From contig JAHFGV010000005.1 in assembly GCA_023247255.1 (NCBI GenBank), positions 6,067 to 70,066 on the forward strand: DNA of 64,000 nucleotides. Direction: 5' to 3'. The number at the start of each line of letters is the position of its first letter. Positions within the stretch are counted from its first letter, which is position 1. The DNA comes from Candidatus Omnitrophota bacterium. GTDB lineage: Bacteria > Omnitrophota > Gorgyraeia > Aquiviventales > Aquiviventaceae. Shown here piece by piece: positions 1-64,000 of this stretch. Position numbers and translations under genes: made by a program. The notes under the pieces are model-generated. The model had not been told where the DNA came from. It saw nothing but the letters and a program-made list of their open reading frames with translations, and did no database searches.

Positions 1-75
1 ATGAGACAGCACGGCAGATCGACCCAGCCACCGGCGACTTCATAAACACAGGGCACAGCTACCCTGATACAGAAA

Positions 76-1071
76 ATGCCTGATCTTCGTGTGAAGATTG
101 GTTCCCTGACGTTACCGAATCCGGTCTTGGTTGCGGCAGGGACCTTTGGTTACGGCCTTGAGTTTACCTCAGCCATCCGCTTGGATCATCTCGGTGCGTT
201 GATTACAAAAACCTTAACCGCAACGCCGCGATCGGGTCATTTGCCCCCCCGTCTTGCCGTTACTCCTTCAGGGATGCTTAACTCTGTTGGGCTGCAGAAC
301 ATTGGACTTGAGGCATTTCTTGAGACGAAGCTTCCACAACTGCGCCGGTATTCGGTGGCAGTGATCGTAAGCGTGTTGGGGGAATCGGCCAAGGAGCTGG
401 CAGAGATGGTCGGACGAATCGATCGTGCCGATGGCGTTTCCGGAGTCGAACTGAATATGTCGTGTCCCAACCTCGAAGAGGGACAGGGGACGGGGGGCGG
501 GGGGCAGGGGGGGGATTCCAGCATTCCCCTGCCCCCTGTCTCGCGCCCCTTGCCCCGTCTTATTGCGCAGGATGCTGAGGCGACGGCTGCGATGGTGCAG
601 GCGGCCCGGGCAAAAACCAGCAAACTTTTGATCGCGAAATTGAGTCCCGACGTCACCGATCTAAGGCCCATCGCGCGAGCGGCCGAGCGGGCAGGGGCCG
701 ATGCCTTGAGCGTGGGGAATACTTTCATCGGGATGAGCCTGGATCCAGAAACCCGTCGGTCCCGTCTGGGTTCCCTCACCGGCGGTTTAAGCGGACCCGC
801 GATTCGTCCGCTTTCACTTTATAGGGTGTGGTATACTGCCCCGGTTGTTCGCATTCCGGTAATCGGTGCAGGGGGTATCGTACAGGCCAAGGATGCCGTT
901 GAGTATTTCCTGGCCGGAGCCAAAGCCGTTGCAGTGGGTACCGCAAACTTTGTGCGACCGGATGCCGCCAGGCAAATCGTCCACGGTATCGAGCGCTACA
1001 TGATTCGACACAAACTAAGCGCCATACACGAACTTTATGGAGCCATCGATTTCCATTCCCCATGGCCGTAA
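76..1071 (+). CDS. pyrD: dihydroorotate dehydrogenase, class 1 catalytic subunit
   Basis: 331-aa track ORF with motifs AAGTFGYG, ELNMSCPN, GGLSGPAIRP and VIGAGGI. Carries an extra Gly/Pro-rich loop encoded by the repeat at 475-560. Confidence 0.85.
   Translation: MPDLRVKIGSLTLPNPVLVAAGTFGYGLEFTSAIRLDHLGALITKTLTATPRSGHLPPRLAVTPSGMLNSVGLQNIGLEAFLETKLPQLRRYSVAVIVSVLGESAKELAEMVGRIDRADGVSGVELNMSCPNLEEGQGTGGGGQGGDSSIPLPPVSRPLPRLIAQDAEATAAMVQAARAKTSKLLIAKLSPDVTDLRPIARAAERAGADALSVGNTFIGMSLDPETRRSRLGSLTGGLSGPAIRPLSLYRVWYTAPVVRIPVIGAGGIVQAKDAVEYFLAGAKAVAVGTANFVRPDAARQIVHGIERYMIRHKLSAIHELYGAIDFHSPWP
475..560. repeat. GC-rich palindromic element, copy P, in frame inside pyrD
   Basis: G-run arm followed by C-run arm. 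Perfect 11-bp stem GGGGGCAGGGG (500-510) / CCCCTGCCCCC (526-536). C-arm 524-556 aligns by eye at ~85% with the C-arm at 15771-15803. Confidence 0.6.
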
Positions 1072-1832
1072 GGCAGCTCAAATCAGGCGTTCCTGTAGAT
1101 TATCGAGGCACGGTTGACCATCCCCGAGTTGCTTCCGACCGTTTGATCGTGGCGTTGGACTCCGCTGATTTGCCATCCGCGCTTGCCATGGCCAGGCGCC
1201 TTAAGGGTATCGTACGGATGGTTAAAATCGGAAGCGTCCTTTTCACCGCTTGTGGGCCTGTGGCGATTCGTAAAATAAAACAGTTGGGCTTCGACGTCAT
1301 GTTGGATTTGAAATTTTTCGATATCCCCTCCACCATCGAGATGAGTTGCCGCGCGGCCGCGCGTCATCGAGTGTCTTTGCTTACGGTGCATGCCACCGGC
1401 CAGCGTCCGATGTTAGAGGCGGCTGTGCGCGGAGCAACCGAGGAGGCTTGGCGTCTTGGCTTGCCTGTTCCAGATGTGCTTGCCGTTACCGTTCTGACCA
1501 GTGTGGGAGAAAACAACCGGCGTTCGATAAGCGCCCAGGTGCTGAGATTGGCTGAGCAAGCAAGACAAGCCCATTGCCCAGGGGTAGTGGCATCCGCACA
1601 GGAAGCGGCGAAGCTTCGCAAGCGTTTTGGCCAGCAGCTGAGGATTCTCTGCCCAGGCATCCGAGCATCCAGCGCTGGAGGGGACGATCAGCACCGGGTG
1701 GCAACACCCAGCCAGGCGCTCTTGGCCGGGGCCGATTGGTTGGTGGTGGGTCGACCCATCACTGCGTCTGTCGATCCGCGTCAGGCTACGAAGCGGATCC
1801 TCAAGGAGATGGAGGCGGCAACGGAATGTTGA
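1062..1832 (+). CDS. pyrF: orotidine 5'-phosphate decarboxylase
   Basis: 256 aa with LIVALD, VKIG, DLKFFDIPST and LTVHA motifs. Overlaps pyrD by 10 nt. Confidence 0.85.
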   Translation: MAVRQLKSGVPVDYRGTVDHPRVASDRLIVALDSADLPSALAMARRLKGIVRMVKIGSVLFTACGPVAIRKIKQLGFDVMLDLKFFDIPSTIEMSCRAAARHRVSLLTVHATGQRPMLEAAVRGATEEAWRLGLPVPDVLAVTVLTSVGENNRRSISAQVLRLAEQARQAHCPGVVASAQEAAKLRKRFGQQLRILCPGIRASSAGGDDQHRVATPSQALLAGADWLVVGRPITASVDPRQATKRILKEMEAATEC

Positions 1833-2422
1833 CACGCGATCAGCTTCTTGCCATCTTTCGCCAGTGCAACGCCCTTCAGCGAGGGCATTTTGAACTCTCT
1901 TCAGGGCTGCATAGTGGGCACTACTTTCAATGCGCGCAGTTTTTGCAACACCCGAAACTAGCTGCTACCGTCTGCCGCGAGCTTGCCCGGCGATTTGTGT
2001 CGCGCAAGCCAACCGTCGTGATCGGTCCGGCGACGGGAGGCATCATCGTGGCGTATGAAGTTGCCCGAGCCCTGAGGGGCAGGGCCCTCTACGCCGAGCG
2101 GGTCGATGCCGAGATGCAATTGCGTCGCGGGTTCACCGTGACGAAGTTGGATCGGGTGCTTTTAGTGGAAGATGTGGTCACAACCGGAGAGTCTGCCCGG
2201 AAGGTGGCGGAGTTGGTAGAGGCTATGGGTGCGAAGGTAGTCGGCATCGGTGCCGTTGTGGATCGCTCCGGCGGCAAGGTTCGTTTCCGAGGCTGTCGTT
2301 ACGAAAAGCTGCTGGAACTGGACTTTGAGCACTTCGGACCGCACGACTGCCCCCTGTGTAACGAGCACATCCCTTTGACCCATCCGGGTCGGCCGAAAAA
2401 AGGCATGTTCCAAGAGAAATAA
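1826..2422 (+). CDS. pyrE: orotate phosphoribosyltransferase
   Basis: ATG 1826 overlaps the pyrF stop (ATGTTGA). GHFELSSGLHS and the PRPP-binding motif LLVEDVVTTGES are present. The track start at 1574 is in-frame read-through over pyrF. Confidence 0.85.
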   Translation: MLTRDQLLAIFRQCNALQRGHFELSSGLHSGHYFQCAQFLQHPKLAATVCRELARRFVSRKPTVVIGPATGGIIVAYEVARALRGRALYAERVDAEMQLRRGFTVTKLDRVLLVEDVVTTGESARKVAELVEAMGAKVVGIGAVVDRSGGKVRFRGCRYEKLLELDFEHFGPHDCPLCNEHIPLTHPGRPKKGMFQEK

Positions 2423-2700
2423 TAATGAGGATTGTGTCCTATTCCAAGAGAAGTAATGAGGATTGTGTCATGTTTCATGAGTCATGTGTCATGAGAGACT
2501 GTTTCATGTGTTATGTGTCATGAAAAAAGCAGAAAATAAACAGGCATCTCAAGCACGGCCAAAGTACGCCTTTTGCTTTCCATGACTCATGACACATAAA
2601 ACATGAAACATGACACAGACGTGAGTACTGGAGCTTAGAACCGTGACTCATGAAACAGACGTGAGCACTGCCACTAACCGCGATGCATTTTGAAAACCCT
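2409..2700. repeat. CATG-rich tandem plus inverted repeat element
   Basis: A ~30-nt tandem duplication spans the pyrE stop (2409-2440 / 2443-2471). A GTCATG-rich arm (2466-2523) is complementary to a CATGAC-rich arm (2579-2627). The terminal 55 nt (2645-2699) recur at 40158-40213. Confidence 0.7.
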
Positions 2701-2719
2701 CAGATCTAAGAGGTTCACC

Positions 2720-3247
2720 ATGCCTCACGAGTCGATCATCCGAGCCACGGTCGGCGTACTCTTAAGCGGCCTGATCCTCACGGCCGCCTTTTGGGTCGTG
2801 GCGTTACGGAATCTTTTTCGCGCCACCCTCAGCTTAGGGCTTGTCTTGGTCGGGGTGGCTTGTGTCTTTCTTTTGCTTGAAGCGGAGTTCTTGGCATTTG
2901 TTCAGATTTTGGTCTATGTGGGTGCGATTCTGACTTTGGTTGTGTTCGCCGTCATGTTAACGGCTCGTCTGCACATCAGCCCCGCCACACGGGTGACTCA
3001 CCGCCAAGATTCCTGGCTCGCGGGTGCGGCAGCCCTAGCCCTGTTTGGATTATTGGTCTGGGCCACGCAATCGTTGACATTTCCCCAGCGCTTGGCCGTG
3101 GAGTCGGTCCGGTTAACCGCTGTGGGCCAGCAATTCATTACGACTCTGATTTTACCCTTTGAGGCGATCTCCCTGATTTTTGTGGCGGCCATGGTAGGTG
3201 CCATTGCTTTGGTGACTCGTCAATTCCCGCCGTCGGCTGAGCCCTAA
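2720..3247 (+). CDS. nuoJ: NADH-quinone oxidoreductase subunit J
   Basis: ATG 2720 follows AAGAGG. Polytopic ND6/NuoJ-like sequence (LLEAEFLAFVQILVYVGAILTLVVF). The track TTG start at 2690 lies inside the repeat. Confidence 0.8.
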   Translation: MPHESIIRATVGVLLSGLILTAAFWVVALRNLFRATLSLGLVLVGVACVFLLLEAEFLAFVQILVYVGAILTLVVFAVMLTARLHISPATRVTHRQDSWLAGAAALALFGLLVWATQSLTFPQRLAVESVRLTAVGQQFITTLILPFEAISLIFVAAMVGAIALVTRQFPPSAEP

Positions 3248-3288
3248 CAGGTTACAGGAAAATGCCCTGTTTGCTCAAAGCTAACAAT

Positions 3289-3549
3289 GGGGGGAACGGG
3301 GTGGGAGACGTGGGGCGTGGGAGAACAGATTACAAGAGATAAAAAGTCCTACAACCGGTTTTAAAAAAGGGTTCTTCTGGTTTTGCAGTGGGTAAAAGGA
3401 GCAACACTTCCCTCTCCCAAAGGGAGAGGGAGAAGGGCATGCCCATATATCCCGGAAGCGCCTAAAAAAGAACGGGCGATGTCTAGCTTTCAAGATTTAT
3501 GGAGTGCTATTCGCACTTCCCTCGCCCCCCGCCCCGTTCCCTTTACCCC
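3289..3549. repeat. GC-rich element, copy K, with G-run/C-run terminal inverted repeats
   Basis: G-arm 3289-3328 (runs G6,G4,G3,G4,G3) and C-arm 3514-3549 are about 21/26 complementary. Internal perfect hairpin CCCTCTCCC-AAA-GGGAGAGGG (3410-3430). Confidence 0.55.
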
Positions 3550-3603
3550 GGATGCGGGTTTTTCAGCAGTCTGCTGATAGCAAGGATATTGAAACGTAAA
3601 CTC

Positions 3604-3903
3604 ATGGAGCTGCGGATTCTACTTTGGTTGTCTTGCGGTTTGTTCTCGATTGGGGTCTACGGGATGCTGACTCGGCGACACGCGATCGGTCTTTTGCTTG
3701 CCCTGGAACTCATGCTCAACGCCGCGGCCTTGAACTTCGTGCTCTTTAGTCGATGGTTCGGCCATGTGCAGGCGCAAGCCTTCGCGCTTTTCATCATCGC
3801 CCTGGCTGCCTGTGAGGCGGTGGTTGGGCTTGCGATTATCATCAGCCTGGCCCGCAGCGCCCACACCGTACTCGTCGATGAAGCGAGCCTCTTAAAAGGA
3901 TGA
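3604..3903 (+). CDS. nuoK: NADH-quinone oxidoreductase subunit K
   Basis: 100 aa from ATG 3604 with ND4L-like LALELMLNAAALNF and AACEAVVGLAII. The stop overlaps the nuoL ATG (ATGA). Confidence 0.85.
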   Translation: MELRILLWLSCGLFSIGVYGMLTRRHAIGLLLALELMLNAAALNFVLFSRWFGHVQAQAFALFIIALAACEAVVGLAIIISLARSAHTVLVDEASLLKG

Positions 3904-5816
3904 AGATGCTTTTGTGGATTCCAGGCCTGCCTTTGTTGGCCGCTGCGATATTGCTGCTCGTTGGCAGACGCTTGGGACGCTGGAGTTCTCATGTGGCGAT
4001 TGCCGCCATGAGTGGTTCGGCGGCGTTGGTCTTCTTGATAGGGAGCTGGATTCTCGATGGTCATCGGTTAGGGGTGCGCTGGATATGGTTGTCCGCGCAA
4101 AAGCCACAGTGGTCGCTGGGTCTGGCCGTCGACGGATTGAGCTGGATCATGCTCGTTGTCGTTACCCTGATCGGTACGATGATTATGGTCTACTCAGTGG
4201 GCTACATGCACGCAGACGCACGGTTCAGTCGGTTTTTCGCCTACCTGTGTCTTTTCTGTGCTTCCATGCTGGGGTTGGTGATGGCCGATCATTTTTTACT
4301 GCTCTATGGCTGCTGGGAGCTCGTCGGGCTGTGTTCCTATTTATTGATCAGCTTCTGGTTTGAAAAGCCGGCTGCAGCCGCCGCGGGCCGGAAGGCTTTT
4401 ATCACGACTCGCATTGGGGATACGGGGCTGTTGCTGGGCATCTTTCTCTTAGCCCTGACGGTTGGCGATCTTCGTCTTCAGAATCTGGAAGTTATCCGTG
4501 CGCAGTTGAGCGAACGTTCCTGGCTCTTGACTCTGATCAGTACATTGATTTTTGTGGGAGCCATGGGCAAGTCCGCGCAAATTCCTCTTCATGTCTGGCT
4601 GCCGGATGCGATGGAGGGTCCGACTGCCGTATCCGCCCTCATCCATGCAGCGACGATGGTAGCGGCCGGGGTGTATCTTGTGGCGCGCAGTTTTGTTTTG
4701 TTCACCCCGCAGAGCCTCCAGGGGGTGTTGATCGTCGGACTGCTTACCCATCTTTTGGCCGGGACCGTCGCCCTGACGATGACCGACATCAAAAAGGTCC
4801 TGGCCTACTCGACCATCAGCCAGTTGGGGTTGATGATGACGGCCCTGGGTCTTGGGGCGCAGGCGGCGGCGATGTTTCACCTGTTCACTCATGCGTTCTT
4901 CAAGGCACTTTTGTTTTTGGCGGCCGGCAGCGTCATCCATGCTACCCATCAACAGGATCTTTCCCAGCTCGGTGGACTCTTCCGAAAGATGCGCGCGACG
5001 GCGATTTTGTTTCTCATCGGCGTTCTGTCGATGAGCGGTTTTCCCTTTCTGAGCGGATTCTGGAGCAAGGATGCAATCTTGGCGGCTGCGTTACACGATG
5101 TGCCGGCGCTCTTCTGGACGTTACTGGCTGGGGCGGTTTTGACAGCGAGTTATACATTCCGGTTGTTTCTGCGGTGCTTTCACGGCGAGTCGGCAGACGC
5201 AAGAGGGCACACAGCACACAGCGTGCATGAATCGCCGGCTATCATGCTTATACCCATGGCGGTCTTGGCTCTTGGAGCGGTCTTCGCCGGTCTTTTAGGA
5301 TCGCCGTGGCTGCATCAGCCGATCTTTCATCTGCTCGGTTCAAAACGCCTGCATGAAGGGATCGATGTGCCGATTTTGCTTTTGTCGAGCGGCGCTGTGG
5401 CTGTCGGATTCGCTCTGGCGTGGCTTTCGGGTTTCAAACGCCAGCTGCACCTGCCTGAATCCTTGCGTCCGTTGGGTCAATTTTTCTATCGGCTTTCGGT
5501 GAACAAATACTATGTGGATGAGGCTTATGACCGCTGGATCGTTCAGCCGTTTCAAGCAGCGACCCGCCGATTGTCCCAGTTTGATCAGCGCGTCATTGAT
5601 GGCAGCGTCAATGGGGTCGCCGAGTTGGGCTGGAAGCTCGGTCAGGGGAAAGAGCGTTTTGACGCCAAGGTTATCGATCGGCTCGTCAACGGCATTGCCA
5701 GTTCCACGCGCCGGATGGCGATGGGGCTTCGGCTGATTCAAACCGGTGTGATTCAAAACTACCTGCTGGCTGTTGTGGTCTCAGTGGTTGTGTTCGCCTG
5801 GCTGTTGCGTCCATAA
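3900..5816 (+). CDS. nuoL: NADH-quinone oxidoreductase subunit L
   Basis: 638 aa with WELVGLCSYLLISFW, TRIGD and GKSAQIPLHVWLPDAMEGPT. Confidence 0.9.
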   Translation: MKMLLWIPGLPLLAAAILLLVGRRLGRWSSHVAIAAMSGSAALVFLIGSWILDGHRLGVRWIWLSAQKPQWSLGLAVDGLSWIMLVVVTLIGTMIMVYSVGYMHADARFSRFFAYLCLFCASMLGLVMADHFLLLYGCWELVGLCSYLLISFWFEKPAAAAAGRKAFITTRIGDTGLLLGIFLLALTVGDLRLQNLEVIRAQLSERSWLLTLISTLIFVGAMGKSAQIPLHVWLPDAMEGPTAVSALIHAATMVAAGVYLVARSFVLFTPQSLQGVLIVGLLTHLLAGTVALTMTDIKKVLAYSTISQLGLMMTALGLGAQAAAMFHLFTHAFFKALLFLAAGSVIHATHQQDLSQLGGLFRKMRATAILFLIGVLSMSGFPFLSGFWSKDAILAAALHDVPALFWTLLAGAVLTASYTFRLFLRCFHGESADARGHTAHSVHESPAIMLIPMAVLALGAVFAGLLGSPWLHQPIFHLLGSKRLHEGIDVPILLLSSGAVAVGFALAWLSGFKRQLHLPESLRPLGQFFYRLSVNKYYVDEAYDRWIVQPFQAATRRLSQFDQRVIDGSVNGVAELGWKLGQGKERFDAKVIDRLVNGIASSTRRMAMGLRLIQTGVIQNYLLAVVVSVVVFAWLLRP

Positions 5817-5826
5817 ATTCCGCAGT

Positions 5827-6325
5827 TTTTAGCAGGATGCTAAAAGACCCACGGGATGCTAGAGTGCCTAACATAATGATCGCATGGTCGCGCTGGGCGT
5901 AATTGCTTCGATGCGCAAGACGCCAGGAGGAAGCCGTACTGATCCATAGAAGTACGGTGACGACGAGCAACGCAGCGCGGCGAAGCAATTCCGCCCAGCC
6001 CTTAGGGTTGCACTGAAAGATGGCCATCTGCTGCGTCGTTCCTCCTCGGCGTAGCGCTCCTTCGGCTACGCCTTCGTCGTCACTCCTTGCATCTGGGCCA
6101 TCTTTCAGTGCAACGCGGCCATGTGCTCATTATGTTAGGCACTCTTAGGCTGCTCAAAAAGGTGCGAGATGCAAGGCGCAGCTCGATTCGGCTGAGTCCT
6201 TTGACTATCGCTCAGGACTCAGCCCTGAGCAACGTCGAAGGGCTGAGGAGGCGCGTACTTTCAAGTACGCTGACGAAGCCGTCAGGCATACAACGCAGCA
6301 GATGTGTCTTTTTCAGCAGCCTGCT
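5827..6325. repeat. multi-hairpin structured spacer (nested inverted repeats)
   Basis: Outer inverted repeat 5861-5893 / 6117-6149, containing an 18-nt perfect core. Inner inverted repeats 5894-5911/5982-5999 (17/18) and 6009-6026/6097-6114 (18/18). Further hairpins lie at 6193-6286. The spacer is bounded by the similar motifs TTTTTAGCAGGATGCT (5827) and TTTTTCAGCAGCCTGCT (6309). Confidence 0.6.
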
Positions 6326-6340
6326 TAGGGAGATGCGCAC

Positions 6341-7792
6341 ATGCTAAGTGTTTTGTTACTGTGTCCACTCATCGGGATGTTGGTGGTCTTGGCCTTGCCC
6401 AAGACAGCCGTGCGGGCCATTCGGTTTGTCGCTTTGCTCGCAAGCGGGCTGGCCTTGGCTTTTGCGATCCAGTTGTTCCAGTTCTTCCGGCCACAAGAGG
6501 CAATCCAGTTAGTCGAGCGGATAGTCTGGATCCCGCAGATGCGCATTTTCTATCACGTCGGTGTGGATGGGCTTAGCCTGCCTCTTGTGTTTTTAACCGT
6601 TCTGTTAGGGTTCATCGCCTGTCTGGCTTCCGCCTCCATCACCGAGCGTCAGAAAGAGTACTACGCCCTGTACCTGCTGTTGGAGATGGGGATGCTGGGC
6701 ACGTTCATGGCATTGGATTTTTTCTTGTTCTATGTCTTCTGGGAAGTGGTGTTGGTGCCGATGTATTTCTTGATCGGCATCTGGGGCGGCGGTCGTCGGG
6801 AATACTCGGCTTTTAAGTTTTTTGTCTACACCCTCGCCGGCAGCCTGGCGATATTGTTGGCCATCTTGATGCTTTATTTCCGCACGGGGACCTTTGATAT
6901 GGTTGCCCTTGCGCAGATGGGACCGTTGCTAGAGCCGGATCTCCAACGACTGCTTTTTGTGGCGTTCTTCTTGGGATTCGCCATCAAGGTTCCGGTTTTT
7001 CCATTCCACACCTGGCTTCCGGATGCGCACGTCGATGCCCCCACCCCGATCAGCGTCCTGTTGGCCGGGGTGTTGCTGAAAATGGGAGGCTACGGCTTTT
7101 TCCGTATCGCCTATCCTATCTGCCCTGAGGGGGCGCAATGGGCAGCAGGGGCGATGGCCGTTTTGGGGATGATCAACATTGTCTACGGCGCTTTCGTTGC
7201 GATGGCCCAGACCGATTTTAAGAAACTCGTCGCCTACTCTTCCGTTTCCCATATGGGATTTGTCCTGCTTGGGCTGGCGAGCCTTCAGACGGAAGGCGTC
7301 AACGGGGCATTGTTGCAGATGTTCAATCACGGCACGATCACCGGTGGCATGTTCTTGTTAGTCGGCGTGCTCTATGATCGGGCGCACACCCGAGACCTCA
7401 ATGCCTTCGGCGGGCTGGGCGCGCACATGCCTAAGTTTTCAGGATTGCTTATTTTTTTCGGGCTGGCTTCTTTAGGGCTTCCGGGTTTGAGTGGATTTGT
7501 GGGGGAATTTTTGTCTCTGCTGGGGGCCTTCGGGGTCTGGCGATGGCAGACGGTCGTCTCAGTGCTAGGAATCGTCGTCGCGGCGGCCTATATCCTCACG
7601 GCGATTCAGCGAGTCTTGCTGGGGCCGCCAAACGAACGCTGGAAAAATCTGCCGGATGTCAATCCGAGAGAGATGGCCAGCTTGATCCCGCTCGTTGTGC
7701 TTATCTTGGCGTTGGGGGTTTATCCTTTGTTATTGATCGATCTTCAGGATGGAGCGGTTCAGCAGTTTATCGCCCACGTCAAAGGACCGTAG
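6341..7792 (+). CDS. nuoM: NADH-quinone oxidoreductase subunit M
   Basis: 483 aa with FAIKVPVFPFHTWLPDAHVDAPT and KMGGYGFFR. Confidence 0.9.
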   Translation: MLSVLLLCPLIGMLVVLALPKTAVRAIRFVALLASGLALAFAIQLFQFFRPQEAIQLVERIVWIPQMRIFYHVGVDGLSLPLVFLTVLLGFIACLASASITERQKEYYALYLLLEMGMLGTFMALDFFLFYVFWEVVLVPMYFLIGIWGGGRREYSAFKFFVYTLAGSLAILLAILMLYFRTGTFDMVALAQMGPLLEPDLQRLLFVAFFLGFAIKVPVFPFHTWLPDAHVDAPTPISVLLAGVLLKMGGYGFFRIAYPICPEGAQWAAGAMAVLGMINIVYGAFVAMAQTDFKKLVAYSSVSHMGFVLLGLASLQTEGVNGALLQMFNHGTITGGMFLLVGVLYDRAHTRDLNAFGGLGAHMPKFSGLLIFFGLASLGLPGLSGFVGEFLSLLGAFGVWRWQTVVSVLGIVVAAAYILTAIQRVLLGPPNERWKNLPDVNPREMASLIPLVVLILALGVYPLLLIDLQDGAVQQFIAHVKGP

Positions 7793-7880
7793 TTTGTCTT
7801 TCGTGAAACACCCCTCGATAAGGATAGACATAAACTATAGAGAGCTTCTCCTTCACGAGATACGCTACGAGCTACGAAAA

Positions 7881-9383
7881 ATGAGTGCTCTGTTACTTGA
7901 GAGTCTACGCGCTTGGTGGCCTGAAACTATCCTAAGCTTCGGGGCATTGGGGGTGTTGCTACTGGGAGCCTGGGTCCGTCCGGCTGGTCCCTCGAAGGCC
8001 ACAAGCAACGGCGGCCTCTTTGCCGCCGAGACGTCTACCACGAGTACCCGTCTATTTTGGATCGCAAGTGGGGTGATCCTCGTTGCCTCAGGGGTGGCGC
8101 TTTGGTTTTCTCCGACGAGCCCGGACAGCGAGACCTTCTTTGGTTTGATCATCTGCGATCCGCTCAGCCGGGTTCTTCGGTGGATTGCCTTGGCAACGAC
8201 GGCTTTGGTTATCCTGATGGTCGTAGATTCCCGTGAGGTTGTTTCCCATCGCAGGGGTGAGTACGTGGGGCTTTTGCTGCTGATCGGTCTGGGGCTCATG
8301 CTCATGGCGGAGGCGAATCATCTGCTGATGGCCTATGTGGCGATGGAGCTGGTCAGTTTGAGTTCTTATGTCTTGGTGGGGTTCTTGGACCAGCGGCGAT
8401 CCGCCGAGGCGGCGCTCAAGTATCTGTTCTTCGGAGCCTTGTCCTCAGCGGTGATGCTTTTCGGGATGTCTCTTCTGTTCGGGCTCACAGGGCAGTTGGG
8501 TTTCCCCGACATCCTTCAAGCGCTGATGCGTCCGGTAGCCGGTTCAGGGGCGCTGATGATGGTGGCCGTGACCTTTCTTCTGGCAGGGCTCGCCTTTAAG
8601 ATTTCCATGGTGCCTTTTCACATGTGGACGCCGGATGCCTACGAAGGGGCTCCGGTGCCTGTGGCTGCTTTTTTGTCCGTAGGTCCTAAAGCGGCGGGGC
8701 TTGCCCTGTTGCTTCGAGTAATGACTGCGCTGGGGCCGAGATGGCCGGATCTGGAGCCGCTTATCCTGAGCCTTACGATTGTGACGATGACTTTAGGCAA
8801 TCTGGTAGCCATTGTGCAGACGAATGTGAAGCGGCTGCTTGCCTATTCGACGATCGCTCAGGTGGGCTATCTTTTGATTGGATTCTCTGTCAATTCCAAC
8901 CTGGGATTGCAAGCCATCCTCGTTTACCTGGTGGCTTACATGTTCATGAATCTGGGGGTTTTTGCTTGTGCGGTGGCGGTCGTGAATGATTCGGGAAACG
9001 AATCCCTGGAGGCCTTTCGAGGGCTGGCGCAACGCTCGCCGGTCCTTGCGTTTTTATGCACGCTGTTTCTCCTTTCCTTGGCGGGCATTCCCCCGCTTCT
9101 GGGATTTTTCGGAAAGTTCCTTCTCTTCGGGGCCGCGGTCGAATCGGGACAGATCGTTCTTGCTATCGCGGGCGTCGTAAACAGCGCGGTGGCGCTCTAC
9201 TACTATATCAACCTGGTACGACTGATGTACCTATTGGATCCTCAACAGGCTCGCCCCCTGCATCTTAAGCTTCCCCTGCGGCTGGCTGTGGTTCTCTGCG
9301 GGGTCGGGACACTATGGCTTGGCTTATTCCCCAACGAGTTGGTGGCGTTGCTTCGAGGGTCTTCGTTCATCAGCTTGTTCTAA
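7881..9383 (+). CDS. nuoN: NADH-quinone oxidoreductase subunit N
   Basis: ATG 7881 (500 aa) with FKISMVPFHMWTPDAYEGAP and LAYSTIAQVGY. The track start at 7749 overlaps the nuoM end. Confidence 0.85.
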   Translation: MSALLLESLRAWWPETILSFGALGVLLLGAWVRPAGPSKATSNGGLFAAETSTTSTRLFWIASGVILVASGVALWFSPTSPDSETFFGLIICDPLSRVLRWIALATTALVILMVVDSREVVSHRRGEYVGLLLLIGLGLMLMAEANHLLMAYVAMELVSLSSYVLVGFLDQRRSAEAALKYLFFGALSSAVMLFGMSLLFGLTGQLGFPDILQALMRPVAGSGALMMVAVTFLLAGLAFKISMVPFHMWTPDAYEGAPVPVAAFLSVGPKAAGLALLLRVMTALGPRWPDLEPLILSLTIVTMTLGNLVAIVQTNVKRLLAYSTIAQVGYLLIGFSVNSNLGLQAILVYLVAYMFMNLGVFACAVAVVNDSGNESLEAFRGLAQRSPVLAFLCTLFLLSLAGIPPLLGFFGKFLLFGAAVESGQIVLAIAGVVNSAVALYYYINLVRLMYLLDPQQARPLHLKLPLRLAVVLCGVGTLWLGLFPNELVALLRGSSFISLF

Positions 9384-9395
9384 GCCGTGAAAATT

Positions 9396-9425
9396 TTCAC
9401 AAAGCGAAGGCTCTTGTGTTATAAT
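9396..9425 (+). promoter_or_regulatory. sigma70-like promoter candidate for the atp operon
   Basis: TTCACA (9396-9401), 18-nt spacer, then TGT-TATAAT (extended -10, hexamer 9420-9425), about 20 nt before the atpZ ATG. Confidence 0.4.
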
Positions 9426-9445
9426 CCCCCCACCTGTGGGGGATC

Positions 9446-9676
9446 ATGCGTGCCGATTGGTCGACTTGGGCCCAGCAAGCGGGATTGTTGACGTCCATTC
9501 CCTTTGTATTGCTAGTCGGTCCCGCGATCGGCTACTCTCTCGGTGCTGCCTTAGATCATCGATGGCCCTATACTCCTTGTGGATTGGTGGGAGGAATTGT
9601 CTTAGGATTTCTCGCAAGTGGTAAGGTAACGATTCAATTGATTCGTCAGGCGCAGAAACTCAATCGCAATGGGTGA
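9446..9676 (+). CDS. atpZ: AtpZ-like small membrane protein of F-ATPase operons
   Basis: 76 aa with two TM helices and the pattern GPAIGYSLGAALD...GLVGGIVLG. Sits at the head of the atp operon. Confidence 0.55.
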   Translation: MRADWSTWAQQAGLLTSIPFVLLVGPAIGYSLGAALDHRWPYTPCGLVGGIVLGFLASGKVTIQLIRQAQKLNRNG

Positions 9677-10073
9677 CGCATTCATTCGACGACTGTGGCG
9701 CTTGGGCAGTACCCTCTTGTTAGTCAGTGGAGGGCTTGCCGGTTCTTTTTACGGTATTCGGGGTGCGCTCGGTGTGCTCTCAGGAGGGTTCTGGAATTTA
9801 ATCAACCTCTGGTGCCTTCAGAATTTGCTCAACGCTTGGTTAGGCACTACGCGCTCTACCCGTCGAGTTGTGGGGTGGATAGTGCTTAAGTTCTTATTCC
9901 TCTATGGGCTCGTAGTGCTCCTGTTGCGCCATCCAGCCATTTCCCTCATGGGGTTTGGTATTGGGTTTACTATTATATTGATCAGCGCCATCGGTATCTT
10001 TGCGGTCCAAGCAAGGGGTTTGATTGTCACTGTTTCCCAAGCAGGTCCCGGTGCAGTCCGTGGCTATCGCTGA
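9669..10073 (+). CDS. atpI: ATP synthase protein I-like membrane protein
   Basis: 134 aa, about 4 TM helices, positioned between atpZ and atpB. Confidence 0.5.
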   Translation: MGDAFIRRLWRLGSTLLLVSGGLAGSFYGIRGALGVLSGGFWNLINLWCLQNLLNAWLGTTRSTRRVVGWIVLKFLFLYGLVVLLLRHPAISLMGFGIGFTIILISAIGIFAVQARGLIVTVSQAGPGAVRGYR

Positions 10074-10076
10074 AAA

Positions 10077-10928
10077 TTGACAGATATGATCGCTGAAGCC
10101 CTCGAACGCGCTTCCCACCCAGTCGAACAAGCGACCGCGCATGCGGCAGCGTCCGCTGGATCTCACGGGACAGAGATTCCGGAACTCGCTAACTGGATCA
10201 GTCTGATAAATCATCGCCTTGCTGACTCAGCCTTTGTTGCGTGGCTTCATCACTGGGAGGATTTAGCTTTTTCACTGTTGGTGGGTCTTATGCTTTGTGC
10301 CATCAGTTGGCTCTATGCGAGAAAACCCTCAATGGTACCGCGGGGCCCGCAAAACCTCCTGGAGCTTTTAGTCGAAAGTATCGACCAATCTGTGCAAGGT
10401 ATCCTGGGTAAGGCAGGACGGCGCTACACACCCTTTATCGGCACGCTGTTTCTATACATCTTGCTTATGAACCTGTCTGTGTTGATTCCTGGTATGAAAT
10501 CCGCAACGTCCCGATTGAACACAACGCTTGGGTTGGCTCTGGTTGTTTTCTGCCACGTGCAGTGGATTGGCATAAAATCCAGAGGGTTCCTTAAGTATCT
10601 CGATCATCTGGCCGGCTCGCCACGAGATGCCGTTGGCTGGACGCTGATACCCCTGATGTTTCCGATCCATCTGTTGGGTGAGATCGTCAAGCCCATGAGC
10701 CTGAGCTTGCGACTCGGCTTCAATGTTTTTGCGGAAGATGTGCTGTTGGCGGTCCTGGTGGGTTTGGGGCTCTCGGCAGGCTTGTTACTCCATTTGCCCG
10801 TTGGCCTGCCGCTTCAGACGTTTGTTGTCCCTTTGGTTTTGATCTTTAGTACGGTGCAGGCTCTGGTATTCAGCCTGCTGAGTACAATTTACATCGCACT
10901 TTTGTTACCTCACGAAGCGCATCATTAG
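10077..10928 (+). CDS. atpB: F0 ATP synthase subunit a
   Basis: 283 aa with the conserved-Arg motif LSLRLGFNVFAED. The start may be TTG 10077 or ATG 10086. Confidence 0.9.
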   Translation: MTDMIAEALERASHPVEQATAHAAASAGSHGTEIPELANWISLINHRLADSAFVAWLHHWEDLAFSLLVGLMLCAISWLYARKPSMVPRGPQNLLELLVESIDQSVQGILGKAGRRYTPFIGTLFLYILLMNLSVLIPGMKSATSRLNTTLGLALVVFCHVQWIGIKSRGFLKYLDHLAGSPRDAVGWTLIPLMFPIHLLGEIVKPMSLSLRLGFNVFAEDVLLAVLVGLGLSAGLLLHLPVGLPLQTFVVPLVLIFSTVQALVFSLLSTIYIALLLPHEAHH

Positions 10929-10956
10929 TACACTAGAAACAAGGAGGAGAATCGCT

Positions 10957-11199
10957 ATGCCACAGACGTATCAAGCGATGTTGGCACTCACTGTGCCGTT
11001 AGCCTTAGGGTTAGCCGCGATGGCCTCGGCGTTCGGCTTGGGCCGAGCAGTGAGTGCTGCCATGGAAGCCATTGCGCGTCAGCCAGAAGCCGGTGGACAG
11101 ATCCAAACCACTATGATCATCGGCTGCGCCCTCATCGAAGCGTTGACGATCTATGTTCTTGTCATCGCCTTCGTCCTTCAAGGCAAGATTACCGTCTAG
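10957..11199 (+). CDS. atpE: F0 ATP synthase subunit c
   Basis: 80-aa hairpin protein with EAIARQPE and the carboxylate in ALIEALTIY. AAGGAGG lies upstream. Confidence 0.9.
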   Translation: MPQTYQAMLALTVPLALGLAAMASAFGLGRAVSAAMEAIARQPEAGGQIQTTMIIGCALIEALTIYVLVIAFVLQGKITV

Positions 11200-11260
11200 A
11201 AAACTGCCTGTTTGTATGCTTTCCAGTCACTGGTCACTGACCACGGATCTCTGAATTTCG

Positions 11261-11773
11261 ATGCCTCCTATTCTGCAACTGGACGTCCAGCAGATTATTT
11301 CACAGGCCATCAGCTTTCTAATCCTGCTGTGGGTGCTTAAGCGTTTTGCCTGGCGTCCGCTGCTTTCGATGCTCGATCAGCGTCGGGAGCGTATCGATCA
11401 GGACTTAGCGCAGGCGGCGGCCAAGAAAGAAGAGCTGACGCGCCTTGAGGAAGACTACCGCAAGCGCTTGGCGGCGATCGACCAGGAAGCCCGGCTAAAG
11501 ATTCAGGAAGCTGTTCAGGAAGGCAAACAGGTGGCTATGGAGATTCAAGGACAGGCGCGTGTTGCGGCTCAAAACATCCTGGCGAAAGCCCAGGAAACGG
11601 TAGAGATGGAACTCTCCAAGGCTAAAGTTACATTGAGGGATCAAGTGGTTGAGATGACTTTAGAGGCGCTCGAACGCATGCTGCGCAAAAAACTCGACGC
11701 CCAGACGGATCGTCTGCTCATCGAAGCGTCCCTCGAAGAGCTGGAGCAGCAACAATCCACGAAGACTTCGTGA
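11261..11773 (+). CDS. atpF: F0 ATP synthase subunit b
   Basis: 170 aa: an N-terminal TM helix followed by a long charged helix. Operon position fits. Confidence 0.8.
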   Translation: MPPILQLDVQQIISQAISFLILLWVLKRFAWRPLLSMLDQRRERIDQDLAQAAAKKEELTRLEEDYRKRLAAIDQEARLKIQEAVQEGKQVAMEIQGQARVAAQNILAKAQETVEMELSKAKVTLRDQVVEMTLEALERMLRKKLDAQTDRLLIEASLEELEQQQSTKTS

Positions 11774-11882
11774 ATTGCCGATTTTCGATTTTGGGCTGAG
11801 AGAATTTTCGATTGTAGATTTTAGATTGTCGATTGGAAAACACGACAAATCGACAATCGAAAATTGACAATCGACGATTCGT
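11772..11882. repeat. CGATTGTCGATT-unit palindromic element, copy A
   Basis: Starts at the atpF stop. The arms TAGATTGTCGATT and AATCGACAATCGA are complementary. Related to copy B at 19280-19363. Confidence 0.6.
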
Positions 11883-11940
11883 TGGGCCTTAAGCCAAAAG
11901 CCTTGAGCAAACAGATATTTTCCGTAGCCTGCTAGTACGA

Positions 11941-12489
11941 ATGGTAATGAATCCCATCGCGAGTCGCTACGCCGAAGCCCTCTTAGAAGTATCCAAGGAT
12001 GCAGATGCGGTTGATGAGACGCTGGGGCAACTCCTCATCATCCGCCAGGCGCTTCAGGAACATCCCGATGCTCGGGGGCTGTTCTACAATCCTGACGTGA
12101 CGCCCAAGGAGAAAGTGGCGGTGTTGGATCGATCGGTGCAAGGTCAATGGACGGGCTTAGTGCGTTCCTTCATCCAAGTGGTCGCTTCCTTTAACCGCGC
12201 CGAATGCCTCGATGAGATCATTGAGGCTTTTGGGCAAGCGGTGGATGCTGCGCAGGGACGTCTGCGAGTCACCGTTCGCTCAGCGTCCGCGATTTCCGAA
12301 GAACTCCTGGAACGTTTGCGCCTGAGCTTGGCTAAGCGGGAAGGCAAGGAGATTCTCCTGCGCAGGGAACTGGACGCGCAGCTTATCGGAGGCTTGCAGA
12401 TCGTTTTGGATCATCGCGTCATCGATGGTTCGCTGCGTCGGCAGTTGACGGAGTTGCGCCAGCGTCTGCGTCGTGTGAGGGTCCACTAA
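11941..12489 (+). CDS. atpH: F1 ATP synthase subunit delta
   Basis: 182 aa with an OSCP-like N-terminus ([11 protein letters not shown]). Operon position fits. Confidence 0.8.
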
Positions 12490-12493
12490 GAAA

Positions 12494-14038
12494 ATGGCTC
12501 GATTACATCCTGAAGAAGTCTCACTTGCCTTAAAGCAAGAGATTGAACGTTACAAGAGCCAGGTGCGCTTAGATTCTGTTGGGCGCGTCATCCAGGTGGG
12601 GGATGGGATTGCCCGCATCTATGGCCTCGACGATGCGATGGCTGGGGAGCTTTTGGAATTTCCCGGGCAAACGATGGGGATGGTCTTCAACCTGGAAGAA
12701 CATCACGTCGGCGCGGTCATCTTTGGATCCGACAGACACATCAAGGATGGGGATGGGGTTAAACGCACCAACCGCATCGCCTCTGTTCCGGTTGGAGCAG
12801 CCCTTTTGGGACGTGTGGTGGACGCCTTGGGCCGGCCGCTCGATGGGAAAGGGCCGATCGTCACCGATCATTTTCGCCCGATCGAGTCACGATCCCCCAA
12901 CGTGGTGCAGCGTCAGCCGGTCAAGGAACCAGTGCAGACGGGAATCCAGGCGATCGATGCGATGATTCCCATCGGCCGCGGCCAGCGTGAGCTCATCCTC
13001 GGGGACCGTCAGATCGGAAAGACTGCCATTCTCATCGATACCCTGCTCAACCAGAAGGGCAAAGACCTGTTCTGTATTTATGTCGCCATCGGCCAGAAGC
13101 TCTCCAGCGTCGTTGCCGTCGTGGAAACGCTCCAAAAATACGACGCCATGGATTACACGATCGTCGTCGTAGCGTCCGCGGAAGATCCCGCATCCCTGCA
13201 ATACCTCGCTCCCTATGCCGGCTGCGCGATGGGCGAGGAGTTTATGGCCGTCGGCAAACATGCCCTGTGCGTGTACGACGATCTTTCCAAGCACGCCCAG
13301 GCTTATCGGCAACTCTCCTTGCTTCTGCGTCGTCCTCCTGGCCGCGAGGCCTATCCGGGCGACGTCTTCTACCTCCACTCGCGTCTTTTGGAACGCGCGG
13401 CCAAGCTCCGCGAGGATCTGGGTGGGGGCAGCCTCACCGCCATTCCTGTGATCGAAACTCAGGCGGGTGACGTTTCAGCCTATATTCCAACCAACGTCAT
13501 TTCGATTACGGACGGGCAGATCTACCTCGAAGGGGATCTTTTCTACTCCGGCGTGCGTCCGGCCATCAACGTCGGGCTATCCGTCTCGCGTGTCGGGGGA
13601 AGCGCCCAGACAAAGGCCATGAAAAAAGTGGCCGGCCGTTTGCGTCTCAACCTGGCCCAGTACCGGGAACTGGTTGCATTCACGCAATTCGGCTCGGAAC
13701 TCGATCGAGCGACGCAAGCCCAACTGACGCGTGGGGAGCGAATGGTCGAGATCCTCAAGCAAGGCCAGTATGAGCCCATGAGCCTGGCGCATCAGGTGGC
13801 GATCATTTATGTCGGAGGCCAGGGTCATCTCGACGATATCCCCAAAGATCAGGTCAAGCCATTCGAGGAGGCCTTCCACCGTTTTATCGACGAGCACTAC
13901 CCGGACGTCATTCATGAAATCGAAAAGACCAAAGACCTCTCCGAAACGATTGCCAAGCGCTTGGATGAGGCCGCCGTCAAATGCAAGCAACAATTTTTAT
14001 CAGCAATAGCAAATGGCTCGATGGCACATAGCAGATAG
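12494..14038 (+). CDS. atpA: F1 ATP synthase subunit alpha
   Basis: 514 aa with Walker A GDRQIGKT. The last ~13 codons and the stop lie in the repeat block 14001-14142. Confidence 0.95.
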
Positions 14039-14160
14039 TAAAGAGCAAAGAATCCGCGCAACACTTATGGCACAAGAAAAGAGAATTCACGAACGACGTA
14101 CTTTTCTTTGCTATTTGCTATCGAGCTATCTGCTAAGTGCTGTGTGTTGATTGGTGGATT

Positions 14161-15060
14161 ATGGCTTCCTTGCGTCAACTCCGGCAACGCATCAAGAGCG
14201 TTCAAAATAGCTCGCAGATCATGCGGGCGATGCAATTGGTTTCCGCCTCAAAGCTCAAGCGCACGCAGGTGAAACTCCTTCGCTCTCGCGAGGTTATGCA
14301 GTTTCTCGATGATCTACTCCAGCGCGTACTGGCGGCATCTGCCGATCTGTCGCACCCTTTATGCGTCTCGCGCAAGGAAGGCCCTTGTGCCCTGGTTCTG
14401 TTTACATCGGACGCCGGCTTGAGCGGCTCTTACAACACCCGTCTGATTCAATTAGCCGAGGCGCACTTAAGGCGGGACAGTCTATCTCCGACGCAGCTTT
14501 ATTTCATCGGAAAGAAAGGCTACCGTTATTTCACCAAGCGAGGCTTTGCAGCTACGCAGGCCTATACGGATTTGGCGGGCCGGTTTGAGCCGAAAAAGAC
14601 TCTACCCATCGCCCAGGATTTGATGGACCGTTTTCTTTCCGGAAAACTCGCCGCCATCGAGTTCCTCTACTGCCGATTTGTCTCCGCCGCCGTTTATCAT
14701 CCGACTATCGTTTCATGGCTTCCCATCCAATTCAGCAGACAGCACGTAGCAGACAGCACACAGAAAATCAGCAATCAGCGCTCAACGATCAGTGAACCGA
14801 CGGAGTATATCTTCGAGCCATCCCCTCAAGCCATCTTTGAGGATTTGCTGCCGCGCTGGGCGATGGCTAAGTTTCAATGTATTCTGCTTGAGGCTTTTAC
14901 CTCCGAGCACAGCGCCCGCATGATCGCCATGAAAAACGCCACGGAAAACGCGCAAGAAATCCTCAAGACCCTGACGATGCAGCGCAACAAAATCCGCCAA
15001 GCATCCATCACCAAGGAACTGAGCGAAATCGTCGGCACCGCGGAAGCCCTCAAGGAGTGA
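14161..15060 (+). CDS. atpG: F1 ATP synthase subunit gamma
   Basis: ATG 14161 gives MASLRQLRQRIKSVQNSSQIMRAMQLVSASKL. C-terminus reads ITKELSEIVGTAEAL. Confidence 0.9.
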   Translation: MASLRQLRQRIKSVQNSSQIMRAMQLVSASKLKRTQVKLLRSREVMQFLDDLLQRVLAASADLSHPLCVSRKEGPCALVLFTSDAGLSGSYNTRLIQLAEAHLRRDSLSPTQLYFIGKKGYRYFTKRGFAATQAYTDLAGRFEPKKTLPIAQDLMDRFLSGKLAAIEFLYCRFVSAAVYHPTIVSWLPIQFSRQHVADSTQKISNQRSTISEPTEYIFEPSPQAIFEDLLPRWAMAKFQCILLEAFTSEHSARMIAMKNATENAQEILKTLTMQRNKIRQASITKELSEIVGTAEALKE

Positions 15061-15064
15061 GCCG

Positions 15065-15093
15065 TTGACAGGCGTCAAGAAGCAAGGTATCCT
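15065..15093 (+). promoter_or_regulatory. sigma70-like promoter candidate of the TA cassette
   Basis: TTGACA (15065-15070), 17-nt spacer, TATCCT (15088-15093). Begins 5 nt after the atpG stop. Confidence 0.35.
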
Positions 15094-15131
15094 TTTTTAT
15101 GGATTATCCAGAAGAAAGGAGGTGCGGTACG

Positions 15132-15392
15132 ATGACCAAGGGACTGGTGGCGCCGATATCCTCCAAGGGGCAGGTGACACTCCCAAAAGGTGTGCGCGAG
15201 CTCCTTCACGTAGAGCGTGGCGACTATATCCGCTTTGAGCCAAAGGTTGACGGAGTATGGGTCACAAAAATCCGGCTTGAGCCAGAGGGGTTCTCTGAGA
15301 ATGAGTGGAAGACCCTTGAGCGTTTAGCGCGTCAGAAAGGTAAGCGATACACCGATGCAAAGGCCTTTCTCAAAGATCTCGAAGCGCTCTGA
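15132..15392 (+). CDS. AbrB/SpoVT-family antitoxin
   Basis: ATG 15132 follows AAGGAGG. SpoVT/AbrB looped-hinge motif SSKGQVTLPKGVRELL. Confidence 0.7.
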   Translation: MTKGLVAPISSKGQVTLPKGVRELLHVERGDYIRFEPKVDGVWVTKIRLEPEGFSENEWKTLERLARQKGKRYTDAKAFLKDLEAL

Positions 15393-15401
15393 TGCGTTCT
15401 G

Positions 15402-15680
15402 ATGCGTTATGAGCGCAAGCCATCCTTTAGCCGGTCTCTGCGACGTTTGCCCCCTGATCGGAAGGTACGCATCAAAGATGCGATTCGCAACCTTGTGATC
15501 TTCCTCGAAACCAAACAGCAGCCGCATGGGCTTGGCTTAAAACGTCTGCGAGCAGACTACTGGCAGGTGCGGGCAGGATTGGGGGATCGGGTTATCTTCC
15601 GACTGGTCGATGACCTCATTGAGTTTGTGATTGTTGGGAGTCATGATGAGATCCAACGGTTTCTACGTCATTCCGTTTGA
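15402..15680 (+). CDS. RelE/ParE-superfamily toxin
   Basis: 92 aa with YWQVRAGLGDRVIFRLVDDLIEFVIVGSHDE, which fits the RelE/ParE fold pattern. Paired with the upstream antitoxin. Confidence 0.6.
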   Translation: MRYERKPSFSRSLRRLPPDRKVRIKDAIRNLVIFLETKQQPHGLGLKRLRADYWQVRAGLGDRVIFRLVDDLIEFVIVGSHDEIQRFLRHSV

Positions 15681-15710
15681 ATCGTCGGCACGGCCGAGGC
15701 CCTCAAGTGA
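15680..15710 (+). repeat. duplicate of the atpG 3' end
   Basis: AATCGTCGGCACGGCCGAGGCCCTCAAGTGA matches 15027-15060. It would encode IVGTAEALK*, with only synonymous differences from the atpG end. Confidence 0.75.
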
Positions 15711-15715
15711 CATGA

Positions 15716-17239
<1,524 letters not shown>

Positions 17240-17320
17240 CCCCACCCCCTGTCTGCGTGCTGAAGGCACGCCACGTTGTACAGGATCCCCAGGCTGCTGA
17301 TCAGTGAAGAGAGTCAATCC

Positions 17321-17611
17321 ATGACGATGACATTGCGGGTGCTGACGCCGGAAGGCCTCTACATGAAAGAGGAAGCTACAGCCATCCGTGCGCCCGGCAC
17401 TTTGGGTTACCTCGGTGTTCTCCGAAATCACGCGCCGCTGGTCACTACCATTCAACCGGGCAAACTCACCTGGAAGACAACCACCGGAGAGTCTCACGGG
17501 TTGCTCCTCGAGAGCGGTCTGATGGAAGTGATGCGCAACCAGGTGACCCTTCTCGTCGATCGTGTGCGGCCATTCGATTCATCAAAGACCCGCAGCGGGG
17601 CAACGCCATGA
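17321..17611 (+). CDS. atpC: F1 ATP synthase subunit epsilon, beta-sandwich domain only
   Basis: ATG 17321, 96 aa. N-terminal domain motifs are present (LRVLTPEG, GYLGVLRNHAPL). No C-terminal helical hairpin. Confidence 0.8.
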   Translation: MTMTLRVLTPEGLYMKEEATAIRAPGTLGYLGVLRNHAPLVTTIQPGKLTWKTTTGESHGLLLESGLMEVMRNQVTLLVDRVRPFDSSKTRSGATP

Positions 17612-19023
17612 GCAGCGACTGGATTTCCGCCAAGCGAGACTGGATCGGGTACGCCCTTTGCGTCGGGCTCACGCCTGTTTTGCTTTCCCGCCTCGGGCTG
17701 ACGGGGAGGCAAGTCATCGCCGTGGGTGGCTTCTGCACCATCCTGTATGGAGCGATCTTTTTTTGGAAGTGGCGGCTGGCCTTCGCGTGCTTCGGCATCA
17801 GTTTCCTTCTGAGTTTGGGCCTATTGGATGTGCCGCATCTGGTTGAGTTCGCCGGGCTAGACATCATCCTATTTCTCATCGCGATGATGACCGTTATCGG
17901 TTTCTTGGAAGAGAAACATTTTTTCGAGTTCGTGATCGATCGCCTCTTGCTTCTCATCGGCCCGCACCCGAAGCGCATCATGGTGGTGATGATGGTGATG
18001 GCCGCTGTTTCTGCTGCCCTGGTGGATGAGGTCACCTCGATTCTCTTCATGGTCGCGGCGATGCTCAATCTGCTCGGCCGTGCGAAGATCAATCCTGCCC
18101 CGTTTATTCTCATGCTCGTCTTCACGACCAACGTCGGATCCAGCGCAACCGTCGTGGGCAATCCGGTCGGTGTCATCATCGCGCTTCGCAGCGGGCTTAC
18201 CTTCATGGATTTTCTCCGATGGGCAACACCGATCTCTGCACTCTGTCTGGCGTTGACCATCTATCTGTGTCTGCGCCTTTTTAAGCGGGACATCAAAGCC
18301 CTCAAGACGGTCCTGGCCGGCCCCAGAGGGGAGCGTCGGCTCGAAGCGATCGTTGAGGAAGAACATCTCACCAAGCGAGGCGTGCGGCAAGCCGGTTGGT
18401 TGTTTGGGTCGGTAATCGTTGGGCTGGTTCTTCATCATCCTCTGGAGTATCTGTTGCATCTTCCGAACAACACCATGCTTTTGGGAGTTGCCCTCATCGG
18501 TGCAGGGATAGCCCTTGGCCTAATCGGCGACAAAGCCAGGGATCTCGTCGAAAAGCGGGTGGACTGGTGGACGCTTACTTTCTTTATCTTTCTATTTGCC
18601 TCGGTGGGGACACTCAAACAGACTGGTGTCACCAGTGTTATTGCCCGCAGCATCATCGAGCTTTCAGGGGGAAGCATCGCTGTGTTGACGAGTCTGTTTG
18701 CGTGGAGCTCGGGTATTCTTACCTCGGTGATGGACAACGTTCTTGCCGTCGCCACCTTCGTGCCGATTATCAGCGACGTTTCCCAGCAGGGGATTCAAAC
18801 CTTTCCCCTCTGGTGGGCGATGCTGATGGGAGGGACCTTGATGGGAAACGCGACGCTGATTGGTTCAACCGCCAATATCGTGGCTGTAGGGGTCATGGAG
18901 CGTCGAAAGCTCGGGGAAATTACCTTTGCGCAGTGGTTAGGCCCTGGCATGCTCATCGGCATCGCGACACTCCTTCTGGCTAACCTCCTTGTACTTGCGC
19001 AACTTCCGATCATGCCGCAGTGA
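17608..19023 (+). CDS. ArsB/NhaD-superfamily (CitMHS/SLC13-like) ion permease
   Basis: 471 aa, polytopic, with a two-fold repeat architecture and GSSATVVGNP / GSTANIV motifs. The ATG overlaps the atpC stop (ATGA). Confidence 0.65.
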   Translation: MSSDWISAKRDWIGYALCVGLTPVLLSRLGLTGRQVIAVGGFCTILYGAIFFWKWRLAFACFGISFLLSLGLLDVPHLVEFAGLDIILFLIAMMTVIGFLEEKHFFEFVIDRLLLLIGPHPKRIMVVMMVMAAVSAALVDEVTSILFMVAAMLNLLGRAKINPAPFILMLVFTTNVGSSATVVGNPVGVIIALRSGLTFMDFLRWATPISALCLALTIYLCLRLFKRDIKALKTVLAGPRGERRLEAIVEEEHLTKRGVRQAGWLFGSVIVGLVLHHPLEYLLHLPNNTMLLGVALIGAGIALGLIGDKARDLVEKRVDWWTLTFFIFLFASVGTLKQTGVTSVIARSIIELSGGSIAVLTSLFAWSSGILTSVMDNVLAVATFVPIISDVSQQGIQTFPLWWAMLMGGTLMGNATLIGSTANIVAVGVMERRKLGEITFAQWLGPGMLIGIATLLLANLLVLAQLPIMPQ

Positions 19024-19139
19024 CCTGTAGCGCCCACGTCTTTAGTGACGCCGTCTCACACGCCGTCTCTCTAAGTTTGGTTCCATCGCCCACAGCAGGT
19101 ATAATAAAAACTCGTTAACGGCTTTAATCTTAACGCTTC

Positions 19140-19213
19140 GGGCGGTTAGCTCAGTTGGTTAGAGCGTCTGATTTACATTCAGAAGGTCGGGGGTTCGAGT
19201 CCTCCACCGCCCA
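19140..19213 (+). tRNA. tRNA-Val (anticodon TAC)
   Basis: Cloverleaf folded by hand: acceptor GGGCGGT/ACCGCCC, D-arm GCTC..GAGC, anticodon loop TTTACAT, T-loop TTCGAGT. Confidence 0.9.
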
Positions 19214-19279
19214 GGTTTTTAACCTCCTGGTGTGGAGGATTCGAAGGGAGCCGAGCCTTCGGTCAATCAAGAGAGCCGA

Positions 19280-19363
19280 GGGAATTGTCGATTGACGATT
19301 GTCGATTTTTGATTGAACGGCCGTCTTCCAATCGACAATCCAAAATCGACAATCGAAAATTCC
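19280..19363. repeat. CGATTGTCGATT-unit palindromic element, copy B
   Basis: Ends GGGAATTGTCGATT / AATCGAAAATTCCC are 13/14 complementary. Shares AATCGACAATCGAAAATT with copy A. Confidence 0.6.
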
Positions 19364-19433
19364 CAGGCTGTTTCATGATTCCTTAGGCGAGGCGGATGGC
19401 CGACCGGAACGAGCCGAAGGCGAGTGAAGGCGC

Positions 19434-19450
19434 CGAGTCCTCCACCGCCC
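19434..19450 (+). repeat. 17-nt duplicate of the tRNA-Val 3' end
   Basis: CGAGTCCTCCACCGCCC is identical to 19196-19212. Confidence 0.7.
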
Positions 19451-19516
19451 GTATAAATTTTGCTTCGAAATGTGAGTGACCCGTTCATTAGTTTTATAGA
19501 TAAAGGACATTAGGAT

Positions 19517-20803
19517 ATGTGTGCGCGACTTGTTTTATTCGTTATTAGTCTGCTCCTCGGTTGGTTCAGTAGTCACAGGTTTTGTGCCGCTCAATCCCAA
19601 ACATCCGTTGCCCAAGATTCCAGCGGTTCGTACAACGCCGGGCTCACGCTGGTCGATGTTCCTTATCCGTCGGGGCGCGGTGAGGAAGCGATCATCACAA
19701 CGGCGGTGTGGTATCCGACCCGACAAGCCCAGGATGAATACGCCTATCGATTGACCCAAGACTATATCAGCCAAGTCGCACTGGATGCTCCGGTTGCTCC
19801 AGGAGAGCCTTATCCTTTGGTTATCTATATCCACGGTGGTTTCTCCTCCGGATTCGCCTCATCGTTTTTCACGGAGGAGCTGGCCCGTCACGGCTATGTG
19901 GTGGTGGCCCCGGATTATGTGGATACGATCCCACCGGATTATACGCAGTCCTTGGCCTTCAGCCGGATGCGCCAGGGAAAGACTGCCCGGAATATCCAGG
20001 TTCTCAAAGCCGCCAAGCAATGGGTGGCTGACATGAACGCGGATTCAGATTTCTTTCTCTCTTATCTGGCGGCCCATCGGCTTCCGCAGACCTCGTTTAT
20101 CATCGACTGGATGCTCAGGCAGAATGCTCAGTCTAGCTCGATGTTCTACCAGGCTGTTGATTCCCAGGCGATCGGAGCCATTGGCTGGTCTGAGGGAGGC
20201 GTGACTATTTTGGCAAAGATTGGAGCCCATCCCGATCCATCCGTTCAGGATTCCAGGATCCGCGCAGCCCTGTTACTTTCATCTCCCGCCTTTCCGGATC
20301 GGTTTCAGCGGATTCGCATTCCCATCATGCTCATGGCTGGAGACGATGATGCTCCGGCAGTTCACCCTGAGAATCCCAGGCGTTTGATTGTTGACCAAGC
20401 GCCGGCGCAGAAATATCACCTCGTCCTTAAAGACACGAACCACTTTGATTTTGGTAACCGCGTCTGTGGCAACACCCCGTTGTATCTAGCCGTTACCCAA
20501 AAACCCAAGGCTCGGGTGATTTTCCAGTATGGGTATACCTTTTTTCAAAAACATCTACGTGGGGATTCCTCAGCCGACCGACGATTGACGCAAGCGGATT
20601 CTCTTTTAGCGTATTATCTATACGACACGAATCCTGCGGCCGAAGGGGTGGTTGAATTTGGAAAGGAGCCAGTATCCTCGGGCCGATCTTTAGGATTGGG
20701 TCATCGATTGCGTCAGCGGTCTGGATCGCAAGAGCAAGGTGGGGGAGGATCCAGCCGGCCGCTACGTCAGTTATTTCAGCGCTTGCGCAATCGCTCCGAA
20801 TAA
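19517..20803 (+). CDS. secreted alpha/beta hydrolase (dienelactone hydrolase / PAF-acetylhydrolase-like)
   Basis: 428 aa with a signal peptide, the nucleophile elbow GWSEGG, and a later D and H (MAGDDD, TNHFDF). Basic Gly/Ser/Arg tail. Confidence 0.6.
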   Translation: MCARLVLFVISLLLGWFSSHRFCAAQSQTSVAQDSSGSYNAGLTLVDVPYPSGRGEEAIITTAVWYPTRQAQDEYAYRLTQDYISQVALDAPVAPGEPYPLVIYIHGGFSSGFASSFFTEELARHGYVVVAPDYVDTIPPDYTQSLAFSRMRQGKTARNIQVLKAAKQWVADMNADSDFFLSYLAAHRLPQTSFIIDWMLRQNAQSSSMFYQAVDSQAIGAIGWSEGGVTILAKIGAHPDPSVQDSRIRAALLLSSPAFPDRFQRIRIPIMLMAGDDDAPAVHPENPRRLIVDQAPAQKYHLVLKDTNHFDFGNRVCGNTPLYLAVTQKPKARVIFQYGYTFFQKHLRGDSSADRRLTQADSLLAYYLYDTNPAAEGVVEFGKEPVSSGRSLGLGHRLRQRSGSQEQGGGGSSRPLRQLFQRLRNRSE

Positions 20804-20940
20804 ATTTCGCTGCGCGAATCTATCAGTACCGAACACGTTCAAACCGAGGTGGACGGAAGCTGCGATTCACGATACTATCGTCACTCCGACTGAAATCAGA
20901 GATTTTCTCCGTTACGCGTTTCGCATTGCACGGTTTTTCA

Positions 20941-21106
20941 GGAGGCGCAGCTCAATGGGTTAGGCGTAGCCCCCGCAGCTTTGATCTGTCCCTAGAAATC
21001 GCGAAGCGATTTCAGGGATCAAATCCGAAATGCTTTGCATTCCATGGGACGAAGCAAATCAGTGGGAGGTGGCGGCCTATCGAGCCGTAGGTTGCGGGTT
21101 AGAGCC
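20941..21106 (+). pseudogene. disrupted tRNA-Asp paralogue
   Basis: The 5' part 20941-20963 matches the tRNA-Asp 5' half (3 mismatches). About 100 nt of hairpin-rich insert follows. 21069-21106 matches 23793-23830 (2 mismatches; anticodon becomes ATC). The T-arm and acceptor 3' side are missing. Confidence 0.6.
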
Positions 21107-21126
21107 AAGCAGACGGTGGTAAGTAT

Positions 21127-22193
21127 TAGATCTGTTGCACAATTGCCCAATTTGTAGCATCCTATCCTTAACGCAGAGGAGGAACAAAGGCATGCTACGA
21201 TTTGCCAAACTCGTGCACCACCCGAGGAAACTCTACAGAATGACGGGACTTACGCTTGACCAGTTCCAGACGCTGACGAATCGGCTCACCCCGCTGTGGG
21301 AGCAAGCGGAACGGATGTGCCTCTCGCAGCGCAAGCGAAAGCCACGCCATCGGGAAAGAGTACCAAGTACAAGCTCTCCACGATGGCGGACAAACTCCTG
21401 TGCGTGCTCAGCTTCTACCGCTTCTACCTCTACCTTTGAGCTGCTCGGCTATCTCGTCGGCCTGGATGCCAGCAATATCTGTCGGCTAAAGCCTCGGCTC
21501 GAACCGCTCATTGAGCAGGCAGCCGATCCAAGCCTGGGGCTGTCGCTCCGCCGTCGGCTCCCGCCCGGCGTCAAGAGAATCGGCACCTGGGAGGAACTCG
21601 TGGAGCGCTGTCCGGACTTCGCAGACGTGGTCACTGATGCGACCAAGCAGGCACGACTCCGTCCACCGCGACGCACCCAGCGGCGCTGGTACTCCGGCAA
21701 ACGTAAGCGCCACACACTCAAGACGCAGTTGAGCATCACTCGGCAGAGTGGCCGGATCCTCCATATCAGTTCAACCGTCCCGGGCCGTGTCCATGACTAC
21801 GCGCTCTTGAAGCGGACGCGACTGGACGAACGGCTGCCGCCGAAGACGCGCCTCACCCTGGATCGGGGGTATGATGGTGCCATGACGGACTATCCGACTC
21901 CCGCTATCGCGCTGCCCGTCAAGCGTCGAGGCAACCACCAGGTCCTGACGCGCTCGGAGCGGGCATTCAACCGCCTCCAGGCGCGGCAGCGGATCATCGT
22001 GGAGCATGTCCCAAGTTGCGTGAAGAAGTACCAGCTCCTCGCGCAGGTCTACCGCCACCGGATCGCGGACTACAACCACCGCTTTCGCAACATTGCGGCC
22101 TTGACGAACTTCCGCCTAACGCCGACGGTGACGTAACCGAACCCGGACGCGCGGAGCCTTCATCGTGTCAAGGGCAACTGCGCAATAGGTCTA
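21127..22193 (+). mobile_element. IS element (IS5/Harbinger-type DDE_Tnp_4 transposase)
   Basis: Imperfect terminal inverted repeats: TAGATCTGTTGCACAATTGCCC (21127-21148) against the reverse complement of 22172-22193 (about 17/21). One transposase ORF lies inside. Confidence 0.7.
21192..22136 (+). pseudogene. DDE_Tnp_4 transposase with compensating frameshifts
   Basis: ATG 21192 follows GAGGAGG. Core motifs DATKQARLRP, YSGKRKRHTLK, PGRVHDY and DRGYDG are present. The family-typical segment KYKLSTMADKLLCVLSFYRFYL is readable only in the +2 frame between about 21350 and 21431. Confidence 0.6.
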
Positions 22194-22278
22194 TTGAATT
22201 AGCTCATGTTGAAATGTAGTGGAACTTGTAGTGGCTGAGCTAACGTGAAAGTACAGTTTCGTAGATGAGGAGCTAACC

Positions 22279-22812
22279 GTGAAGAAGCTATCGCTGGCAA
22301 TTAGGCTCATAGCGGTCTTGCTAATTCTTAATGGAGCGGGAAGGGTAGCTGTTGTTGCTTTTGGCCTGGTAGTCTTTTCAAGAGCGATGGAACCAATCGA
22401 GCTATCGCCAGAGTGGGAAAAGGTCTTGAGCAGAACAGTCCAACGGGGCGCGATTTCACCCGAAGAAGCTGTGCAAAGGAGAGAGCAGGCTAAAAAGGTA
22501 CGTGAGCAGCAAGGGGCGTTCCCTGAGTTTAGGTCTTGGGGTGCAGTACAGGTGCTTGCGCTCATAACCAGTTTACTTGGCATGGGGAAGCTGATTGCTG
22601 GTATCGGTATCTTAATGCTGAGGGATTGGGCGCGGACGTTAGCCGTGTGGCAGTCTGGATTGTGGATTGCGTTTAGTTTTTCGTTCCAGTTATTGCTCAG
22701 GGTTTCTCAAAAGTTCCATAATGTTATCCTAGGCCATCAACAAGTAGGCCATACGGTTGGTCAATGGGTCATGTTCTTCTGCTGGGTTATCTTGAATGGC
22801 TACCTCATCTAG
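22279..22812 (+). CDS. hypothetical membrane protein
   Basis: 177 aa with a GTG start and 4 predicted TM segments. No family recognised. Confidence 0.4.
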   Translation: MKKLSLAIRLIAVLLILNGAGRVAVVAFGLVVFSRAMEPIELSPEWEKVLSRTVQRGAISPEEAVQRREQAKKVREQQGAFPEFRSWGAVQVLALITSLLGMGKLIAGIGILMLRDWARTLAVWQSGLWIAFSFSFQLLLRVSQKFHNVILGHQQVGHTVGQWVMFFCWVILNGYLI

Positions 22813-22888
22813 CTTTTCCTTCAACCTTCGGTGAAAGCACAGTTTCAAAAGCAAACGTAGCTCGTTTCGTCAGCTTTCACACTTAAAA

Positions 22889-23098
22889 TCACATCCTGCT
22901 CGACACTCCTCCTGACACCGCCACAGGAAATCGGTTAACATCCTTGTCGTACTCAGGTGAGAGATGCGCGTAATGCTCCATCGTAATTCTGGGGTTTGAG
23001 TGTCCCATCCATTTCTGGATTTTGAAAATGCTGACTTCTGCCTGAGCGACTTGGTGGTGAAGCGAAAGAGCTTGACGAATACAATAGAATATAATACA
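22889..23098 (-). pseudogene. tyrosine recombinase (phage integrase) C-terminal remnant
   Basis: A minus-strand frame not listed in the track reads ..LSLHHQVAQAEVSIFKIQKWMGHSNPRITMEHYAHLSPEY... This covers box II with the catalytic His and Tyr context. Only about 69 codons are open. Confidence 0.6.
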
Positions 23099-23123
23099 TT
23101 ATAGATATATTCAGGAGGCTCCC

Positions 23124-23366
23124 ATGGCAAAAGTGGTCACGGTACGGCTTTCGGAGGAGGACTATCGAAAGATTGCAGCCGTCGCAAAACGTGAGCGGCG
23201 CCCGCTTTCGAACTTTATGACGCTGATGGTGATCAAGGGCATCGAGGAGGGCGATTACGTCGATGCCGTGGAGATGGATCAGATCCTCGCGGACAAGTCT
23301 CTGAGGGCTAAGTTACGGGCAGGGCACTACGACGCCAAGCGACGCAAAGGCAAGCTCGTTGGCTGA
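23124..23366 (+). CDS. CopG/RHH-family antitoxin
   Basis: 80 aa with an N-terminal ribbon-helix-helix (KVVTVRLSEEDYRKIAAVAKRERRPLSNFM). GGAGG lies upstream. Confidence 0.75.
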   Translation: MAKVVTVRLSEEDYRKIAAVAKRERRPLSNFMTLMVIKGIEEGDYVDAVEMDQILADKSLRAKLRAGHYDAKRRKGKLVG

Positions 23367-23637
23367 TTTTCGTATCTTCGAGACCTCACAGTTTCAGAAG
23401 GACCTTCAGCAGGACTTCCGAGGGCAACAGGCGCGCATTGAACGCAAGCTCGCCACGTATGTCTATCCCCAGCTGCGAGCGAATTCCTACATCGGGAAGA
23501 ATATCAAGAAACTTCGGGATGCCGTTCCTGAGACCTGGCGGTATCGCATCGGGGATTACCGATTTTTCTACAGGGTCGATGAGCGGCAACGACTCATCTT
23601 TATGCTGACTGCCGACCATCGTGGTCACGCGTATTGA
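23359..23637 (+). CDS. RelE/ParE-family toxin
   Basis: 92 aa with WRYRIGDYRFFYRVDERQRLIFMLTADHR. Overlaps the antitoxin gene by 8 nt. Confidence 0.8.
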   Translation: MADFRIFETSQFQKDLQQDFRGQQARIERKLATYVYPQLRANSYIGKNIKKLRDAVPETWRYRIGDYRFFYRVDERQRLIFMLTADHRGHAY

Positions 23638-23768
23638 ACGATAACCCTGAAGTGATCAGCTTAACAGTTGACGGCAGGAAAAATCCACGATACCATCATC
23701 CCCTCGACGAGAAGCTGGAAGATTTTCTCTCATTACACACTCCACCTTAAACATTACACAGCTTTTCA

Positions 23769-23842
23769 GGGGGCGTAGCTCAATTGGTTAGAGTGGCGGC
23801 CTGTCGAGCCGTAGGTTGCGGGTTCGAGCCCCGTCGCCCCCG
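23769..23842 (+). tRNA. tRNA-Asp (anticodon GTC)
   Basis: Acceptor GGGGGCG/CGCCCCC, D-arm GCTC..GAGT, anticodon loop CTGTCGA, T-loop TTCGAGC. Confidence 0.9.
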
Positions 23843-23927
23843 TTTTTGAACTGACGGAAGCCGTTATCTCGGAAGAGGTGACGGCTTCGTCGTCTTCTGG
23901 GATGAAAAAACGTAACCGGGTTGAAGC

Positions 23928-24068
23928 TGTTTTTATGATGATCCACAGCCAGCTCTTGTACGAAATTCTCAGCCGGTTGATCCATCGGACCGAGAAGTCG
24001 TGGAACGTGTAACCGCAGCGTTTACAGCGGTACCGTTTACCCACGATCCTTTGGTTTTTCAAGCACAC
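23928..24068 (-). pseudogene. IS1595-like transposase N-terminal zinc-ribbon fragment
   Basis: KRYRCKRCGYTFHDFSVRWINRLRISYKSWLWII resembles the IS1595-family N-terminus as I recall it. The rest of track ORF 23766..24068 is antisense to the tRNA and was ignored. Confidence 0.4.
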
Positions 24069-24101
24069 CAGCCGACCGGAGTTTGAGCACAGAAAACTGA
24101 T

Positions 24102-24121
24102 TGCGCAATAGGTCTATTGAA
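24102..24121 (+). repeat. solo copy of the IS right end plus flank
   Basis: TGCGCAATAGGTCTATTGAA is identical to 22179-22198. Confidence 0.6.
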
Positions 24122-24164
24122 GCCCGCGAGAGGGCTGCTCCATTGCGAGTCCTTCTCGTTCTCC

Positions 24165-24193
24165 TTGACGGTTGTGGCGCGTAGGCGTATTCT
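24165..24193 (+). promoter_or_regulatory. sigma70-like promoter candidate for the Crp/Fnr gene
   Basis: TTGACG (24165-24170), 17-nt spacer, TATTCT (24188-24193). This would give a near-leaderless transcript for ATG 24201. Confidence 0.3.
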
Positions 24194-24200
24194 TCATGAG

Positions 24201-24875
24201 ATGGGTGACGAACCAAGAGCCTTCATGGGCCAATTCCTCTCTCGTATGGAGCCTTTCAGACGACTCAGCCAGGCTGAACGGCTACGGCTTGCTGCTGTCG
24301 CCCGTGAGAAACGCTATGACAAAGGCGACACCATCTTCCGCGCAGGTCAGCCAGCCGATGCCGTCTGCGTCGTCAGAGAAGGCCGCGTCCACTTGATGAA
24401 ATTTCTCGAAGGCGGGCAGGCGTCCACGACGTGCGTCATGACGCCCGGGGAAACGTTCTGTTGTCTGCCGGCGCTTGACGGAAAACCGTACCCCGTGGAT
24501 GCCGTCGCTGCAGTGGACTCCACGGTCATTTGCATTCCTACCAGCGCCTTCCATGAGCTCCTGCGCAAGAACCCCGCGTTCCTCCAAGACTCACTCTGCC
24601 TCTTCTGCGATCGGCTGCGCCAGGTCGAGGACAAGAGTTGCATGACCTACGACTCCGTCGAGCGGCGGCTGGCCAAATCACTCCTCATGCTCTCAAAGAA
24701 GTTCGGCCCGACGATTCCGCTGACCAAACAGGAGCTGGCCGAGCTGGCCAATACCACCCAGGAGACCACGATCCGAATTTTAAGCCAACTGAGCAAGCAA
24801 GGGGTGATTCGTTCCGCCCGCGGGAAAACCACGATCCTGCGCCCAGAGAAGCTCTCCGCCTTCCTCGACCCGTAA
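24201..24875 (+). CDS. Crp/Fnr-family transcriptional regulator
   Basis: ATG 24201. cNMP-binding-like barrel (YDKGDTIFRAGQPADAVCVVREGRVHL) plus a C-terminal HTH (LTKQELAELANTTQETTIRILSQL). No N-terminal Cys cluster. Confidence 0.8.
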   Translation: MGDEPRAFMGQFLSRMEPFRRLSQAERLRLAAVAREKRYDKGDTIFRAGQPADAVCVVREGRVHLMKFLEGGQASTTCVMTPGETFCCLPALDGKPYPVDAVAAVDSTVICIPTSAFHELLRKNPAFLQDSLCLFCDRLRQVEDKSCMTYDSVERRLAKSLLMLSKKFGPTIPLTKQELAELANTTQETTIRILSQLSKQGVIRSARGKTTILRPEKLSAFLDP

Positions 24876-24882
24876 GCCCTTC

Positions 24883-24896
24883 CTGACGGACGTCAT
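24883..24896. promoter_or_regulatory. Crp/Fnr-type dyad site 1
   Basis: CTGAC-GGAC-GTCAT, followed by AGAA. Confidence 0.45.
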
Positions 24897-25043
24897 AGAA
24901 ATCCTCTAGACCGCAAGGTATCGTTGCGGGTAGCCACGTCACAGAGGAGGTGACTCCGTCGGTTTTGCAAGACTACACTCATTGGACGACGAGGAGTTGC
25001 GGAAGCCTCCAAGGGAGATCCCACGCAACTCCATCATAATGAC

Positions 25044-25057
25044 ATGACGTACGTCAT
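25044..25057. promoter_or_regulatory. Crp/Fnr-type dyad site 2
   Basis: ATGAC-GTAC-GTCAT, a perfect 14-nt palindrome. TACAGT lies at 25080-25085. Confidence 0.5.
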
Positions 25058-25107
25058 AGAAGGATTCCCTGTTGAGCGCTACAGTTAGATATGAAAGGAG
25101 GCGCAGG

Positions 25108-25761
25108 ATGAACGCGGTCGAGCGTCTGCGGCGGGATCACACGATCCTCAGAGCCAAGCTGAGCGTCTTGGAAGGGGCGCTGACCATGGGGTCGGAGACA
25201 TGGTTCGTGCTCCGGGAAATTTGCCACGCGCTCTCTCGCCAGCTCCAGGATCACATCAAACGTGAAGAGGAGCTGGTCACGGCGTGCAAAGAAGCACTGC
25301 CCGACGACGTGCTGGCCCATCTCACCGTCGGGCATAAGGACGAGCCTGCGTTGCTGCGGACGATCAACCGGCTGTTTATCGAGGAGCAGGGGCATTCTCT
25401 TGCGAGCATCAGGCCGTCGTTGACGAGGCTCATTCTCGGCCTGCGTGGTCACATGGACGAAGAGGAGGCCGAGTTGTTCCCGGCGATTGAAGGGGTCCTG
25501 AGCGACCATGAAGCAGCGGAGGTTCAAGAGCCGCTTCCGCCTGTCAGGCTGCGCGAGGAGATGACGGTCAACCATGTACTCCATACTTACCCGCAAACCA
25601 AACCACTCCTTGAACGGCTCTTCATCAACGTTCCGTATGAGGGCTACGACTGCCTAGATGAAGTCGCCTGGAGACGGGGAATGGACTGCTGCCAATTCAT
25701 CGGGCTGCTTGAGGAGGCGATCAGCGTGGCGTACCACTGTGATGAGATCGTAGCAGCATGA
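25108..25761 (+). CDS. hemerythrin-domain protein with DUF1858/ScdA-N-like C-terminal domain
   Basis: ATG 25108 follows AAAGGAGG. H/E-rich HHE pattern (RRDH, LQDHIKREEE, HMDEEEAELFP). C-terminus reads MTVNHVLHTYPQTKPLLERLF. Confidence 0.65.
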   Translation: MNAVERLRRDHTILRAKLSVLEGALTMGSETWFVLREICHALSRQLQDHIKREEELVTACKEALPDDVLAHLTVGHKDEPALLRTINRLFIEEQGHSLASIRPSLTRLILGLRGHMDEEEAELFPAIEGVLSDHEAAEVQEPLPPVRLREEMTVNHVLHTYPQTKPLLERLFINVPYEGYDCLDEVAWRRGMDCCQFIGLLEEAISVAYHCDEIVAA

Positions 25762-25848
25762 GCTCGCTTTTGACTTGACGAACCACGAGCTTGTTAATAA
25801 GATGAAACACGCGATGGGTCGACAGGGTGTTGTGAGGAGCCGTCCAGC

Positions 25849-26925
25849 GTGAACCTCCTCGTTGTGGGACTCAGTCATCGCACCGCGCCGCTCGAATTGC
25901 GCGAGCTGCTGGCGATCCCGTCACGCGAGTTGCCCGACACACTCGGCGATCTTCATACCCAGTTCGGGATCGATGAAGCGGTGATCCTGTCGACCTGCAA
26001 TCGGGTTGAGATCTACGTCATCACACCAGACCCCTCCGCAACCTCCTACGGCCTCATCGACTTCTTGAGTCATCGAAGCCACGTGGCCCCCGAGGCGTTC
26101 CAATCCCGGATGTATTGCCTAACGGGACCTGACGCGGTGAGACAGCTCTTTGGCGTCACTGCAGGGCTGGATTCGATGGTCCTTGGGGAGTCAGAAATCA
26201 CGGCCCAAGTGAAACAAGCCTATCGGGTGGCACAAACCGAAGAGACAACCGGGCTTGTGCTCCATCGCCTCTTCCAGAAAGCCTTGCACACGGCAAAGGT
26301 CATTCGATCCAAGACACGCTTAGGCTTTGGCCAAGCCTCCATCGGATCAATCGTTGTCGCGCTTGCCAGGAAACTCTTCGAAGGGCAACTTCAAAATTGC
26401 GAAGTCTTGCTTTGGGGAGCCGGAAAGGCGGCGGAATCGACTGCACGGTATCTCATCAAGAACGGGGTGGGCCAGTTGTGGATTGTCAACCGCACACCGC
26501 TCAAAGCGCGGGATCTTGCGACGCTTTGCCAAAGCGGCTGGCTCTCGTGGGAGCAGGCGTTGAAGCACCTCGCCCACGTCGATATTGCCATCGTCTGCAC
26601 CCAAGCGCCGCACTACGTCATCGATCAAGGCGACCTCGATGCGGTTGCGGCTCAGCGCGGCAGCCGCCCCCTGTGTCTCGTTGACCTGGCGGTGCCTCGC
26701 AACGTCGAGCCGTCCCTCGCGCGGCATCCCGGTGTGCGCCTCTACAACATCGATGATCTCCAAACCATTACGCAGGCTGCACAATCGCAGCGTGAACAGG
26801 AACGCGAACGCTCTGACGCGCTCATTCAGGAGCAGGTCAACCATTTCTCTCGTTGGTGGATGGCAGTTTCCCACAAGAAGGAGGATGTTCCATGCCGATC
26901 CGTCGAGGCCTTCTCGTCGGTGTGA
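25849..26925 (+). CDS. hemA: glutamyl-tRNA reductase (short C-terminus)
   Basis: GTG start. Motifs VVGLSHRTAPLELRE, STCNRVEIY, GESEI and GAGKAAE are present. At 358 aa it is shorter than the ~420 aa I recall as typical. Confidence 0.85.
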   Translation: MNLLVVGLSHRTAPLELRELLAIPSRELPDTLGDLHTQFGIDEAVILSTCNRVEIYVITPDPSATSYGLIDFLSHRSHVAPEAFQSRMYCLTGPDAVRQLFGVTAGLDSMVLGESEITAQVKQAYRVAQTEETTGLVLHRLFQKALHTAKVIRSKTRLGFGQASIGSIVVALARKLFEGQLQNCEVLLWGAGKAAESTARYLIKNGVGQLWIVNRTPLKARDLATLCQSGWLSWEQALKHLAHVDIAIVCTQAPHYVIDQGDLDAVAAQRGSRPLCLVDLAVPRNVEPSLARHPGVRLYNIDDLQTITQAAQSQREQERERSDALIQEQVNHFSRWWMAVSHKKEDVPCRSVEAFSSV

Positions 26926-28118
26926 GTCTCGTCGCGGCGCTTACGCTCGGAGAATCAGCGTGGGCAACGATCGAGAACCTCAAAAGCTACAAGGCAGCCT
27001 ATCCCGATAAAGATCCCAAGGCCTATTCGTGCAAGGCCTGCCACGAGGGCCTCATCGGGAAGAAAGACAACCTCAACGCCTATGGTCTCACCTTGCAGAA
27101 GTTCAAAGTGGATGCCGGGGCGAAGAAATTGACCGAAGAAGATTTTCGGGCGTTCGAGGCTGCGGATGCTGATGGGGATGGCGCCTCCAATCTTGATGAG
27201 CTGGACGCGGGCACTGATCTGAATGATCCCACGTCCGTGCCGGAGGGCGCTGGGCAAACGCCAGAAAAAAAAGAAGAAAGCCCAGGCACTGAGCAGCAGA
27301 CAAGCCCTCCAGGCGGCGCGTCGCAACTGAATCCAGGGACACTGAAACAGTTGCAGGCCTACCTGGAGGAGCAGATCGTCCCAGACGTTCAAGCGGCGCC
27401 AGAGGAATCGTCAGTGTCTAGGCGGCATGACGACAAAACAGCGTCCAACGCCAAATCCTCCCAACCCGAACAGGCTGAGTACGTGGGGATGGAGACCTGC
27501 GCGATGTGTCATAACAAGCAGCACCAGGAATTTCTCCACTCAACCCATGCCAGGATCGCAATCCCCGGAGAGACCAAGGCGCAAGGTTGTGAGACCTGTC
27601 ATGGGCCCGGCAGTCTGCACGTTGCTGCCGGTGGCGGTCGTGGCGTCGGTGGGATTATCAATCCGAAGAAGGATCCCGGCGCCTGTTTTGCCTGTCACCT
27701 CGACAAGAAAGCGGAATTTCGTTTGCCCCATCACCATCCCGTGATGGAAGGCAAGATGAGTTGTGCGGATTGCCACAATCCCCACGGTGAGGATGTGCGG
27801 CCGTGGTCAGCGACGACGCTGAAGGATATCAATGAGGCCTGCTTTCGGTGCCACAAGGAACAGCGCGGCCCATTCGCCTGGGAACACGAGGCGCTGCGGG
27901 AAGGTTGCACGACCTGTCACAAGGTTCATGGCTCGATTCACGAGAAGATGCTGCTCGTCCGGGACAACAACTTGTGCCTGCGCTGCCATACGCAGACGAA
28001 CTTCCCGACCATTGGCAGGTCCAGCCATGCTGGCCGGCTTCCCCAAGGGACGTGCTTTAGCGCGGGATGCCATACGGCGGTTCACGGATCGAACTTCGAC
28101 GATCACCTCCGCTACTAA
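26892..28118 (+). CDS. periplasmic multihaem cytochrome c (MtrA/DmsE-like body)
   Basis: ATG 26892 follows AAGGAGG, then a signal peptide. 8 CXXCH motifs plus CFSAGCH (CX4CH). C-terminal motif CHTAVHGSN. TSP3-like motif DADGDGASNLDELDAGTDLNDP. Confidence 0.8.
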   Translation: MPIRRGLLVGVSLVAALTLGESAWATIENLKSYKAAYPDKDPKAYSCKACHEGLIGKKDNLNAYGLTLQKFKVDAGAKKLTEEDFRAFEAADADGDGASNLDELDAGTDLNDPTSVPEGAGQTPEKKEESPGTEQQTSPPGGASQLNPGTLKQLQAYLEEQIVPDVQAAPEESSVSRRHDDKTASNAKSSQPEQAEYVGMETCAMCHNKQHQEFLHSTHARIAIPGETKAQGCETCHGPGSLHVAAGGGRGVGGIINPKKDPGACFACHLDKKAEFRLPHHHPVMEGKMSCADCHNPHGEDVRPWSATTLKDINEACFRCHKEQRGPFAWEHEALREGCTTCHKVHGSIHEKMLLVRDNNLCLRCHTQTNFPTIGRSSHAGRLPQGTCFSAGCHTAVHGSNFDDHLRY

Positions 28119-28130
28119 AGGAGACGCCTC

Positions 28131-30191
28131 ATGCGCGCGATGCTTTGTTGGACGTTGGGAGGAATTCTGGGTGTGAGTCTATGGTTACCCTCACGCCTTG
28201 CTGAGGCTGCGGACCCGGAGGTTTCCCTTTCCCTGGAGCCCATCCGTTATGCGTTCGTCAATGGCGACCGGGATAAGTTTAGCGCCCATCATTGGATGAA
28301 AGACAACTACGTCGGAGGCGTGAAGGAGTTTTCCTTCGACTACGCCCTTGCGGATGGAACGCAGCTCTCCGCAGAAAGCCACGCGCTCATTGATCAAAAC
28401 GATTTGGGCGCTGACGTCTCACTTAAGAAAGACTCACTGGGCTTTTTCAATCTCGGCTACTCCGAATTCCGCAAGTATTACGATAAAACCGGTGGTGTGT
28501 ACTATCCGTTTACCACCCTTCGCAGCAACGATACGTTTAAGGACCTTGCTCTGGACATCGGTCACCTCAGCCTTGAAAGCGGGTTGACCCTGGAAGGCTG
28601 GCCTGACCTGACCTTCGAGTACGAGCGCGAATTCAAGGATGGGGCGAAATCGCGCCTGAGCTGGGTCCCAACGAAGGAAGGGACCACCACCCGGAATATC
28701 GGTCCCTCGTGGCAAGATCTTGATGAGGTCGTCGACTCATTTGGCCTCAAAGCCGATCATGAGATCGCAGGATTCACTCTCAAGGGCGAGCAGCGATGGG
28801 AGTTCGTGCGGACCGAAACCTTTCGGGAGGAGAAATTTCTCGCGACAACAGGTGTCGCAGCAGACACCAAGATTCGACGGCAGGACCAAGCCCCGCAAGC
28901 CACCTTGATGACGACGACGTTAGGCGGGGAGCGTTCGTTCTTCGCTGACAAGATATTTACATCGATGGGCTACCATTTCGCCCACATGGATAATCGGGAA
29001 TTCGAGACAATCGTCGAGTCGAACGCGGCTGGAACCGTAACAAACTTTTCGAATCCGAAGCAGATCCGTAATGCGCGCGCCGATAACGACTACGATACCC
29101 ATACCTGGGTAGGGAACTTCATGATCAACCCCTGGAACTGGCTGAGCCTCGGGACCAAACTCAAGGCTGAAGCGATTCACCGGGAGAGCGACTCAAGCTA
29201 TCCGGCGGATGCCTCGCCGAACTCCACGGGCGGCAGCACCCCGAATGGGGCGATCGACTCTCTCGTGGCCAGTCTCAACAAGAACAAGGCCGTTCGCTGG
29301 GGGGAAGGAGTGTCCCTGCGGTTTTTTGGCATCCCACGCACCGCTCTCTACACTGATTTGGAGTTGGAGCAATCGCGAGTAATCTTGGCAGAGGATCGGA
29401 AAGATTTAGTGACGATCCCGAATGTCAACGAGGATTTCAGCCGCTACACTGTCACCAACGTCCGACGAGGGACGTGGACATTGGGCGGCCATGTCGCGCC
29501 GGGGTCGTTCCTCGATCTGACGACGCAGGTCCGGCGACGTGTCAACAACAACGACTACGATGACCAACGGGAAACCGTCGCCTCAGGGACGGCGCTGTCC
29601 GCATTCGTCGATATGCAGAACATCCATACGGATGAGTTCACCACGCGGGCCACGCTGCGGCCCTCTCGGTGGTTTCGCCCCTCGTTCCGGTACCAGTTCC
29701 GTAACGATAAATATGCGACTCGGACGGAAGCGCAGGATACCGTAAAGACGGGTATGCTCTCGAACATCTACACTTTTGACGTAACGGCACAACCGTTGCG
29801 AGACCTCACGACCACCGCCTCCTTCTCGCGTCAGACGGCCGTCACCACCACTCCCGCGGGTTCGGCGTCGTCAGCAAACGTTCCTGGGTTTCGCGCAAAT
29901 GTCAACACGTGGCTTTTCAGCACCGACTACAGCCCAAGGGCGAATGTGAGTATCACCAACGCGCTGCTCTATTCGCGCGCAAGAAACTTCAACGATTTTA
30001 CCGCCAGCGGGATGCCGTTCGGGACCTCGTTTGATCGGCTGGATGTGACCACAGGTCTGAAGTGGGCGCTGACCGAGGATACGTCTGTTGGCACCGAATA
30101 CGCATTCTACTCGTATCTGCCCAATTCGCTGACCGAAGTGGGCGACTACCATGCCCACGTCATCTGGCTCGAGTTGTCGAAGCAGTTTTGA
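28131..30191 (+). CDS. outer-membrane beta-barrel protein (MtrB/PioB-like porin candidate)
   Basis: 686 aa with a signal peptide (..SRLAEA/AD) and alternating aromatic/Gly-rich strands. The C-terminal ..WLELSKQF ends in Phe. Begins 13 nt after the cytochrome gene. Confidence 0.6.
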   Translation: MRAMLCWTLGGILGVSLWLPSRLAEAADPEVSLSLEPIRYAFVNGDRDKFSAHHWMKDNYVGGVKEFSFDYALADGTQLSAESHALIDQNDLGADVSLKKDSLGFFNLGYSEFRKYYDKTGGVYYPFTTLRSNDTFKDLALDIGHLSLESGLTLEGWPDLTFEYEREFKDGAKSRLSWVPTKEGTTTRNIGPSWQDLDEVVDSFGLKADHEIAGFTLKGEQRWEFVRTETFREEKFLATTGVAADTKIRRQDQAPQATLMTTTLGGERSFFADKIFTSMGYHFAHMDNREFETIVESNAAGTVTNFSNPKQIRNARADNDYDTHTWVGNFMINPWNWLSLGTKLKAEAIHRESDSSYPADASPNSTGGSTPNGAIDSLVASLNKNKAVRWGEGVSLRFFGIPRTALYTDLELEQSRVILAEDRKDLVTIPNVNEDFSRYTVTNVRRGTWTLGGHVAPGSFLDLTTQVRRRVNNNDYDDQRETVASGTALSAFVDMQNIHTDEFTTRATLRPSRWFRPSFRYQFRNDKYATRTEAQDTVKTGMLSNIYTFDVTAQPLRDLTTTASFSRQTAVTTTPAGSASSANVPGFRANVNTWLFSTDYSPRANVSITNALLYSRARNFNDFTASGMPFGTSFDRLDVTTGLKWALTEDTSVGTEYAFYSYLPNSLTEVGDYHAHVIWLELSKQF

Positions 30192-30634
30192 TGTGTCCTC
30201 GTCAGCCCCTCAGTCGCCGGGTTTTCCTGGCGCTTTGCCTCAGGGGTGGTGGGCTTGCCCTGCTTGGGGCTGCGCTCTATCCCATCCTGCGGTATCTCTA
30301 TCCTCCCCGAGGCGTTGAATCCTCCGTCTCCAGCGTTGCGGCGGCGAAGGTGGGGGATCTGGCGACGAATACCGCGAAGATCTTCCGGTTCGGCAGTCGG
30401 CCCGGCCTCCTCATTCGTTCCCCCCAAGGCGAGCTCAAAGCCTTCTCGGCGGTGTGCACCCACCTCAACTGCACCGTTCAGTACGACAGCGACGCGAGCA
30501 TCATCTGGTGCGCCTGCCACAACGGCAAGTATGACTTAAACGGACAGGTCATCTCCGGCCCTCCCCCACGACCACTCGATGCCTACCAGGTGAACGTCCG
30601 CGGAGAAGACATCATCGTCTCCAAGACGTCCTAG
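30191..30634 (+). CDS. Rieske [2Fe-2S] protein
   Basis: ATG 30191 overlaps the porin stop (TGATG). RR-containing N-terminus plus a TM helix. Cluster motifs CTHLNC and CACHNG. Confidence 0.85.
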   Translation: MCPRQPLSRRVFLALCLRGGGLALLGAALYPILRYLYPPRGVESSVSSVAAAKVGDLATNTAKIFRFGSRPGLLIRSPQGELKAFSAVCTHLNCTVQYDSDASIIWCACHNGKYDLNGQVISGPPPRPLDAYQVNVRGEDIIVSKTS

Positions 30635-30638
30635 CCTG

Positions 30639-31709
30639 ATGGGGTACTTCGAGCACCTACGCGCATTCTTGCATGAGCGCTACCGGCTGGGTGGCCTAGT
30701 GGATCTCGCCACGCATAAGACGGTCCCCATCCACCGCCACAGCGTCTGGTACTACTGGGGCGGCATGACGCTCGTGCTCATCGGCATCCAGATCATCAGC
30801 GGTGTGCTGCTGTTGCTGTACTACCGCCCATCAGCCCAGGAAGCCTTCGAGTCGGTTCGCTTCCTCATGACGCGGGTGCAATTCGGGTGGCTGGTGCGCT
30901 CCGTGCACGCGTGGGCGGCGAACCTGGCGATCTTCTGCGCGATGGTGCATCTGGCCAGCGTCTTTTTCCTGAAGGCGTATCGGCCACCCCGTGAACTGAC
31001 CTGGGTGACCGGGGTTGTGTTGTTGTTTCTGCTATTTGGTTTCGGATTTACCGGCTACCTCCTGCCGTGGAATACGCTGGCGTTTTTCGCCACCAAGGTC
31101 GGCACGGAAATCGCGGGGATTGTGCCCGTCGTCGGGCCTGTCGTTCAAATCTTTCTGCGCGGTGGAAGCGACGTTGGGGATGTGACGATCACGCGGTTCT
31201 TTTGGCTTCATGTCGCAATCCTGCCAATCGGCCTGATGACACTCTTAAGCCTTCATCTGCTCATGATCCAGCTCCAGGGCATGAGCAAACCGCCTTGGGT
31301 TAAGAGCAATCGGTCCATGCCGTTCTTTCCGAATTTTTTCCTGCGCGATCTGGTTGCCTGGTCACTCATACTGGGGATAGTGCTGTGTGTGAGCGTGCAC
31401 TGGCCCGCGACGCTCGGCGAAAAGGCCGATCCGTTCGCTCCGACACCCGTGGGCATCCAACCGGAATGGTATTTTCTCTGGATGTTTCAGACGCTCAAGA
31501 TTTTCCCTGGCCACCTGTTTGGTCTCGAGGGTGAGTTAGTCGCGGTGGGATTGACCGGACTGGCGGGTCTTGCGCTGCTACTCGTTCCATGGCTGGATCG
31601 CCCCGCCCGACGGGAGCAATCATCCTGGCTGGTATGGGCTGTTGGCGTGTTGGGCATTGCCTATGTCGTCGGGATGACCGGCTACGCGCTATGGGTGAAA
31701 CCTCACTGA
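30639..31709 (+). CDS. cytochrome b (b6 plus subunit-IV-like, fused)
   Basis: 356 aa with WYYWGGMTL, VRSVHAWAANL and GYLLPWN, plus the paired His context. Confidence 0.9.
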   Translation: MGYFEHLRAFLHERYRLGGLVDLATHKTVPIHRHSVWYYWGGMTLVLIGIQIISGVLLLLYYRPSAQEAFESVRFLMTRVQFGWLVRSVHAWAANLAIFCAMVHLASVFFLKAYRPPRELTWVTGVVLLFLLFGFGFTGYLLPWNTLAFFATKVGTEIAGIVPVVGPVVQIFLRGGSDVGDVTITRFFWLHVAILPIGLMTLLSLHLLMIQLQGMSKPPWVKSNRSMPFFPNFFLRDLVAWSLILGIVLCVSVHWPATLGEKADPFAPTPVGIQPEWYFLWMFQTLKIFPGHLFGLEGELVAVGLTGLAGLALLLVPWLDRPARREQSSWLVWAVGVLGIAYVVGMTGYALWVKPH

Positions 31710-32995
31710 TGACAGGGTATCGTCTACGGGTGGCACTCGGACTTCTGCTGTGCCCTGGCTTTGTGTGGTCGGCTGAGAAGCCGAATAGTTGTGTCGAGTG
31801 CCACAAGCAGGTGGAGGGCCAAACGCGAGGGCCGGCCACACTGGCTGCAGAGGACGTGCATTTCCAGCGAGGCTTGTCCTGCGTGGATTGCCATGGCGGC
31901 GATCCAACAGCGATGGATCCTCAAGCCGCGATGGACCCGGCTAAAGGGTTCCTCGGTCGCCCGAGGCGGGAGCAGATTCCCCAGTTTTGCGCCCGGTGCC
32001 ACGCGGATCCGGCCACCATGCGCAAGTACAATCCCAATCTTCCGACTGACCAATACGCGAAGTACCTGACCAGTCAGCACGGGAAGCGCTTCAGTGTTGG
32101 CGATGCCGATGTGCCGGTCTGCATCAGTTGCCACGAGGCGCACGGCATCCGCTCGAAAAAAGACCCAGCCTCGCCGGTCTACCCGACGAACATCCCCGGA
32201 ACCTGCGCGAGCTGCCACAGCGACGCGTCGATCATGGACAAACACGGCTTGCCGGTGAACCAGCACTGGGACTACTCGCAGAGCGTCCACGGCCAGGCGC
32301 TGTTGTTCCGTGGCGATCGTGCGGCTCCCCATTGCGCGAGCTGCCACGGATCGCACGAAGCGGCCAAACCTAGGACGGTCGCAATCGGCAACGTCTGCGC
32401 TCAGTGCCATAGCCTCACGCGCGATCTGTTTGCAAAGAGTCCCCACAAGGCCGCGCATGAAGCCTTAGGGCTTCCGGAGTGCGAGGTCTGCCACGGCAAT
32501 CACCTGATCCGCAAGCCAAGCGACGAGATGCTTGGGACGGGACAAGATGCGGTGTGTGTCAGTTGTCACGAGCCAGGGTCGACCGGCTACGTCACCGCGC
32601 AGCAGATGCGCAGCGCCATCGAGCAACTGAAAACCCACATGGCCAGCGCTGAGGCAGCCGTCAGGCACGCAGCGGAGTTGGGCATGGATGTCGGTGACGC
32701 GGAATTTGAGCTTCGCGAGGCGATGACCCAACTCACGCAAGAGCGCACCTACGTCCACTCTTTCTCCGCCGCAACCATGGAACCCATTGCCGAGGAGGGA
32801 ACTCACCACGCCCTGCGGGCCGAGGGGCAAGCCCGCCAGGCGATCCGTGAGTTTCATTTCCGCCGTCAGGGCTTGTGGGTCACCCTGATCATTCTCGCCC
32901 TCGTGGTTTCTGGACTCCTTCTGAAGATTCGAGACTTGGAGCGATCGGACTCGACAGACAAGATGGACGACACATCCCCTCGCGACTCCTCGTAA
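31709..32995 (+). CDS. nonahaem cytochrome c with C-terminal membrane anchor
   Basis: ATG 31709 overlaps the cyt b stop (TGATG). Signal peptide, 9 CXXCH motifs, a helical region and a C-terminal TM (LWVTLIILALVVSGLLL). Confidence 0.8.
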   Translation: MTGYRLRVALGLLLCPGFVWSAEKPNSCVECHKQVEGQTRGPATLAAEDVHFQRGLSCVDCHGGDPTAMDPQAAMDPAKGFLGRPRREQIPQFCARCHADPATMRKYNPNLPTDQYAKYLTSQHGKRFSVGDADVPVCISCHEAHGIRSKKDPASPVYPTNIPGTCASCHSDASIMDKHGLPVNQHWDYSQSVHGQALLFRGDRAAPHCASCHGSHEAAKPRTVAIGNVCAQCHSLTRDLFAKSPHKAAHEALGLPECEVCHGNHLIRKPSDEMLGTGQDAVCVSCHEPGSTGYVTAQQMRSAIEQLKTHMASAEAAVRHAAELGMDVGDAEFELREAMTQLTQERTYVHSFSAATMEPIAEEGTHHALRAEGQARQAIREFHFRRQGLWVTLIILALVVSGLLLKIRDLERSDSTDKMDDTSPRDSS

Positions 32996-33032
32996 AATCT
33001 GCCATTTCCGGCTATGATATCTGCGGAGCATC

Positions 33033-34550
33033 ATGAACCACACATCGATGCCAAAACCCCCCAGCCTCTTGCGCAACCCGCTGAGCTTTTTCGGCCTCGC
33101 CGTCGCCATCACGAGCACGGCGTTTGGCCTGCCCATGATGTTCGTCGACATGTTCAGTCGACGCACGCATCCGTATCTTGCTGTGCTCGTTTATCTCGTG
33201 CTGCCGTTCGTTGCAGCAGGCGGCGTCGGCTTAGTCCTGCTTGGAGCATTGTGGGAACGCCGTCGAAGACGCCGACGGCCTGGCATGGTAGTGCCACCCC
33301 TGCCATCCATCGATCTCAATCGAAGCGCCCACCAGATTGCTGTGGCTGGAGCACTCACAACGTTCATGACTATTGTGGCCATGCTCTCCGTGACCGGCTA
33401 CCGGGCGTACCACTTTACGGAGTCGGTCAAATTCTGCGGCCTGGTCTGTCACCAGGTGATGAAACCGGAGTATACGGCGTATCAGTATTCTCCGCATGCG
33501 CGCGTGGCCTGCACCCAGTGCCATGTCGGGCCTGGTGCAAGCTGGTTCGTGCGCTCAAAGATCACAGGAGCGTATCAGGTTTACGCGGTTACATTCAACA
33601 AGTACCCGCGCCCGATTCCCACACCCGTGAAGAGCCTGCGTCCGGCGCAAGAAACTTGCGAGCAATGCCACTGGCCGGCGAAGTTTTTTGGCGCGCAGCA
33701 GAAAACCTTCACGCACTACATGGCGGATGAGCACAACAGCCCGTGGCAGATTCAGATGCTGCTGAAAATCGGCGGCGGCGATCCGTCGGTTGGCGCTCCT
33801 GCGGGCATTCACTGGCACATGAACATCAAGAACGATATTTATTACATTGCCTCAGATGAGCAGCGGGAAACCATTCCGTGGGTGCGCGTGGTCGAGCCGC
33901 AGGGACGCATCGCCGAATATATGTCGATGGAAAGTCCGCTCTCGCCGGAGCAGATCGTAAAGAGCGAAGTGCGCCGCATGGACTGCGTGGATTGCCACAA
34001 CCGGCCCTCCCACATCTTTCGACCGCCGGATCGTGCGGTGGAGGAGGCCTTCGAGACCGGCCGGCTAGAGCGGTCCCTGCCGTATCTGAAGCGCGAAGCC
34101 ATAAGGTTGTTGGCGCAAGAGTACCCCTCGGAGGAGCAGGCGTTATCAGCCATCCTGAAAGGCTTGGCCGAGTTCTACCAGAAGGACTATCCAGAGGTGT
34201 ATCGCGAACAGGCAGTCGCTATTCAACAGGCCACAGCTGAGTTGCAACGCATCTATTCGAGGAATTTCTTTCCCGAGATGCGCGCCGATTGGCGCGCCCA
34301 TCCCAACCACATGGGCCATCTAAATGCCGAAGGCTGCTTCCGCTGCCACGATGGGCTGCACAAAAACCGCGAGGGCAAGGTGCTAACCAAAGACTGTACC
34401 GCCTGTCACACGATCTTGGCCCAGGGGCCACCTGAGGAGGTGGCGCAAGCCAAGCTTGAAGCGCAGCCGTTTCGCCACCCGGTCGACGTGGGGATGGACG
34501 TGACGGAATTTAAGTGCAGCCAGTGTCATACCGGCACGAGCGGTCTCTAG
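33033..34550 (+). CDS. membrane-anchored multihaem cytochrome (NapC/NirT-related, ImcH-like architecture)
   Basis: 505 aa with N-terminal TM helices. CGLVCH (CX3CH) followed by 6 CXXCH motifs. Confidence 0.7.
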   Translation: MNHTSMPKPPSLLRNPLSFFGLAVAITSTAFGLPMMFVDMFSRRTHPYLAVLVYLVLPFVAAGGVGLVLLGALWERRRRRRRPGMVVPPLPSIDLNRSAHQIAVAGALTTFMTIVAMLSVTGYRAYHFTESVKFCGLVCHQVMKPEYTAYQYSPHARVACTQCHVGPGASWFVRSKITGAYQVYAVTFNKYPRPIPTPVKSLRPAQETCEQCHWPAKFFGAQQKTFTHYMADEHNSPWQIQMLLKIGGGDPSVGAPAGIHWHMNIKNDIYYIASDEQRETIPWVRVVEPQGRIAEYMSMESPLSPEQIVKSEVRRMDCVDCHNRPSHIFRPPDRAVEEAFETGRLERSLPYLKREAIRLLAQEYPSEEQALSAILKGLAEFYQKDYPEVYREQAVAIQQATAELQRIYSRNFFPEMRADWRAHPNHMGHLNAEGCFRCHDGLHKNREGKVLTKDCTACHTILAQGPPEEVAQAKLEAQPFRHPVDVGMDVTEFKCSQCHTGTSGL

Positions 34551-34627
34551 GCCTGCCCGCCTGTCGTCCAAAAGTGTGATCTGGGTCATAGTTCGTCTCC
34601 CTGCGTTCTGAGAAGATTACTTAGGCG

Positions 34628-36183
34628 ATGGGGGAGGCTCTGACGAGAAACGGCGGACGGATACGGCGCGTAGCGCTCTGCGCGCTCTTCACGTGCTGGA
34701 CCTGGGCGCCGCGGGCCATGGGAGAGGGCAGCGTCTCTCCAGCCGCGCAAGAGATCGACAACGCTGCCTGTCTGGCTTGCCATGGTGATCCCTCGGCAAT
34801 CCGCTTTGTGGACCACGCGAAGTTCGAGGCTTCCGTCCATGGGAGTTTTTCCTGCACTACCTGCCACGCGGATGTCGTCACCATTCCCCATGACGTGCCG
34901 CTGGAGTCGATCAGTCAGTCGCAGATCCCCCTCACGTGCGGCCAGTGCCATGAAGACATCAAGGCTGCCTACCAGCGGAGTATCCACGCTCAGGCGGTCG
35001 CCGCCGGCAAGCGCCATGCGCCCGTCTGCACCGACTGCCATGGTGAGCACTATGTGGCCCCGGTGAAAACGGAGGCGTCGAAAGTGTTTCCCTCGCACAT
35101 CCCGCAGACGTGCGCACAGTGCCACGCGGCGGAGCGCATCGTTACGAAGTATCGGTTGCCGGCGTACGTGGTCGATACGTACATGAGCAGCTTCCACGGC
35201 CTCATACACCAACTGGGATCCGTGACGGCCGCGAACTGCGCCTCCTGCCACGGGGCGCATGACATTCTCCCCGCGAACGACGAGCGTTCCTCGGTCAATC
35301 CGAAGAACCTGCCGAAAACCTGTGGCTCCTGCCATCCGGGCGTCGGCGCGTTCGTCGCACAGGGAAAGATTCACTCCGGCACACAGCCCGGAGCGGAACA
35401 TCCTGCGGTGACATTCGTTCGCCGGTTCTACCTCATCCTCATCGGTTTGGTCATTGGGGGCATGCTGATTCACAACGGTCTCGATTTCCGCAAAAAACTC
35501 TCGATCCATTACCAACGGATGGCCGCCAGCAGCGCGGTACAACGGATGAGTCTTAATGAGCGCCTTCAACATGGCGTGCTCTTGATCGCCTTTGCGACGC
35601 TCGCCTATACCGGATTTGCGTTAAAGTTCCCGCATGTCTGGTGGGCACGCCCCTTCATGGGCCGCGTCGACTGGCGCCGCCTGGGGCATCGGGGAGCGGC
35701 GGTCGTCTTCTGCCTGCTCGCCGGCTACCACCTCTGGTTCATGACGTGCACGAAACGGGGGCGGAGCGAGTTGCGCGCCTTGCGACCCGAACGAGCCGAC
35801 TTCACGCACCTGAGACGGATGCTCGGCTTCTATCTGGGTAGGAGCCGGGAGCAGCCGCGCGCGGCGCGGTACAGCTACGTGGAGAAAGCGGAGTATTGGG
35901 CGCGGTCTGGGGTTCAGTCATCATGGTGCTCACCGGCGGTCTGATGACCTGGCAGAATTGGACATTGCGCTTCCTGCCCAAGTGGGCGTTCGATGTTTTT
36001 ATCACGGTGCATTTTTATGAAGCACTCCTCGCATGCTTGGCGATCCTTATTTGGCACCTCTACTTCGTCATGTACGATCCCGATGAATACCCGATGAAGT
36101 GGACGTGGATCAGCGGCAAGGCCTCACCCACCGACGAGGCACATCGGCATCCAGGCGACGCCGAGGAAGGCAATCCAGGCTGA
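34628..36183 (+). pseudogene. CbcL-like fusion of a heptahaem cytochrome c to an FdnI/HydC-type cytochrome b membrane domain, frameshifted
   Basis: Signal peptide, 7 CXXCH motifs, then TM helices. The reading frame breaks near 35899-35905 (..KAEYWA / VWGSVIMVLTG..). The track shows two ORFs, 34628..35944 and 35896..36183. Confidence 0.65.
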
Positions 36184-36269
36184 ATCCTCTAAGACTTAAC
36201 GCCGTGTTGGCGCAAAAACATACCTCGGAGGCGCAAACGTCCTCTGTATGATAAAATAGAAACCTTGCC

Positions 36270-38051
36270 ATGACACCCTTCGTCCGATTCCTTGGATCGC
36301 TGAGCATCGCGGTGCCGCTGCTGATCGTGATTGCCCTGGTGCTCGCATGGGGCACCATCTATGAAACCCGCTTTGGCACGGCGGCGGTTCAGCGCTTTGT
36401 CTACCACGCGTGGTGGTTTCAAGCGCTCCTCGGCTTTCTGGCGATCAACCTCGCCGTGGCTGCGCTCGAGCGCTATCCGTGGCAGCGTCGACACCTGCCG
36501 TTTGTCCTGGCCCACATCGGCATCATCCTCATCCTGATTGGGGGGATTATCGGAGCCCGATTCGGCATCGAGGGTCAGATGATCATTCCGGAAGCTCAGG
36601 CCGAGCGCGTCCTCGAGCAGCCAGGCAATGTCCTTGTAGTGCGCCAGCCAAACCCGGGTCTATCTATCATCATCCCCACGCAGTTTGAAACGCAGGCCTG
36701 GGTGCATGAGCCGAACGCGACCTTTCCCGTGACTCTCGATGGCCGGACGATTGCGCTCACCGTCGACCGCTACTATCCCGACGCGGTGACGGATGAAGAA
36801 ATCACAAGCGGTGGCGCTGAGGACAATCCGGCTCTCCACATGCTGCTTACGCACAACGAGCAGCAGGATGCGGTGTGGCTCATGAGCAGGGACTCTGAGC
36901 GTTTTGGTATGGGCTGGGGTGAGGCGCACGTGCTCTTCCTTGAACCAAGAACTGCTTCTGAAGTCGATCGGCTTACTGGGGCTGGGCGCTCACCTGGCGT
37001 CGCGTCTGCGCGAGGCGTGATCGTTATCCGCCTACCCGGGATGCATGCGCCACGCGAGATTCCGGTTCCCGATGAGCGCAACCGATCCGTCGACGTCACA
37101 GGCACGCCCTATCAGATCATCTTCAAGGATTACTTTCCCGATTTTGCGATTACCGAACAGGGGATCGTGAGCCGCTCGCTTGAGGCCAATAACCCTGCGG
37201 TTTCTTTCATCATCACCGGACCCGAGGGAACCGATGCGTATTTGCTGTTTGCGCTCCATCCCGATTTTCAAACGATCCATGGCTTCGAACATAAGATCGA
37301 CGCCCAGGTGAGTTATACCCACACCGCCAGCGCTGCGCTGCCTCCCAATTGTATCGGGCTCATCCGTGCACCATCAGGAACCTTAATCGGTATCTTGACC
37401 GGCAGCGGGACCGATCGATCCGTGATCAATCCGCTGGAACTTGGCAAACGGTACACCCACCCTTCGCTCGGCTATCAGTTTGAAGTCGCCACGTACTATC
37501 CCCGTGCGGTTCTCACGCAGCACGTCACCAACCGAGGAGATGAAATCAAAGCCGAAACGCTTCATCTCGTGGGACGTGAAGGTGATCAGAGCGCAGAGGC
37601 GTGGTTGGGTTTGCGCGGCTCGGCAGAATTCGCGTTGGGAAAGGAGCCGGTTACGATTGAGTACCGACCGGCCCGATGGGAGCTGCCGTTTACCATCAAG
37701 CTCTTGGACTTTCGCAAGATCGACTATCCAGGAACGCAGATGGCCTCGGCGTTTGAAAGCGACGTGGAGCTCACCGATTCTCAGCGGGGTGTCATCCTGA
37801 TGCGCAAGATTACGATGAACAACCCCCTGCGCTACCGCGGGTTTAGCGTGTACCAATCCAGCTACATCGAAGGCCCGACGGAAACCACAGTGCTCTCGGT
37901 GCGCAATGATCCAGGAACCCCATTTGTTTATGCGGGGTTCATCATTGTGATCGCCGGCGTCGTCAGTATGTTTGTGCTCGGCACCCCCTCCACGACCGCA
38001 ACCCCTCCGCCTTCGATCCGGCGAGTACGCAGAAGGAGCCGCTCTTCATGA
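36270..38051 (+). CDS. ccsB: cytochrome c biogenesis protein CcsB/ResB (System II)
   Basis: 593 aa with the ResB-like N-terminus (SIAVPLLIVIALVLAWGTIYE), a large periplasmic domain and a C-terminal TM. Confidence 0.85.
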   Translation: MTPFVRFLGSLSIAVPLLIVIALVLAWGTIYETRFGTAAVQRFVYHAWWFQALLGFLAINLAVAALERYPWQRRHLPFVLAHIGIILILIGGIIGARFGIEGQMIIPEAQAERVLEQPGNVLVVRQPNPGLSIIIPTQFETQAWVHEPNATFPVTLDGRTIALTVDRYYPDAVTDEEITSGGAEDNPALHMLLTHNEQQDAVWLMSRDSERFGMGWGEAHVLFLEPRTASEVDRLTGAGRSPGVASARGVIVIRLPGMHAPREIPVPDERNRSVDVTGTPYQIIFKDYFPDFAITEQGIVSRSLEANNPAVSFIITGPEGTDAYLLFALHPDFQTIHGFEHKIDAQVSYTHTASAALPPNCIGLIRAPSGTLIGILTGSGTDRSVINPLELGKRYTHPSLGYQFEVATYYPRAVLTQHVTNRGDEIKAETLHLVGREGDQSAEAWLGLRGSAEFALGKEPVTIEYRPARWELPFTIKLLDFRKIDYPGTQMASAFESDVELTDSQRGVILMRKITMNNPLRYRGFSVYQSSYIEGPTETTVLSVRNDPGTPFVYAGFIIVIAGVVSMFVLGTPSTTATPPPSIRRVRRRSRSS

Positions 38052-39709
38052 AACGCGCCTTTATGACGATTATGACGATGGCGTTATTGTTCGGAGCCTT
38101 GGCGAGATTTATGAGCGTATTCGCAGATCAGCCCGTTGCCCTGCCGCGCGAGGCGCTCGAGACCATACGTCGCATGGCCATCCAACACAATGGACGCAAC
38201 AAACCCTTCGACAGCTTTGCGCGAGAAACCCTCCGACTCATCACCGGCTCAGCGCGCGTGGGAAATGAAGATCCTGTCGAAACCATCTTGACCCTCATGG
38301 CCAGTCCCGACCATGGGCAGCAGTTGCTGCTTGTGTCGGTTCCATTTATCCCTCTGCGAAAGGCTCTGGGCATGGATCCCAAGGCGACGCAGGTGTCCTA
38401 CAACGATTTGGTTGCGACACGCAAGCTCATGCGGCTGCTGCCCCCGATTGTCCAAAAGCAGCAGCGCGAAGAGAAACTTTCGATGCTGGAAGAAGAGACG
38501 ATGGATGTCTTCCAGCGATTTGCCACCCTGAGCACTCTGCTCGAGCAAAAGCTCAACCTCGTGCCTCCACCTGTTGGATCTGCAGAGCGTGTGTGGCAGC
38601 TTGTTGAGGAGCCGTCGGGCTATGCGCCAGCGCAGCAAGAGACCATTCGTACCGCATGGTCCGGGCTGATCGGTGCGGTGCAAGCTGGGCGGGGCGATGC
38701 GGTGATTACCTCAGCGCGTCATGCGGCAGATGCGCTGCGAGATCTGAGCCCTTCTCGCTATCCTCCTCGGTGGCGATTAGCGTTCGAGGTGTTCTACAAC
38801 CACGTCGCGCCATTTCGAATCGCCCAAGGGTTCTATCTGCTCTCAGCGATCCTGTTGTTTCTGAGCCTTGGCGCATTGAAGAAATTCCGGCCAGCGCTTT
38901 TGGGATTTGTCGCTTGCTGCTTCGCGTTTCTCGCGCATGGATCAGGTATCCTGATGCGCGTTGTTCTGGGTGAGCGTCCGCCGGTCTCGAATTTTTTTGA
39001 GACCACGCTGTGGCTGCCGTTCGTCGCAGTCGCCATTGCGCTCATCCTGGAACGTGTGTACCGGACTCGTTACATCGCCCTGGCTGCGGCGATCCTTGCG
39101 ACAATCACCCTGGTTCTCGCGGATCATCTGCCGCTGGACTCGAGCATCTCTCCGGTGGTCGCCGTGCTCCACAGCAATCTCTGGTTGACGATTCACGTGT
39201 TGACCATCGTGGCGAGCTACGGCGCGCTGACCCTGGCGATTGTGCTGGCGCACATGTATGGGGGGATGTACCTGAGTCGCCGCACGAGCGGCTCAACGTT
39301 AGATGCGTTGGGGACATTTCTCTATCGCGTCATCCAAGTCGGCGTCGTGTTATTGGCGGCGGGGATCATGCTGGGCGCCGTGTGGGCCAACGCCTCTTGG
39401 GGCCGTTACTGGGGCTGGGATCCGAAAGAGACCTGGGCGTTGATTACCCTCATCTGGTTCCTGGCGCTGCTGCACGGACGCTTCGCCGGATGGATCAGCG
39501 GTGTTGGCGTAGCCCTGTGCACCGTCGGCGGATTTTTTCTGCTGCTGATGACCTACTACGGTGTCAGCTTCTATCTCGTCGGTCTGCACAGCTATGCCGG
39601 TGCTCATGCCAAGCCCTTGCCCCCAGTTCTCATCGCCTACCTCATCGCTGAACTGGCGTTCATCATCGTGGTGAGCGTCTCAGCCATACTCCGCAGGCGG
39701 CCAGCGTAG
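38048..39709 (+). CDS. ccsA: cytochrome c biogenesis protein CcsA/ResC with N-terminal extension
   Basis: The ATG overlaps the ccsB stop (ATGA). W-rich motif WGRYWGWDPKETWALITLIW. About 240 extra N-terminal residues. Confidence 0.85.
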   Translation: MKRAFMTIMTMALLFGALARFMSVFADQPVALPREALETIRRMAIQHNGRNKPFDSFARETLRLITGSARVGNEDPVETILTLMASPDHGQQLLLVSVPFIPLRKALGMDPKATQVSYNDLVATRKLMRLLPPIVQKQQREEKLSMLEEETMDVFQRFATLSTLLEQKLNLVPPPVGSAERVWQLVEEPSGYAPAQQETIRTAWSGLIGAVQAGRGDAVITSARHAADALRDLSPSRYPPRWRLAFEVFYNHVAPFRIAQGFYLLSAILLFLSLGALKKFRPALLGFVACCFAFLAHGSGILMRVVLGERPPVSNFFETTLWLPFVAVAIALILERVYRTRYIALAAAILATITLVLADHLPLDSSISPVVAVLHSNLWLTIHVLTIVASYGALTLAIVLAHMYGGMYLSRRTSGSTLDALGTFLYRVIQVGVVLLAAGIMLGAVWANASWGRYWGWDPKETWALITLIWFLALLHGRFAGWISGVGVALCTVGGFFLLLMTYYGVSFYLVGLHSYAGAHAKPLPPVLIAYLIAELAFIIVVSVSAILRRRPA

Positions 39710-39820
39710 CGTTCTCGCCTTCTTCCCTAAGGGATCATGCGCCCAAGGAATTCTCATCTCCTCTTTATCCTTGACCTCCTCTACGGCACATCTTAGTTGT
39801 CCAGCCGACAAAAGGTCTCC

Positions 39821-39834
39821 ATGACGTTCGTCAT
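39821..39834. promoter_or_regulatory. Crp/Fnr-type dyad site 3
   Basis: CC-ATGAC-GTTC-GTCAT-GGAAGA. Confidence 0.5.
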
Positions 39835-39929
39835 GGAAGACTCTTATCCGGAGCCGCTATCCTCTTTTTCATGACACATCCGTGAATCACGGCTACAAAT
39901 GGCCGACTTGCTGACGATAAGGTCGTTTC

Positions 39930-39960
39930 TCACAAAGTTCACACCCTGTGAACATTGTGA
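39930..39960. promoter_or_regulatory. 31-nt near-perfect palindrome (operator or hairpin candidate)
   Basis: TCACAAAGTTCACA-CCC-TGTGAACATTGTGA. Arms are 13/14 complementary. Confidence 0.35.
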
Positions 39961-40157
39961 GAGGTACGTTACCGTCGACGAAGCGTGAAATTCCCGCCAG
40001 GTTTGCAACGGAGCTGTCCGGGAAGCGAGGCCGCTCCGACGAGACAGCGGTTGCCTTCGAACTCAATGTTCCCGGTTCCGTACGGTTTTGCAACACTTCT
40101 CGCTCCGCCATCGACGAGGAGCAGCGTAACTCAGACGCGATTCAGGACATAACACAG

Positions 40158-40213
40158 GACTCATGAAACAGACGTGAGCACTGCCACTAACCTCGATGCA
40201 TTTTGTAAAACCC
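40158..40213 (+). repeat. 55-nt satellite copy of the 2645-2699 element end
   Basis: GACTCATGAAACAGACGTGAGCACTGCCACTAACC is identical in both copies. CGATGCATTTTG..AAAACCC follows with 2 differences. Confidence 0.8.
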
Positions 40214-42250
40214 CAGTTACGACTGACGCCTTCCAAGTCTTCTTGCACCTGCTGTAGTGAATCCATCTGCTGCAGCGAATCTCGCGAAAGGTTGACAGGC
40301 TTGTCTGGCCAGCGTCACACGCCGAGCCTCATCGTAACCGGCAACCCCAACGTCGGGAAAAGCGTCATCTTCCAGCTCCTCACCGGCCGCTACGCCACCG
40401 TGTCGAACTATCCGGGCACCACGGTTGCAGTTACCCGAGGATCGGCTTCGTTAGACGGCCGGGTGGTTCGCGTCTACGACACGCCAGGAATCAATAGCTT
40501 GTTCGCCGCCTCAGAAGATGAGCTGGTCGCACGCGATCTGCTGCTGGGTGAACGAACCACCGTGGTGCAGGTTAGCGATGCCAAGAACCTGCTACGTGCC
40601 CTCACACTGACCTTGGAACTGGCTGAAGCTGGACTTCCATCCGTCCTGGATCTGAACATGATGGACGAAGCCAGGGAACGTCGAATCAGCATTGATACGA
40701 AGAAGCTCTCAGGGTTACTTGGGATCTCGGTTGTGCCGACCATTGCAACGCAGCGGTGGGGTATCGAGCGGTTGCGTCGAGTGATCCTGCAGGCACAGCA
40801 GGCTCGGGTTGGCGTTTGCTACCCCAAAGTGATTGAAGATGCCATTGCCAAGATGGTGGAGGTCCTACCAAAGACGCTGGGCGTACGGAAAGCCCTGGCG
40901 TTGTTCTGGCTTGCTGGGGATCGGAACATCATCGAGCAGCTCAAGAAGCAATTCGACCCATCAATCATCGAGGCGCTGACGGCAATCGCTGCGCAGGCTC
41001 AAGAACAGACCTCTGGCCCATTAGGGTTGCTGATCAGTCAAGCCCGACTCCGCGAGGCCGAGCGACTCGTCAAGCAGGTGATGACGACTGCACCTCTGGA
41101 GCGCCAGCGGTGGTTTTACCGCCTGGGTGATTGGGCGATGCACCCGGTTTGGGGGGTGCCCATCCTCGTTGGCGTCCTGGTCATGATGTACTTCCTCGTC
41201 GGAAATCTCGCAGCTCAGCGTGGCGTAGATTTCCTAGAAGACGTGGTCTTTGGGCGCTACCTCACCCCAGTCTTTCAGTGGGTTGTTCAAGGGGCGATCC
41301 CTTGGGGGTGGCTCAAGGCGCTCTTCATCGGTGAGTACGGCCTGCTGACGATGGCTCTGCCCTACGCTTTTGCGATCATCCTGCCCATCGTGGGGATGTT
41401 CTTTCTCTGCTTCGGATTGCTTGAGGATGTGGGCTACCTTCCTCGACTAGCCGTGATGGCCAATCGCTTTTGTCGGCTCCTGGGTCTCAACGGCAAGGCG
41501 GTGCTCCCACTCGTGCTGGGGTTGGGATGCGACACAATGGCCACGATGACCGCCCGCATCCTCGACTCGGATCGGGATCGGATCATCACAACGCTCTTGT
41601 TGGCACTCGGCATCCCTTGTTCCGCTCAACTGGGCGTCATCCTAGCGATGCTGGCGGGCCGCCCGCCGTTGGCCCTGGGGATTTGGCTTGGCGTGTTACT
41701 CATGGTGATCATTGTGGTTGGTCAAGCCGCGTCAAGAATCCTGCCGGGCGAGGAGAGCCCGTTTCTCTACGAGATCCCACCGCTTCGCACGCCGAAGCTG
41801 TCGAATGTGCTGATCAAGACGCTGGGTCGCATCGAGTGGTATGTGAAAGAAGCCGTCCCGCTGTTCTTCCTGGGAACCCTGGTGTTATTCCTCCTCGATG
41901 TGACAGGAGCCCTGGCGGTCTTCGAGCGAATCGGGACCCCGCTCATTGTCTCGTGGCTCGGGCTGCCAGCCAAAGCGACCAGTGCATTTCTGGTGGGATT
42001 TCTCCGACGGGATTTTGGTGCGGCCGGGCTCTTCGCGCTTCAGCGAAACGGAATGTTATCTGGAGTCCAGACCGTCGTCAGCCTCGTTACCATCACGCTG
42101 TTTGTCCCCTGCATCGCCCAGTACTTCATGATGGTCAAAGAGCGCGGCTGGAAACTCGCAAATCTGATGGCGGGGTTTGTCTTCGGGATGGCGCTGCTTG
42201 TTGGAGGTCTCCTCTTGCGCGTTCTCACCCTGTTGCGAGTTACCCTATGA
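40196..42250 (+). CDS. feoB: ferrous iron transporter FeoB
   Basis: G-domain motifs GNPNVGKS and NYPGTTV, followed by a polytopic permease. The ATG at 40196 lies in the repeat, so the true start is uncertain (TTG near 40293 is possible). Confidence 0.9.
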   Translation: MHFVKPQLRLTPSKSSCTCCSESICCSESRERLTGLSGQRHTPSLIVTGNPNVGKSVIFQLLTGRYATVSNYPGTTVAVTRGSASLDGRVVRVYDTPGINSLFAASEDELVARDLLLGERTTVVQVSDAKNLLRALTLTLELAEAGLPSVLDLNMMDEARERRISIDTKKLSGLLGISVVPTIATQRWGIERLRRVILQAQQARVGVCYPKVIEDAIAKMVEVLPKTLGVRKALALFWLAGDRNIIEQLKKQFDPSIIEALTAIAAQAQEQTSGPLGLLISQARLREAERLVKQVMTTAPLERQRWFYRLGDWAMHPVWGVPILVGVLVMMYFLVGNLAAQRGVDFLEDVVFGRYLTPVFQWVVQGAIPWGWLKALFIGEYGLLTMALPYAFAIILPIVGMFFLCFGLLEDVGYLPRLAVMANRFCRLLGLNGKAVLPLVLGLGCDTMATMTARILDSDRDRIITTLLLALGIPCSAQLGVILAMLAGRPPLALGIWLGVLLMVIIVVGQAASRILPGEESPFLYEIPPLRTPKLSNVLIKTLGRIEWYVKEAVPLFFLGTLVLFLLDVTGALAVFERIGTPLIVSWLGLPAKATSAFLVGFLRRDFGAAGLFALQRNGMLSGVQTVVSLVTITLFVPCIAQYFMMVKERGWKLANLMAGFVFGMALLVGGLLLRVLTLLRVTL

Positions 42251-42323
42251 TTCCACCACCTGTGTGTTGGCCGCAGGCCGGGCGCTGGCGTGGCACGCGG
42301 CCCCCTCGATGGAGCCAGCGACC

Positions 42324-42344
42324 GGTTTCGCCTTCGGCGAAACC
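42324..42344 (+). terminator. stem-loop after feoB (weak terminator candidate)
   Basis: GGTTTCGCC-TTC-GGCGAAACC, a perfect 9-bp stem. No clear U-tract. Confidence 0.3.
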
Positions 42345-42359
42345 ATATAGTGTGGTAGG

Positions 42360-42563
42360 ATGACCTGTCCGCTCTGCGGCTTTGCCTTCGGAGAGAGGGA
42401 GCAAACCTGGGCTTGTCAGCGTTGCCCCTTGGCGTCCGGCTGTCGACTTACCCGCTGCCCACGATGCGGCTATGAGTGGGCAGAGGAATCACGGTTGGTG
42501 AACTGGCTCAAAGAGCGCTGGCGTATCCTCGAACGCCCCAACGGTCATGACGATCCATCGTGA
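42360..42563 (+). CDS. small Cys-rich zinc-ribbon protein
   Basis: 67 aa with three CXXC pairs (CPLC, CQRC, CPRC) plus one extra Cys. Overlaps the downstream regulator gene. Confidence 0.45.
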   Translation: MTCPLCGFAFGEREQTWACQRCPLASGCRLTRCPRCGYEWAEESRLVNWLKERWRILERPNGHDDPS

Positions 42564-43254
42564 GCAGATTGAAGAGTTGCTGGAGCTGTGCTGGACAGCG
42601 GCAGAGGACGGCCTGGCGCCGCTTGATCGCCACCAGTTGCCGACGCAGCTTCTGTGTTTTCTTCCGCACCCCATTGAGCCAAACGGCGATGTCCAACAGG
42701 AAACTATCGATGTGATGGTTCAGGAAGGACTCCTGTTGAGTGACGGTCGGCGCATCCGATTAAGTGCGACGGGAACGCCCCAGGCCAAAGAGGTGGTCCG
42801 TCGGCATCGCCTTACCGAGGTGCTCCTCCATACCCTCCTTGACATCTCCGAAGAATCTATGGAGTCGACCGCTTGCCAAGTGGAGCATATCCTCAATGCC
42901 GAGGTGACCGAAGCGGTGTGCACATTCCTGGGTCATCCCCCGATCTGCCCGCATGGCCGTGCCATCCCACAGGGCCATTGCTGTGAAACTTCGCGCGCGA
43001 GGCTAGAGCCACTCATTGTTCCTTTAGCTCGCTTAACGATTGGCGAGACAGCGAGCGTCGCGTTTGTACACACCACGCGACACGCCTATCTTCAGCGTCT
43101 GAGCACGTTGGGGCTTGCACCCGGACGGCCCATTCGATTGCGTCAAACGCAACCTGCGCTTGTTGTGCAAGTGGGAGAAACCGAGCTCGCCTTAGATAAC
43201 GAGGCTGGCCAAGAAATCTTCGTGAGGCGAAACCCACACAACACCCCTGCGTAG
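42547..43254 (+). CDS. DtxR/MntR-family metalloregulator with C-terminal FeoA (SH3-like) domain
   Basis: VVRRHRLTEVLLHTLL...ACQVEHIL...GHPPICPHGRAIP (metal-site and dimerisation region). The C-terminus is FeoA-like. Confidence 0.7.
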   Translation: MTIHREQIEELLELCWTAAEDGLAPLDRHQLPTQLLCFLPHPIEPNGDVQQETIDVMVQEGLLLSDGRRIRLSATGTPQAKEVVRRHRLTEVLLHTLLDISEESMESTACQVEHILNAEVTEAVCTFLGHPPICPHGRAIPQGHCCETSRARLEPLIVPLARLTIGETASVAFVHTTRHAYLQRLSTLGLAPGRPIRLRQTQPALVVQVGETELALDNEAGQEIFVRRNPHNTPA

Positions 43255-43308
43255 CCTTCCACACGACCCAAGTCCCCTGGACGCCGTGTAATCAGAATCT
43301 ATCCATCC

Positions 43309-43322
43309 ATGACTCCCGTCAT
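43309..43322. promoter_or_regulatory. Crp/Fnr-type dyad site 4
   Basis: CC-ATGAC-TCCC-GTCAT-GGAAGA. Flanks are identical to site 3. Confidence 0.5.
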
Positions 43323-43581
43323 GGAAGAGCCTAGAGCAGATGCTGTAGGCTTTGATGTGCAGATGGACACAGTGACGGTCCGTGAGAAAATTAAGCGGCT
43401 GAAGACTACTCGACAGGCGCTGAGCTGGTCCGAGGAGGTCTGTGCCTATCACCTGGGCGTGACGTACTCGACCTTGAACCGTTGGGAGCGCGGCGAGTCC
43501 TTGCCGAAGAGCCGCGCGGTGCTCAAAGCGATTGACCAGTTCATTGCCCGGCACAGCAAGGAACAAGTCGGAAGGAGGTAA
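43309..43581 (+). CDS. XRE-family helix-turn-helix protein
   Basis: HTH sequence [29 protein letters not shown]. The track ATG at 43309 is part of the dyad, so ATG 43363 is the more likely start. Confidence 0.55.
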
Positions 43582-43586
43582 CAGGC

Positions 43587-43760
43587 ATGTTTGGGAATAT
43601 TGGGTTTCCAGAGCTGTTGGTGATTTTGTCGATCGTGCTCCTCCTCTTTGGGGCCAAGCGGCTGCCGGAGATTGCGCGTGGCTTGGGGAAGTCGCTCTCT
43701 GAATTCAAGAAGGGACTGAAGGAGATCGAGCACGACGTCAACGATGTCAAGAAGGTCTGA
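43587..43760 (+). CDS. tatA: twin-arginine translocase subunit TatA/E
   Basis: 57 aa, below the track cutoff. [42 protein letters not shown] lies upstream. Confidence 0.85.
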
Positions 43761-43766
43761 GCGAAG

Positions 43767-45365
43767 GTGGCGGCTCCGGTCAACCGGCCGATGACGGAAG
43801 CGTTGAGGATGCGTCTCGGTATGCTGATTGCGGTGGTTGCGCTAGGCTCAGGGTGCGCCAAGGAGCCATCCGCAACACTCTCGAGCGCGAAACCGTCTGT
43901 GACCCCGCAGATCGTTGAAATGGGCCGGCGGCTTTACAACAAGCAGTGCGCGGTCTGTCATGGCCCGAAGGGCGCGGGCGACGGCCAGGCAGCTTACCTC
44001 CTCTATCCTAAGCCGCGCGATTTCACACAAAACGAATTCCGACTTGTCTCGACCAGCACGATGCAGGCCACCGATGAAGATCTGTTTCTCACCATTACCC
44101 GTGGGACGCCCGGCTCCGCGATGCCCTCCTGGGAGACGCTGACGTCGGAGCAGCGCTGGGCGTTGGTGTATTACGTTCGCCACCTCACGGGTGCGAGCGA
44201 ATCCATTGATCCAGCCTCAATCATCCACGTCCCTCCAGAGACGCCGAAGACCCCCGAGAGCATCGCGCGTGGCCGCCAAATTTTTGTCCAGGCGTGCGCG
44301 TCCTGCCATGGGCCACAAGGCCGCGGTGATGGGCAGCAGGTCATGGCGGACAACGCCGGATATCCTATCAAGCCACGCGATCTCACCGCAGGCGTCTTTA
44401 AGGGGTCGTCTGAGAGCAACGATTTGTATTACCGAATTGTCGCTGGATTGCCGGGCAGCCCGATGCCAAGTTACGCTGACGTCTACACCGACGAGCAGTT
44501 GTGGGATCTCATCCACTACGTTCAATCGCTCGTACCGTCGGGAGTCGAGGATCGCGTCCGCATGCATGCACGGAGCATCCGCGCCCATCGGGTCAGAGGC
44601 GACATCCCATTAGAACCGACAGCGAAAATCTGGAGCACGAGACAACCGGTCTCTATCGCCCTCACACCATTGTGGTGGCGCGATCACCGAGTCGAAGGGG
44701 TCGAGGTCAAAGCGTTGCACAACGGCAAAGAGCTCGCGCTTCAATTGTCATGGAACGACCAGACGCGTGACAACTCGACCCTCACCCCGCAGGCGTTTTC
44801 CGATGGTGTCGCGGTAGAATTCTCCTTAGAACAGGACCCGCCGTTCTTTGGGATGGGTGACGCAAACGGAGTCGTGCAGATATGGCACTGGAAAGCCTCC
44901 TGGCAGGAGGACCTCAAGGGCTGGCAGGACGTGGAGACCGCCTACCCCAATGCTGCCGTGGATTGGTATCCCGCACAGCGTGACTATCAGCACGGTGAAC
45001 CCTCCGAGGTGAGCCAGTCGAGGACGGCCTCGCAGGACCCACGGTTCATGGGCGGATGGGGAGCGGGCAATCCCCTCTCCGATCCGAATCGAACGTCAGC
45101 GGCTGAGGAAGCGATGGCCAAGGGATTGGGGACGCTGACCTCACGCGCACCTTCGATGCAACGGATCCAAGCGGATGGTCTCTGGCAAGACGGTCGGTGG
45201 CAGGTCGTGCTGCATCGACCGCTTGCGCCCAACGAGGAGGGGGATCTGAGGCTGAAGCCTGGGCAGCAAGTCAGCGCGGCGTTTGCGATCTGGGATGGCC
45301 ATGCCGGGGATCGCAACGGCCAAAAGAGCGTGTCGATTTGGAACATCTTGGAGCTGGAGCGATAG
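43767..45365 (+). CDS. NxrC/EbdC-like gamma subunit candidate: lipoprotein with two class-I cytochrome c domains plus an EB_dh haem-b domain
   Basis: Lipobox VALGSGC. CAVCH and CASCH, each with a downstream MP(S). C-terminal EB_dh-like region FSDGVAVEF..FFGMG..VQIWHWKASW. GTG start, with ATG 43791 or 43809 as alternatives. Confidence 0.7.
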   Translation: MAAPVNRPMTEALRMRLGMLIAVVALGSGCAKEPSATLSSAKPSVTPQIVEMGRRLYNKQCAVCHGPKGAGDGQAAYLLYPKPRDFTQNEFRLVSTSTMQATDEDLFLTITRGTPGSAMPSWETLTSEQRWALVYYVRHLTGASESIDPASIIHVPPETPKTPESIARGRQIFVQACASCHGPQGRGDGQQVMADNAGYPIKPRDLTAGVFKGSSESNDLYYRIVAGLPGSPMPSYADVYTDEQLWDLIHYVQSLVPSGVEDRVRMHARSIRAHRVRGDIPLEPTAKIWSTRQPVSIALTPLWWRDHRVEGVEVKALHNGKELALQLSWNDQTRDNSTLTPQAFSDGVAVEFSLEQDPPFFGMGDANGVVQIWHWKASWQEDLKGWQDVETAYPNAAVDWYPAQRDYQHGEPSEVSQSRTASQDPRFMGGWGAGNPLSDPNRTSAAEEAMAKGLGTLTSRAPSMQRIQADGLWQDGRWQVVLHRPLAPNEEGDLRLKPGQQVSAAFAIWDGHAGDRNGQKSVSIWNILELER

Positions 45366-45367
45366 CC

Positions 45368-48300
45368 ATGTATCTGACGCGTCGTCAGTTTTTAAAACTC
45401 TCAGGAGCTACTGGAATCGGGTTGTATCTCGCCTCACGCGAGGTCTCGCTCTGGGCGCTGGAGCCGGTGAGCGAGATAGAGAATCCGCTCGCCTACTATC
45501 CTTCGCGAGACTGGGAGAAGCTCTACCGCGACCAGTACCGGTATGACAGCACCTTCTCCTGGGTCTGCTCGCCCAACGACACGCACGCCTGCCGGGTCCT
45601 GGCGTACGTGAGAAACGGCGTCGTGGTGCGTCTTGGCTCAGAGTACAACTATGAAACCTACGCCGACCTGTACGGAAACAAGGCCACTCCCAACTGGAAC
45701 CCGCGCCAGTGCGCCAAAGGTTTCACCTTTCATCGGCTCATCTACGGTCCTTACCGCTTGAAACATCCCATCATCCGTAACGGTTGGAAGCGCTGGGCCG
45801 ACGACGGATTCCCAACGCTGACCCCTGAGAAAAAGACACAATACAAGTTTGACTCGCGCGGCACAGACACTTTTGAAAAAATCAGTTGGGAGGATATCTA
45901 CGGCTACATTGCCCGCGGCCTCATCGCTATCGCTACGCGCTACAGCGGCGAGCCGGGCATAACACTCCTGCGCGCACAGGGCTATCCCGAGGAAATGATC
46001 CAAGCGATGGGTGGGGCCGGGACACGGACCTTGAAGTTCCGCGGCGGGATGGGCCTGCTTGGGGTGTTTGGCAAGTACGGCATGTACCGACTGGCGAACA
46101 CGATGGCGCTTCTCGATGTCCACCTGCGCGGTGTCAAGCCTGAGGAGGCGAAGGCCGGACGGACGTGGTCCAACTACACGTGGCACGGCGATCAGGCGCC
46201 GGGGCATCCCTGGGTGCATGGATTGCAGAACGCCGACTGCGATTTCAACGACCTTCGTTTTTCCAAGCTGATCATCCAGGACGGCAAGAACCTCTGCGAG
46301 AACAAGATGACCGACTCGCACTGGTTCATTGAATGTATGGAGCGTGGGGCAAAGCTGGTGACGATCGCGCCCGAATACAGCCCGCCGGCGTCGAAGTCGG
46401 ACTATTGGATTCCGATTCGCCCGCAGACCGATGCCGCGCTCTTCTTGGGTATCACGCGCCTCATGATCGACCGAGGCTGGTACGACCGGGAGTTTATCCT
46501 GAACTTCACCGACTTTCCGCTCTTGGTGCGAACCGACACCCTGCGGCGCCTTCGAGCGAATGAGATCCTGCCGGGCTACCAAGGGCAGTTGTCCAAGGAC
46601 GGCCCAAGCTACAAGCTCCAGGGATTGAAGGACGAGCAGTATGCCAAGTTGGGGGACTTCGTCGTCTGGGATGAATCCTCCGGAGCGCCCGCCGCAATCA
46701 CACGCGACGACGTCGGCAAGCGTCTCGTACAGAAAGGCGTCCACCCCGCGCTTGAAGGGACGTTTACACTCAACACGGTGGATGGGAAGCGTATTGAGGT
46801 GATGACGCTCTTTTCGCTCTATCAACTCCACCTCAAGGACTACGACCTTGATACCGTGCATGAGATCACTCGCGCGCCGAGAGAGCAGATCGAACAACTC
46901 GCGAAGGACATCGCCACTATCTCGCCAGTCGCGATCCACCAAGGCGAGGGCATCAACCACTACTTCCACGCCACCGAGGCCAATCGCGCCGCCTATCTGC
47001 CGCTGATGCTGACCGGCAACATCGGCCAACGCGGTGCTGGCTGCTACGGATGGGCCGGCAACTACAAGGCTGCGCTTTTCCAAGGCTCTCCATGGACCGG
47101 TCCGGGATTCAAAGGCTGGGTGGCCGAGGATCCGTTTGAGCCTAACCTTGACCCCAACGCGCACGGGAAAGACATCCACGCGCACGCCTACTTCAAGGAC
47201 GAAGAGCCGGCTTATTGGAACCACGGGGATAAGCCGCTGATCGTCGAGACGCCCAAGGGCGGCCGCAAGGTCTTCACCGGCAACACTCACATGCCCACAC
47301 CCACAAAGGCGATGCTTTTCACCAACGTGAACCTCATCAACAATGCCAAGTGGGTCTATGAGATGCTCAAGAACGTCAACCCGAATGTCGAGATGATCCT
47401 TTCTATCGACATCCAAATGACCGCTTCGATCGAATACGCGGACTTAGCACTGCCGGCGAATAGCTGGCTTGAGTTCGAGGGGCTGGAGGTTACGGCGTCA
47501 TGCTCCAACCCTTTCCTCCAGATCTGGAAGGGCGGGATTCCGCCTGTGTTCGACAGCCGGGATGATCTGGTGATTCTCGCCCAGATCGCCGAAGCGCTCG
47601 GCAAGGAAATCGGCGATACGCGCTGCAGCGACTACTGGAAGTTTGCGCTCGAGGGCAAGCGCGAAGTCTACATCCAGCGGCTGCTGGATTCCTGCACGAC
47701 GACGGTTGGCTATCGTCTGGAGGACATCATGGCGGGCAAGTACGGGCCGCCGGGGGCGGCACTCATGCTCTTTCGCACCTATCCCCGGATCCCCTTCTGG
47801 GAGCAGGTGCACGAGGACTTACCTTTCTACACCGACCACGGGAGGCTTTCGGCCTACACCGATGTGCCCGAGGCGATCGAGTACGGCGAGAATTTCATCG
47901 TCCACCGTGAAGGTGCGGAGGCGACACCCTACCTGCCGAACGTCATCGTCAGCAGCAACCCGTACATCCGCCCCAACGATTACGGTATTCCCTTATCGGC
48001 GGAGCACTGGGATGACCGCACGGTGCGCAACGTGAAGATGCCGTGGGATCAGGTCAAAGGCACAAAGAATTTCCTCTGGGAAAAGGGCTTTCAGTTTTAC
48101 TGTCTAACTCCCAAGAGCCGCCATCGCGTCCACTCGCTTTGGAGCAACGTGGACTGGCACCAAATCTGGGACTCCAACTTCGGCGATCCCTACCGGATGG
48201 ACAAACGCAGCCCTGGTGTTGGCGAACACCAGGTTCACATGAATCCCCAGGCGGCAAAGGATTTAGGGATCAATGACGGCGATTACGCCTATGTCGATGC

Positions 48301-48820
48301 GAATCCAGCAGATCGTCCCTACATTGGGGCGAAACCTGACGATCCGTTCTATCGGGTGGCGCGGCTGATGCTGCGTGTCAAGTACAACGCAGCCTACCCG
48401 TACAACGTCGTCATGATGAAGCACGGGACCTATATTGCCACCGAGAAATCTGTGAAGGCCCACGAGACGCGCAAGGATGGACGGGCCCTCTCCGCTGACA
48501 CCGGCTACCAGGCGAACTTCCGCTACGGGTCGCAGCAGAGTGTCACGCGCAACTGGCACATGCCGATGCACCAGACCGACTCACTCTTCCACAAGGCGAA
48601 GGTCTTCATGGGCTTTCTCTTCGGCGGCGAGGCGGACAATCACGCGGTCAACACGGTTCCGAAAGAGACGCTGGTGCGCGTGACGAAAGCGGAAGACGGC
48701 GGGTTGGGTGGCCAGGGCGTGTGGGCTCCGGCGACGACCGGCTATACCCCGGCCAACGAGAACGACACGATGAAGAAGTACCTCGAAGGCCGGTTCGTTG
48801 AGGAGAGCAAGAAATGGTAA
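45368..48820 (+). CDS. nxrA: periplasmic NxrA/NarG-type molybdopterin (bis-MGD) oxidoreductase alpha subunit
   Basis: ATG 45368, 1150 aa. TAT signal MYLTRRQFLKLSG. The N-terminal FeS region WVCSPNDTHACRV...RQCAKG resembles Nitrospira/anammox NxrA as I recall it. Confidence 0.85.
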   Translation: MYLTRRQFLKLSGATGIGLYLASREVSLWALEPVSEIENPLAYYPSRDWEKLYRDQYRYDSTFSWVCSPNDTHACRVLAYVRNGVVVRLGSEYNYETYADLYGNKATPNWNPRQCAKGFTFHRLIYGPYRLKHPIIRNGWKRWADDGFPTLTPEKKTQYKFDSRGTDTFEKISWEDIYGYIARGLIAIATRYSGEPGITLLRAQGYPEEMIQAMGGAGTRTLKFRGGMGLLGVFGKYGMYRLANTMALLDVHLRGVKPEEAKAGRTWSNYTWHGDQAPGHPWVHGLQNADCDFNDLRFSKLIIQDGKNLCENKMTDSHWFIECMERGAKLVTIAPEYSPPASKSDYWIPIRPQTDAALFLGITRLMIDRGWYDREFILNFTDFPLLVRTDTLRRLRANEILPGYQGQLSKDGPSYKLQGLKDEQYAKLGDFVVWDESSGAPAAITRDDVGKRLVQKGVHPALEGTFTLNTVDGKRIEVMTLFSLYQLHLKDYDLDTVHEITRAPREQIEQLAKDIATISPVAIHQGEGINHYFHATEANRAAYLPLMLTGNIGQRGAGCYGWAGNYKAALFQGSPWTGPGFKGWVAEDPFEPNLDPNAHGKDIHAHAYFKDEEPAYWNHGDKPLIVETPKGGRKVFTGNTHMPTPTKAMLFTNVNLINNAKWVYEMLKNVNPNVEMILSIDIQMTASIEYADLALPANSWLEFEGLEVTASCSNPFLQIWKGGIPPVFDSRDDLVILAQIAEALGKEIGDTRCSDYWKFALEGKREVYIQRLLDSCTTTVGYRLEDIMAGKYGPPGAALMLFRTYPRIPFWEQVHEDLPFYTDHGRLSAYTDVPEAIEYGENFIVHREGAEATPYLPNVIVSSNPYIRPNDYGIPLSAEHWDDRTVRNVKMPWDQVKGTKNFLWEKGFQFYCLTPKSRHRVHSLWSNVDWHQIWDSNFGDPYRMDKRSPGVGEHQVHMNPQAAKDLGINDGDYAYVDANPADRPYIGAKPDDPFYRVARLMLRVKYNAAYPYNVVMMKHGTYIATEKSVKAHETRKDGRALSADTGYQANFRYGSQQSVTRNWHMPMHQTDSLFHKAKVFMGFLFGGEADNHAVNTVPKETLVRVTKAEDGGLGGQGVWAPATTGYTPANENDTMKKYLEGRFVEESKKW

Positions 48821-49521
48821 ACGAGAGCCGCGCTTACCGCAATCGATGGAAATATCTATGTGCAGGGCTTACGAGCGTCATGCTCGTTCTAGGACTCACT
48901 CCAATGAGCTGGGCGAGGGATGATCTCCAGGTGTGGAATACCATCGAGCTCAGCAAGCGGCTCGGTCCACATTGGGAGGTGTTTTTCCTTCCGGAGATAC
49001 GGATACGCGATGATGCGGGCGAGTTCTTTTACCACGAGTACCGCCAGGGTGTGCGCTACAAGCCCTCCAAACACTGGCAACTCGGGCTCAATTACCTATT
49101 CGTTCGCAACGAGTCCTCCGGCAAACCGCTCGAGGAGCATACCGGCGAGCTCGACCTCACGCCTAAAACGACGCTAGGCCCCCTCGAGGTCTCTCTGCGA
49201 GGGCGGCTGGCGCTGCGGACCATTCAAGGCAGCACCGGCGAGCAGGAATGGCAGTTTCGAGTGATGCCGAAGGTCGCGTATCCGACCCAGTTCGTCGGTC
49301 ACAAGCTCATCCCCTACGCCGCCGATGATCTGTACTACGACTACACCCGCGACGCGTGGAACCAGAACCGGGTGTTCCTTGGTCTTGCCATCCCCATGGG
49401 CAAGGCGCTTGGCGCCGAGACGACGGTGGATGTCTACTACATGCTCCAGAGTCAACTCGGCAAACGGCACGACTGGAGCAGCAGCCACGTCCTGGGGACG
49501 AAACTGAGTGTCAGATTTTGA
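48814..49521 (+). CDS. small outer-membrane beta-barrel protein (DUF2490-like)
   Basis: 235 aa with a signal peptide (..TPMSWA) and amphipathic strand pattern. The C-terminal ..GTKLSVRF ends in Phe. Overlaps the nxrA stop (ATGGTAA). Confidence 0.5.
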   Translation: MVNESRAYRNRWKYLCAGLTSVMLVLGLTPMSWARDDLQVWNTIELSKRLGPHWEVFFLPEIRIRDDAGEFFYHEYRQGVRYKPSKHWQLGLNYLFVRNESSGKPLEEHTGELDLTPKTTLGPLEVSLRGRLALRTIQGSTGEQEWQFRVMPKVAYPTQFVGHKLIPYAADDLYYDYTRDAWNQNRVFLGLAIPMGKALGAETTVDVYYMLQSQLGKRHDWSSSHVLGTKLSVRF

Positions 49522-49541
49522 CGAGATGAGGCGTGTGAGCG

Positions 49542-49818
49542 ATGCCGTATAAGGAACCCGAACCGGATGATCCTTTGGAGCTGACGGGAGTCGTCCTACC
49601 TGCTTCGGACGAGACGTCACTGAAGGAAATGGCCGTGTGTTTCGTCGAAGAGTTCCTGCGCGACGGCTGGTCGGATGAGCAGCTTCGTGCGATGTTCCGC
49701 AATCCCTACTACCGAGGTCCCTACCTCGTGTGGCGGCAGAAGGGCGATGCATACGTGGAGGCTGTGATCCAGGAAGTCCGTCACATCTGGCGCCCCAACG
49801 CAGCCGGAGGAGCGACTC

Positions 49819-49826
<8 letters not shown>
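49542..49826 (+). CDS. hypothetical 94-aa protein
   Basis: Acidic N-terminus and W/Y-rich core, with no signal peptide. The stop overlaps the nxrB start by 8 nt, suggesting co-translation. Confidence 0.35.
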
Positions 49827-51057
<1,231 letters not shown>

Positions 51058-51087
51058 ATTTTGCTGCGCAACATTTATTAACCGGAT

Positions 51088-51867
51088 ATGAATCCTACGA
51101 TAAATCTTCCTTCGGAAAATTTAATTGAGGACCTGCTGGCGAGAAGCGCCGTCTATCATGCGCTGTCGCTGCTGCTGCGCCATCCAGACGCGGCCGCCAT
51201 GAAGTGGCTGTCGATGCGGGAATATCAGCGGCTGGCTGAGGTCGTGGAGATGCTGACGAAGGAACGAAAGGGATCATTGCACGAGGCTGTGCGGTATATG
51301 ATGACGGCGTTCGAGGGGGTGTCGATTGCGGAGTGGACCCGCGACTATGAACGGATCTTCGGACACTCGGTCCAGAGCGCGGCGCCACCCTATGAACTGG
51401 AGTACGGCGAGGAGCACAGCCATCGGCAGCCGCAGGAGCTGGGCGATATCGCGGCATTCTATCGAGCGTTCGGCCTTCGCGTGGCCTTTGCCTCGCATGA
51501 GCGGATCGATCATATCGTCACGGAGTGCGACTTCATGCAGTACCTGCTCTATAAGCAAGCCTGTGCACTTGATGAGGGGAGCGAGGAGCGGGCGGATGTG
51601 TGCGAAACGGCAGCCCAGCAGTTCCTCGCTGATCACCTCGGTCGCTGGGGTCCGGCCTTTGCCCTAAGACTCTCGCGAGCGGCTGAGCAGAGAGTCTTGG
51701 GAGCGCTTGCCGATACGACCCTGGCATGGCTGGTGCAGGATTGCGAGCGTATGCAGGTGCCTACCGGATCACGCGACCTCCCGCTGCGACTGCCCAAGGA
51801 ACGGGATGAGGTGGGATGCGCAGCGTGCGCACCTCAGCAGCTAGGAAATACTGATGGCAAGCGTTGA
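51088..51867 (+). CDS. TorD/NarJ-family redox enzyme maturation chaperone
   Basis: 259 aa with the pattern YHALSLLL...EYERIFG...PPYELEYG...DHI..ECDFMQYL. Confidence 0.7.
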   Translation: MNPTINLPSENLIEDLLARSAVYHALSLLLRHPDAAAMKWLSMREYQRLAEVVEMLTKERKGSLHEAVRYMMTAFEGVSIAEWTRDYERIFGHSVQSAAPPYELEYGEEHSHRQPQELGDIAAFYRAFGLRVAFASHERIDHIVTECDFMQYLLYKQACALDEGSEERADVCETAAQQFLADHLGRWGPAFALRLSRAAEQRVLGALADTTLAWLVQDCERMQVPTGSRDLPLRLPKERDEVGCAACAPQQLGNTDGKR

Positions 51868-52801
51868 TGTCCAGTTTGATCCAGCATTTGTGGAAGAGAC
51901 GGTTTTCCTTGAATTGAGGAACCGGGAAGCCCTCGGCAATTGCGCGATGGCGCAGGCGTTTCATGTACAGCGCAGCGCCCTCTATGACACCACGACCGCA
52001 ACAGGCGAGCGCGAGGCGCGATTTCAGCAGCTGGCAGCCCGCTATTTCCAGGAGCTTGGATTCTCCGAGCTCTTTGCGAAACGGTTCGAAGAGTTTCCGC
52101 TGATCGGAGCGCATGTTCCTGTTGCGCTGGTGCGACGCGCCTGGAGCCGCAAGGAAGAGCGCGTTGAGTTATACGTTCCCCCTACGCCCGGTGGGGGCTC
52201 AAGCCTCAAAGCTTTTCCGACGCTGTGGATCGGTTTTCAGGTCGCCCGGTGCTTAAATCGCGAGCAGCTCGTGGCGTTCCTGCGGCATGAGCTCATGCAC
52301 ATCTCTGATATGTTTGACCCGGCGTTCGGGTACCAACCGCATCCAGACTTCGGCGCGGAGTGTGAAACAGAAGAGGACCTAATCCGTAAGCGCTTCCGAT
52401 TGCTGTGGAACCTCGTTGTGGATGGGCGGATGCGCCGGAAGGGCTGGCCGGCCGTTGACCATGGAACGACACGTCTTCGGGAGTTTGAGCGGGCGTTTGC
52501 CTCCTGGGACCCGCAGCGCCGCGAGGCGGTGTGGCCGGATCTTGGCAACCGAGCATCCTGCACGCAACGTGAGCTCCTGGAACTGGCGAAGGACGAACGT
52601 CTCACCCGGATGCTGGGGCAAGGCGGCGTTCGCTGCCCCTTGTGCCATTTTCCGACGCGGGAGGGCGTGTGCGATTGGCGTGGCGAACGCGCGGCTGTTG
52701 CTGAAGCGATCCAAACGGATTACGCCTGGTGGGATCCGGTTCAGGGAGCATGCCGGCAGTGCTTCGAGTTGTATCGCGCAAGGCTACCGGTGATGGGATG
52801 A
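51854..52801 (+). CDS. hypothetical HExxH-motif protein with C-terminal Cys4 zinc ribbon
   Basis: 315 aa with LRHELMHISD (HExxH) and CPLCH..C..CRQC near the C-terminus. Overlaps both neighbouring genes. Confidence 0.45.
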   Translation: MASVDVQFDPAFVEETVFLELRNREALGNCAMAQAFHVQRSALYDTTTATGEREARFQQLAARYFQELGFSELFAKRFEEFPLIGAHVPVALVRRAWSRKEERVELYVPPTPGGGSSLKAFPTLWIGFQVARCLNREQLVAFLRHELMHISDMFDPAFGYQPHPDFGAECETEEDLIRKRFRLLWNLVVDGRMRRKGWPAVDHGTTRLREFERAFASWDPQRREAVWPDLGNRASCTQRELLELAKDERLTRMLGQGGVRCPLCHFPTREGVCDWRGERAAVAEAIQTDYAWWDPVQGACRQCFELYRARLPVMG

Positions 52802-53172
52802 CGCGCGAAGACGCAAATGCGACGAACGGCGAAATCAATCGGCGCACGTTTCTCGCCTCGGCGCCTCGGCACCTGCTGGACGGGCTGAGAGCGCTGATGA
52901 GCGATCTCAGAGGGCTCTCGCCGCCTGTCTTGGATGACCAGGCATGGCCGCTTCCTCGAAAGGTGGCGATGCTGGATGTCTCGCGGTGTCTCGCGTGGGG
53001 AGGAGGGGGCTGTCAGGTGTGTTATCTCCGGTGTCCCCTGCGTGAGCGTGCGATGGTGTTTGAGGATGGCAAACCAACGGTGGTGGCTTCCATGTGCGAC
53101 GGCTGTGGTGTCTGTGTCGAGGCGTGCGAAGCCGTCAATGACCTTGGAGCGATGACGCGTGTGAGTGTATGA
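52798..53172 (+). CDS. TAT-signal 4Fe-4S ferredoxin-like protein
   Basis: ATG 52798 overlaps the upstream stop. NRRTFLAS, then the Cys clusters CLAWGGGGCQVCYLRCP and CDGCGVCVEAC. Confidence 0.6.
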   Translation: MTREDANATNGEINRRTFLASAPRHLLDGLRALMSDLRGLSPPVLDDQAWPLPRKVAMLDVSRCLAWGGGGCQVCYLRCPLRERAMVFEDGKPTVVASMCDGCGVCVEACEAVNDLGAMTRVSV

Positions 53173-53182
53173 CGCGCGTCAG
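53169..53182. promoter_or_regulatory. Crp/Fnr-type dyad site 5
   Basis: ATGAC-GCGC-GTCAG (9/10). TAGGGT lies at 53204-53209. Confidence 0.4.
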
Positions 53183-53347
53183 GGTTCTTTGGGGTGTGAT
53201 CGCGTAGGGTACGTGGTGGGATGACAATTCGAAACGACGCTCCGAGTTCAGCGACCTAAGCTCGCGTGATGGCGGGGATGGTCCCTGAACCCCTGTCCCA
53301 CACGCAACGCCGCGTGTAGGACCGGGCCGGGAAGGAAACGACTCGGC

Positions 53348-53432
53348 CTCCTCGTGTTCGGAAAGGAGACGGCAGGCTGGAGTATCGTCAAGCCAGCTTC
53401 TCTTTCCACACGAGGAGCTGGCTTGTTTCGTC
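53348..53432 (+). promoter_or_regulatory. leader RNA with alternative stems (attenuator or riboswitch candidate)
   Basis: Stem CTCCTCGTGT (53348-57) / ACACGAGGAG (53408-17) competes with the terminator-like stem AAGCCAGCT (53390-98) / AGCTGGCTT (53416-24), which is followed by GTTTCGT. Confidence 0.3.
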
Positions 53433-53450
53433 ACTGAGGGACGGTACCCG

Positions 53451-53732
53451 ATGCAGGAACAACGTGTGACGCTCTGGTGCAAGGTGTTGGGTCGGCTGGT
53501 TGAGGTGGTCATCGCCAGGAATCACCATGCCCAGCCACCAGTCCCAGGGGTCCCTGAAGGCTGGAAGGTAACGGAGTGTCTGGAGAAAGACACGCCGTGT
53601 TTTGGCAAGGGCTGTCCGTTCACTACGGATGGTGGAGAGTCCCCCTTTGGGGAGGCGGGCGAGCTGCCCGATCTCTCCTCTGAGTCGTTCGATCCGCTCG
53701 CTGAACCAGGGTCTGAGGGAAAGGGTAGTTGA
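53451..53732 (+). CDS. hypothetical 93-aa protein
   Basis: Track ORF only. Cys-containing core (WKVTECLEKDTPCFGKGCPF) with an acidic tail. No family recognised. Confidence 0.3.
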   Translation: MQEQRVTLWCKVLGRLVEVVIARNHHAQPPVPGVPEGWKVTECLEKDTPCFGKGCPFTTDGGESPFGEAGELPDLSSESFDPLAEPGSEGKGS

Positions 53733-53888
53733 CCCCACCACCTGTCTGTCAAGGCAGCTCCGTTGTTCCACGCTGACAGGATGCCTTGATGGACGTGACA
53801 GGGAATCGGACACGATGTTTCGGTATACAGTAAAAAGATTAGTAGGCACGTCCAAGACCGCCGTCTGCGGTTCCAGCCAGGTGGTGCG

Positions 53889-54875
53889 GTGATGGGCGCA
53901 CTCTGCGATCGGTTTGGCCGTCGCATCGAGTACCTGCGCATCTCGGTGACGGATCGGTGTAACCTCCGCTGCATCTATTGCCTGCCGGCGTGCGGAATCA
54001 AGTGGCTGCCGCGCGAGGAGATCCTGCGGTTTGAGGAGATCCGGGAAATCGTTCGCGTTGGGATAGCCCTGGGACTCACCCATGTGCGGCTGACCGGCGG
54101 CGAGCCACTCATCCGCGAAGGCCTTGCCGAGCTCGTCCAGATGCTCGCGGCGATCCCACACCTCGAAGACCTCTCCTTGAGTACGAACGGGGTGTTGCTC
54201 TCGCGAGACGCGAGGACGCTTGCGCGCGCCGGCCTTCGGCGCGTCAACATCAGCCTCGACACGCTAAAGGCTGAGCGGTTTCATGCCATCACGCGCTTCG
54301 GCGCGGTGTCCGATGTCCAGGCGGGGATTGAAGCTGCCTTGGAAGTGGGGCTTGATCCGGTCAAGCTCAATGTCGTGGTCATGCGCGGAATCAACGACGA
54401 TGAACTCGTTGAACTGGGTCGCCTCACAATCGATCGACCACTCCATGTGCGCTTTATCGAGCTGATGCCCATCGGGGATTTCTTCTCACGGGAGCGCCTG
54501 GTGCCGTCCGAGGAAATCCTCGCGTGTCTGGGCGCGTTGGGTGAGCTGTGGCCGAGTAGTGGCCCAGGTGGTTGCGGCCCGGCGAGAACGTTTGCGTTGG
54601 ACAAAGCGCAGGGAACCATCGGCATCATCGGGGCGGTAACGCAGGCCTTCTGTGCGCAGTGCAATCGGCTTCGGCTGACGGCAACCGGCCAGTTGCGGCC
54701 GTGTCTTGATGATACCGCAGCGGTTGATCTCAAACCCGCGCTGCGCCCCGCGATTGATCCCGGGCGGCTCGCTGAGTTGGTGCAACAGGCCGTAGAAGCA
54801 AAACCAGAGCAGCACAGCATGGCGCAACGGGATGCGGGGACCCCCCGCTTCTGCATGGCGGGAGTCGGCGGATGA
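53889..54875 (+). CDS. moaA: GTP 3',8-cyclase (radical SAM)
   Basis: LRISVTDRCNLRCIYC radical-SAM motif and C-terminal CAQCNRLRLTATGQLRPC. The start is GTG 53889 or ATG 53892. Confidence 0.9.
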   Translation: MMGALCDRFGRRIEYLRISVTDRCNLRCIYCLPACGIKWLPREEILRFEEIREIVRVGIALGLTHVRLTGGEPLIREGLAELVQMLAAIPHLEDLSLSTNGVLLSRDARTLARAGLRRVNISLDTLKAERFHAITRFGAVSDVQAGIEAALEVGLDPVKLNVVVMRGINDDELVELGRLTIDRPLHVRFIELMPIGDFFSRERLVPSEEILACLGALGELWPSSGPGGCGPARTFALDKAQGTIGIIGAVTQAFCAQCNRLRLTATGQLRPCLDDTAAVDLKPALRPAIDPGRLAELVQQAVEAKPEQHSMAQRDAGTPRFCMAGVGG

Positions 54876-55348
54876 AGATGGTTTCGACGCAGCGTCGACA
54901 CAACGCGCAGGTGCGCATGGCGGATGTAAGCGCGAAGTCCCCAATCCTCCGGACGGCGGTGGCGCGGTGTGAACTGGTGATGAAGCCAAGGACGCTGGCG
55001 ACCATTAAGGCGGGCAAACTGCCAAAGGGCGATGTATGGCCGGTCGCCCAGGTCGCGGGGATTCTGGCGACGAAGCGAACGGCCGAGCTCATCCCCCTGT
55101 GCCATCCAATTTCAATCAACCATGTCACCTTGCGTCAGGAATTGAATGGGCGATGTGTGACAATTGAAGCTGAGGTCACCACGACGGCGCCCACAGGCCC
55201 GGAAATGGAAGCCCTGACGGCGGCGGCCGTCGCGGCGCTTACGGTCTACGACATGTGCAAAGTCATCGAACGGGGCATCGTGATTCGACAGCTGTATCTG
55301 GTGAGCAAGTCAGGTGGTAAGAGCGGCACGTGGAGGCGACATCAGTAA
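54872..55348 (+). CDS. moaC: cyclic pyranopterin monophosphate synthase
   Basis: 158 aa with KGDVWPVAQVAGILATKRTAELIPLCHP. Confidence 0.9.
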   Translation: MKMVSTQRRHNAQVRMADVSAKSPILRTAVARCELVMKPRTLATIKAGKLPKGDVWPVAQVAGILATKRTAELIPLCHPISINHVTLRQELNGRCVTIEAEVTTTAPTGPEMEALTAAAVAALTVYDMCKVIERGIVIRQLYLVSKSGGKSGTWRRHQ

Positions 55349-55584
55349 TGTGGTCACGCTGTTGGTGGGCGACCTGGGTGTCAGGGTTCTTCGGGATCGC
55401 CGGTGTCTTGCATGTGGCGAGGTTCTTCTTCCGCGTTCCCGTGCGGGTCGGGACGTATGATGTCCCGCTCAGGGTCAGCGTGCTGGTTGGCGTGGTGTTC
55501 GTCAGCATCTCAGCGGGGTTGCTCTGGATCGAGGTCCAGCGTGAGCGAACCAAGCGTCGCTCAGTGGGAGAACAGAAGGCGTAA
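55330..55584 (+). CDS. hypothetical small membrane protein
   Basis: Two hydrophobic segments and a basic tail. The start is uncertain (55330 or 55348). Confidence 0.3.
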   Translation: MEATSVMWSRCWWATWVSGFFGIAGVLHVARFFFRVPVRVGTYDVPLRVSVLVGVVFVSISAGLLWIEVQRERTKRRSVGEQKA

Positions 55585-55585
55585 G

Positions 55586-56068
55586 ATGACGTGGGAGGTG
55601 GGGATTCTGACCGTCAGCGACACGCGCTCTCAAGGCATCCGGGCAGACACGGCGACAGCGCTCATCCGCCAACTCTTGGAGAAGGCCGGGTTTGCGGTGT
55701 GCGAGACCCTCCTGGTTCCAGATGATGTCCGGCAGATTCAAGAGCTGCTCATCGACTTCGCCGATCGGCGGAAGCTTCCACTCGTTATCACAACCGGGGG
55801 GACAGGCTTTGGGCCACGCGACGTGACCCCGGAGGCGACGTGTCGTGTGATCGAACGCGAGGTGCCGGGTTTGCCTGAAGCGATGCGAGTGGCCACGGCA
55901 GAACGAAATCCTCTAGCTTGGTTATCACGTGGCGTGGCGGGACTGCGAGGCCGCACCCTGATCGTCAATCTCCCAGGTAATCCCGATGGCGCAATGGAGT
56001 GCTTAGAGGCGCTCCTGCCGCTATTGCCGCATGCACTTGAGATGGTCAACGGATGCGCTCATGGGTGA
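55586..56068 (+). CDS. moaB: MoaB/Mog-family molybdopterin adenylyltransferase
   Basis: ATG 55586 with ILTVSDT and ITTGGTGFGPRDVTPEA. Confidence 0.85.
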   Translation: MTWEVGILTVSDTRSQGIRADTATALIRQLLEKAGFAVCETLLVPDDVRQIQELLIDFADRRKLPLVITTGGTGFGPRDVTPEATCRVIEREVPGLPEAMRVATAERNPLAWLSRGVAGLRGRTLIVNLPGNPDGAMECLEALLPLLPHALEMVNGCAHG

Positions 56069-56705
56069 CCATCAGCACCACGCGCAGACCATTCGGCACT
56101 TTGGGCACCTGGCCGCCCACTACGACCATCGGCATCGGCACTATAACCAGGTGACCTTGAGCCGGGCGGTGGAAGCGCTAAAGCTCTCTCCGGCGGGATG
56201 TGTGCTCGACGTGGGGTGTGGGACCGGGGAGCTGATGCGGCTCGTGCAGAGTCACCATCCGCAGGCAACCCTCGTCGGGATCGGTGTGACGCCTGAGATG
56301 ATTGCGGTCACACGGGAGAAATTTCAGCACGTGCCTCGGGTGAGGTTGTGCCTCGCGGAAGCCGAGGCGCTGCCGTTTGCTGCGGAAAGTTTCGAGGCGG
56401 TCGTCTCCTGTAACATGTTGCATCATGTGCACGCGATCGACCAGTTGTTTCGCGAATGTGCGCGGGTCCTGCGACCCCAGGGTCAATTGGTCGTTGTCGA
56501 CTGGTCCCGGGACTTCTGGCACTGCCAGCTGGCCCACTACTGTCTCCGTCTTGTCAAGCGTAGCTACGTGAAGATGTACCGCGCGTCCGAACTCGTCAAG
56601 CTCGCTGCGCCGCTTGGCCTAGCCGTGGAGGATGTCAGCCGGTTCTTCGTGCCACCCTATTTCGGGATGATGCGGGTGGTGGCCACAAGGCAGGAGACGC
56701 CTTGA
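56061..56705 (+). CDS. class I SAM-dependent methyltransferase
   Basis: ATG 56061. Motif I VLDVGCGTGEL and a His-rich N-terminus. Confidence 0.7.
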   Translation: MGDHQHHAQTIRHFGHLAAHYDHRHRHYNQVTLSRAVEALKLSPAGCVLDVGCGTGELMRLVQSHHPQATLVGIGVTPEMIAVTREKFQHVPRVRLCLAEAEALPFAAESFEAVVSCNMLHHVHAIDQLFRECARVLRPQGQLVVVDWSRDFWHCQLAHYCLRLVKRSYVKMYRASELVKLAAPLGLAVEDVSRFFVPPYFGMMRVVATRQETP

Positions 56706-56706
56706 G

Positions 56707-57440
56707 ATGGACGGCCTGTGGTGGCTTGTCCCTGTGTTTTTTGTGATTGCCCTGGCATACGCTTCGGTGGGGCACGGGGGCGCATCGGGGTATCTGGCGG
56801 CGCTGTCGTTTTTCGCCTTCTGTCCGGATGAAATGGCCACGACGGCGCTCACGTTGAATCTCTTCGTAGCTGGCATAGCCCTGATGAGCTTTGCGCGGGC
56901 AGGCCATTTTGTCGGCCGACTCACGTGGCCGTTTGTCGTCGCGTCGGTCCCAGCCGCTTTTCTGGGAGGGCTCATCCCTGTGTCGGTTCGCTTCTATCAG
57001 GTGCTGCTCGCGATCGCCTTGGGCGTGGCGGCGGTCCGTCTTTCCCTGGATCTCCGTGGCCGAGAAGAGGGTCGTGTCGTGAGGCCCAGCTTGGCGCTCG
57101 CGTTGCCGACCGGCGGCGGAATCGGGTGGCTCTCGGGAGTAGTCGGCGTAGGAGGAGGGATTTTCCTGAGCCCCTTTCTGCTGTTATTGCGCTGGGCTAC
57201 CCCAAAGCAGACAGCCGCCGCTTCAGCCGCGTTCATCCTCATCAATTCAGCCGCCGGTCTTTGCGGGCGGTCAGATCCGGCCTTGAGTATGGAACCCTGT
57301 GGCCGTTGCTCGCAGCCGCCCTGATCGGTGGATGGGTTGGCGCACACCTGGGCGCGAACCATTTCTCTGGACAGATACTAAAACGGCTCCTGGCGGTCAT
57401 ACTTCTCATCGCAGCTGCCAAGTTGCTTATCAGCCAATGA
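56707..57440 (+). pseudogene. TauE/SafE (DUF81) family membrane transporter, frameshifted
   Basis: The two track ORFs (56707..57324, 56925..57440) join as ..INSAAGLCG / AVRSGLEYGTLWPLL.. across a G-run at 57265-57267. GGASGY and GVGGGIF motifs are present. Confidence 0.6.
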
Positions 57441-58690
57441 GCGCACACAGGACACAGGTTCACGTTTCGGCACCCCGCCTCACCCGTGTTGACGAAGCCA
57501 GACGCATCGTGCTGGCGCAGGCCACGACGCTTGGCCCAGAACGGGTGCGGTTGGAGGATGGCATCGGCCGGGTCCTTGCGCAAGACGTCATCGCCGAGGC
57601 GAGCTTACCTCCCTTTGACAACTCGGCGATGGATGGCTATACCGTTCGATCCGCCGATACGGCTGGTGCGTCACGAGAACAACCCGTGAGGCTGAAGCTT
57701 GTCGGTAAGGTGGCTGCTGGTCAGACGCTGGAACGTGAGGTCAACCGAGGCGAGGCGGCCAAGATCATGACCGGGGCGCCGCTTCCGATCGGGGCCGATA
57801 GCGTCGTGATGTTAGAAGAAGCGCGGTTCCGTGATGGGATCGTCGAGATCCGAAGTCCCGTGGCGCCTGGGAGCCACATCCGCAAAGTAGGTGAGGATAT
57901 CCCGGCGGGCAACAGCGTCCTCACGGCGGGGTCCCGGATTCGCCTCCAGCATCTCGGTCTGCTCGCTGGGTTGGGATATGCGACGCTTCCGGTCTATCGC
58001 TCGCCCACCGTCGTGGTCCTGGCGACCGGCAGCGAACTCGTGAACATCGACGAGCCACTGGCGCCAGGAAAGATCCGCAACTCCAACGGCTTGGTGCTGG
58101 CTGCCCTCCTGCGCCAGCTTGGGATCCAGCCCCTTGATCTGGGCACGGCGGTTGATGAACGAGTGCGCATCCAGCGAAAGCTCCAGGAAGCTGCCGCGTC
58201 TGACGTCATCCTGATTTCTGGAGGCGTGTCAGTTGGCGAACACGATCTCGTGAAGCGCATTCTGCGGGATCTGGGGATGGAGATATTCTTCTGGCGGGTC
58301 AACATGAAACCCGGAAAGCCGCTGCTCTTCGGGCGCTGGCGAGGCAAAGTGATATTTGGGTTGCCAGGCAATCCCATTTCCTGTGTGGTGTGTTTTCTGG
58401 AATTCATCAGTCCGTTTCTGAGAAAAGTGATGGGGGAACGGGACGTGGATCAGGGACGGGTTCACGCACGGCTCACTCAGTCGATCAGGAAGAAAGAGCC
58501 ACGTAGGCAACTCTTCACGGCGAAGCTCGAAGAGGATCAGGGCGGGCTTTCGGTGACGCCGACACCGCAGCAGGGCTCAGGGATGCTCAACAGCCTTGCG
58601 CAGGCGAATGCCTTCATCGTCGTTCCTGAGGAAACGATGCGACTTGAGGCCAGTGATCTCGTCGAAGTCCTACCACTGTGGGGTGACTGA
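57437..58690 (+). CDS. moeA: molybdopterin molybdotransferase
   Basis: ATG 57437 overlaps the upstream stop (ATGA). LPPFDNSAMDGY and a GGVSVG-like motif. Confidence 0.9.
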   Translation: MSAHRTQVHVSAPRLTRVDEARRIVLAQATTLGPERVRLEDGIGRVLAQDVIAEASLPPFDNSAMDGYTVRSADTAGASREQPVRLKLVGKVAAGQTLEREVNRGEAAKIMTGAPLPIGADSVVMLEEARFRDGIVEIRSPVAPGSHIRKVGEDIPAGNSVLTAGSRIRLQHLGLLAGLGYATLPVYRSPTVVVLATGSELVNIDEPLAPGKIRNSNGLVLAALLRQLGIQPLDLGTAVDERVRIQRKLQEAAASDVILISGGVSVGEHDLVKRILRDLGMEIFFWRVNMKPGKPLLFGRWRGKVIFGLPGNPISCVVCFLEFISPFLRKVMGERDVDQGRVHARLTQSIRKKEPRRQLFTAKLEEDQGGLSVTPTPQQGSGMLNSLAQANAFIVVPEETMRLEASDLVEVLPLWGD

Positions 58691-59172
58691 TGGCGCTCGT
58701 GGTGAGTATCTATGGCCCGTCAGGCAGCGGTAAGACGACGCTGATCGAACGTTTGATCCCTCGGCTTGTGGCACGTGGCCTCAAGATCGGTGTGATCAAG
58801 CATACTCACCACGGCCTTACGGTGGATCCTCAAGGGAAGGATAGCTGGCGAATATGGCAGGCTGGCGCGCAGGCGGTGCTTCTGGCTGCGCCACAGGAAA
58901 TTCTACTGAGGCAGCGGAGTTCGGAACCTTCCTTTGGCAGCGCACTGGCACTGATGCCCGGTGATCTGGATTGCATTTTTGTCGAGGGGTTTGCAGGTGA
59001 CACCACAGCACCGCAAGCGAATGTGCAATTACGGCTGGCCGTTTCTCATGAGGGTGTGTGGCTCAACGGGAGGCAGCGATCTCGCGATGATCTTGCCGCT
59101 GTTGAAGAAGCCATCATTGAGTTGATGAAGGGTTCTACGGGTGCCGACCTGATCAGAATGATGCAGGGATGA
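58690..59172 (+). CDS. mobB: molybdopterin-guanine dinucleotide biosynthesis adaptor MobB
   Basis: P-loop GPSGSGKTT followed by GVIKHTHHG. Confidence 0.85.
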   Translation: MALVVSIYGPSGSGKTTLIERLIPRLVARGLKIGVIKHTHHGLTVDPQGKDSWRIWQAGAQAVLLAAPQEILLRQRSSEPSFGSALALMPGDLDCIFVEGFAGDTTAPQANVQLRLAVSHEGVWLNGRQRSRDDLAAVEEAIIELMKGSTGADLIRMMQG

Positions 59173-59195
59173 CCGTTTCGAGCATAGCAGTCCAA

Positions 59196-59441
59196 ATGTC
59201 CGTCCGAGTTCTGTCGTTTGCCCAGTTACGGGGGCTGTTTGGAGCCGACGAGCTGGTCGTGTCCCTGCCGGGTGGATCGACTGGTCGGGACGTGATGAGA
59301 TGGTTTGTCCAACGCAACCCTAAGGTGGAAGATTTGCTTTCGGTTTCGCGGCTGGCGGTCAACGGTGAGTACGTGTCGTTGGAGCAGGTATTGAAGGATC
59401 GGGATGAGGTCGTGATCATCCCTCCGGTGAGCGGAGGCTGA
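59196..59441 (+). CDS. moaD: molybdopterin synthase sulfur-carrier subunit
   Basis: 81 aa from ATG 59196 (alternative start 59169), ending ..IIPPVSGG. Confidence 0.8.
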   Translation: MSVRVLSFAQLRGLFGADELVVSLPGGSTGRDVMRWFVQRNPKVEDLLSVSRLAVNGEYVSLEQVLKDRDEVVIIPPVSGG

Positions 59442-59443
59442 CG

Positions 59444-59872
59444 ATGGCCTTTTTGACGCATGACCCCATTTCAGTGACCGAGTGGCACGACATTACTGTT
59501 GATCAGCGCAACGGTGCCTCTGTGGAGTTTCTGGGGATTGTGCGCGGACACGAGGGGAATCGAGCGATCGTCTATCTCGAGTATGAGGCGTATGAGCCGA
59601 TGGCAGAGCGGCTCATCGCCCAGTTTGTTAAGGAAGCTAAAACGCGCTGGCCTCTTCACCAGGTCTACGCGCGTCATCGCTTGGGCCGAGTGGATGTGGG
59701 AGAGATTGCCGTGCTGATCGGCGTCCAGGCGCCACACCGGGACCAAGTGTTTGAAGCGTGCCGCTTCCTCATCGACGCCATCAAACGTGATGCGCCGATC
59801 TGGAAGATAGCCTATGACGCAACCGGCGAAGTCGCCCAGGAATACCATGTCTACGAAGGCCGAAATCACTGA
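59444..59872 (+). CDS. moaE: molybdopterin synthase catalytic subunit
   Basis: 142 aa with GASVEFLGIVR, YEAYEPMAE and APIWK. Confidence 0.85.
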   Translation: MAFLTHDPISVTEWHDITVDQRNGASVEFLGIVRGHEGNRAIVYLEYEAYEPMAERLIAQFVKEAKTRWPLHQVYARHRLGRVDVGEIAVLIGVQAPHRDQVFEACRFLIDAIKRDAPIWKIAYDATGEVAQEYHVYEGRNH

Positions 59873-60644
59873 CACAATCGCACACCCAGCGCCTGCAACA
59901 TTAGCAGAAGATCGACTACTTTCAACTGAAGATCGTAAGCTCTCGATCCTTGGGCACCTCGAAGAACTCAGGCGGCGTCTGTGGGTCTGCCTGCTCGCCG
60001 TCGCTGGGGCGTCGGCGGTGAGCTTCACATGGGTCGGGCAACTCATCGAGTGGCTGAAACGGCCGGCTGGTGCGGCATTGCCAAAGCTGGCGTTCTTCAG
60101 CCCTCCTGAGGCGCTCCTCGCCTACATGAAGGTGGCTGTGACGGCGGGGCTGTTCCTTTGCATGCCGGTCGTGCTCTATGAGCTGTGGGCTTTTGTGAAA
60201 CCTGGCCTGAGCCGTCAGGAGGGCCGCTACGGCGTGGCGTTTGTCTGGTGGGGCAGCGTGCTCTTTCTGGCAGGTGGTGCCTTTGCCTATTGGGTACTCC
60301 TGCCTGTATCGCTGAAGTTCCTGCTCGGCTTTGGCGGGGGGACCCTTGAGCCGATCATCTCGATCAGCAAGTACCTGTCGTTCACCGTGGCGGTCATTCT
60401 GGCCTGTGGGATGGTGTTCCAGCTTCCGCTATTGATCTTCCTGCTGGCGAAACTGGATCTGGTGAAGCCGCGCACGCTCCGGAGCAAGTGGCGCCATGCC
60501 GTGGTGGCGATGGTGGTTGCCGCAGCCCTGCTGACGCCGACCACCGATGTTGCCACGATGCTGCTGCTGGTCGTGCCGATGCTCGCACTCTACGAAGTCT
60601 CAATCTGGATCGCGGGCGTTGCAACACCCAAAGGACGGATGTAA
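59847..60644 (+). CDS. tatC: twin-arginine translocase subunit TatC
   Basis: LSILGHLEELRRRL followed by 6 TM helices. The start is 59847 or 59814; both overlap moaE. Confidence 0.85.
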   Translation: MSTKAEITDTIAHPAPATLAEDRLLSTEDRKLSILGHLEELRRRLWVCLLAVAGASAVSFTWVGQLIEWLKRPAGAALPKLAFFSPPEALLAYMKVAVTAGLFLCMPVVLYELWAFVKPGLSRQEGRYGVAFVWWGSVLFLAGGAFAYWVLLPVSLKFLLGFGGGTLEPIISISKYLSFTVAVILACGMVFQLPLLIFLLAKLDLVKPRTLRSKWRHAVVAMVVAAALLTPTTDVATMLLLVVPMLALYEVSIWIAGVATPKGRM

Positions 60645-61435
60645 TGGCAGCCGGAGTGACTGGAATCATCCTGGCAGGGGGTGAGAGCCGGCGCATGGGC
60701 CGGAACAAAGCGTTCCTGCCGTGGGGAGACACCACGCTCATCGAACATCTGCTTGAGCGGCTTAAGCCCGTGACGGATGAGCTGATCGTGGCGGTGAAGG
60801 ATGCGCGGGCGTTCCGGAATCTCAAGGCGAGGGTCGTGGAGGATTGCGTGCCGGATGCGCATGCGCTCGGCGGGCTTTACACCGGTTTGCGGACGGCATC
60901 GCATGAGCTGTGCTTCGTGTGTGGATGCGACGCGCCGTTCGTCAGCCCAGGACTGGTGTCTGCGCTGGCCGGACTCAGTGACGGCCATGATCTTGTCATC
61001 CCTCGGAGCCCACGCGGACTCGAGCCGCTTCACGCAGTCTATGCACGCTCATCGTCGCTGCCGGCGATCGAATGGCAACTACGGCGGCAGGTGTGGGATC
61101 TGCTGGTTCTGGTCTCGCGGCTTCGCGTGCGCATCGTGGAAGGCGAGGCGCTTCGGCGGATCGATCCGGCGGGACGCTGCTTCGTGAACCTCAACACCGA
61201 GGCGGACTACGCGATGGCGGAGGCCGTGAGGGTCAGACTTGCGCGGCGCGGGCAAGCAGCGGATGAGAGGTCAGCAGCGCGATCCAGACGCGACGAGCCT
61301 CCCTGCACGCCAGGCGTTTGGCCGCAACCTGTTCCTTCAAGGTCAGCAGGGATGTTTGGGAAGCTTCGGAGAGGGTCTCGCGCAATCGGCGGTACTCCTT
61401 CTCCCAGCGTTCCCATTCGTACAGGGCGGCCTTGA
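60644..61435 (+). CDS. mobA: molybdenum cofactor guanylyltransferase with ~65-aa tail
   Basis: ATG 60644 overlaps the tatC stop (TAATG). GIILAGGESRRMGRNKAFL. The tail runs antisense into the desaturase 3' end. Confidence 0.8.
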   Translation: MAAGVTGIILAGGESRRMGRNKAFLPWGDTTLIEHLLERLKPVTDELIVAVKDARAFRNLKARVVEDCVPDAHALGGLYTGLRTASHELCFVCGCDAPFVSPGLVSALAGLSDGHDLVIPRSPRGLEPLHAVYARSSSLPAIEWQLRRQVWDLLVLVSRLRVRIVEGEALRRIDPAGRCFVNLNTEADYAMAEAVRVRLARRGQAADERSAARSRRDEPPCTPGVWPQPVPSRSAGMFGKLRRGSRAIGGTPSPSVPIRTGRP

Positions 61436-62384
61436 GCGTCGCATACCGCTCACGAACCAGCTCCAGCAAGCGAGGGCCTTCGGTTACACGCTGGCCTCCC
61501 AGGGTCCGCTCAATCCGCTGGTGTTCCGCGGCCGCCTTCGCCGCCAGGATGGCATGCTGGGGTGTCCGGTAGAGCTTCCGTGCAAGGCCGCACCACCTCA
61601 TGGCCGCGATGAGCCATTTGCTGGGATCCCAGTGATACCACCGCACCCCGTTGCGGTAGTCGCTGGCGAAGCGATGGTGGAAGTTGTGGTAGCCTTCGCC
61701 GTTGGTGATGAGCGCCACCAGCCAGTGATCGCGGGCCGTGGCGTCGATGTCATAGGTGGCTCTGCCGAAGACGTGGCAGACGGAATTGATGCACCAGGTG
61801 GAGTGGTGGACGAAGGTGAGCCTCCCCACAACCCCCAAGAGGAAGGCGCCTAAGAGATGATCCGTCGCGGCGCCGATGGCCAGTGGCACCAGCACCCCGG
61901 CGGTGATGGCCCATAACAAGTAGTAGCGGTGCTGATGCATGACCAGGGCGTCGGCCTGGAGGTCCTTGACGTTGCTGTAGTCGGGCGCGGAGCGCCAGAA
62001 CAGGAGCCACCCCCAATGGGCGTGCCAAAAGCCCTGCTTGATGTTGTAGGGATCACGTTCCGTGTCGACATAGCGGTGATGATCGCGATGAAGGGACGAC
62101 CACCACAGGGCTGACTGCTCGAAGGCGGCCGCCCCGAAGAAGAGGTTCAGGAGCGTCACGAGGGGATGGGCCTGGAACGAGCGATGGGCGAACAGACGGT
62201 GGTAGCCGACGGTGATACTGCAGCCCGTCAGGATGACGAACGCTAGAAATAAGCCCCACTCCGCGCGGGAAATGCCGACCCGCATGGCGTACCACGGCAG
62301 CGCGGTGAGGCTTACCAGCAGCAACGTCCCAAAGAAGCAGAGGTTGACCACATTGACTGTTCGAACCATACGAACGGGTGACAT
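61233..62384 (-). CDS. acyl-CoA/acyl-lipid delta-9-type fatty acid desaturase
   Basis: 383 aa with His boxes HRLFAH, HRDHH and HNFHH, plus a C-terminal helical extension. Confidence 0.85.
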   Translation of the reverse strand: MSPVRMVRTVNVVNLCFFGTLLLVSLTALPWYAMRVGISRAEWGLFLAFVILTGCSITVGYHRLFAHRSFQAHPLVTLLNLFFGAAAFEQSALWWSSLHRDHHRYVDTERDPYNIKQGFWHAHWGWLLFWRSAPDYSNVKDLQADALVMHQHRYYLLWAITAGVLVPLAIGAATDHLLGAFLLGVVGRLTFVHHSTWCINSVCHVFGRATYDIDATARDHWLVALITNGEGYHNFHHRFASDYRNGVRWYHWDPSKWLIAAMRWCGLARKLYRTPQHAILAAKAAAEHQRIERTLGGQRVTEGPRLLELVRERYATLKAALYEWERWEKEYRRLRETLSEASQTSLLTLKEQVAAKRLACREARRVWIALLTSHPLLARAAQV

Positions 62385-62468
62385 CTCTCTGGGGCCTCCG
62401 GCTGTGGGCCTGATCGGCCGTGTGTTGCGCTTGATCCCACATGTTCTCTGGATCCGCGCATGTTGTCC

Positions 62469-62482
62469 ATGATCGCGGTCAT
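62469..62482. promoter_or_regulatory. Crp/Fnr-type dyad site 6
   Basis: CC-ATGAT-CGCG-GTCAT-GG (9/10), in the divergent desaturase/cupredoxin-like spacer. GACAAT lies at 62505-62510. Confidence 0.4.
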
Positions 62483-62532
62483 GGTCAGGGCCAACGGCGA
62501 TGGAGACAATCTTTCCGAGAGGAGGATCTTAC

Positions 62533-63255
62533 ATGCGTAGAAACGCTTTACTGGTCGTGGGGGTTGCGGTTGGGATGCTCGGTATCCAACCGGCGGATGC
62601 GGCGGAAGGAGAGGGTGTGGGAGGGACGATCGCCGGGCAGGTGCAGTTTGCAGGAACACCGCCGGCCCGCGCGCCGGTGAAGATGAGCGCGGATCCGACC
62701 TGCCAACAGAAACACGCAGAGCCGGTATTGTCAGAGGACGTTATCGTCAACGATAACGGAACGCTCCGCAACGTGTTCGTCTACGTCAAGGAGGGTCTGG
62801 CTGGATCATTTCCACCATCCACCACGCCCGTTGTGCTAGATCAAGATGGTTGCCGCTATCGACCGCGGGTGGTAGGCCTGCAGGTAAGCCAACCGCTGGA
62901 AATCCGCAATAGCGATTCGACGTTGCACAACGTGAACGCCAAACCCAGCACCAACAAGCCCTTCAACCTGGCTCAGCCGGTGCAAGGAATGAAAACCACC
63001 AAAACCTTCAGCTCTCCAGAAGTGATGGTGGAGTTCAGATGCAACGTCCATCCATGGATGCGGGCCTATGTCGGTGTGGTAGCGTACCCTTTCTTCGCGG
63101 TGTCGGATGAGACCGGCGCATTTGGTATCTCCGGCCTGCCGGCGGGGAGCTACACGCTCGAGGCCTGGCACGAGGTCTACGGCACGCAGTCCCAGACGGT
63201 CACGGTGGCGGCGGGCCAGAGTGCGTCTGTCACGTTTTCGTTTTCCGCCAACTAA
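62533..63255 (+). CDS. secreted cupredoxin-like plus carboxypeptidase-regulatory-like domain protein
   Basis: ATG 62533 follows GAGAGGAGG, then a signal peptide. CNVHPWMRAYVGV and GISGLPAGSYTLEAWHE. Confidence 0.5.
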   Translation: MRRNALLVVGVAVGMLGIQPADAAEGEGVGGTIAGQVQFAGTPPARAPVKMSADPTCQQKHAEPVLSEDVIVNDNGTLRNVFVYVKEGLAGSFPPSTTPVVLDQDGCRYRPRVVGLQVSQPLEIRNSDSTLHNVNAKPSTNKPFNLAQPVQGMKTTKTFSSPEVMVEFRCNVHPWMRAYVGVVAYPFFAVSDETGAFGISGLPAGSYTLEAWHEVYGTQSQTVTVAAGQSASVTFSFSAN

Positions 63256-63283
63256 TCTGGGCTGGCGTAGTCAGCCAACCTCA

Positions 63284-63297
63284 ATGATCTCCATCAT
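63284..63297. promoter_or_regulatory. Crp/Fnr-type dyad site 7 (FNR-like variant)
   Basis: ATGAT-CTCC-ATCAT-GGAAG. TATTAT lies at 63320-63325. Confidence 0.4.
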
Positions 63298-63340
63298 GGA
63301 AGTCCTGGAGGGATAGTTGTATTATGTGAATTTAGCGTAA

Positions 63341-63988
63341 ATGAGCATGGGGGCGTTTCCGAAAGAGACCGCGCCTCTTGAACAGACGGAGGTACGGCGA
63401 ATCGGTCCGGACCTCTACGCGGAGGCTCTGAACCGATTCCGGACGTTGCTTGAGCGCGCACAGCGCTGCGGCCTGCCGGAACCGACGGCCATAACGCTGG
63501 CAACGACCGATGGCCAGGGATACCCATCGGACCGGACCGTGCTGCTGAAAGCTGTCGATGAGCGAGGCTTCGTGTTCTACACGAGCCTGGCGAGCCGGAA
63601 GGCGCGACAGCTTGCCGCCAATCCACAGGCCGCACTGTGCTTCTTCTGGCAACCCCTCATGGAGCAAGTGCTGGTTGAAGGGGCGGTCGAGCAGGTCTCT
63701 GACGAGGAAGCGGATGCGTATTGGGCGTCCCGGCCACGCACGCACCAGCTTGGCGTCTGGGCGTCGTGGCAGTCCAGTCGGTTAGACGGTCCGAGGACCC
63801 TGGACCTGCGTTGGGTGGAGCAAGCGCTGAGATTCTTGGGGCAGCCGGTGCCGCGGCCCGCCTATTGGAGAGGATTTCGCGTCGTGCCGCACCGTATCGA
63901 GTTCTGGAAACGTCGCGCGGCTCGCTTGCACGAGCGCGTGTACGAACGGCACGAGGCTCAGTGGACCAAAGCGTGGCTTGCTCCATGA
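63341..63988 (+). CDS. pdxH: pyridoxamine 5'-phosphate oxidase
   Basis: 215 aa with PSDRTVLLK, FVFYTSLASRKARQL, RIEFW and HERV. Confidence 0.85.
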   Translation: MSMGAFPKETAPLEQTEVRRIGPDLYAEALNRFRTLLERAQRCGLPEPTAITLATTDGQGYPSDRTVLLKAVDERGFVFYTSLASRKARQLAANPQAALCFFWQPLMEQVLVEGAVEQVSDEEADAYWASRPRTHQLGVWASWQSSRLDGPRTLDLRWVEQALRFLGQPVPRPAYWRGFRVVPHRIEFWKRRAARLHERVYERHEAQWTKAWLAP

Positions 63989-64000
63989 GGACGATTTATC

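Follow-up and report, generated by a model that had tools for sequence, protein, structure and literature searches.

Nested palindromic units, probably MITE-like elements, in the nuoL–nuoM spacer of a Candidatus Omnitrophota bacterium

The nuoL–nuoM spacer and its parts

We analyzed a 64-kb stretch of DNA (64,000 nt, hereafter the window), in which nuoL and nuoM are separated by a spacer of 524 nt (5817-6340). Homologues of NuoL are named NADH-quinone oxidoreductase subunit L from Candidatus Omnitrophica, the best non-self match having 68% identity. Within the spacer we distinguished an outer element, E, of about 208 nt (5832-5859 plus 6148-6325), and an inner element, Y, of about 285 nt (5861-6145), which interrupts it. 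The features are given below in order; L numbers denote other loci, and the TA dinucleotides at 5830-5831, 5860-5861, 6146-6147 and 6326-6327 were read from the sequence.

3900-5816, + strand: nuoL, ending in TAA at 5814-5816; Pfam matches to Proton_antipo_N and Proton_antipo_M, E 3.5e-79
5817-5829, + strand: putative remnant, on the left, of the short original spacer, ATTCCGCAGTTTT; similarity to the L011 copy of E begins directly after it
5830-5831, no strand: left TA flanking E, putative target-site duplication; partner at 6326-6327
5832-5859, + strand: left part of E, terminal repeat GCAGGATGCTAAAAGAC; 87% identical to L011 2807-2836
5860-5861, no strand: TA at the left edge of Y, putative target-site duplication; partner at 6146-6147; alternatively, A5861 may be assigned to the repeat as its first base
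5861-5891, + strand: left outer arm of Y, tip AGAGTGCCTAACATAATGA; pairs with 6115-6145; 26 nt identical in L012
5892-5999, + strand: arm B of Y, 108 nt; stem 5892-5916 / 5975-5999, 25 nt, 88%
6000-6006, + strand: linker of Y, CCTTAGG; 2-bp mini-hairpin CC-TTA-GG at the junction
6007-6114, + strand: arm C of Y, 108 nt; perfect stem 6007-6025 / 6096-6114, 19/19
6115-6145, + strand: right outer arm of Y, ending in TCATTATGTTAGGCACTCT; 30 nt identical in L012
6146-6147, no strand: TA at the right edge of Y
6148-6325, + strand: right part of E, terminal repeat GTCTTTTTCAGCAGCCTGCT; arms 6147-6161 / 6308-6322 around several short hairpins
6326-6327, no strand: right TA flanking E
6328-6340, + strand: putative right remnant of the original spacer; nuoM ribosome-binding site GGGAG at 6328-6332, 8 nt before the ATG
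6341-7792, + strand: nuoM; Pfam Proton_antipo_M, E 2e-75; 483 aa, compared with 485 aa in relatives

The spacer was the fold extreme among the 17 intergenic gaps folded in the window. The + strand of 5817-6340 folded to -258.6 kcal/mol, compared with -189.4 ± 7.0 kcal/mol for dinucleotide shuffles (z -9.95; 0 of 100 as good), and the - strand to -252.7 kcal/mol (z -9.84). The nested inverted repeats described in an earlier note on this DNA were confirmed by repeat search and by this fold (z about -10). The scan of 5817-6340 found no terminator-like site (a hairpin followed by a T-run) on the + strand, and a promoter scan of the spacer gave one minus-strand consensus match, not above chance; no IHF site was detected there. 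The region of the GGGAG site (6328-6340) is mostly unpaired in the predicted fold, and its counterparts in relatives are purine-rich.

Element Y consists of an outer stem, with the tip AGAGTGCC, closing the two 108-nt arms. Its outer arms (5861-5895 / 6111-6145) are 35 nt long and 89% complementary, with a perfect 19-nt core (5861-5879 / 6127-6145); the right arm lies at 6111-6145 and not, as noted earlier, at 6117-6149. The two long sub-hairpins noted at the same time were recovered as the stems of arms B and C. Arm B has purine-rich internal strands (AGGAGGAAG / GTGACGACGAGCAACGCAGC) and an inner hairpin CCGTACT/AGTACGG, and arm C has pyrimidine-rich internal strands and an inner hairpin GGCGTAGC/GCTACGCC. 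In the linker, the CC/GG pairs (CC-NNN-GG) are invariant across 7 lineages, while the loop varies. A profile from six other lineages matched arm B in the window (E 7.8e-16), the B-module profile built without the window matched 6030-6090 in arm C on the minus strand (E 2.7e-5), and the Y-core profile matched every copy on both strands. Because the B and core profiles match both strands, Y is read as a quasi-palindrome in which C is an inverted relative of B.

Element E begins and ends with TAGCAGG...CCTGCTA. Its termini are TAGCAGGATGCTAAAAGAC and GTCTTTTTCAGCAGCCTGCTTA, with a TA adjoining each, and the unit takes the form TAGCAGNNNGYTGAAAAAC...GTTTTTCARCNNNCTGCTA. The terminal inverted repeat consensus TAGCAGNNNGYTGAAAAAC at both ends is common to L011, L014 and L015, and E-type ends elsewhere likewise begin TAGCAG. 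The right part is enclosed by a pair of arms (6147-6161 / 6308-6322; 15 nt, 93% complementary) that had previously been overlooked. Also overlooked was a 5' hairpin at 5826-5846, which belongs with the 3' block 6146-6327; in the predicted fold it is formed by the left part of E and the T-run upstream. Short perfect hairpins occur in the right part at 6190-6200 / 6214-6224 (11/11), 6251-6257 / 6262-6268 and 6269-6274 / 6279-6284. Such hairpins had been described as a run following the large structure; they exist, but they are the right half of E, interrupted by Y, rather than a separate run. The pattern AGGAGG..CGTACT..AGTACG..TGACGA, said to be shared by two modules, is present (5950-5963 versus 6263-6276, 93%), but the kinship it suggested is weak, because the B profile from other loci misses the 3' block. 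The case for the 3' block as a third B/C module is accordingly treated as weak, although the short motif itself is real.

Copies at other loci and orthologous spacers

The six-frame translation of the spacer was searched as protein, in the expectation of spurious ORF calls on other copies. HMMER against 1.84 billion proteins returned 20 matches at E <= 1e-3. Of these, 19 were translations of Y cores, for the most part short ORFs without a name, and the 20th was a ComEC protein carrying E (P0121); a profile search with the Y-core ORFs yielded further matches, and a metagenome scan found the copy at L012. Other copies, for which the earlier note had advised a search, were thus found for both E and Y at unrelated loci. 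Y occurred without E at L012, L013, L016 and L018, with identities of 69-74%. The copies of Y on the contigs fetched included the following.

L012 721-1011: Y copy, 74% identity over the whole unit, adjoining a type III polyketide synthase-like gene
L013 3067-3350: Y copy, 69% identity, intergenic
L016 1096-1385 and L018 2129-2413: two Y copies in the S10 ribosomal operon on one contig, 80% identical to each other
L019-L021: shorter-looking Y copy flanked by genes for a nucleotidyltransferase and a CNNM protein, groundwater metagenome

The two S10-operon sites are the rplW-rplB junction and the exact rplB stop/rpsS start junction. L014 and L015 contain Y cores with a different outer stem, within frames having E-like ends, and the two Y copies of L015 are 97.7% identical. 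The copies at L012 and L019 sit mid-way in flanking palindromes. When the window and L012 copies are compared, Y is best conserved in its outer arms (26-30 nt identical). No match to Y or E was found in viral contigs, plasmids or phages, and the sequence of the perfect 19-nt stem of arm C gave seven single matches in unrelated taxa, about the chance expectation.

The boundaries of Y were defined in six copies. Four of them (window, L012, L013 and L016b) have a TA at either side, and the right-hand TA is present in 6/6. The edges read gc-TA-GAGTGCC...GGCACTCT-TA-gg in the window, ct-TA-GAGCTCC...GGAGCT-TA-gg in L012, ct-TA-AGAGTGCC...GGCACTC-TA-gg in L013 and GCT-TA-GAGCTCC...GGAGCTCA-TA-ATGGGG in L016b. 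The L016 copy points to a 2-bp TA duplication, because only that rebuilds the rplB TAA stop overlapping the rpsS ATG (TAATG). A clean left TA was missing in 2 of the 6 copies, L018a (TA two bases off) and L019 (CA). The tip AGAGYNCC was common to 6/7 lineages.

A copy of E was found at L011, where 2841-3014 was 91.5% identical to window 6147-6323 over 177 nt, and 2807-2836 aligned with window 5828-5857 (87% identical). Both parts of E are contiguous in L011 (GGGATATTCAGGCTGCTC), so the left hairpin and the 3' 180-nt block are halves of one unit; since L011 joins these halves directly, E also occurs without Y. This copy lies in the metallo-beta-lactamase domain of the ComEC-like protein P0121, from another metagenome, in frame and with 70 extra codons; without the 70 E codons, the protein matched Pfam Lactamase_B (profile 2-157) and TIGR00361 (443-663) each in a single uninterrupted stretch. 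The in-frame insertion was seen for the L011 copy only, the window copy being intergenic. The target-site evidence for E (TA/TA in the window, left TA only in L011) is weaker than that for Y.

The gene order pyrD-pyrF-pyrE-nuoJKLMN-atp was common to three relatives, whose nuoL-nuoM spacers measured 13 nt (L009), 27 nt (L010) and 239 nt (L008), the last with a different pair of hairpin repeats in it. Because the relatives' spacers are short or different, the 524-nt spacer is taken as an insertion and not as the ancestral state, in a comparison of filled with short or empty sites that is drawn between relatives of about 65% NuoL identity, not strains. The two remnants (5817-5829 and 6328-6340) plus one TA make a 28-nt spacer once E is removed, near the L010 length of 27 nt. 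A matching spurious ORF (P0122) lies about 310 nt upstream of nuoM in a strain that is near-identical but comes from a different sample; because this strain carries the ORF at the same place, the composite is considered real and inherited and no assembly artefact. The orthologous element in that strain already shows one indel and several substitutions.

Conserved fold, strand symmetry and rival readings

The Y core was aligned across seven lineages, giving 79 consensus pairs with 92.3% of cells paired. Compensatory double changes were present in 46/79 pairs, compared with 17.1 ± 3.1 in column shuffles (0/500), and controls with partners slid by 1-3 columns gave 4-12 pairs with double changes. 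Conservation extended to the junction sequences and to the purine-rich, unpaired strands that surround the inner hairpins; the subterminal outer arms differed between subfamilies, the junction and arms B and C being better conserved. Across the seven lineages G-U and A-C pairs numbered 29 and 22, respectively (p 0.40), which amounts to no strand bias. A strand-specific RNA structure, suggested by 17 G-U versus 3 A-C in four lineages, was withdrawn when this difference vanished with seven.

A stable, covarying fold would also be expected of a dedicated structured ncRNA or riboswitch-like regulator specific to nuoM, and a structured ncRNA was among the readings offered in the earlier note. We regard this reading as largely refuted and very improbable. 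The Rfam scan that the note had called for was run and gave no family match in 5500-6700, even at E <= 10, and only chance-level matches on the L012, L014 and L015 copies. Both strands fold equally, and the same units occur in unrelated contexts, one of them inside the protein-coding frame of ComEC. As for the conservation that the note asked about, the fold covaries across Y copies, and the structure is absent from the orthologous spacers of the relatives.

A small-protein role for the ORFs of the elements, such as the 68- and 75-aa frames that open with MNRS behind AAGGAGG in L016 and L019, is hardly credible. A Shine-Dalgarno sequence and ATG do lie in the B loop in two lineages, the ORF end coincides with the start of the next gene, and few stop codons occur in all frames. 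However, substitutions do not cluster at third codon positions, and it is the second positions that vary most, from which we conclude that the spacer ORFs are not coding; this candidate was rejected. The window copy, moreover, has stops in that frame, matches were obtained in sense and antisense frames alike, and the spacer ORFs gave no Pfam match.

Alternatively, the Y core could be mobile by virtue of its fold, the four-way junction being read, in the form of folded single-stranded or cruciform DNA, by a structure-specific enzyme (HUH/Y1-type, like that of REP/RAYT or IS200/IS605 derivatives, or a junction-binding recombinase), with the TA flanks reflecting target preference and not DDE-type duplication. 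The junction (CGCGC|TGG, CCAGC|CC..GG|GTTGC, GCAAC|GCG) and both arms are conserved with 46/79 covarying pairs, the subterminal outer-arm sequence is wholly different between subfamilies, the two strands fold equally, as for a DNA-level structure, and the L012 and L019 copies are central in flanking palindromes. We nevertheless consider this quite unlikely. The tip AGAGYNCC recurs in 6/7 lineages, the outer arms of the window and L012 are best conserved (26-30 nt identical), like transposase-bound ends, and the L016 junction needs the 2-bp TA duplication, which, to our knowledge, HUH transposition (IS200/IS605) does not make. No RAYT-like or HUH gene adjoined any copy in the loci fetched. A wider form of the idea, to which we assign a similarly low probability, would make the four-way junction of Y the selected unit, either as the folded-DNA substrate of a structure-specific enzyme or as an RNA module that renders insertion into essential operons harmless or useful. 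Equally doubtful is its corollary, that Y spreads as a structure module, sense-oriented, into stop/start junctions of essential operons in uncultivated groundwater bacteria. Such a module would explain the covarying fold with free subterminal arms, the conserved purine-rich unpaired strands and the shared operon orientation.

Finally, the nuo operon may have recruited the composite as part of its mRNA, in which it would supply RNase III sites or 3' protection and set the levels of nuoJKL relative to nuoMN; we hold this to be unlikely. It lies in sense orientation in the operon with no terminator, has stems of 19-31 bp, and was kept in a second strain. All five Y copies with known gene context are oriented like their flanking genes, essential ribosomal genes included, in a sample that is small and partly derived from ORF calls. 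RNase III or RNase E is known to cleave Correia and ERIC elements in transcripts (PMC10969869, PMC2229807). On the other hand, the wobble pairs show no strand bias, the indel and substitutions of the other strain look neutral, and relatives manage with 13-27-nt spacers. Co-option of this kind is compatible with a mobile origin.

Proposed origin and relation to known elements

The composite is most likely a nest of MITE-like, non-autonomous elements. A transposase that duplicates TA probably mobilized them, and they would be carried along passively in the nuo transcript. A nested MITE was the suggestion of the earlier note that held up best, since E and Y recur separately at unrelated loci, bounded at inverted-repeat tips and TA. 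In keeping with MITEs, the units are small, have no coding capacity, and have terminal inverted repeats and target-site duplications, and filled sites can be set against short or empty ones. A literature search with the end sequences, or for Omnitrophota plus MITE, returned nothing useful, and Y and E appear to be undescribed MITE-like families of a known kind.

In the course of events that we propose, the ancestral nuoL-nuoM gap would have been about 28 nt long and would already have contained the nuoM ribosome-binding site. We infer the order of insertions: E would have entered a TA within this short gap, and Y would then have entered a TA inside E. TA duplication is a signature of IS630/Tc1-mariner transposition, and we infer, for both steps, cut and paste with TA duplication by a transposase of this type supplied in trans. 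Bacterial MITEs typically have TA ends (PMC2229807). Transcription of nuo would run through the composite, and nuoM would still be translated, because its ribosome-binding site lies outside E and is predicted to be unpaired, although it would no longer be closely coupled to nuoL. The stems of 19-31 bp would form double-stranded RNA in the transcript, possibly as RNase III sites or as a 3' stabilizer for the nuoJKL part; by analogy with Correia and ERIC elements (PMC10969869, PMC2229807), processing or stability of the nuo mRNA may have come to be affected secondarily.

Several observations sit less easily with nested mobile elements. No autonomous element or transposase with matching ends was found, the plasmid and phage collections giving no match. 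One Y and one E only are present in the 64-kb window, with many copies across metagenomes. The left TA is not clean in 2/6 Y copies, and the L011 copy of E is without a right-hand TA. The internal fold is better kept than the subterminal arms; this departs from what MITEs ordinarily show and may point to some importance of the fold itself. The L014 and L015 cores in E-type frames suggest that the composite could sometimes move as one unit, and the common orientation of 5/5 copies with the flanking genes is not required of a purely selfish element.

These results account for a 500-nt structure without a new RNA gene, and they guard against annotating it as an ncRNA or as spurious ORFs. They point to MITE-like families, seemingly undescribed so far, in uncultivated bacteria of the Omnitrophota type and others. 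These families tolerate, and perhaps prefer, junctions in essential operons, as in those of complex I and S10, and one of them can sit in frame in a protein. For a MITE, a four-way fold with such strong covariation is out of the ordinary, and it offers a tractable case for studying the upkeep of structure in selfish palindromic DNA. Repeats of this kind also break metagenome assemblies, so known ends are of practical use.

Among known systems, E and Y resemble Correia / NEMIS of Neisseria and RUP of Streptococcus pneumoniae, which are likewise short elements without coding capacity, bounded by terminal inverted repeats and TA, and which are intergenic, co-transcribed with their neighbours and inserted in other mobile elements. 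We know of no recognizable sequence similarity of E or Y to the consensus of either. Y is larger (about 285 nt) and G+C-rich, with an internal four-way junction and two long covarying arms, and, unlike in those families, no IHF site or promoter was detected in the spacer. Mobilization of RUP is ascribed to IS630-Spn1, and RNase III cleaves Correia RNA (PMC2229807, PMC10969869).

REP/BIME and ERIC of enterobacteria share with E and Y the character of transcribed intergenic palindromes within operons. REP/BIME and ERIC can change how stable an mRNA is; BIMEs are built as mosaics of inverted copies, REPs are 20-40 nt long with a 5' GTAG motif and are linked to RAYT transposases, and ERIC measures about 127 nt. 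E and Y are not REP/BIME, having units of 108-285 nt, different ends and no RAYT-like gene beside the copies in the loci fetched, and REP/BIME and ERIC have neither the architecture of Y nor nesting at TA. Rickettsia palindromic elements (RPE) are palindromic repeats that lie in frame within protein genes without destroying them (PMC10969869). E is comparable in its 70 in-frame codons in ComEC, but it differs in that this is one in-frame case, the window copy is intergenic, and sequence and host phylum are unrelated.

CIR elements have two long arms and a linker, with a phylogenetically conserved secondary structure (PMC2229807). They are alphaproteobacterial and defined by a GANTC methylation motif in the loop, whereas Y gives no evidence of such a motif at a conserved position and has in addition a closing outer stem and TA flanks. 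In its B-linker-C core, however, Y finds in CIR its nearest published architecture.

Palindromic blocks and RNA features within the window

The window holds the following inverted repeats and RNA features (window coordinates):
480-556, 31-nt inverted repeat, a G-run then a C-run, within the dihydroorotate dehydrogenase gene pyrD (76-1071)
2452-2629, palindrome of CATGACA/TGTCATG-type repeats, pyrE-nuoJ spacer
3246-3577, frame in the nuoJ-nuoK spacer with ends TA-ACAGGTTACAGGAAAATGCCC ... GGTTTTTCAGCAGTCTGCTGA-TA, similar to E-type termini
3292-3322 / 3511-3541, G-run/C-run arms enclosed by these E-like ends
11783-11899 and 19284-19360, imperfect palindromes of ATCGACAATCGA-type repeats, two intergenic blocks
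19140-19213 and 23769-23842, tRNAs
53228-53385, molybdenum cofactor riboswitch, matched by Rfam RF01055 at 61.6 bits

The nuoJ-nuoK spacer measured 358 nt in the window, whereas the two genes abut in the relatives. A search of the window with the profile of element E, the palindromic MITE-like unit of the nuoL-nuoM spacer, returned no match at 3246-3577. This block is nevertheless probably a second E-type frame carrying different cargo. The palindrome of the pyrE-nuoJ spacer, which spans only 20-34 nt in relatives, folded with a z of about -6 on both strands. The ATCGACAATCGA-type block at 19284-19360 lies a short way downstream of the tRNA at 19140-19213.

Within pyrD, the repeat at 480-556 encodes a Gly-rich and then a Pro-rich stretch, and this repeat breaks the Pfam match into two. 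The resulting loop of approximately 25 residues was also found in two relatives with the same gene order (L009 and L010), indicating that the loop is old.

Insertions in relatives and metagenome contigs

In a further relative (L008), a different hairpin repeat, CCACCCCC...GGGGGTGG, occurs twice in the nuoL-nuoM spacer (4603-4841, 239 nt), so this junction was invaded independently. Nested repeats make up nearly all of two short metagenome contigs, L015 (1-1087) and L014 (1-799). The former contains two cores of Y, the unit nested in E, that are 97.7% alike, together with two left and two right E-type ends, an arrangement that looks like a composite inserted in another composite.

Elements in the S10 operon and in contig L011

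Two Y elements were detected in the S10 ribosomal-protein operon of one organism (L016 1096-1385; L018 2129-2413). One of them is inserted exactly at the overlap of the rplB stop and the rpsS start, and its end, GTGAGGAGCTCATAATG, provides rpsS with the ribosome-binding site GAGGAG. In contig L011, a gene for a large serine recombinase (3-1589) overlaps at its end with the start of the ComEC-like gene that bears the in-frame E (1580-3421), and the usual N-terminal part of the ComEC-like gene is missing; together, these features suggest an integrated element in comEC.

Follow-up and report, generated by a model that had tools for sequence, protein, structure and literature searches.

The left end of a degenerate insertion sequence (IS) lies just beyond what reads as most of a second tRNA-Asp gene, some 2.7 kb upstream of an intact one, in a 64-kb stretch of an Omnitrophota genome (the window, 64,000 nucleotides analysed as a whole). 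Between the two tRNA parts of this copy lie about 100 nt of strong hairpins. What is this interrupted copy, how did it lose its end, and what is the structured DNA inside it? A sequence-only reading had offered two histories: a tRNA gene killed by two successive insertions, or an original copy displaced after an element supplied the new tRNA-Asp. Table 1 gives the coordinates of the features discussed below.

Table 1. Features at and between the two tRNA-Asp copies, in window coordinates
Feature	Position	Strand	Evidence or detail
Promoter/leader of dead copy, homologous to 23667-23768	20849-20940	+	alignment
tRNA-Asp pseudogene, 5' part	20941-20963	+	3 mismatches in 23 vs intact copy
105-nt insertion in D-stem 3' strand	20964-21068	+	alignment, covariance model
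Element 5' strands	P1 20969-20976; 5-nt bulge 20977-20981; P2 20982-20988; P3 20989-20992	+	hand and model alignment
Hairpin A	20995-21013	+	GAAATCGC-GAA-GCGATTTC
Hairpin C	21015-21026	+	one base lost
Hairpin B	21027-21043	+	one A.C mismatch
Element 3' strands	P3 21046-21049; bulge CGAAG 21050-21054; P2 21055-21061; P1 21062-21069	+	
tRNA-Asp pseudogene, 3' block	21069-21106	+	36/38 vs 23793-23830
Gap between end of tRNA homology and IS terminus	21107-21121		15 bases
Degenerate IS	21122-22198	+	IRL 21125-21148, IRR 22172-22198 (19/24 match); DDE_Tnp_4 PF13359, E 6e-21
ORF, 177 aa	22279-22812		no Pfam match
Tyrosine recombinase C-terminus remnant	22889-23098	-	PF00589; ...KWMGHSNPRITMEHYAHLSPEY...; KWMGHSNPRITMEHYAHL
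RHH antitoxin	23124-23366	+	Pfam
ParE-type toxin	23359-23637	+	Pfam
Leader/promoter of intact tRNA-Asp(GTC)	23667-23768	+	promoter scan
Intact tRNA-Asp(GTC)	23769-23842	+	ARAGORN, Rfam
Solo IS right-end copy	24102-24121	+	identical to 22179-22198

A dead second copy of tRNA-Asp

ARAGORN and Rfam (RF00005) call only two tRNA genes in the window, tRNA-Val (19140-19213) and the intact tRNA-Asp(GTC); positions 20849-21106 are a dead paralogue of the latter. Both blocks of tRNA homology proposed from the sequence alone stand up to alignment. The first extends from the acceptor 5' strand through the D-stem 5' strand and D-loop to the opening base of the D-stem 3' strand, and agrees with positions 1-23 of the intact tRNA at 20/23. 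The second, the best-conserved 38 nt between the two copies, runs from the last D-stem base through the anticodon arm, variable loop, T-stem 5' strand and T-loop, and stops one base into the T-stem 3' strand (21106). Taken alone the 5' match is weak, because tRNA-Val at 19140 matches the same 23 nt with 4 mismatches, and the sequence-only reading had allowed that it might prove insignificant, leaving nothing beyond a 38-nt att-type repeat. It did not: homology extends about 90 nt upstream of 20941 into the leader and promoter. Aligned locally, 20849-20963 and 23667-23791 score 39 (7.8 +/- 1.2 for shuffles, z 26), and the leaders, about 65-70% identical over their ~90 nt, give z 11 by themselves. 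Since the 5' similarity is significant, what the locus holds is another copy of the gene, promoter included, and not merely an att-type repeat. The promoter-like site is TTGACG-17-TACCAT in the intact copy, found by promoter scan, and TGGACG-17-TACTAT in the dead copy, where it is an 8/12 match by eye that falls under the scan's cut-off. The junction of tRNA 5' half and insert recurs base for base in contigs L001 and L002, from two other sequencing runs, and is therefore no assembly artefact of the window. Both of these contigs (window 20780-21017) end precisely at the end of hairpin A, as expected if other metagenome sequences share the hairpin and then diverge.

The left copy is an ordinary pseudogene. 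It differs from the intact gene by G3>A, U8>C, one D-loop base, G34>A and C56>A, leaving it with C8, A56 and the anticodon ATC instead of GTC; the changes at U8, G34 and C56 hit invariant or identity positions of working tRNAs. As the sequence-only reading had remarked, the 3' side is missing, specifically the T-stem 3' strand and the acceptor 3' strand. ARAGORN calls no tRNA in 20700-21300, nor does Rfam even at E up to 10. Only a sequence without the insert, with one A put back and the final 12 nt taken from the intact copy, is recognised by ARAGORN, as tRNA-Asp(atc). Of what a functional tRNA gene has, the copy thus lacks a cloverleaf call, the 3' strands, and U8, C56 and the GUC anticodon.

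That the IS left end lies about 20 nt past the tRNA homology had been read correctly from the sequence. The termini of the IS are placed near 21122 and at 22198 by comparison with the solo right end, which puts the left one 15-18 nt past the end of homology; the DDE_Tnp_4 transposase frame is broken by frameshifts, and has stops in its N-terminal part. That the IS truncated the gene is a different matter. The IS does adjoin the copy, but homology has already ended at 21106, and the 15 bases before the terminus have no above-chance match to the 3' end of the intact copy or to its downstream region. The missing 3' piece (CCCCGTCGCCTCCG-like) is found neither near the locus, nor after the IS right end at 22198, nor elsewhere in the window. 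Because homology stops in the T-loop before the IS, with no 3' piece past it, plain IS insertion fails to explain the truncation; either a deletion or a previous recombination break within the T-loop must be invoked. Of the two successive insertions proposed to have killed the gene, then, the 105-nt insertion is real and simple truncation by the IS is unsupported.

The DNA between the copies and the history of the locus

Beyond the IS, the segment between the two copies carries an ORF without Pfam match, a remnant of a tyrosine recombinase, and an RHH/ParE toxin-antitoxin pair, and its GC content falls to 0.47-0.50 over 22200-23200 (0.55-0.60 outside). The recombinase remnant amounts to about 60-70 residues (PF00589 positions 139-170 of 172, E 5e-4), and stays under the Pfam gathering score because it is a fragment. 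Integrase remnant, RHH/ParE pair, and low-GC DNA together indicate a decayed integrative element, and the DNA between the tRNA-Asp copies looks like the wreck of one. The 2.7 kb would then consist of this wrecked element plus the IS; a rearrangement within it, not a simple IS insertion, may have taken the 3' end of the dead copy, and the right-hand copy would now provide the tRNA-Asp. The full IS and the solo 20-nt IS right end, which sits just downstream of the intact tRNA-Asp, bracket the segment carrying the working gene. Beside the solo end is a minus-strand ORF fragment (23766-24068) with a CxxC zinc-ribbon-like motif (KRYRCKRCGYTFH).

The suggestion that the left copy was displaced by an element supplying the working gene gains support here, from the integrase remnant, the toxin-antitoxin pair and the low GC content. 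Its difficulty is the extent of the repeat, which covers promoter, 5' half and anticodon/T region and not the 3' end, with the integrase C-terminal remnant between the two copies of it. A classical 3'-end att duplication would exclude the promoter and the 5' half, and in bacteria it is normally the 3' end of the gene, not the 5' end, that an integrative element replaces. For site-specific integration, as opposed to an old tandem duplication, to have made the two copies, an incoming tRNA-Asp 5' portion with its leader would have to have recombined with the resident gene in the region from anticodon to T-loop, stranding the resident 5' part and making the working gene at the other end a hybrid. 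The T-loop is the classical crossover place of tRNA-targeting integrases, and it is there that the homology of the dead copy ends. The conservation of the 38-nt anticodon/T block above all others also fits such a crossover, as do the positions of the integrase remnant, toxin-antitoxin genes and low-GC DNA exactly between the copies, and the att-like 17-nt repeat at the neighbouring tRNA-Val. However, leaders just ~65-70% identical would be as readily expected from an old duplication or from capture of a foreign copy, and the integrase is a short remnant under the Pfam threshold. A Caldiarchaeum tRNA locus offers a comparable layout (PMC3293823), and we keep site-specific integration as a possible, though somewhat unlikely, origin of the pair.

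No close relative was found to represent the ancestral locus: the upstream hydrolase has a best homologue only 52% identical, the paralogous loci fetched are without synteny, and look-ups with window proteins return short contigs of the same organism only. The tRNA-Val/tRNA-Asp neighbourhood appears to be a landing pad for mobile DNA in which a redundant tRNA copy was left decaying. The last 17 nt of tRNA-Val (CGAGTCCTCCACCGCCC, 19196-19212) recur at 19434-19450, enclosing ~220 nt in the manner of att sites. Between these repeats, at 19284-19362, sits one copy of a second palindromic family (AATCGACAATCG-type units), with another at 11802-11871, 7.5 kb apart (40 nt are 93% complementary). Elsewhere in the window, a 59-nt repeat, 93% identical, is present at 2423-2703 and 40158-40216, 37.5 kb apart, with a cluster of TCATG-rich direct and inverted repeats beside its first copy, and a molybdenum-cofactor riboswitch (RF01055, 61.6 bits) lies at 53228-53385 on the plus strand.

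The 105-nt insert and its relatives

The intact paralogue represents the empty site, and is therefore direct evidence that the element can insert into new DNA. The ~100 nt of strong hairpins noticed between the tRNA parts are accordingly supported as a true insertion of a discrete structured element: 105 nt that fold strongly, replace one A of the tRNA, and consist of GCGTA plus a cloverleaf-like element. Modelling predicts for the latter a cloverleaf with a four-way junction and three conserved triloop hairpins. Its closing stem begins with the 8 bp of P1 (RCCCCYGC/GCRGGGGY), continues past a 5-nt 5' bulge into the 7 bp of P2, and ends with the 4 bp of P3, which has a ~5-nt 3' bulge. A TA dinucleotide follows P3 at the junction, and then come hairpins A (8 bp), C (5 bp), and B (7 bp), every loop being 3 nt long. 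(The hairpin quoted in the sequence-only reading is located at 20991-21018.) In the window copy two pairs of P1 and one of P2 are broken. At the junction of tRNA and insert (20963-20970), GGCGTAGC equals positions 4-11 of the intact tRNA-Asp, which may reflect chance, microhomology or the remains of an earlier rearrangement.

This insert belongs to a rare family of ~100-170-nt elements, of which the window holds a somewhat decayed copy. An exact 28-mer of the hairpin is found in 2 of 185,579 species genomes, on one contig each (a Planctomycetia MAG, L004, and an Omnitrophota MAG, L003), and a 23-mer in three sediment metagenome contigs (L005, L006, L007). The similarity of L004 to the window spans the whole insert. 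A covariance model built from four members matches the window at 20969-21069 with 97.9 bits (E 8e-19), where the next best match scores 12.8 bits, and gives 124 bits to L004, 87.5 to L007, 72.3 to L006, and 42 to L003, with L005 partial. The model also finds a further member at 72 bits, built of other helix sequences, in two near-identical Mu-like phage contigs (L019/L022) that encode a Mu-type transposition protein and a terminase; further pattern scans of viral contigs yield these two only. BLAST finds no plasmid or phage match of the element, and literature searches find its hairpin sequences in no paper. It is absent from Rfam as well: the search of the folded insert matches no family, and no Rfam 15 family overlaps the element in the window, L003, L004, L006, L007 or L019 at E up to 5-10, apart from chance matches to microRNA models far under their gathering scores.

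Members range from 97 to 166 nt, with 0-3 extra hairpins between A and C (2-3 in L006 and L007). L003 has the core without P1/P2 and an expanded hairpin B. Hairpin A is identical in the window and in L003 through L007, while the phage member L019 has GAAATTGC-CAT-GCAATTTC; this invariance is a matter of ascertainment, because the members were found through hairpin A. Its tip, GCGAAGC, is a known hyper-stable DNA mini-hairpin (PMC13037366), to which we give no weight, the loop of the phage member being CAT.

A hand alignment of five members, which was fitted to the structure, has standard pairs in 96% of cells and double-sided compensatory changes in 14 of 39 base pairs. For example, P2 occurs as TGATTCG/CGAATCA, TGCTTCG/CGAAGCA, TTTCTTG/CAAGAAA, and ACATTTC/GAAATGT. 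Neither figure was reached by any of 2000 within-pair shuffles, which averaged 4.8 double-sided pairs with a maximum of 10. The substitution pattern is compensatory, not codon-like. The window copy is the most damaged (5 broken pairs vs 0-2 in other members), and folds at z -3.1; for the L004 copy the folding energy is -63.7 kcal/mol (z -9.2). The two strands fold with nearly equal stability, so that folding identifies no transcribed strand, and the wobble asymmetry (1 G.T vs 4 A.C, mostly in the decayed window copy) involves too few pairs to pick an RNA strand.

Other structured modules lie near the relatives. A GC-rich palindrome, CCTGCCTGCCGGCAG(G/A)CAGG, is located 10-50 nt upstream of the element in L004 (3511-3530) and L006 (2363-2377), and is absent from the remaining 51 loci fetched; L004 and L007 both have a CCCTTCGnnTnCGCTCAGG module flanking the element. 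AT-rich genomes bearing the element seem to collect clusters of GC-rich hairpin modules. L006 also carries a c-di-GMP-I-GGC riboswitch (3487-3590, minus strand), whose 59.4 bits are right at the gathering score.

Nature of the element and comparison with known systems

The element is most likely a small non-autonomous palindromic mobile element, which would be an unusual low-copy variant of the MITE/REP-like kind with a four-way junction. For the locus as a whole, we put a probability of roughly 70% on a dead tRNA-Asp paralogue that carries a decayed copy of such an element beside a wrecked integrative element. The element might be moved in trans by an enzyme recognising its folded or inverted-repeat ends, and would land in non-essential DNA, which here would be a redundant tRNA gene. 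Presence and absence among relatives can be seen at L003, where the element occupies a 289-nt spacer between cmk and lepA; the corresponding spacer of four syntenic relatives, whose LepA is 85-93% identical, measures 0-90 nt and gives no model match. Neighbour genes differ at each locus (lepA, inositol monophosphatase, a LacI-type gene, phage early genes), those downstream being the IS, lepA, inositol monophosphatase, the LacI-type gene, which is convergent, and phage early genes.

Low copy number, no target-site duplication, and no matching transposase count against the mobile reading. A full-model search with filters off finds one copy in the window, and ~400 kb of other loci hold none besides those that brought the loci in. 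The flanks of the five insertions in the window, L004, L006, L007 and L019 show no consistent target-site duplication; in the window one target base is replaced, not duplicated. No transposase with matching ends was found: the inverted repeats of the adjacent IS are unrelated, and no transposase lies beside the element in L003-L007. Also against mobile DNA are the conservation near the junction and the compensatory changes, which are what a functional RNA would show.

Several other identities were considered and rejected. A high-copy repeat does not agree with the single copy in the window, and a ribozyme has neither an Rfam match nor, by eye, a core resembling hammerhead or twister-type. No reverse-transcriptase gene lies immediately downstream at element loci, as would be expected of a retron ncRNA. 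The ends (RCCCCYGC ... GCRGGGGY) are without the RYYYAAC ... GTTRRRY core sites of integron attC; GTTAGGC appears at the window junction only, where it is tRNA D-loop sequence. CRISPR-repeat mimicry was considered and dropped. The element does not target tRNA genes in general, because its removal (625 boundary deletions per locus, 5-6 loci) left ARAGORN with no tRNA to find; a T-loop-like TTCAAATCCCGC after the L004 copy is for the same reason treated as chance.

It is conceivable, though we would not favour it, that the insert represents an undescribed class, horizontally mobile, essentially single-copy, and built on a conserved four-way junction, with members in Planctomycetota, Omnitrophota, and a transposable phage. 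Such a class, on an equally tentative footing, might be a travelling functional RNA, or DNA moved without target duplication by way of its folded cloverleaf. That the family is a functional structured RNA outright, an ncRNA or a cis-acting module spreading horizontally, phages included, is the main rival reading; we consider it unlikely, and with it the corollary that the copy in the window is dead or hitch-hiking and is read from the promoter of the former tRNA gene. Covariation in 14/39 pairs, with junction-proximal bases conserved across genomes of very different GC, speaks for an RNA, as does the presence of a single copy per genome where this could be judged. Variable hairpins confined to one fixed place are seen in many RNA families, and the element shares the orientation of the downstream gene in L003, L004 and L007, and of the tRNA in the window. 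The phage copy, however, is opposite to its flanking genes, no neighbour gene is conserved, and close relatives do without the element. Its insertion within the body of a tRNA gene is also awkward for a functional RNA, as are the failure of any Rfam family to match even at E up to 5-10 and the near-equal folding of both strands, which marks none as transcribed. The idea that the 105 nt are an intron, in a gene functional now or recently, fits a compact and highly structured insert within the tRNA body but is extremely improbable, given the loss of the T-stem 3' and acceptor strands, the three mutated invariant or identity positions, a D-stem site unused by bacterial group I tRNA introns, a length of 105 nt that is too short for group I, no match to any intron or ribozyme family (Rfam), and the failure of excision to restore a tRNA at five other loci (625 boundary combinations per locus).

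Of the two components, the pseudogene is of little consequence by itself; the insert family is moderately interesting, as a conserved and covarying cloverleaf element, found in different phyla and a phage, that is absent from Rfam and from the literature searched. If widespread, it would be a new family among the small structured mobile elements of bacteria; alternatively, it might be a new portable RNA. It would also give a handle on its mobiliser.

Among known systems, group I introns in bacterial tRNA genes are likewise structured insertions within the gene body. They occupy the anticodon loop, measure at least about 200 nt, and match Rfam Intron_gpI, whereas the insert lies in the D-stem, is 105 nt long, and has no Intron_gpI match. 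REP/REPIN sequences are short palindromes with a conserved 5' tetranucleotide, present in very many copies in genomes that encode a RAYT gene; the single-copy behaviour of the element argues against its membership. The BOX elements of Streptococcus pneumoniae, modular (boxA-boxB(n)-boxC), high-copy, and restricted to one genus, resemble it in having conserved 5' and 3' modules around a variable middle, which here consists of the 0-3 hairpins between A and C. Its sequence does not resemble that of BOX, and the comparison is one of architecture.

The arrangement of the locus recalls genomic islands at tRNA genes and, more closely, the tRNA-Thr of Caldiarchaeum, in which a 5' tRNA fragment lies 1.8 kb upstream of the working gene with a recombinase gene between (PMC3293823). 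In both cases a tRNA fragment is found 1.8-2.7 kb upstream of a gene of the same identity, with a recombinase, or its remnant, in between; but that locus is archaeal and its introns are spliced, while this one is bacterial, its recombinase is a remnant, and the fragment bears an unrelated structured insert and adjoins an IS.

A further comparison is with bacterial MITEs and small palindromic repeats (Correia/NEMIS, ERIC, Rickettsia palindromic elements, REP/REPIN). Like the element, these are ~100-170 nt long without coding capacity, have inverted-repeat ends that pair into a long stem with a strong predicted fold, and occupy intergenic or dispensable DNA, occasionally the inside of genes, with presence or absence varying between close relatives (PMC10969869, PMC2229807). 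In common with MITEs, the element is small, has terminal inverted repeats (P1 8 nt plus P2 7 nt), and contains no ORF; target-site duplication, several copies per genome, and ends shared with an autonomous IS are the MITE features not seen in it. Copy numbers vary among MITEs, with 1-22 copies for MITEAba12, and some reach down to 1 per genome (reviews PMC10969869, PMC2229807). The element departs from MITEs in having neither target-site duplication nor a parent IS with the same ends, in numbering one per genome where judged, in its fold, a four-way junction bearing three conserved triloop hairpins instead of one long hairpin, and in its spread across phyla and a phage with substantial compensatory divergence.

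Follow-up and report, generated by a model that had tools for sequence, protein, structure and literature searches.

A recurring Crp/Fnr-type dyad at predicted promoters of a nitrite oxidoreductase gene region, and its probable regulator, in a Candidatus Omnitrophota genome

Gene content and dyad sites of the window

The window, that is the whole 64,000-nucleotide stretch of DNA analysed here, carries pyrDF, nuoJ-N, ATP synthase, toxin-antitoxin pairs, a transposase and two tRNAs in its first 24 kb, where the dyad described below is absent. A Crp/Fnr-family regulator (Table 1) follows and is succeeded by a hemerythrin gene (25108), hemA, four multihaem cytochromes, cytochrome b and ResB/CcsA (to 39709). 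The hemerythrin shows a faint RIC-like match. Next in order are FeoB and a DtxR-FeoA fusion (FeoB and DtxR domains were identified in the genes at 40196–43254), an XRE regulator, TatA, an EB_dh/dihaem cytochrome and an NxrA-like molybdoenzyme. The latter (1207 aa) is a full-length match to Kuenenia NxrA (7b04, 1848 bits), and a Fer4 beta subunit and a NarJ-like chaperone lie downstream of it. A Moco riboswitch then precedes moaA, moaC, a mog-like gene, moeA, mobB, moaE, tatC and mobA. At the end of the window are a divergent pair, a fatty-acid desaturase (61233–62384, minus strand) and a cupredoxin-like gene (62533–63255, plus strand), followed by pdxH (63341–63988).

The perfect dyad ATGACNNNNGTCAT (ATGAC-N4-GTCAT) was found three times in the window (25044, 39821 and 43309), whereas 0.10 copies were expected from dinucleotide-preserving shuffles of the window (n = 100), none of which contained three. 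Allowing up to one mismatch gave seven sites against 1.78 expected, a number also reached by 0/100 shuffles; these are the three perfect copies, 24883, 53169 and 62469, and a look-alike at 24426. The two-mismatch class was barely enriched (34 sites versus 22.75 expected), hence a further site at 63284 was not acceptable from its mismatch number alone and needed other support. An initial annotation of this DNA had listed seven dyads, those in Table 1 other than 34576, as a candidate regulon of the adjoining regulator. All seven are present, three perfect copies are indeed beyond chance, and the extended flanks it noticed around 39821 and 43309 (CC-dyad-GGAAGA) are real.

Scores were assigned with a PWM built from 23 sites of related loci, with the window left out of training. 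In 30 Markov-2 simulations the mean maximum score was 11.8 and the largest 17.5, and 12 matches scoring at least 15 were found in the window against 0.07 expected. Of nine candidates (PWM ≥12.6), eight fall between genes or overlap a stop codon, intergenic sequence accounting for 12% of the window (P ~4e-7), and no candidate was detected within positions 1–24000, the housekeeping half of the window. The claim that the sites lie at gene boundaries stands for the listed ones, but the look-alike at 24426, which is intragenic, had been overlooked.

Table 1. Dyads and associated features in the window, with PWM scores and the hexamers found downstream
Feature	Sequence	Position	Strand	PWM score	Hexamer (position; offset, nt)	Further details
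Crp/Fnr-family regulator, 216 aa		24225..24875	+			Pfam cNMP_binding + HTH_Crp_2; recognition helix TTQETTIR
Dyad	CTGACGGACGTCAT	24883..24896	+	25.9	-10 TATCGT (24919-24924; 22)	
Perfect dyad	ATGACGTACGTCAT	25044..25057	+	25.0	-10 TACAGT (25080-25085; 22)	
Weak extra candidate	GTGATCTGGGTCAT	34576..34589	+	16.3		Between two cytochrome genes (34550/34628)
Perfect dyad	ATGACGTTCGTCAT	39821..39834	+	26.0	-10 TATCCT (39858-39863; 23)	
Perfect dyad	ATGACTCCCGTCAT	43309..43322	+	24.6	-10 TAGGCT (43346-43351; 23)	
Dyad	ATGACGCGCGTCAG	53169..53182	+	15.8 (+), 21.9 (-)	-10 TAGGGT (53205-53210; 22)	
Moco riboswitch		53228..53385	+			Rfam RF01055, 61.6 bits vs gathering score 36, E 2.3e-12
Dyad	ATGATCGCGGTCAT	62469..62482	+	12.6 (+), 14.7 (-)	GACAAT (62505-62510; 22)	
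Dyad	ATGATCTCCATCAT	63284..63297	+	22.2	TATTAT (63320-63325; 22)	

The dyad at 25044 is the predicted promoter of the hemerythrin-hemA-multihaem cytochrome-ResB/CcsA block (25108–39709), with a predicted transcription start site (TSS) near 25092 followed by the ribosome-binding site (RBS) AAAGGAGG and the ATG at 25108. Site 39821 lies upstream of feoB and the DtxR/FeoA gene (40196–43254); its predicted TSS near 39870 leaves a leader of 327 nt, in which an Rfam search found no match. Site 43309, with a predicted TSS near 43357, is predicted to be the promoter of XRE (43363–43581), tatA (43587–43760) and the NXR cluster (43767–53172), as the initial annotation had proposed, except that the XRE gene begins after the dyad and not in it: the open reading frame running from 43309 is over-extended and the true start is most likely the ATG at 43363, as comparison with the related locus L018 indicates.

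At 53169 the dyad coincides with the stop codon that closes the NXR cluster, and it is predicted to serve as promoter for the Moco riboswitch together with the moaA-mobA operon. The riboswitch, which was found independently by Rfam, begins 11 nt past the TSS predicted from this dyad (near 53217). What had been described as a Moco operon leader is thus a genuine Moco riboswitch, above the gathering score and with moaA downstream.

Between the divergent desaturase and cupredoxin-like genes, 62469 is the weakest of the seven sites and its score is inside the null range; GACAAT is followed by a predicted TSS near 62517, the RBS GAGGAGG and the ATG at 62533. Site 63284 is the predicted promoter of pdxH, with a predicted TSS near 63332. 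The extra candidate at 34576 also scores within the null range and has GAAGAT at +22, and neither L009 nor L010 has a dyad ahead of the orthologous cytochrome.

Two other sequences were considered and rejected. The look-alike at 24426 (ACGACGTGCGTCAT, PWM 17.0) lies within the regulator open reading frame and encodes T-T-C-V-M-T; coding for this conserved peptide is a simpler explanation than an autoregulatory site, and no -10 is present at the expected offset. At 15065, TTGACAGGCGTCAA scores below 5.3 and reads as a canonical TTGACA-N17-TATCCT promoter of a MazE-like gene rather than a member of the dyad family.

Promoter architecture and conservation in related loci

Dyads from the window and non-redundant related loci with at most one mismatch (n = 50) were used to measure the spacing to the -10 element. 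TAnnnT begins exactly 22 nt past the dyad in 27 of the 50 and at 23 nt in five more, against ~0.32 expected per offset; some of the 50 are orthologous copies, hence 27/50 overstates independence, but the peak is unambiguous. As the dyad centre lies 29.5 nt from the first -10 base, it falls at -41.5 relative to the predicted TSSs, which is the class II activator arrangement of FNR and CRP. The asymmetric flank (AGAA or GGAA past the dyad) always points toward the downstream gene. No sigma-70 two-hexamer promoter or -35-like hexamer was found in 24700–25200, and the promoter at 15065 shows that the organism uses a normal -35 elsewhere. The dyad would thus occupy a class II position and replace the missing -35 element, transcription starts being predicted from this geometry.

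The initial annotation had suggested comparative footprinting as a check, and this was borne out: dyads are conserved at orthologous promoters while their surroundings diverge. The comparison covered 17 genome loci, taken from MAGs with a Planctomycetales or Omnitrophota label, most of which came from groundwater, and nine metagenome loci around homologues of the regulator. In 21 of 23 non-redundant loci a dyad follows the regulator stop codon within ~200 nt. The family consensus is TATGAY-N4-RTCATA, usually followed by GAA, with A as the outer base of the half-site. The association extends to distant homologues: L107 (regulator 45% identity, same Cys motif) has ATGATCTGGATCATagac with TATCCT at +23, and L108 (43% identity, 43% GC) has five copies of TATGAT-N4-ATCATA around the regulator, cox genes and an EB_dh cytochrome.

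Several window targets recur with their dyads. In nine loci (L001, L002, L006, L009, L017, L018, L019, L022 and L025) a dyad stands ahead of the hemerythrin gene. The orthologue of site 43309 is found at L018 19640, ahead of XRE-tatA-EB_dh, and a dyad at L024 16908 precedes tatA-EB_dh-NxrA; L003 retains a dyad immediately behind FeoB-DtxR, where 43309 lies in the window. In L015, too, a dyad precedes a desaturase gene. Other targets with a dyad plus -10 in relatives include MobA, a cysteine desulfurase, a radical-SAM gene, PFOR, Hsp20 and a VIT1-regulator operon, and PEPCK stands behind a dyad as the ATP-type enzyme in one genome and the GTP-type in another. Regulon members recurring across lineages are hemerythrin, a second Crp paralogue (crp2, see below), tatA/XRE-NXR, MobA, the desaturase, both PEPCK types and PFOR.

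Specificity of the matrix was assessed on 80 unrelated metagenome loci (336 kb) gathered with the cupredoxin-like protein. Only two PWM matches of at least 14 were found, both in L027, the closest relative (85% identity), at positions orthologous to 62469 and 63284 and with PdxH behind the second. That matches occurred in L027 only supports these two weaker sites and shows that the matrix is specific. The L027 counterpart of 62469 scores 16.5, has GAGAAT at the aligned position and forms a conserved island. Site 63284 was accepted because of its score, the TATTAT at +22 and its conservation upstream of L027 pdxH.

The adjoining regulator and the second Crp paralogue

The regulator, whose sequence is 100% identical to P0001, contains cNMP_binding (PF00027, E 4.7e-21, residues 65–152 of the long open reading frame) and HTH_Crp_2 (PF13545, E 1.7e-16) domains. 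E180 and R184 of its recognition helix are invariant in 120 close homologues and match E181 and R185 of CRP; in CRP and FNR the helix E and R read TGA. It reached none of the NCBIfam equivalog cut-offs, scoring 37.8 bits against 228 for the Fnr model and 46 bits against 266 for CRP. Among solved structures its best relative is Thermus Crp (79 bits), with the DNR structure 3dkw at 41 bits. Hundreds of close homologues occur in metagenomes, and only 39 clusters (50% identity) reach E ≤1e-30 in a library of 1.8 billion. A structure predicted with AlphaFold from the single sequence reached a pLDDT of 44 and could not be used.

Six cysteines (C70, C79, C80, C125, C128 and C139) are invariant in the 120 close homologues, and four of these (C70, C79, C80 and C139) among orthologues down to ~50% identity. 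The motif C70-x8-C79-C80-[LI]-P persists in cluster representatives to ~35% identity, with a variable fourth Cys, C128 and/or C139. The statement in the initial annotation that the FNR Cys cluster is lacking is correct for the N-terminal cluster, but it missed the four invariant cysteines located elsewhere among the orthologues examined. In an alignment with CRP, C70, C79 and C80 take the places of S62, G71 and E72 of the cAMP pocket, and the other cysteines lie on the C-helix and hinge. Where CRP has R82 and S83 the regulator has Y and P, hence cAMP binding is unlikely. Judged from these positions, the cysteines may instead sense a signal, through an O2-/NO-/redox-labile Fe-S cluster, a haem-thiolate or a thiol switch.

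A Gln at the position of CRP R180 was considered as an explanation for the outer A of the half-site. Most orthologues have Val at this position and still keep ATGA[C/T]; as the outer A is constant while the R180 position varies (Q versus V), residue-base covariation gives the assignment no support.

Most relatives encode a second Crp paralogue (crp2, 227–240 aa in called genes) behind the regulator, with a dyad in its promoter. This order, the regulator and then a dyad-preceded crp2, is seen in L001, L003, L005, L007, L008, L010, L017–L019, L022 and L024, and the recognition helices of crp2 (TRWETSIR / TTTESAIR) keep the E and R. In the window, positions 24883 to ~24978 align with the crp2 promoter, 5'UTR and RBS of L017/L018 with three substitutions, up to the last base before the crp2 ATG, and the gene itself is missing; tblastn found no crp2 in the 64 kb window. 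This relic of a promoter, 5'UTR and RBS without its gene indicates that 24883 belonged to a crp2 since deleted and is left as an orphaned promoter, now reading into the hemerythrin promoter. The site is therefore a genuine dyad, as the initial annotation had it, but one that belonged to a gene deleted at this locus. A dyad without crp2 was also observed in L025/L026, L011, L012 and L014–L016.

A candidate class II activator and its regulon

A palindrome recurring at FNR-like promoter distance is most likely a control site of the neighbouring regulator. The earlier reading of the dyad as a Crp/Fnr-type operator, with a candidate regulon of the adjoining regulator, is backed by the domains, the E/R helix, the linkage to the regulator and the class II spacing. 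On these grounds we consider it likely that the dyad is the operator of a distinct Crp/Fnr-family factor, most likely the product of 24225–24875, acting as a class II activator of the window units.

On each dyad, whose centre lies ~41.5 bp ahead of the predicted TSS, a dimer of the regulator would stand in for the missing -35 element and recruit RNA polymerase, as class II FNR and CRP do. At least six transcription units of the window would then be switched on together: hemerythrin-hemA-multihaem cytochromes-cytochrome c maturation; feoB and the DtxR/FeoA gene; XRE-tatA-nitrite oxidoreductase; the Moco riboswitch followed by the Moco biosynthesis genes, tatC and mobA; the cupredoxin-like gene and perhaps the desaturase divergent from it; and pdxH. 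The dyad also heads the relic promoter left by the crp2 deletion. More speculatively, Cys-based signal sensing would make the regulator a functional analogue of FNR.

We infer that the adjoining regulator is the binder rather than a paralogue, and go no further than this because many relatives encode a second paralogue under the same dyad. The operators could be real Crp/Fnr sites bound mainly by a crp2-type or other paralogue, with the adjoining regulator at the top of a cascade or sharing the box. This has some appeal, since crp2 is preceded by a dyad in many relatives, keeps the helix E and R and could share the box, and the TGAC and TGAT flavours of the half-site could reflect two proteins. 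However, three perfect dyads remain in the window where crp2 is deleted and tblastn detects no other copy, and dyads occur beside the regulator without a nearby crp2 in L011, L012, L014–L016, L107 and L108; we consider a paralogue as the main binder unlikely.

The protein bound at the dyad could also repress rather than activate, by blocking constitutive promoters over their upstream part. Operators of repressors usually cover the -10 or the TSS, or lie at varying distances, whereas here the geometry is rigid (27/50 at one offset) and, together with the absence of a -35-like hexamer, is the signature of an activator-dependent class II promoter; the canonical promoter at 15065 shows that normal -35 elements are used elsewhere. 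Some Crp/Fnr members do repress, such as HcpR2 of Desulfovibrio desulfuricans, a proposed repressor of hcp (PMC5701242). We infer activation from the promoter geometry and regard a repressor role as very unlikely. That the dyad, being short, palindromic and at gene ends, is a non-regulatory repeat (a REP-like element, terminator stem or chance palindrome) is effectively refuted by the variable N4 spacer and flanks, which leave no longer repeat unit, the absence of a T-tract, the fixed -10 distance and orientation with downstream genes, the retention of dyads at orthologous promoters amid diverged sequence, and enrichment far past chance.

The proposed activator resembles E. coli FNR in domain architecture, in a 5-N4-5 dyad with a TGA/TCA core, in the helix E...R and in the -10 spacing. 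The FNR box is TTGAT-N4-ATCAA, centred at -41.5 in class II promoters, and the E. coli FNR regulon includes feoAB, moa (with a Moco riboswitch), nar and cytochrome c maturation. The window parallels this regulon in Fe(II) uptake, Moco synthesis with its riboswitch, a Nar/Nxr-type molybdoenzyme and cytochrome c maturation. The two differ in that FNR holds its [4Fe-4S] cluster with N-terminal C20/C23/C29 and C122, whereas the regulator has no N-terminal extension or cysteines there and its conserved Cys lie inside the beta-roll and C-helix; in addition, the outer base of the box is T in FNR (TTGAT) and A here (ATGAY). Compared with CRP, the cAMP contacts E72, R82 and S83 align with C80, Y and P, and the CRP box TGTGA-N6-TCACA has a different spacing from the N4 found here. 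The sensor is probably distinct from classical FNR and the box a variant.

The ANR-DNR and FixK-NnrR cascades offer another parallel. Pseudomonas ANR activates dnr via an FNR box, and the regulator with a dyad-preceded crp2 in relatives is similarly arranged, but crp2 is deleted in the window, and no nir, nor or nos targets were seen.

HcpR has the closest described box, predicted as wyTTGACnnnnGTCAArw in Geobacter, Desulfuromonas and cyanobacteria (Rodionov et al. 2005, PMC1274295). The TGAC-N4-GTCA core and the N4 spacing are common to both, with an outer T in HcpR and an A here. HcpR likewise belongs to the Crp/Fnr family, lacks the N-terminal cluster of FNR and has a link to nitrogen-oxide metabolism. 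An alternative HcpR box is TGTGA-N6-TCACA. However, it is defined by co-localisation with hcp/frdX, no hcp-like gene was found among the window open reading frames scanned or the related loci examined, and the similarity of the regulator to characterised members is only family-level.

The literature searched contained no description of the C-x8-C-C-[LI]-P motif with C128 and/or C139, and the open-access text none of the dyad box or of a Crp/Fnr regulon in these organisms. Nothing relevant was found on a Crp/Fnr regulon in anammox bacteria, and on the NXR side one paper predicts a role of Fnr in Nitrospira, without a binding motif.

The content of the regulon suggests O2, redox or NO as a hypothetical signal: it combines Fe(II) uptake, the supply of haem, cytochrome c and Moco, NXR, PFOR, the O2-dependent desaturase and PdxH, and hemerythrin. 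Crp/Fnr proteins are known to hold cofactors beyond the N-terminus, for instance at the C-terminus of B. subtilis Fnr (Fe-S) and in the effector pocket of CooA (haem). D. desulfuricans HcpR2 is a further Fe-S-containing member off the E. coli pattern (PMC5701242). All three are precedents for a redox or gas cofactor placed outside the E. coli FNR cluster. A broader reading, which we put forward tentatively as a possibility, is that the regulator represents an uncharacterised Crp/Fnr subfamily (C-x8-C-C-[LI]-P plus a fourth Cys in the C-helix/hinge) that would hold an O2-/NO-/redox-labile metal cofactor in a cAMP-type pocket and, through its own box TATGAY-N4-RTCATA, act as master switch of the nitrite oxidoreductase, Moco, cytochrome and iron-uptake genes of uncultured NXR-bearing groundwater bacteria.

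In kind, the proposed regulon follows the familiar FNR/CRP paradigm and will be useful rather than surprising to a specialist. The conserved cysteines flag a Crp/Fnr subfamily and suggest sensing chemistry unlike that of classical FNR. Moco synthesis would be under two layers of control, a predicted activator site and a riboswitch. Overall, our analysis provides a testable regulatory map for a nitrite oxidoreductase cluster together with its cofactor, cytochrome and iron supply. The lineage is known only from metagenomes, and the map predicts its transcription starts to a few bases.

Regulon block boundary and crp2 relic

A DDE transposase, a ParD/ParE-like pair and a tRNA (23769-23842) lie directly upstream of the regulon block (region 21135-24068), and the VIT1 gene, which almost every related locus carries upstream of the Crp/Fnr-family regulator, is absent here. 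These neighbours and the missing VIT1 suggest a rearrangement at the boundary of the block. Behind the regulator, where many relatives encode a second Crp paralogue (crp2), segment 24883-25043 is, from sequence comparison, the remnant of a deleted crp2. Its promoter, 5'UTR and RBS differ from those of the related loci L017 and L018 by three substitutions, with the match reaching as far as the nucleotide that precedes the start codon. The crp2 ORF itself is absent, and in its place stand ~65 nt of unrelated sequence, including the hairpin GGAGTTGCG...CGCAACTCC.

Leaders, the Moco riboswitch and look-alike palindromes

The predicted transcripts of XRE (ATG 43363), pdxH (ATG 63341) and the cytochrome gene at 34628 would be leaderless or nearly so; crp2 of the related locus L024 is alike, with 6 nt from the end of the -10 to the ATG. 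The feoB transcript has a long predicted leader, in which we found neither a convincing ORF nor a match to Rfam, and the FeoB ORF begins with a 45-residue Cys-rich N-terminal extension (CTCCSESICCSES).

Features associated with predicted transcripts and dyad-like palindromes
Feature	Position	Strand	Detail
Leaderless/near-leaderless stretch, XRE	43357-43363		predicted
Leaderless/near-leaderless stretch, pdxH	63332-63341		predicted
Leaderless/near-leaderless stretch, cytochrome	34624-34628		predicted
Untranslated leader	39869-40196		predicted, 327 nt, from 39821 promoter to feoB
Dyad look-alike	24426-24439		ACGACGTGCGTCAT, one mismatch, within regulator gene
Palindrome	15065-15093		TTGACAGGCGTCAA, perfect TTGAC-N4-GTCAA, HcpR/FNR-like
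Moco (molybdenum/tungsten cofactor) riboswitch	53228-53385	+	RF01055, 61.6 bits

The riboswitch is placed downstream of a dyad promoter and upstream of a small ORF (53451-53732) followed by moaA; from this arrangement, Moco synthesis appears to be under double control, by the activator and the riboswitch. A partial second dyad (ATGACGCGTGTGAG, 53152-53165) was observed 3 nt upstream of site 53169, the two forming a tandem pair that spans the stop codon of the last gene of the nitrite oxidoreductase (NXR) cluster. Within this cluster, nxrA is separated from the gene for the Fer4 beta subunit by a DUF2490 gene (48814-49521), which encodes a predicted outer-membrane beta-barrel; in L024, the regulator has a DUF2490 gene as a neighbour as well.

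Two further palindromes resemble the dyad. The look-alike within the regulator gene encodes T-T-C70-V-M-T, in which C70 is an invariant cysteine, and is conserved among orthologues because of this coding role; no -10 occurs at the expected offset from it. The dyad matrix does not pick out the palindrome at 15065, which can also be read as a canonical sigma-70 promoter (TTGACA-N17-TATCCT) upstream of a MazE-like antitoxin gene (15099).

Dyads in related loci

Three copies of the hemerythrin target are present in L018 (11532-13263), two with their own dyad (11451, 12544) and the middle one with none detected upstream. In L007 (10822-11115), crp2 is followed by a dyad, a small protein resembling by eye the N-terminal domain of RIC/ScdA, and then hemA. 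Dyads with a -10 at +22 also precede the non-homologous PEP carboxykinases of L008 (ATP-type, 1234) and L009 (GTP-type, 7785), and a dyad likewise lies upstream of the PFOR gene in L010, which hints that central carbon metabolism is part of the regulon.

In the relative L108 (1-8666), which has a low GC content (43%) and a Cys-motif regulator 43% identical to that described here, five TATGAT-N4-ATCATA dyads flank the regulator, a cox1-3 operon and the gene for an EB_dh dihaem cytochrome. Judged by these sequences, the box follows the protein family despite a large shift in base composition.

Follow-up and report, generated by a model that had tools for sequence, protein, structure and literature searches.

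The gene designated reg1 lies in the window, the whole stretch of 64,000 nucleotides analysed here, and encodes a regulator of the CRP/FNR family (Table 1). Its product is 100% identical to P0001, and since the homologues measure 216-218 aa, ATG 24225 is taken as the true start. The gene is directly upstream of the best copy of a short inverted repeat (the dyad), and a CRP/FNR gene was observed to adjoin a dyad both in the window and in all 17 of the 17 genome loci compared with it. Beyond reg1 are a gene for a hemerythrin-domain protein and hemA, the latter followed by genes for multihaem cytochromes, cytochrome b and ResB/CcsA. Further along are feoB (ATG 40196), recognized by its FeoB domain match, and a gene for an XRE-family helix-turn-helix (HTH) protein that heads an NXR/NAR-like molybdoenzyme cluster composed of a cytochrome c/EB_dh subunit, a 1207-aa molybdopterin oxidoreductase, an Fe-S subunit and a NarJ-like chaperone. 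A Moco riboswitch precedes a 93-aa Cys-rich ORF and then moaA, moaC, mog and moeA (the moa genes being assigned by Pfam), and the remaining genes of interest are one for a secreted protein with a CarboxypepD_reg-like domain and pdxH. Seven copies of the dyad closely precede a gene or an RNA element, all of them on the + strand and each facing a gene start or the riboswitch on that same strand.

Table 1. Regulator gene, dyad-containing promoters (predicted) and associated features of the window; offsets are in bp from the dyad centre to the start of the hexamer.
Feature	Position	Strand	Dyad	-10-like hexamer (offset)	Details
Ordinary sigma-70-type promoter of reg1 (predicted)	24165..24193	+			TTGACG-17-TATTCT, without dyad; from a consensus scan
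reg1	24225..24875	+			CRP/FNR family, 216 aa; Pfam cNMP_binding and HTH_Crp_2
Promoter A (predicted)	24883..24924	+	CTGACGGACGTCAT, 24883-24896	TATCGT, 24919-24924 (+29.5)	would drive only the reg2 remnant
reg2 remnant ORF (putative)	24950..25039	+			29 codons; GTG 24950, TAA 25037
Promoter B (predicted)	25044..25110	+	ATGACGTACGTCAT, 25044-25057	TACAGT, 25080-25085 (+29.5)	
Promoter B gene start		+			GGAGG 25097-25101; ATG 25108 of the hemerythrin-domain gene, then hemA
Promoter C (predicted)	39821..39863	+	ATGACGTTCGTCAT	TATCCT, 39858-39863 (+30.5)	upstream of feoB
Promoter D (predicted)	43309..43365	+	ATGACTCCCGTCAT	TAGGCT, 43346-43351 (+30.5)	ATG 43363, 72-aa XRE-family HTH gene
Promoter E (predicted)	53169..53210	+	ATGACGCGCGTCAG, one mismatch	TAGGGT, 53205-53210 (+29.5)	
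Moco riboswitch aptamer	53228..53385	+			Rfam RF01055; 61.6 bits (gathering score 36)
Promoter F (predicted)	62469..62535	+	ATGATCGCGGTCAT	GACAAT, 62505-62510 (+29.5)	AGGAGG 62520-62525; ATG 62533, secreted-protein gene
Promoter G (predicted)	63284..63343	+	ATGATCTCCATCAT	TATTAT, 63320-63325 (+29.5)	pdxH ATG 63341

The exact form of the dyad, ATGAY-N4-RTCAT (ATGAYNNNNRTCAT), matches five times in the 64-kb window where 0.21 matches are expected, and none of 100 shuffles reached five; with at most one mismatch, 13 matches were found against 5.9 expected. The five dyads named in a first-pass annotation of this DNA were all present in the sequence together with their hexamers, and two sites that it had missed, with dyads at 24883 and 39821, were added to them. 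Six further matches with one mismatch in the window lack a -10-like hexamer at 27.5-31.5, and five of them are located inside listed ORFs. The sixth, at 34576 between two cytochrome genes, was considered as a regulatory site and, with the hexamer absent at the right offset, is treated as a chance match. A composite scan of the window, combining a core of up to two mismatches with TANNNT at +29.5 or +30.5, returned 19 matches where approximately 16 are expected; the new matches among them were unconvincing, and hence no further sites are claimed. The HTH promoter contains a second palindrome, which lies over its -10 box.

Alignment of 38 sites provided a logo that reads T-c-t-A-TGAY-N4-RTCA-T-A-G-A-a, followed by approximately 18 uninformative positions and then TAnnnT. 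TGA and TCA are invariant, the TCTA/TAGA flank is weakly symmetric, and an extended consensus of TCTATGAY-N4-RTCATAGA is proposed. The site is two-fold symmetric around a TGA-N6-TCA core, and as such is suited to a dimer of the CRP/FNR family. Conservation of the promoter-proximal flank TAGA exceeds that of its distal mirror image TCTA, as would fit a double constraint imposed by the regulator and by region 4 of sigma. A description of the regulator or of the motif was not found in the literature.

Each of the seven dyads is associated with a hexamer at an almost constant distance, with five having it at +29.5 from the dyad centre and two at +30.5, which corresponds to three turns of the helix. 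The first-pass annotation had listed a spacing of 29.5 bp at 25080, 62505 and 63320, and these three values hold, as does its placing of TAGGCT (43346, +30.5) within 1 bp of that spacing, but its position for TAGGGT was off by one; this hexamer begins at 53205 and not at 53204, which brings it to exactly +29.5 in place of the 28.5 that the earlier position would give. With TANNNT present at 0.5% of window positions, the probability of its occurrence at one given offset in at least four of the seven sites is 2e-8, and at two offsets in at least six of the seven it is 7e-12. The offset had been picked after looking at the window, and for this reason the related loci, viz. 17 genome contigs encoding an orthologue of the regulator and four contigs encoding the HTH gene, serve as an independent test. 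In the related loci alone, TANNNT was found at +29.5 in 25 of 47 cores (P = 5e-42) and at +30.5 in five of the 47. When all TGAY-N4-RTCA cores of the window and the 17 loci are pooled, the two offsets account for 27 and 8 of 61 cores, respectively, and every other offset from 10 to 80 for between zero and three. The four contigs with the HTH gene contributed twelve more promoters of the same geometry. As a control, 80 metagenome loci encoding homologues of the protein that starts at 62533 (336 kb, mostly of other lineages, with the close orthologues of L023 and L024 among them) contained 30 cores, none of which had TANNNT at +29.5.

The notion that this spacing is a coincidence arising from a loose definition of the -10 box, or that the dyads are part of a dispersed repeat element and not of promoters, is scarcely credible. 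Coincidence could draw on the post hoc choice of the offset, on the misplaced coordinate of the first-pass annotation and on the hexamer of promoter F, GACAAT, which has G instead of T at position 1 and does not conform to TANNNT (its counterpart at the same place in L023 is GAGAAT), but the rarity of TANNNT, the probabilities obtained for both the window and the related loci, and the absence of such a peak from unrelated lineages all argue against it. As for a repeat, the spacer between dyad and hexamer has no information content in the logo, which indicates that the two elements are conserved separately at a fixed distance and not as one unit. The spacing is kept across about 20 related contigs and the spacer sequence is not; the spacers also differ between non-orthologous sites, and the orientation of all seven window sites toward a gene start or the riboswitch is not that of a dispersed element. 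The genes downstream of the promoters in the related loci belong to roughly ten different families.

With a -10 box at -12 to -7, a spacing of 29.5 bp corresponds to a site centred at -41.5. For the FNR-activated promoters of E. coli whose starts are known, 19 of 23 have the site within 4 nt of -41.5, and variants at -40.5 and -42.5 are found (PMC3688515). In the logo, the dyad promoters show T(A/G)GAAn at -35, with three of six matches to TTGACA, and this weak hexamer is overlapped by the dyad; a consensus scan of the region between the regulator and the hemerythrin gene (24800-25200) did not find a promoter. By contrast, the promoter predicted for reg1 itself has no dyad and a good -35 box. 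A single consensus match such as this is not significant alone, as the region scanned gave six where 3.3 are expected; sequences of the form TTGAC(C/G)-17/18-TAnnnT were also identified upstream of the reg1 orthologues in L001, L003, L004, L005, L006 and L009, suggesting that the lineage uses a normal -35 box where the dyad is absent.

The seven sites are probably class II-type, activator-dependent sigma-70 promoters controlled by an uncharacterised subfamily of CRP/FNR proteins, with the reg1 product as the most probable binder. A dimer of this family, most likely that of reg1 and possibly that of its paralogue reg2, would bind the dyad centred at approximately -41.5 (-42.5 for two sites), overlapping the defective -35 region. 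The bound regulator would then recruit RNA polymerase to the TAnnnT -10 box, and transcription would start 6-8 nt after this box. For promoters A to G, the predicted starts are at approximately 24931, 25092, 39870, 43358, 53217, 62517 and 63332, respectively, each plus or minus 2. An activator-type position near -41.5 had been proposed in the first-pass annotation, and it is supported by the match to the spacing of E. coli FNR sites, its conservation, the poor -35 region and the adjoining CRP/FNR gene, as well as by the leaderless ATGs and the position of the riboswitch considered below.

The overlap of the dyad with the -35 position could alternatively reflect an operator at which a repressor, of the CRP/FNR or another family, blocks RNA polymerase at promoters that are otherwise constitutive. 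Members of the CRP/FNR family do repress some promoters, the sites used by FNR for repression extending from positions upstream of -35 as far as the start of transcription (PMC3688515), and the second palindrome over the -10 box of the HTH promoter suggests that repression does occur in this region. Nonetheless, this alternative is considered unlikely. Repression has no need for spacing to the half base pair, yet 35 of 61 cores have the hexamer at one of two adjacent offsets, and the -35 region, with three matches in six as against the TTGAC(C/G) of ordinary promoters in this lineage, is so poor that the dyad promoters would be weak without an activator. Moreover, L006 and L021 each have one dyad flanked on either side by a hexamer at +29.5 or +30.5, with the two hexamers directed at divergent genes; a dyad that would serve two promoters at the same offset speaks against an operator and suits a symmetric activator.

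The motif either begins with an ATG or sits just upstream of one, and as a consequence, two start codons of the window had been mis-called. The first-pass annotation had favoured ATG 62533 over 62500 and ATG 43363 over 43309, and both preferences were borne out, thereby correcting the two genes. ATG 62500 precedes the -10 hexamer, whereas ATG 62533 has AGGAGG 7 nt upstream of it and its product begins MRRNALLVVGVAVGMLG..., a signal peptide. L023, which encodes an 85%-identical orthologue, retains the dyad as well as GAGAAT at +29.5, and an in-frame ATG corresponding to 62500 is absent from it; in other homologues, the start is the counterpart of ATG 62533 and is preceded by GGAGG. With the HTH gene, ATG 43363 corresponds to M19 of the long ORF, a residue that is invariant in 36 homologues, about half of which are called from this start. 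In L019, L021 and L022, the ATG of the dyad is 55, 61 and 55 nt upstream of the M19 start, respectively, and out of frame with it, and in L019 there is an in-frame TAG between the two. What looks like conservation of the N-terminal extension (MT.VME...AVGF) is that of the translated dyad together with GTAGGCTTT, the -10 box.

A very short leader had also been implied for pdxH, and comparison with relatives is in accord with this. Three orthologues share the dyad, a hexamer of the form nAnnnT at +29.5 and a gap of 15 nt before the ATG; the hexamers read TATTAT, CATCAT and GATCAT, and it is L023 and L024 that keep the dyad and the 15-nt gap with the window. From this constant gap, a leader of approximately 9 nt is predicted, and it would be devoid of a Shine-Dalgarno sequence. 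In the relatives, 12 of 49 dyad promoters have an ATG 5-8 nt after the hexamer (mode 6) that opens an ORF of 60 aa or more. The 49 include sets of orthologues (reg2 in eight loci, the HTH gene in five), such that they are not independent and correspond to fewer separate events than the count suggests. The same gap was found for 3.5% of all other TANNNT hexamers, which served as the control (P = 9e-8). This implies that the mRNAs from such promoters in the relatives would be leaderless, and if the A of this ATG were the first nucleotide transcribed, a gap of 6 nt would again place the dyad centre at -41.5. A second group of promoters has a gap of 22-29 nt that contains GGAGG, and it includes those of ATG 25108 and ATG 62533; the orthologue of promoter B in L001 (9721) has TACAGT at +29.5 and a 22-nt gap to the ATG, both as in the window. 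The promoter form of the lineage, TTGAC(C/G)-17/18-TAnnnT, and the frequency of predicted leaderless mRNAs should aid in the annotation of related metagenome-assembled genomes (MAGs).

The regulon in the window would encompass the hemerythrin-domain protein and hemA, feoB, the XRE regulator, the Moco genes, the secreted protein and pdxH, and the genes for multihaem cytochromes and cytochrome c maturation that follow hemA probably belong to it by way of promoter B. Such a set of genes suggests a programme concerned with respiration, redox or iron. For a lineage represented by metagenomes only, this provides a testable regulon of haem synthesis and cytochromes, ferrous iron uptake, an NXR/NAR-like molybdoenzyme, Moco synthesis and pdxH.

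The leader of feoB predicted from promoter C is long, at approximately 326 nt, and neither a convincing ORF nor, even at E = 1, an Rfam match was found within it; in L021, a dyad with TAGAAT at +29.5 is situated upstream of a DUF2934-feoB pair. The arrangement of promoter D, with the hexamer at +30.5, also occurs in L019-L022. The aptamer of the Moco riboswitch begins at 53228, approximately 11 nt beyond the predicted start of promoter E. This promoter is the weakest of the seven sites, with its mismatch, a flank of GGGT and not AGAA, and the dyad missing in L019; that relative does have the Moco riboswitch, a dyad was not found upstream of it, and hence the site at 53169 is not conserved.

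At eight related loci, a second CRP-type gene, reg2, of 220-250 aa is located between reg1 and the hemerythrin gene (L001, L003, L005, L007, L008, L010, L017 and L022), and there it is preceded by a dyad promoter of its own, often without a leader. In L017, reg2 encodes a 240-aa CRP paralogue that would be driven by the counterpart of promoter A. Positions 24884-24961 of the window are 96% identical to positions 220-297 of L017, and homology to the reg2 genes of L017 and L001 extends through the promoter, the leader and four codons, and then ends. Hence, reg2 is deleted at the window locus, with promoter A and a 29-codon ORF left behind.

The existence of this paralogue raises the prospect that the dyad is bound by the reg2 product, or by both paralogues in a cascade, and that reg1 is not the direct regulator of the window targets. 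The placement of reg2 under dyad control in eight loci, between reg1 and the hemerythrin gene, would be in keeping with this, as would the E-T-x-I-R that both paralogues keep in the recognition helix. Such an assignment is nevertheless rather doubtful. The seven sites of the window are intact despite the deletion of reg2 at this locus, dyads adjoin reg1 without an adjacent reg2 in L002, L006, L009 and L011-L016, and the recognition helix of reg1 is nearly invariant across orthologues of 50-100% identity. It is this persistence of the sites without an adjacent reg2, coupled with the constancy of the helix, that favours reg1, and its product is most likely the protein that binds the dyad.

The closest parallel is provided by the class II promoters of E. 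coli FNR (narG, dmsA, nirB, nrfA; -41.5). They share with those described here an inverted repeat of the form 5-N4-5 with an invariant TGA...TCA core, its location approximately 41.5 bp upstream of the start (a predicted one in the present case) over a weak -35, and a dimeric protein of the CRP/FNR family as the binder, here a proposed one. The feoAB and moa genes of E. coli are FNR-controlled. The FNR regulon further overlaps with that proposed here in a nitrate-reductase-type molybdoenzyme, the molybdenum cofactor and anaerobic respiration (PMC3688515, table). The two systems differ in the half-site (TTGAT for FNR; ATGAY flanked by AGA in the window) and in the many target mRNAs of the relatives that are predicted to be leaderless. 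The recognition motif of FNR is E--SR, in place of which the recognition helix of reg1 has E-T-T-I-R. The reg1 product is not FNR proper; it lacks the N-terminal cysteines that form the Cys-X2-Cys-X5-Cys cluster of FNR, a protein with a fourth Cys near residue 122, and its score with the NCBIfam Fnr model is 37.8 bits, the cut-off being 228.

With CRP, the likeness is one of fold family and of class II position. The galP1 promoter and the targets of Thermus CRP/SdrP are of class II, and the best solved relative of reg1 is Thermus thermophilus CRP (PDB 4EV0; E = 4e-21). However, CRP sites (TGTGA-N6-TCACA) have six bases between the half-sites compared to the four of the window dyad. In CRP, the phosphate-binding cassette has an Arg and a Ser by which cAMP is bound. 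The identification of reg1 as CRP was likewise rejected, given that it has Y-P-V opposite the R-S-A of 4EV0, which we take to be the residues that bind the phosphate of cAMP, and that it reaches 46.2 bits where the NCBIfam CRP cut-off is 266. The FixK, FnrL and Dnr-Anr boxes of the proteobacteria (TTGA-N6-TCAA) resemble the dyad in the N4 spacing, the TGA core and the respiratory nature of their targets, but the outer bases of the half-sites differ, reg1 is far below the cut-offs of the FixK-type families (53.7 against 300 for FixK), and the lineage is a different one, consisting of uncultured groundwater MAGs labelled Planctomycetales or Omnitrophota. Among the NCBIfam models, none reached its cut-off with reg1, the best of the weak matches being FixK, FtrB and FnrL.

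That CRP/FNR proteins activate class II promoters is textbook knowledge, and the value of the present system lies in annotation and in what is possibly a new cysteine-based sensor rather than in any new principle. What is new is the ATGAY half-site with its TAGA flank, a subfamily of regulators with its own pattern of cysteines, an uncultured host lineage and the frequency of predicted leaderless targets. Four cysteines, viz. Cys70, Cys78, Cys79 and Cys138, are invariant in 14 reg1 orthologues down to 52% identity. The first three map to the ligand pocket of the beta-roll, the place of cAMP in CRP, and Cys138 to the hinge of the C-helix. A cysteine-bound cofactor or a redox switch is plausible. 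More tentatively, and with less than even confidence, reg1 may represent a new sensory class of the CRP/FNR family in which the four cysteines ligate an Fe-S cluster or a metal, or act as a redox switch, and which, in a two-tier cascade with reg2 and the hemerythrin-domain protein, switches on genes for haem, Moco, iron uptake and NXR/NAR-type respiration, largely via leaderless mRNAs. Both reg2 and the gene for the hemerythrin-domain protein are conserved neighbours of reg1 in most loci.

Genes without a leader appear, from the arrangement of promoter and start codon, to be common in this lineage. At 12 of the 49 promoters carrying the predicted CRP/FNR-type dyad (ATGAY-N4-RTCAT), the ATG of a long open reading frame (ORF) lies 5-8 nt past the -10-like TAnnnT box, and the same placement was found at the promoters of reg1, the CRP/FNR-family regulator gene, in two of the related loci (L006 and L009); among other TANNNT hexamers, 3.5% have a long-ORF ATG 5-8 nt after them. 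The dyad may also serve in two directions. In L006 (4798/4809) and L021 (4698/4709) one dyad is flanked on both sides by -10-like hexamers at +29.5 or +30.5 and by divergent genes, such that a single regulator dimer may act at both promoters; in L021 a further dyad lies 50 bp away, at 4648.

The promoter of the XRE-HTH gene, at the head of the NXR/NAR-like molybdoenzyme cluster, holds a second palindrome past the CRP-type dyad, in the spacer ahead of the -10 box, which it overlaps. It is kept in all five orthologues, with a perfect copy in L019, and is probably the operator at which the HTH protein represses its own gene; such an operator would account for the conservation of the spacer here, unlike those of other dyad promoters. 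Another palindrome, near-perfect and with 16-nt arms that are 94% complementary, was located in the feoB leader, a stretch of approximately 326 nt that matches nothing in Rfam and contains no convincing ORF. It may serve as an operator, bound by the DtxR/FeoA-type regulator whose gene follows feoB, or it may form an RNA hairpin.

Residues 70, 78, 79, and 138 of Reg1, encoded at 24225-24875 in the window, are Cys in every orthologue (pattern TTC-VMTPGETF-CC-LPA ... KS-C-M) and are lacking in its paralogue Reg2. Two of the four stand in place of residues of the cAMP phosphate-binding cassette, and together they may constitute a new cofactor-binding or redox-sensing site. Eight relatives carry the reg2 gene with reg1 on one side and the hemerythrin gene on the other. 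In the window it is deleted, and what is left of it is the dyad promoter, the leader, the Shine-Dalgarno sequence, and the opening four codons (96% identity to L017), the retained start running into a remnant ORF of 29 codons.

After the Moco riboswitch (RF01055, 61.6 bits) comes a cysteine-containing ORF without a Pfam or NCBIfam match, weak homologues of which occur 3' of a dyad promoter in L002 (18507) and, in L006 and L008, close to sites. Upstream of the regulator locus are a tRNA and a transposase gene, and the GC content of the window, about 54-56% up to 24 kb, rises in a step to 58-62% past that point.

Coordinates of features in the window and in related loci (L, own numbering)
Feature	Position	Remark
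DDE_Tnp_4 transposase gene	21135-22136	~1.6 kb upstream of tRNA-Asp
tRNA-Asp	23769-23842	immediately precedes regulator locus
reg2 remnant region	24884-25039	compared with L017 220-1008 and L001 8934-9723
reg2 remnant ORF	24950-25039	
feoB-leader palindrome, 35 bp	39928-39962	TCTCACAAAGTTCACA ccc TGTGAACATTGTGAGA
XRE-HTH second palindrome	43330-43349; about 9965-9985 in L019-L022	CCTA(C/G)AGCA-N2-TGCTGTAGG
Moco riboswitch plus small ORF	53228-53732	
Cysteine-containing ORF, 93 aa	53451-53732	before moaA
Putative leaderless genes, examples	L003 2507; L003 5039; L009 7786; L011 4844; L015 2559(-); L022 1835	among others
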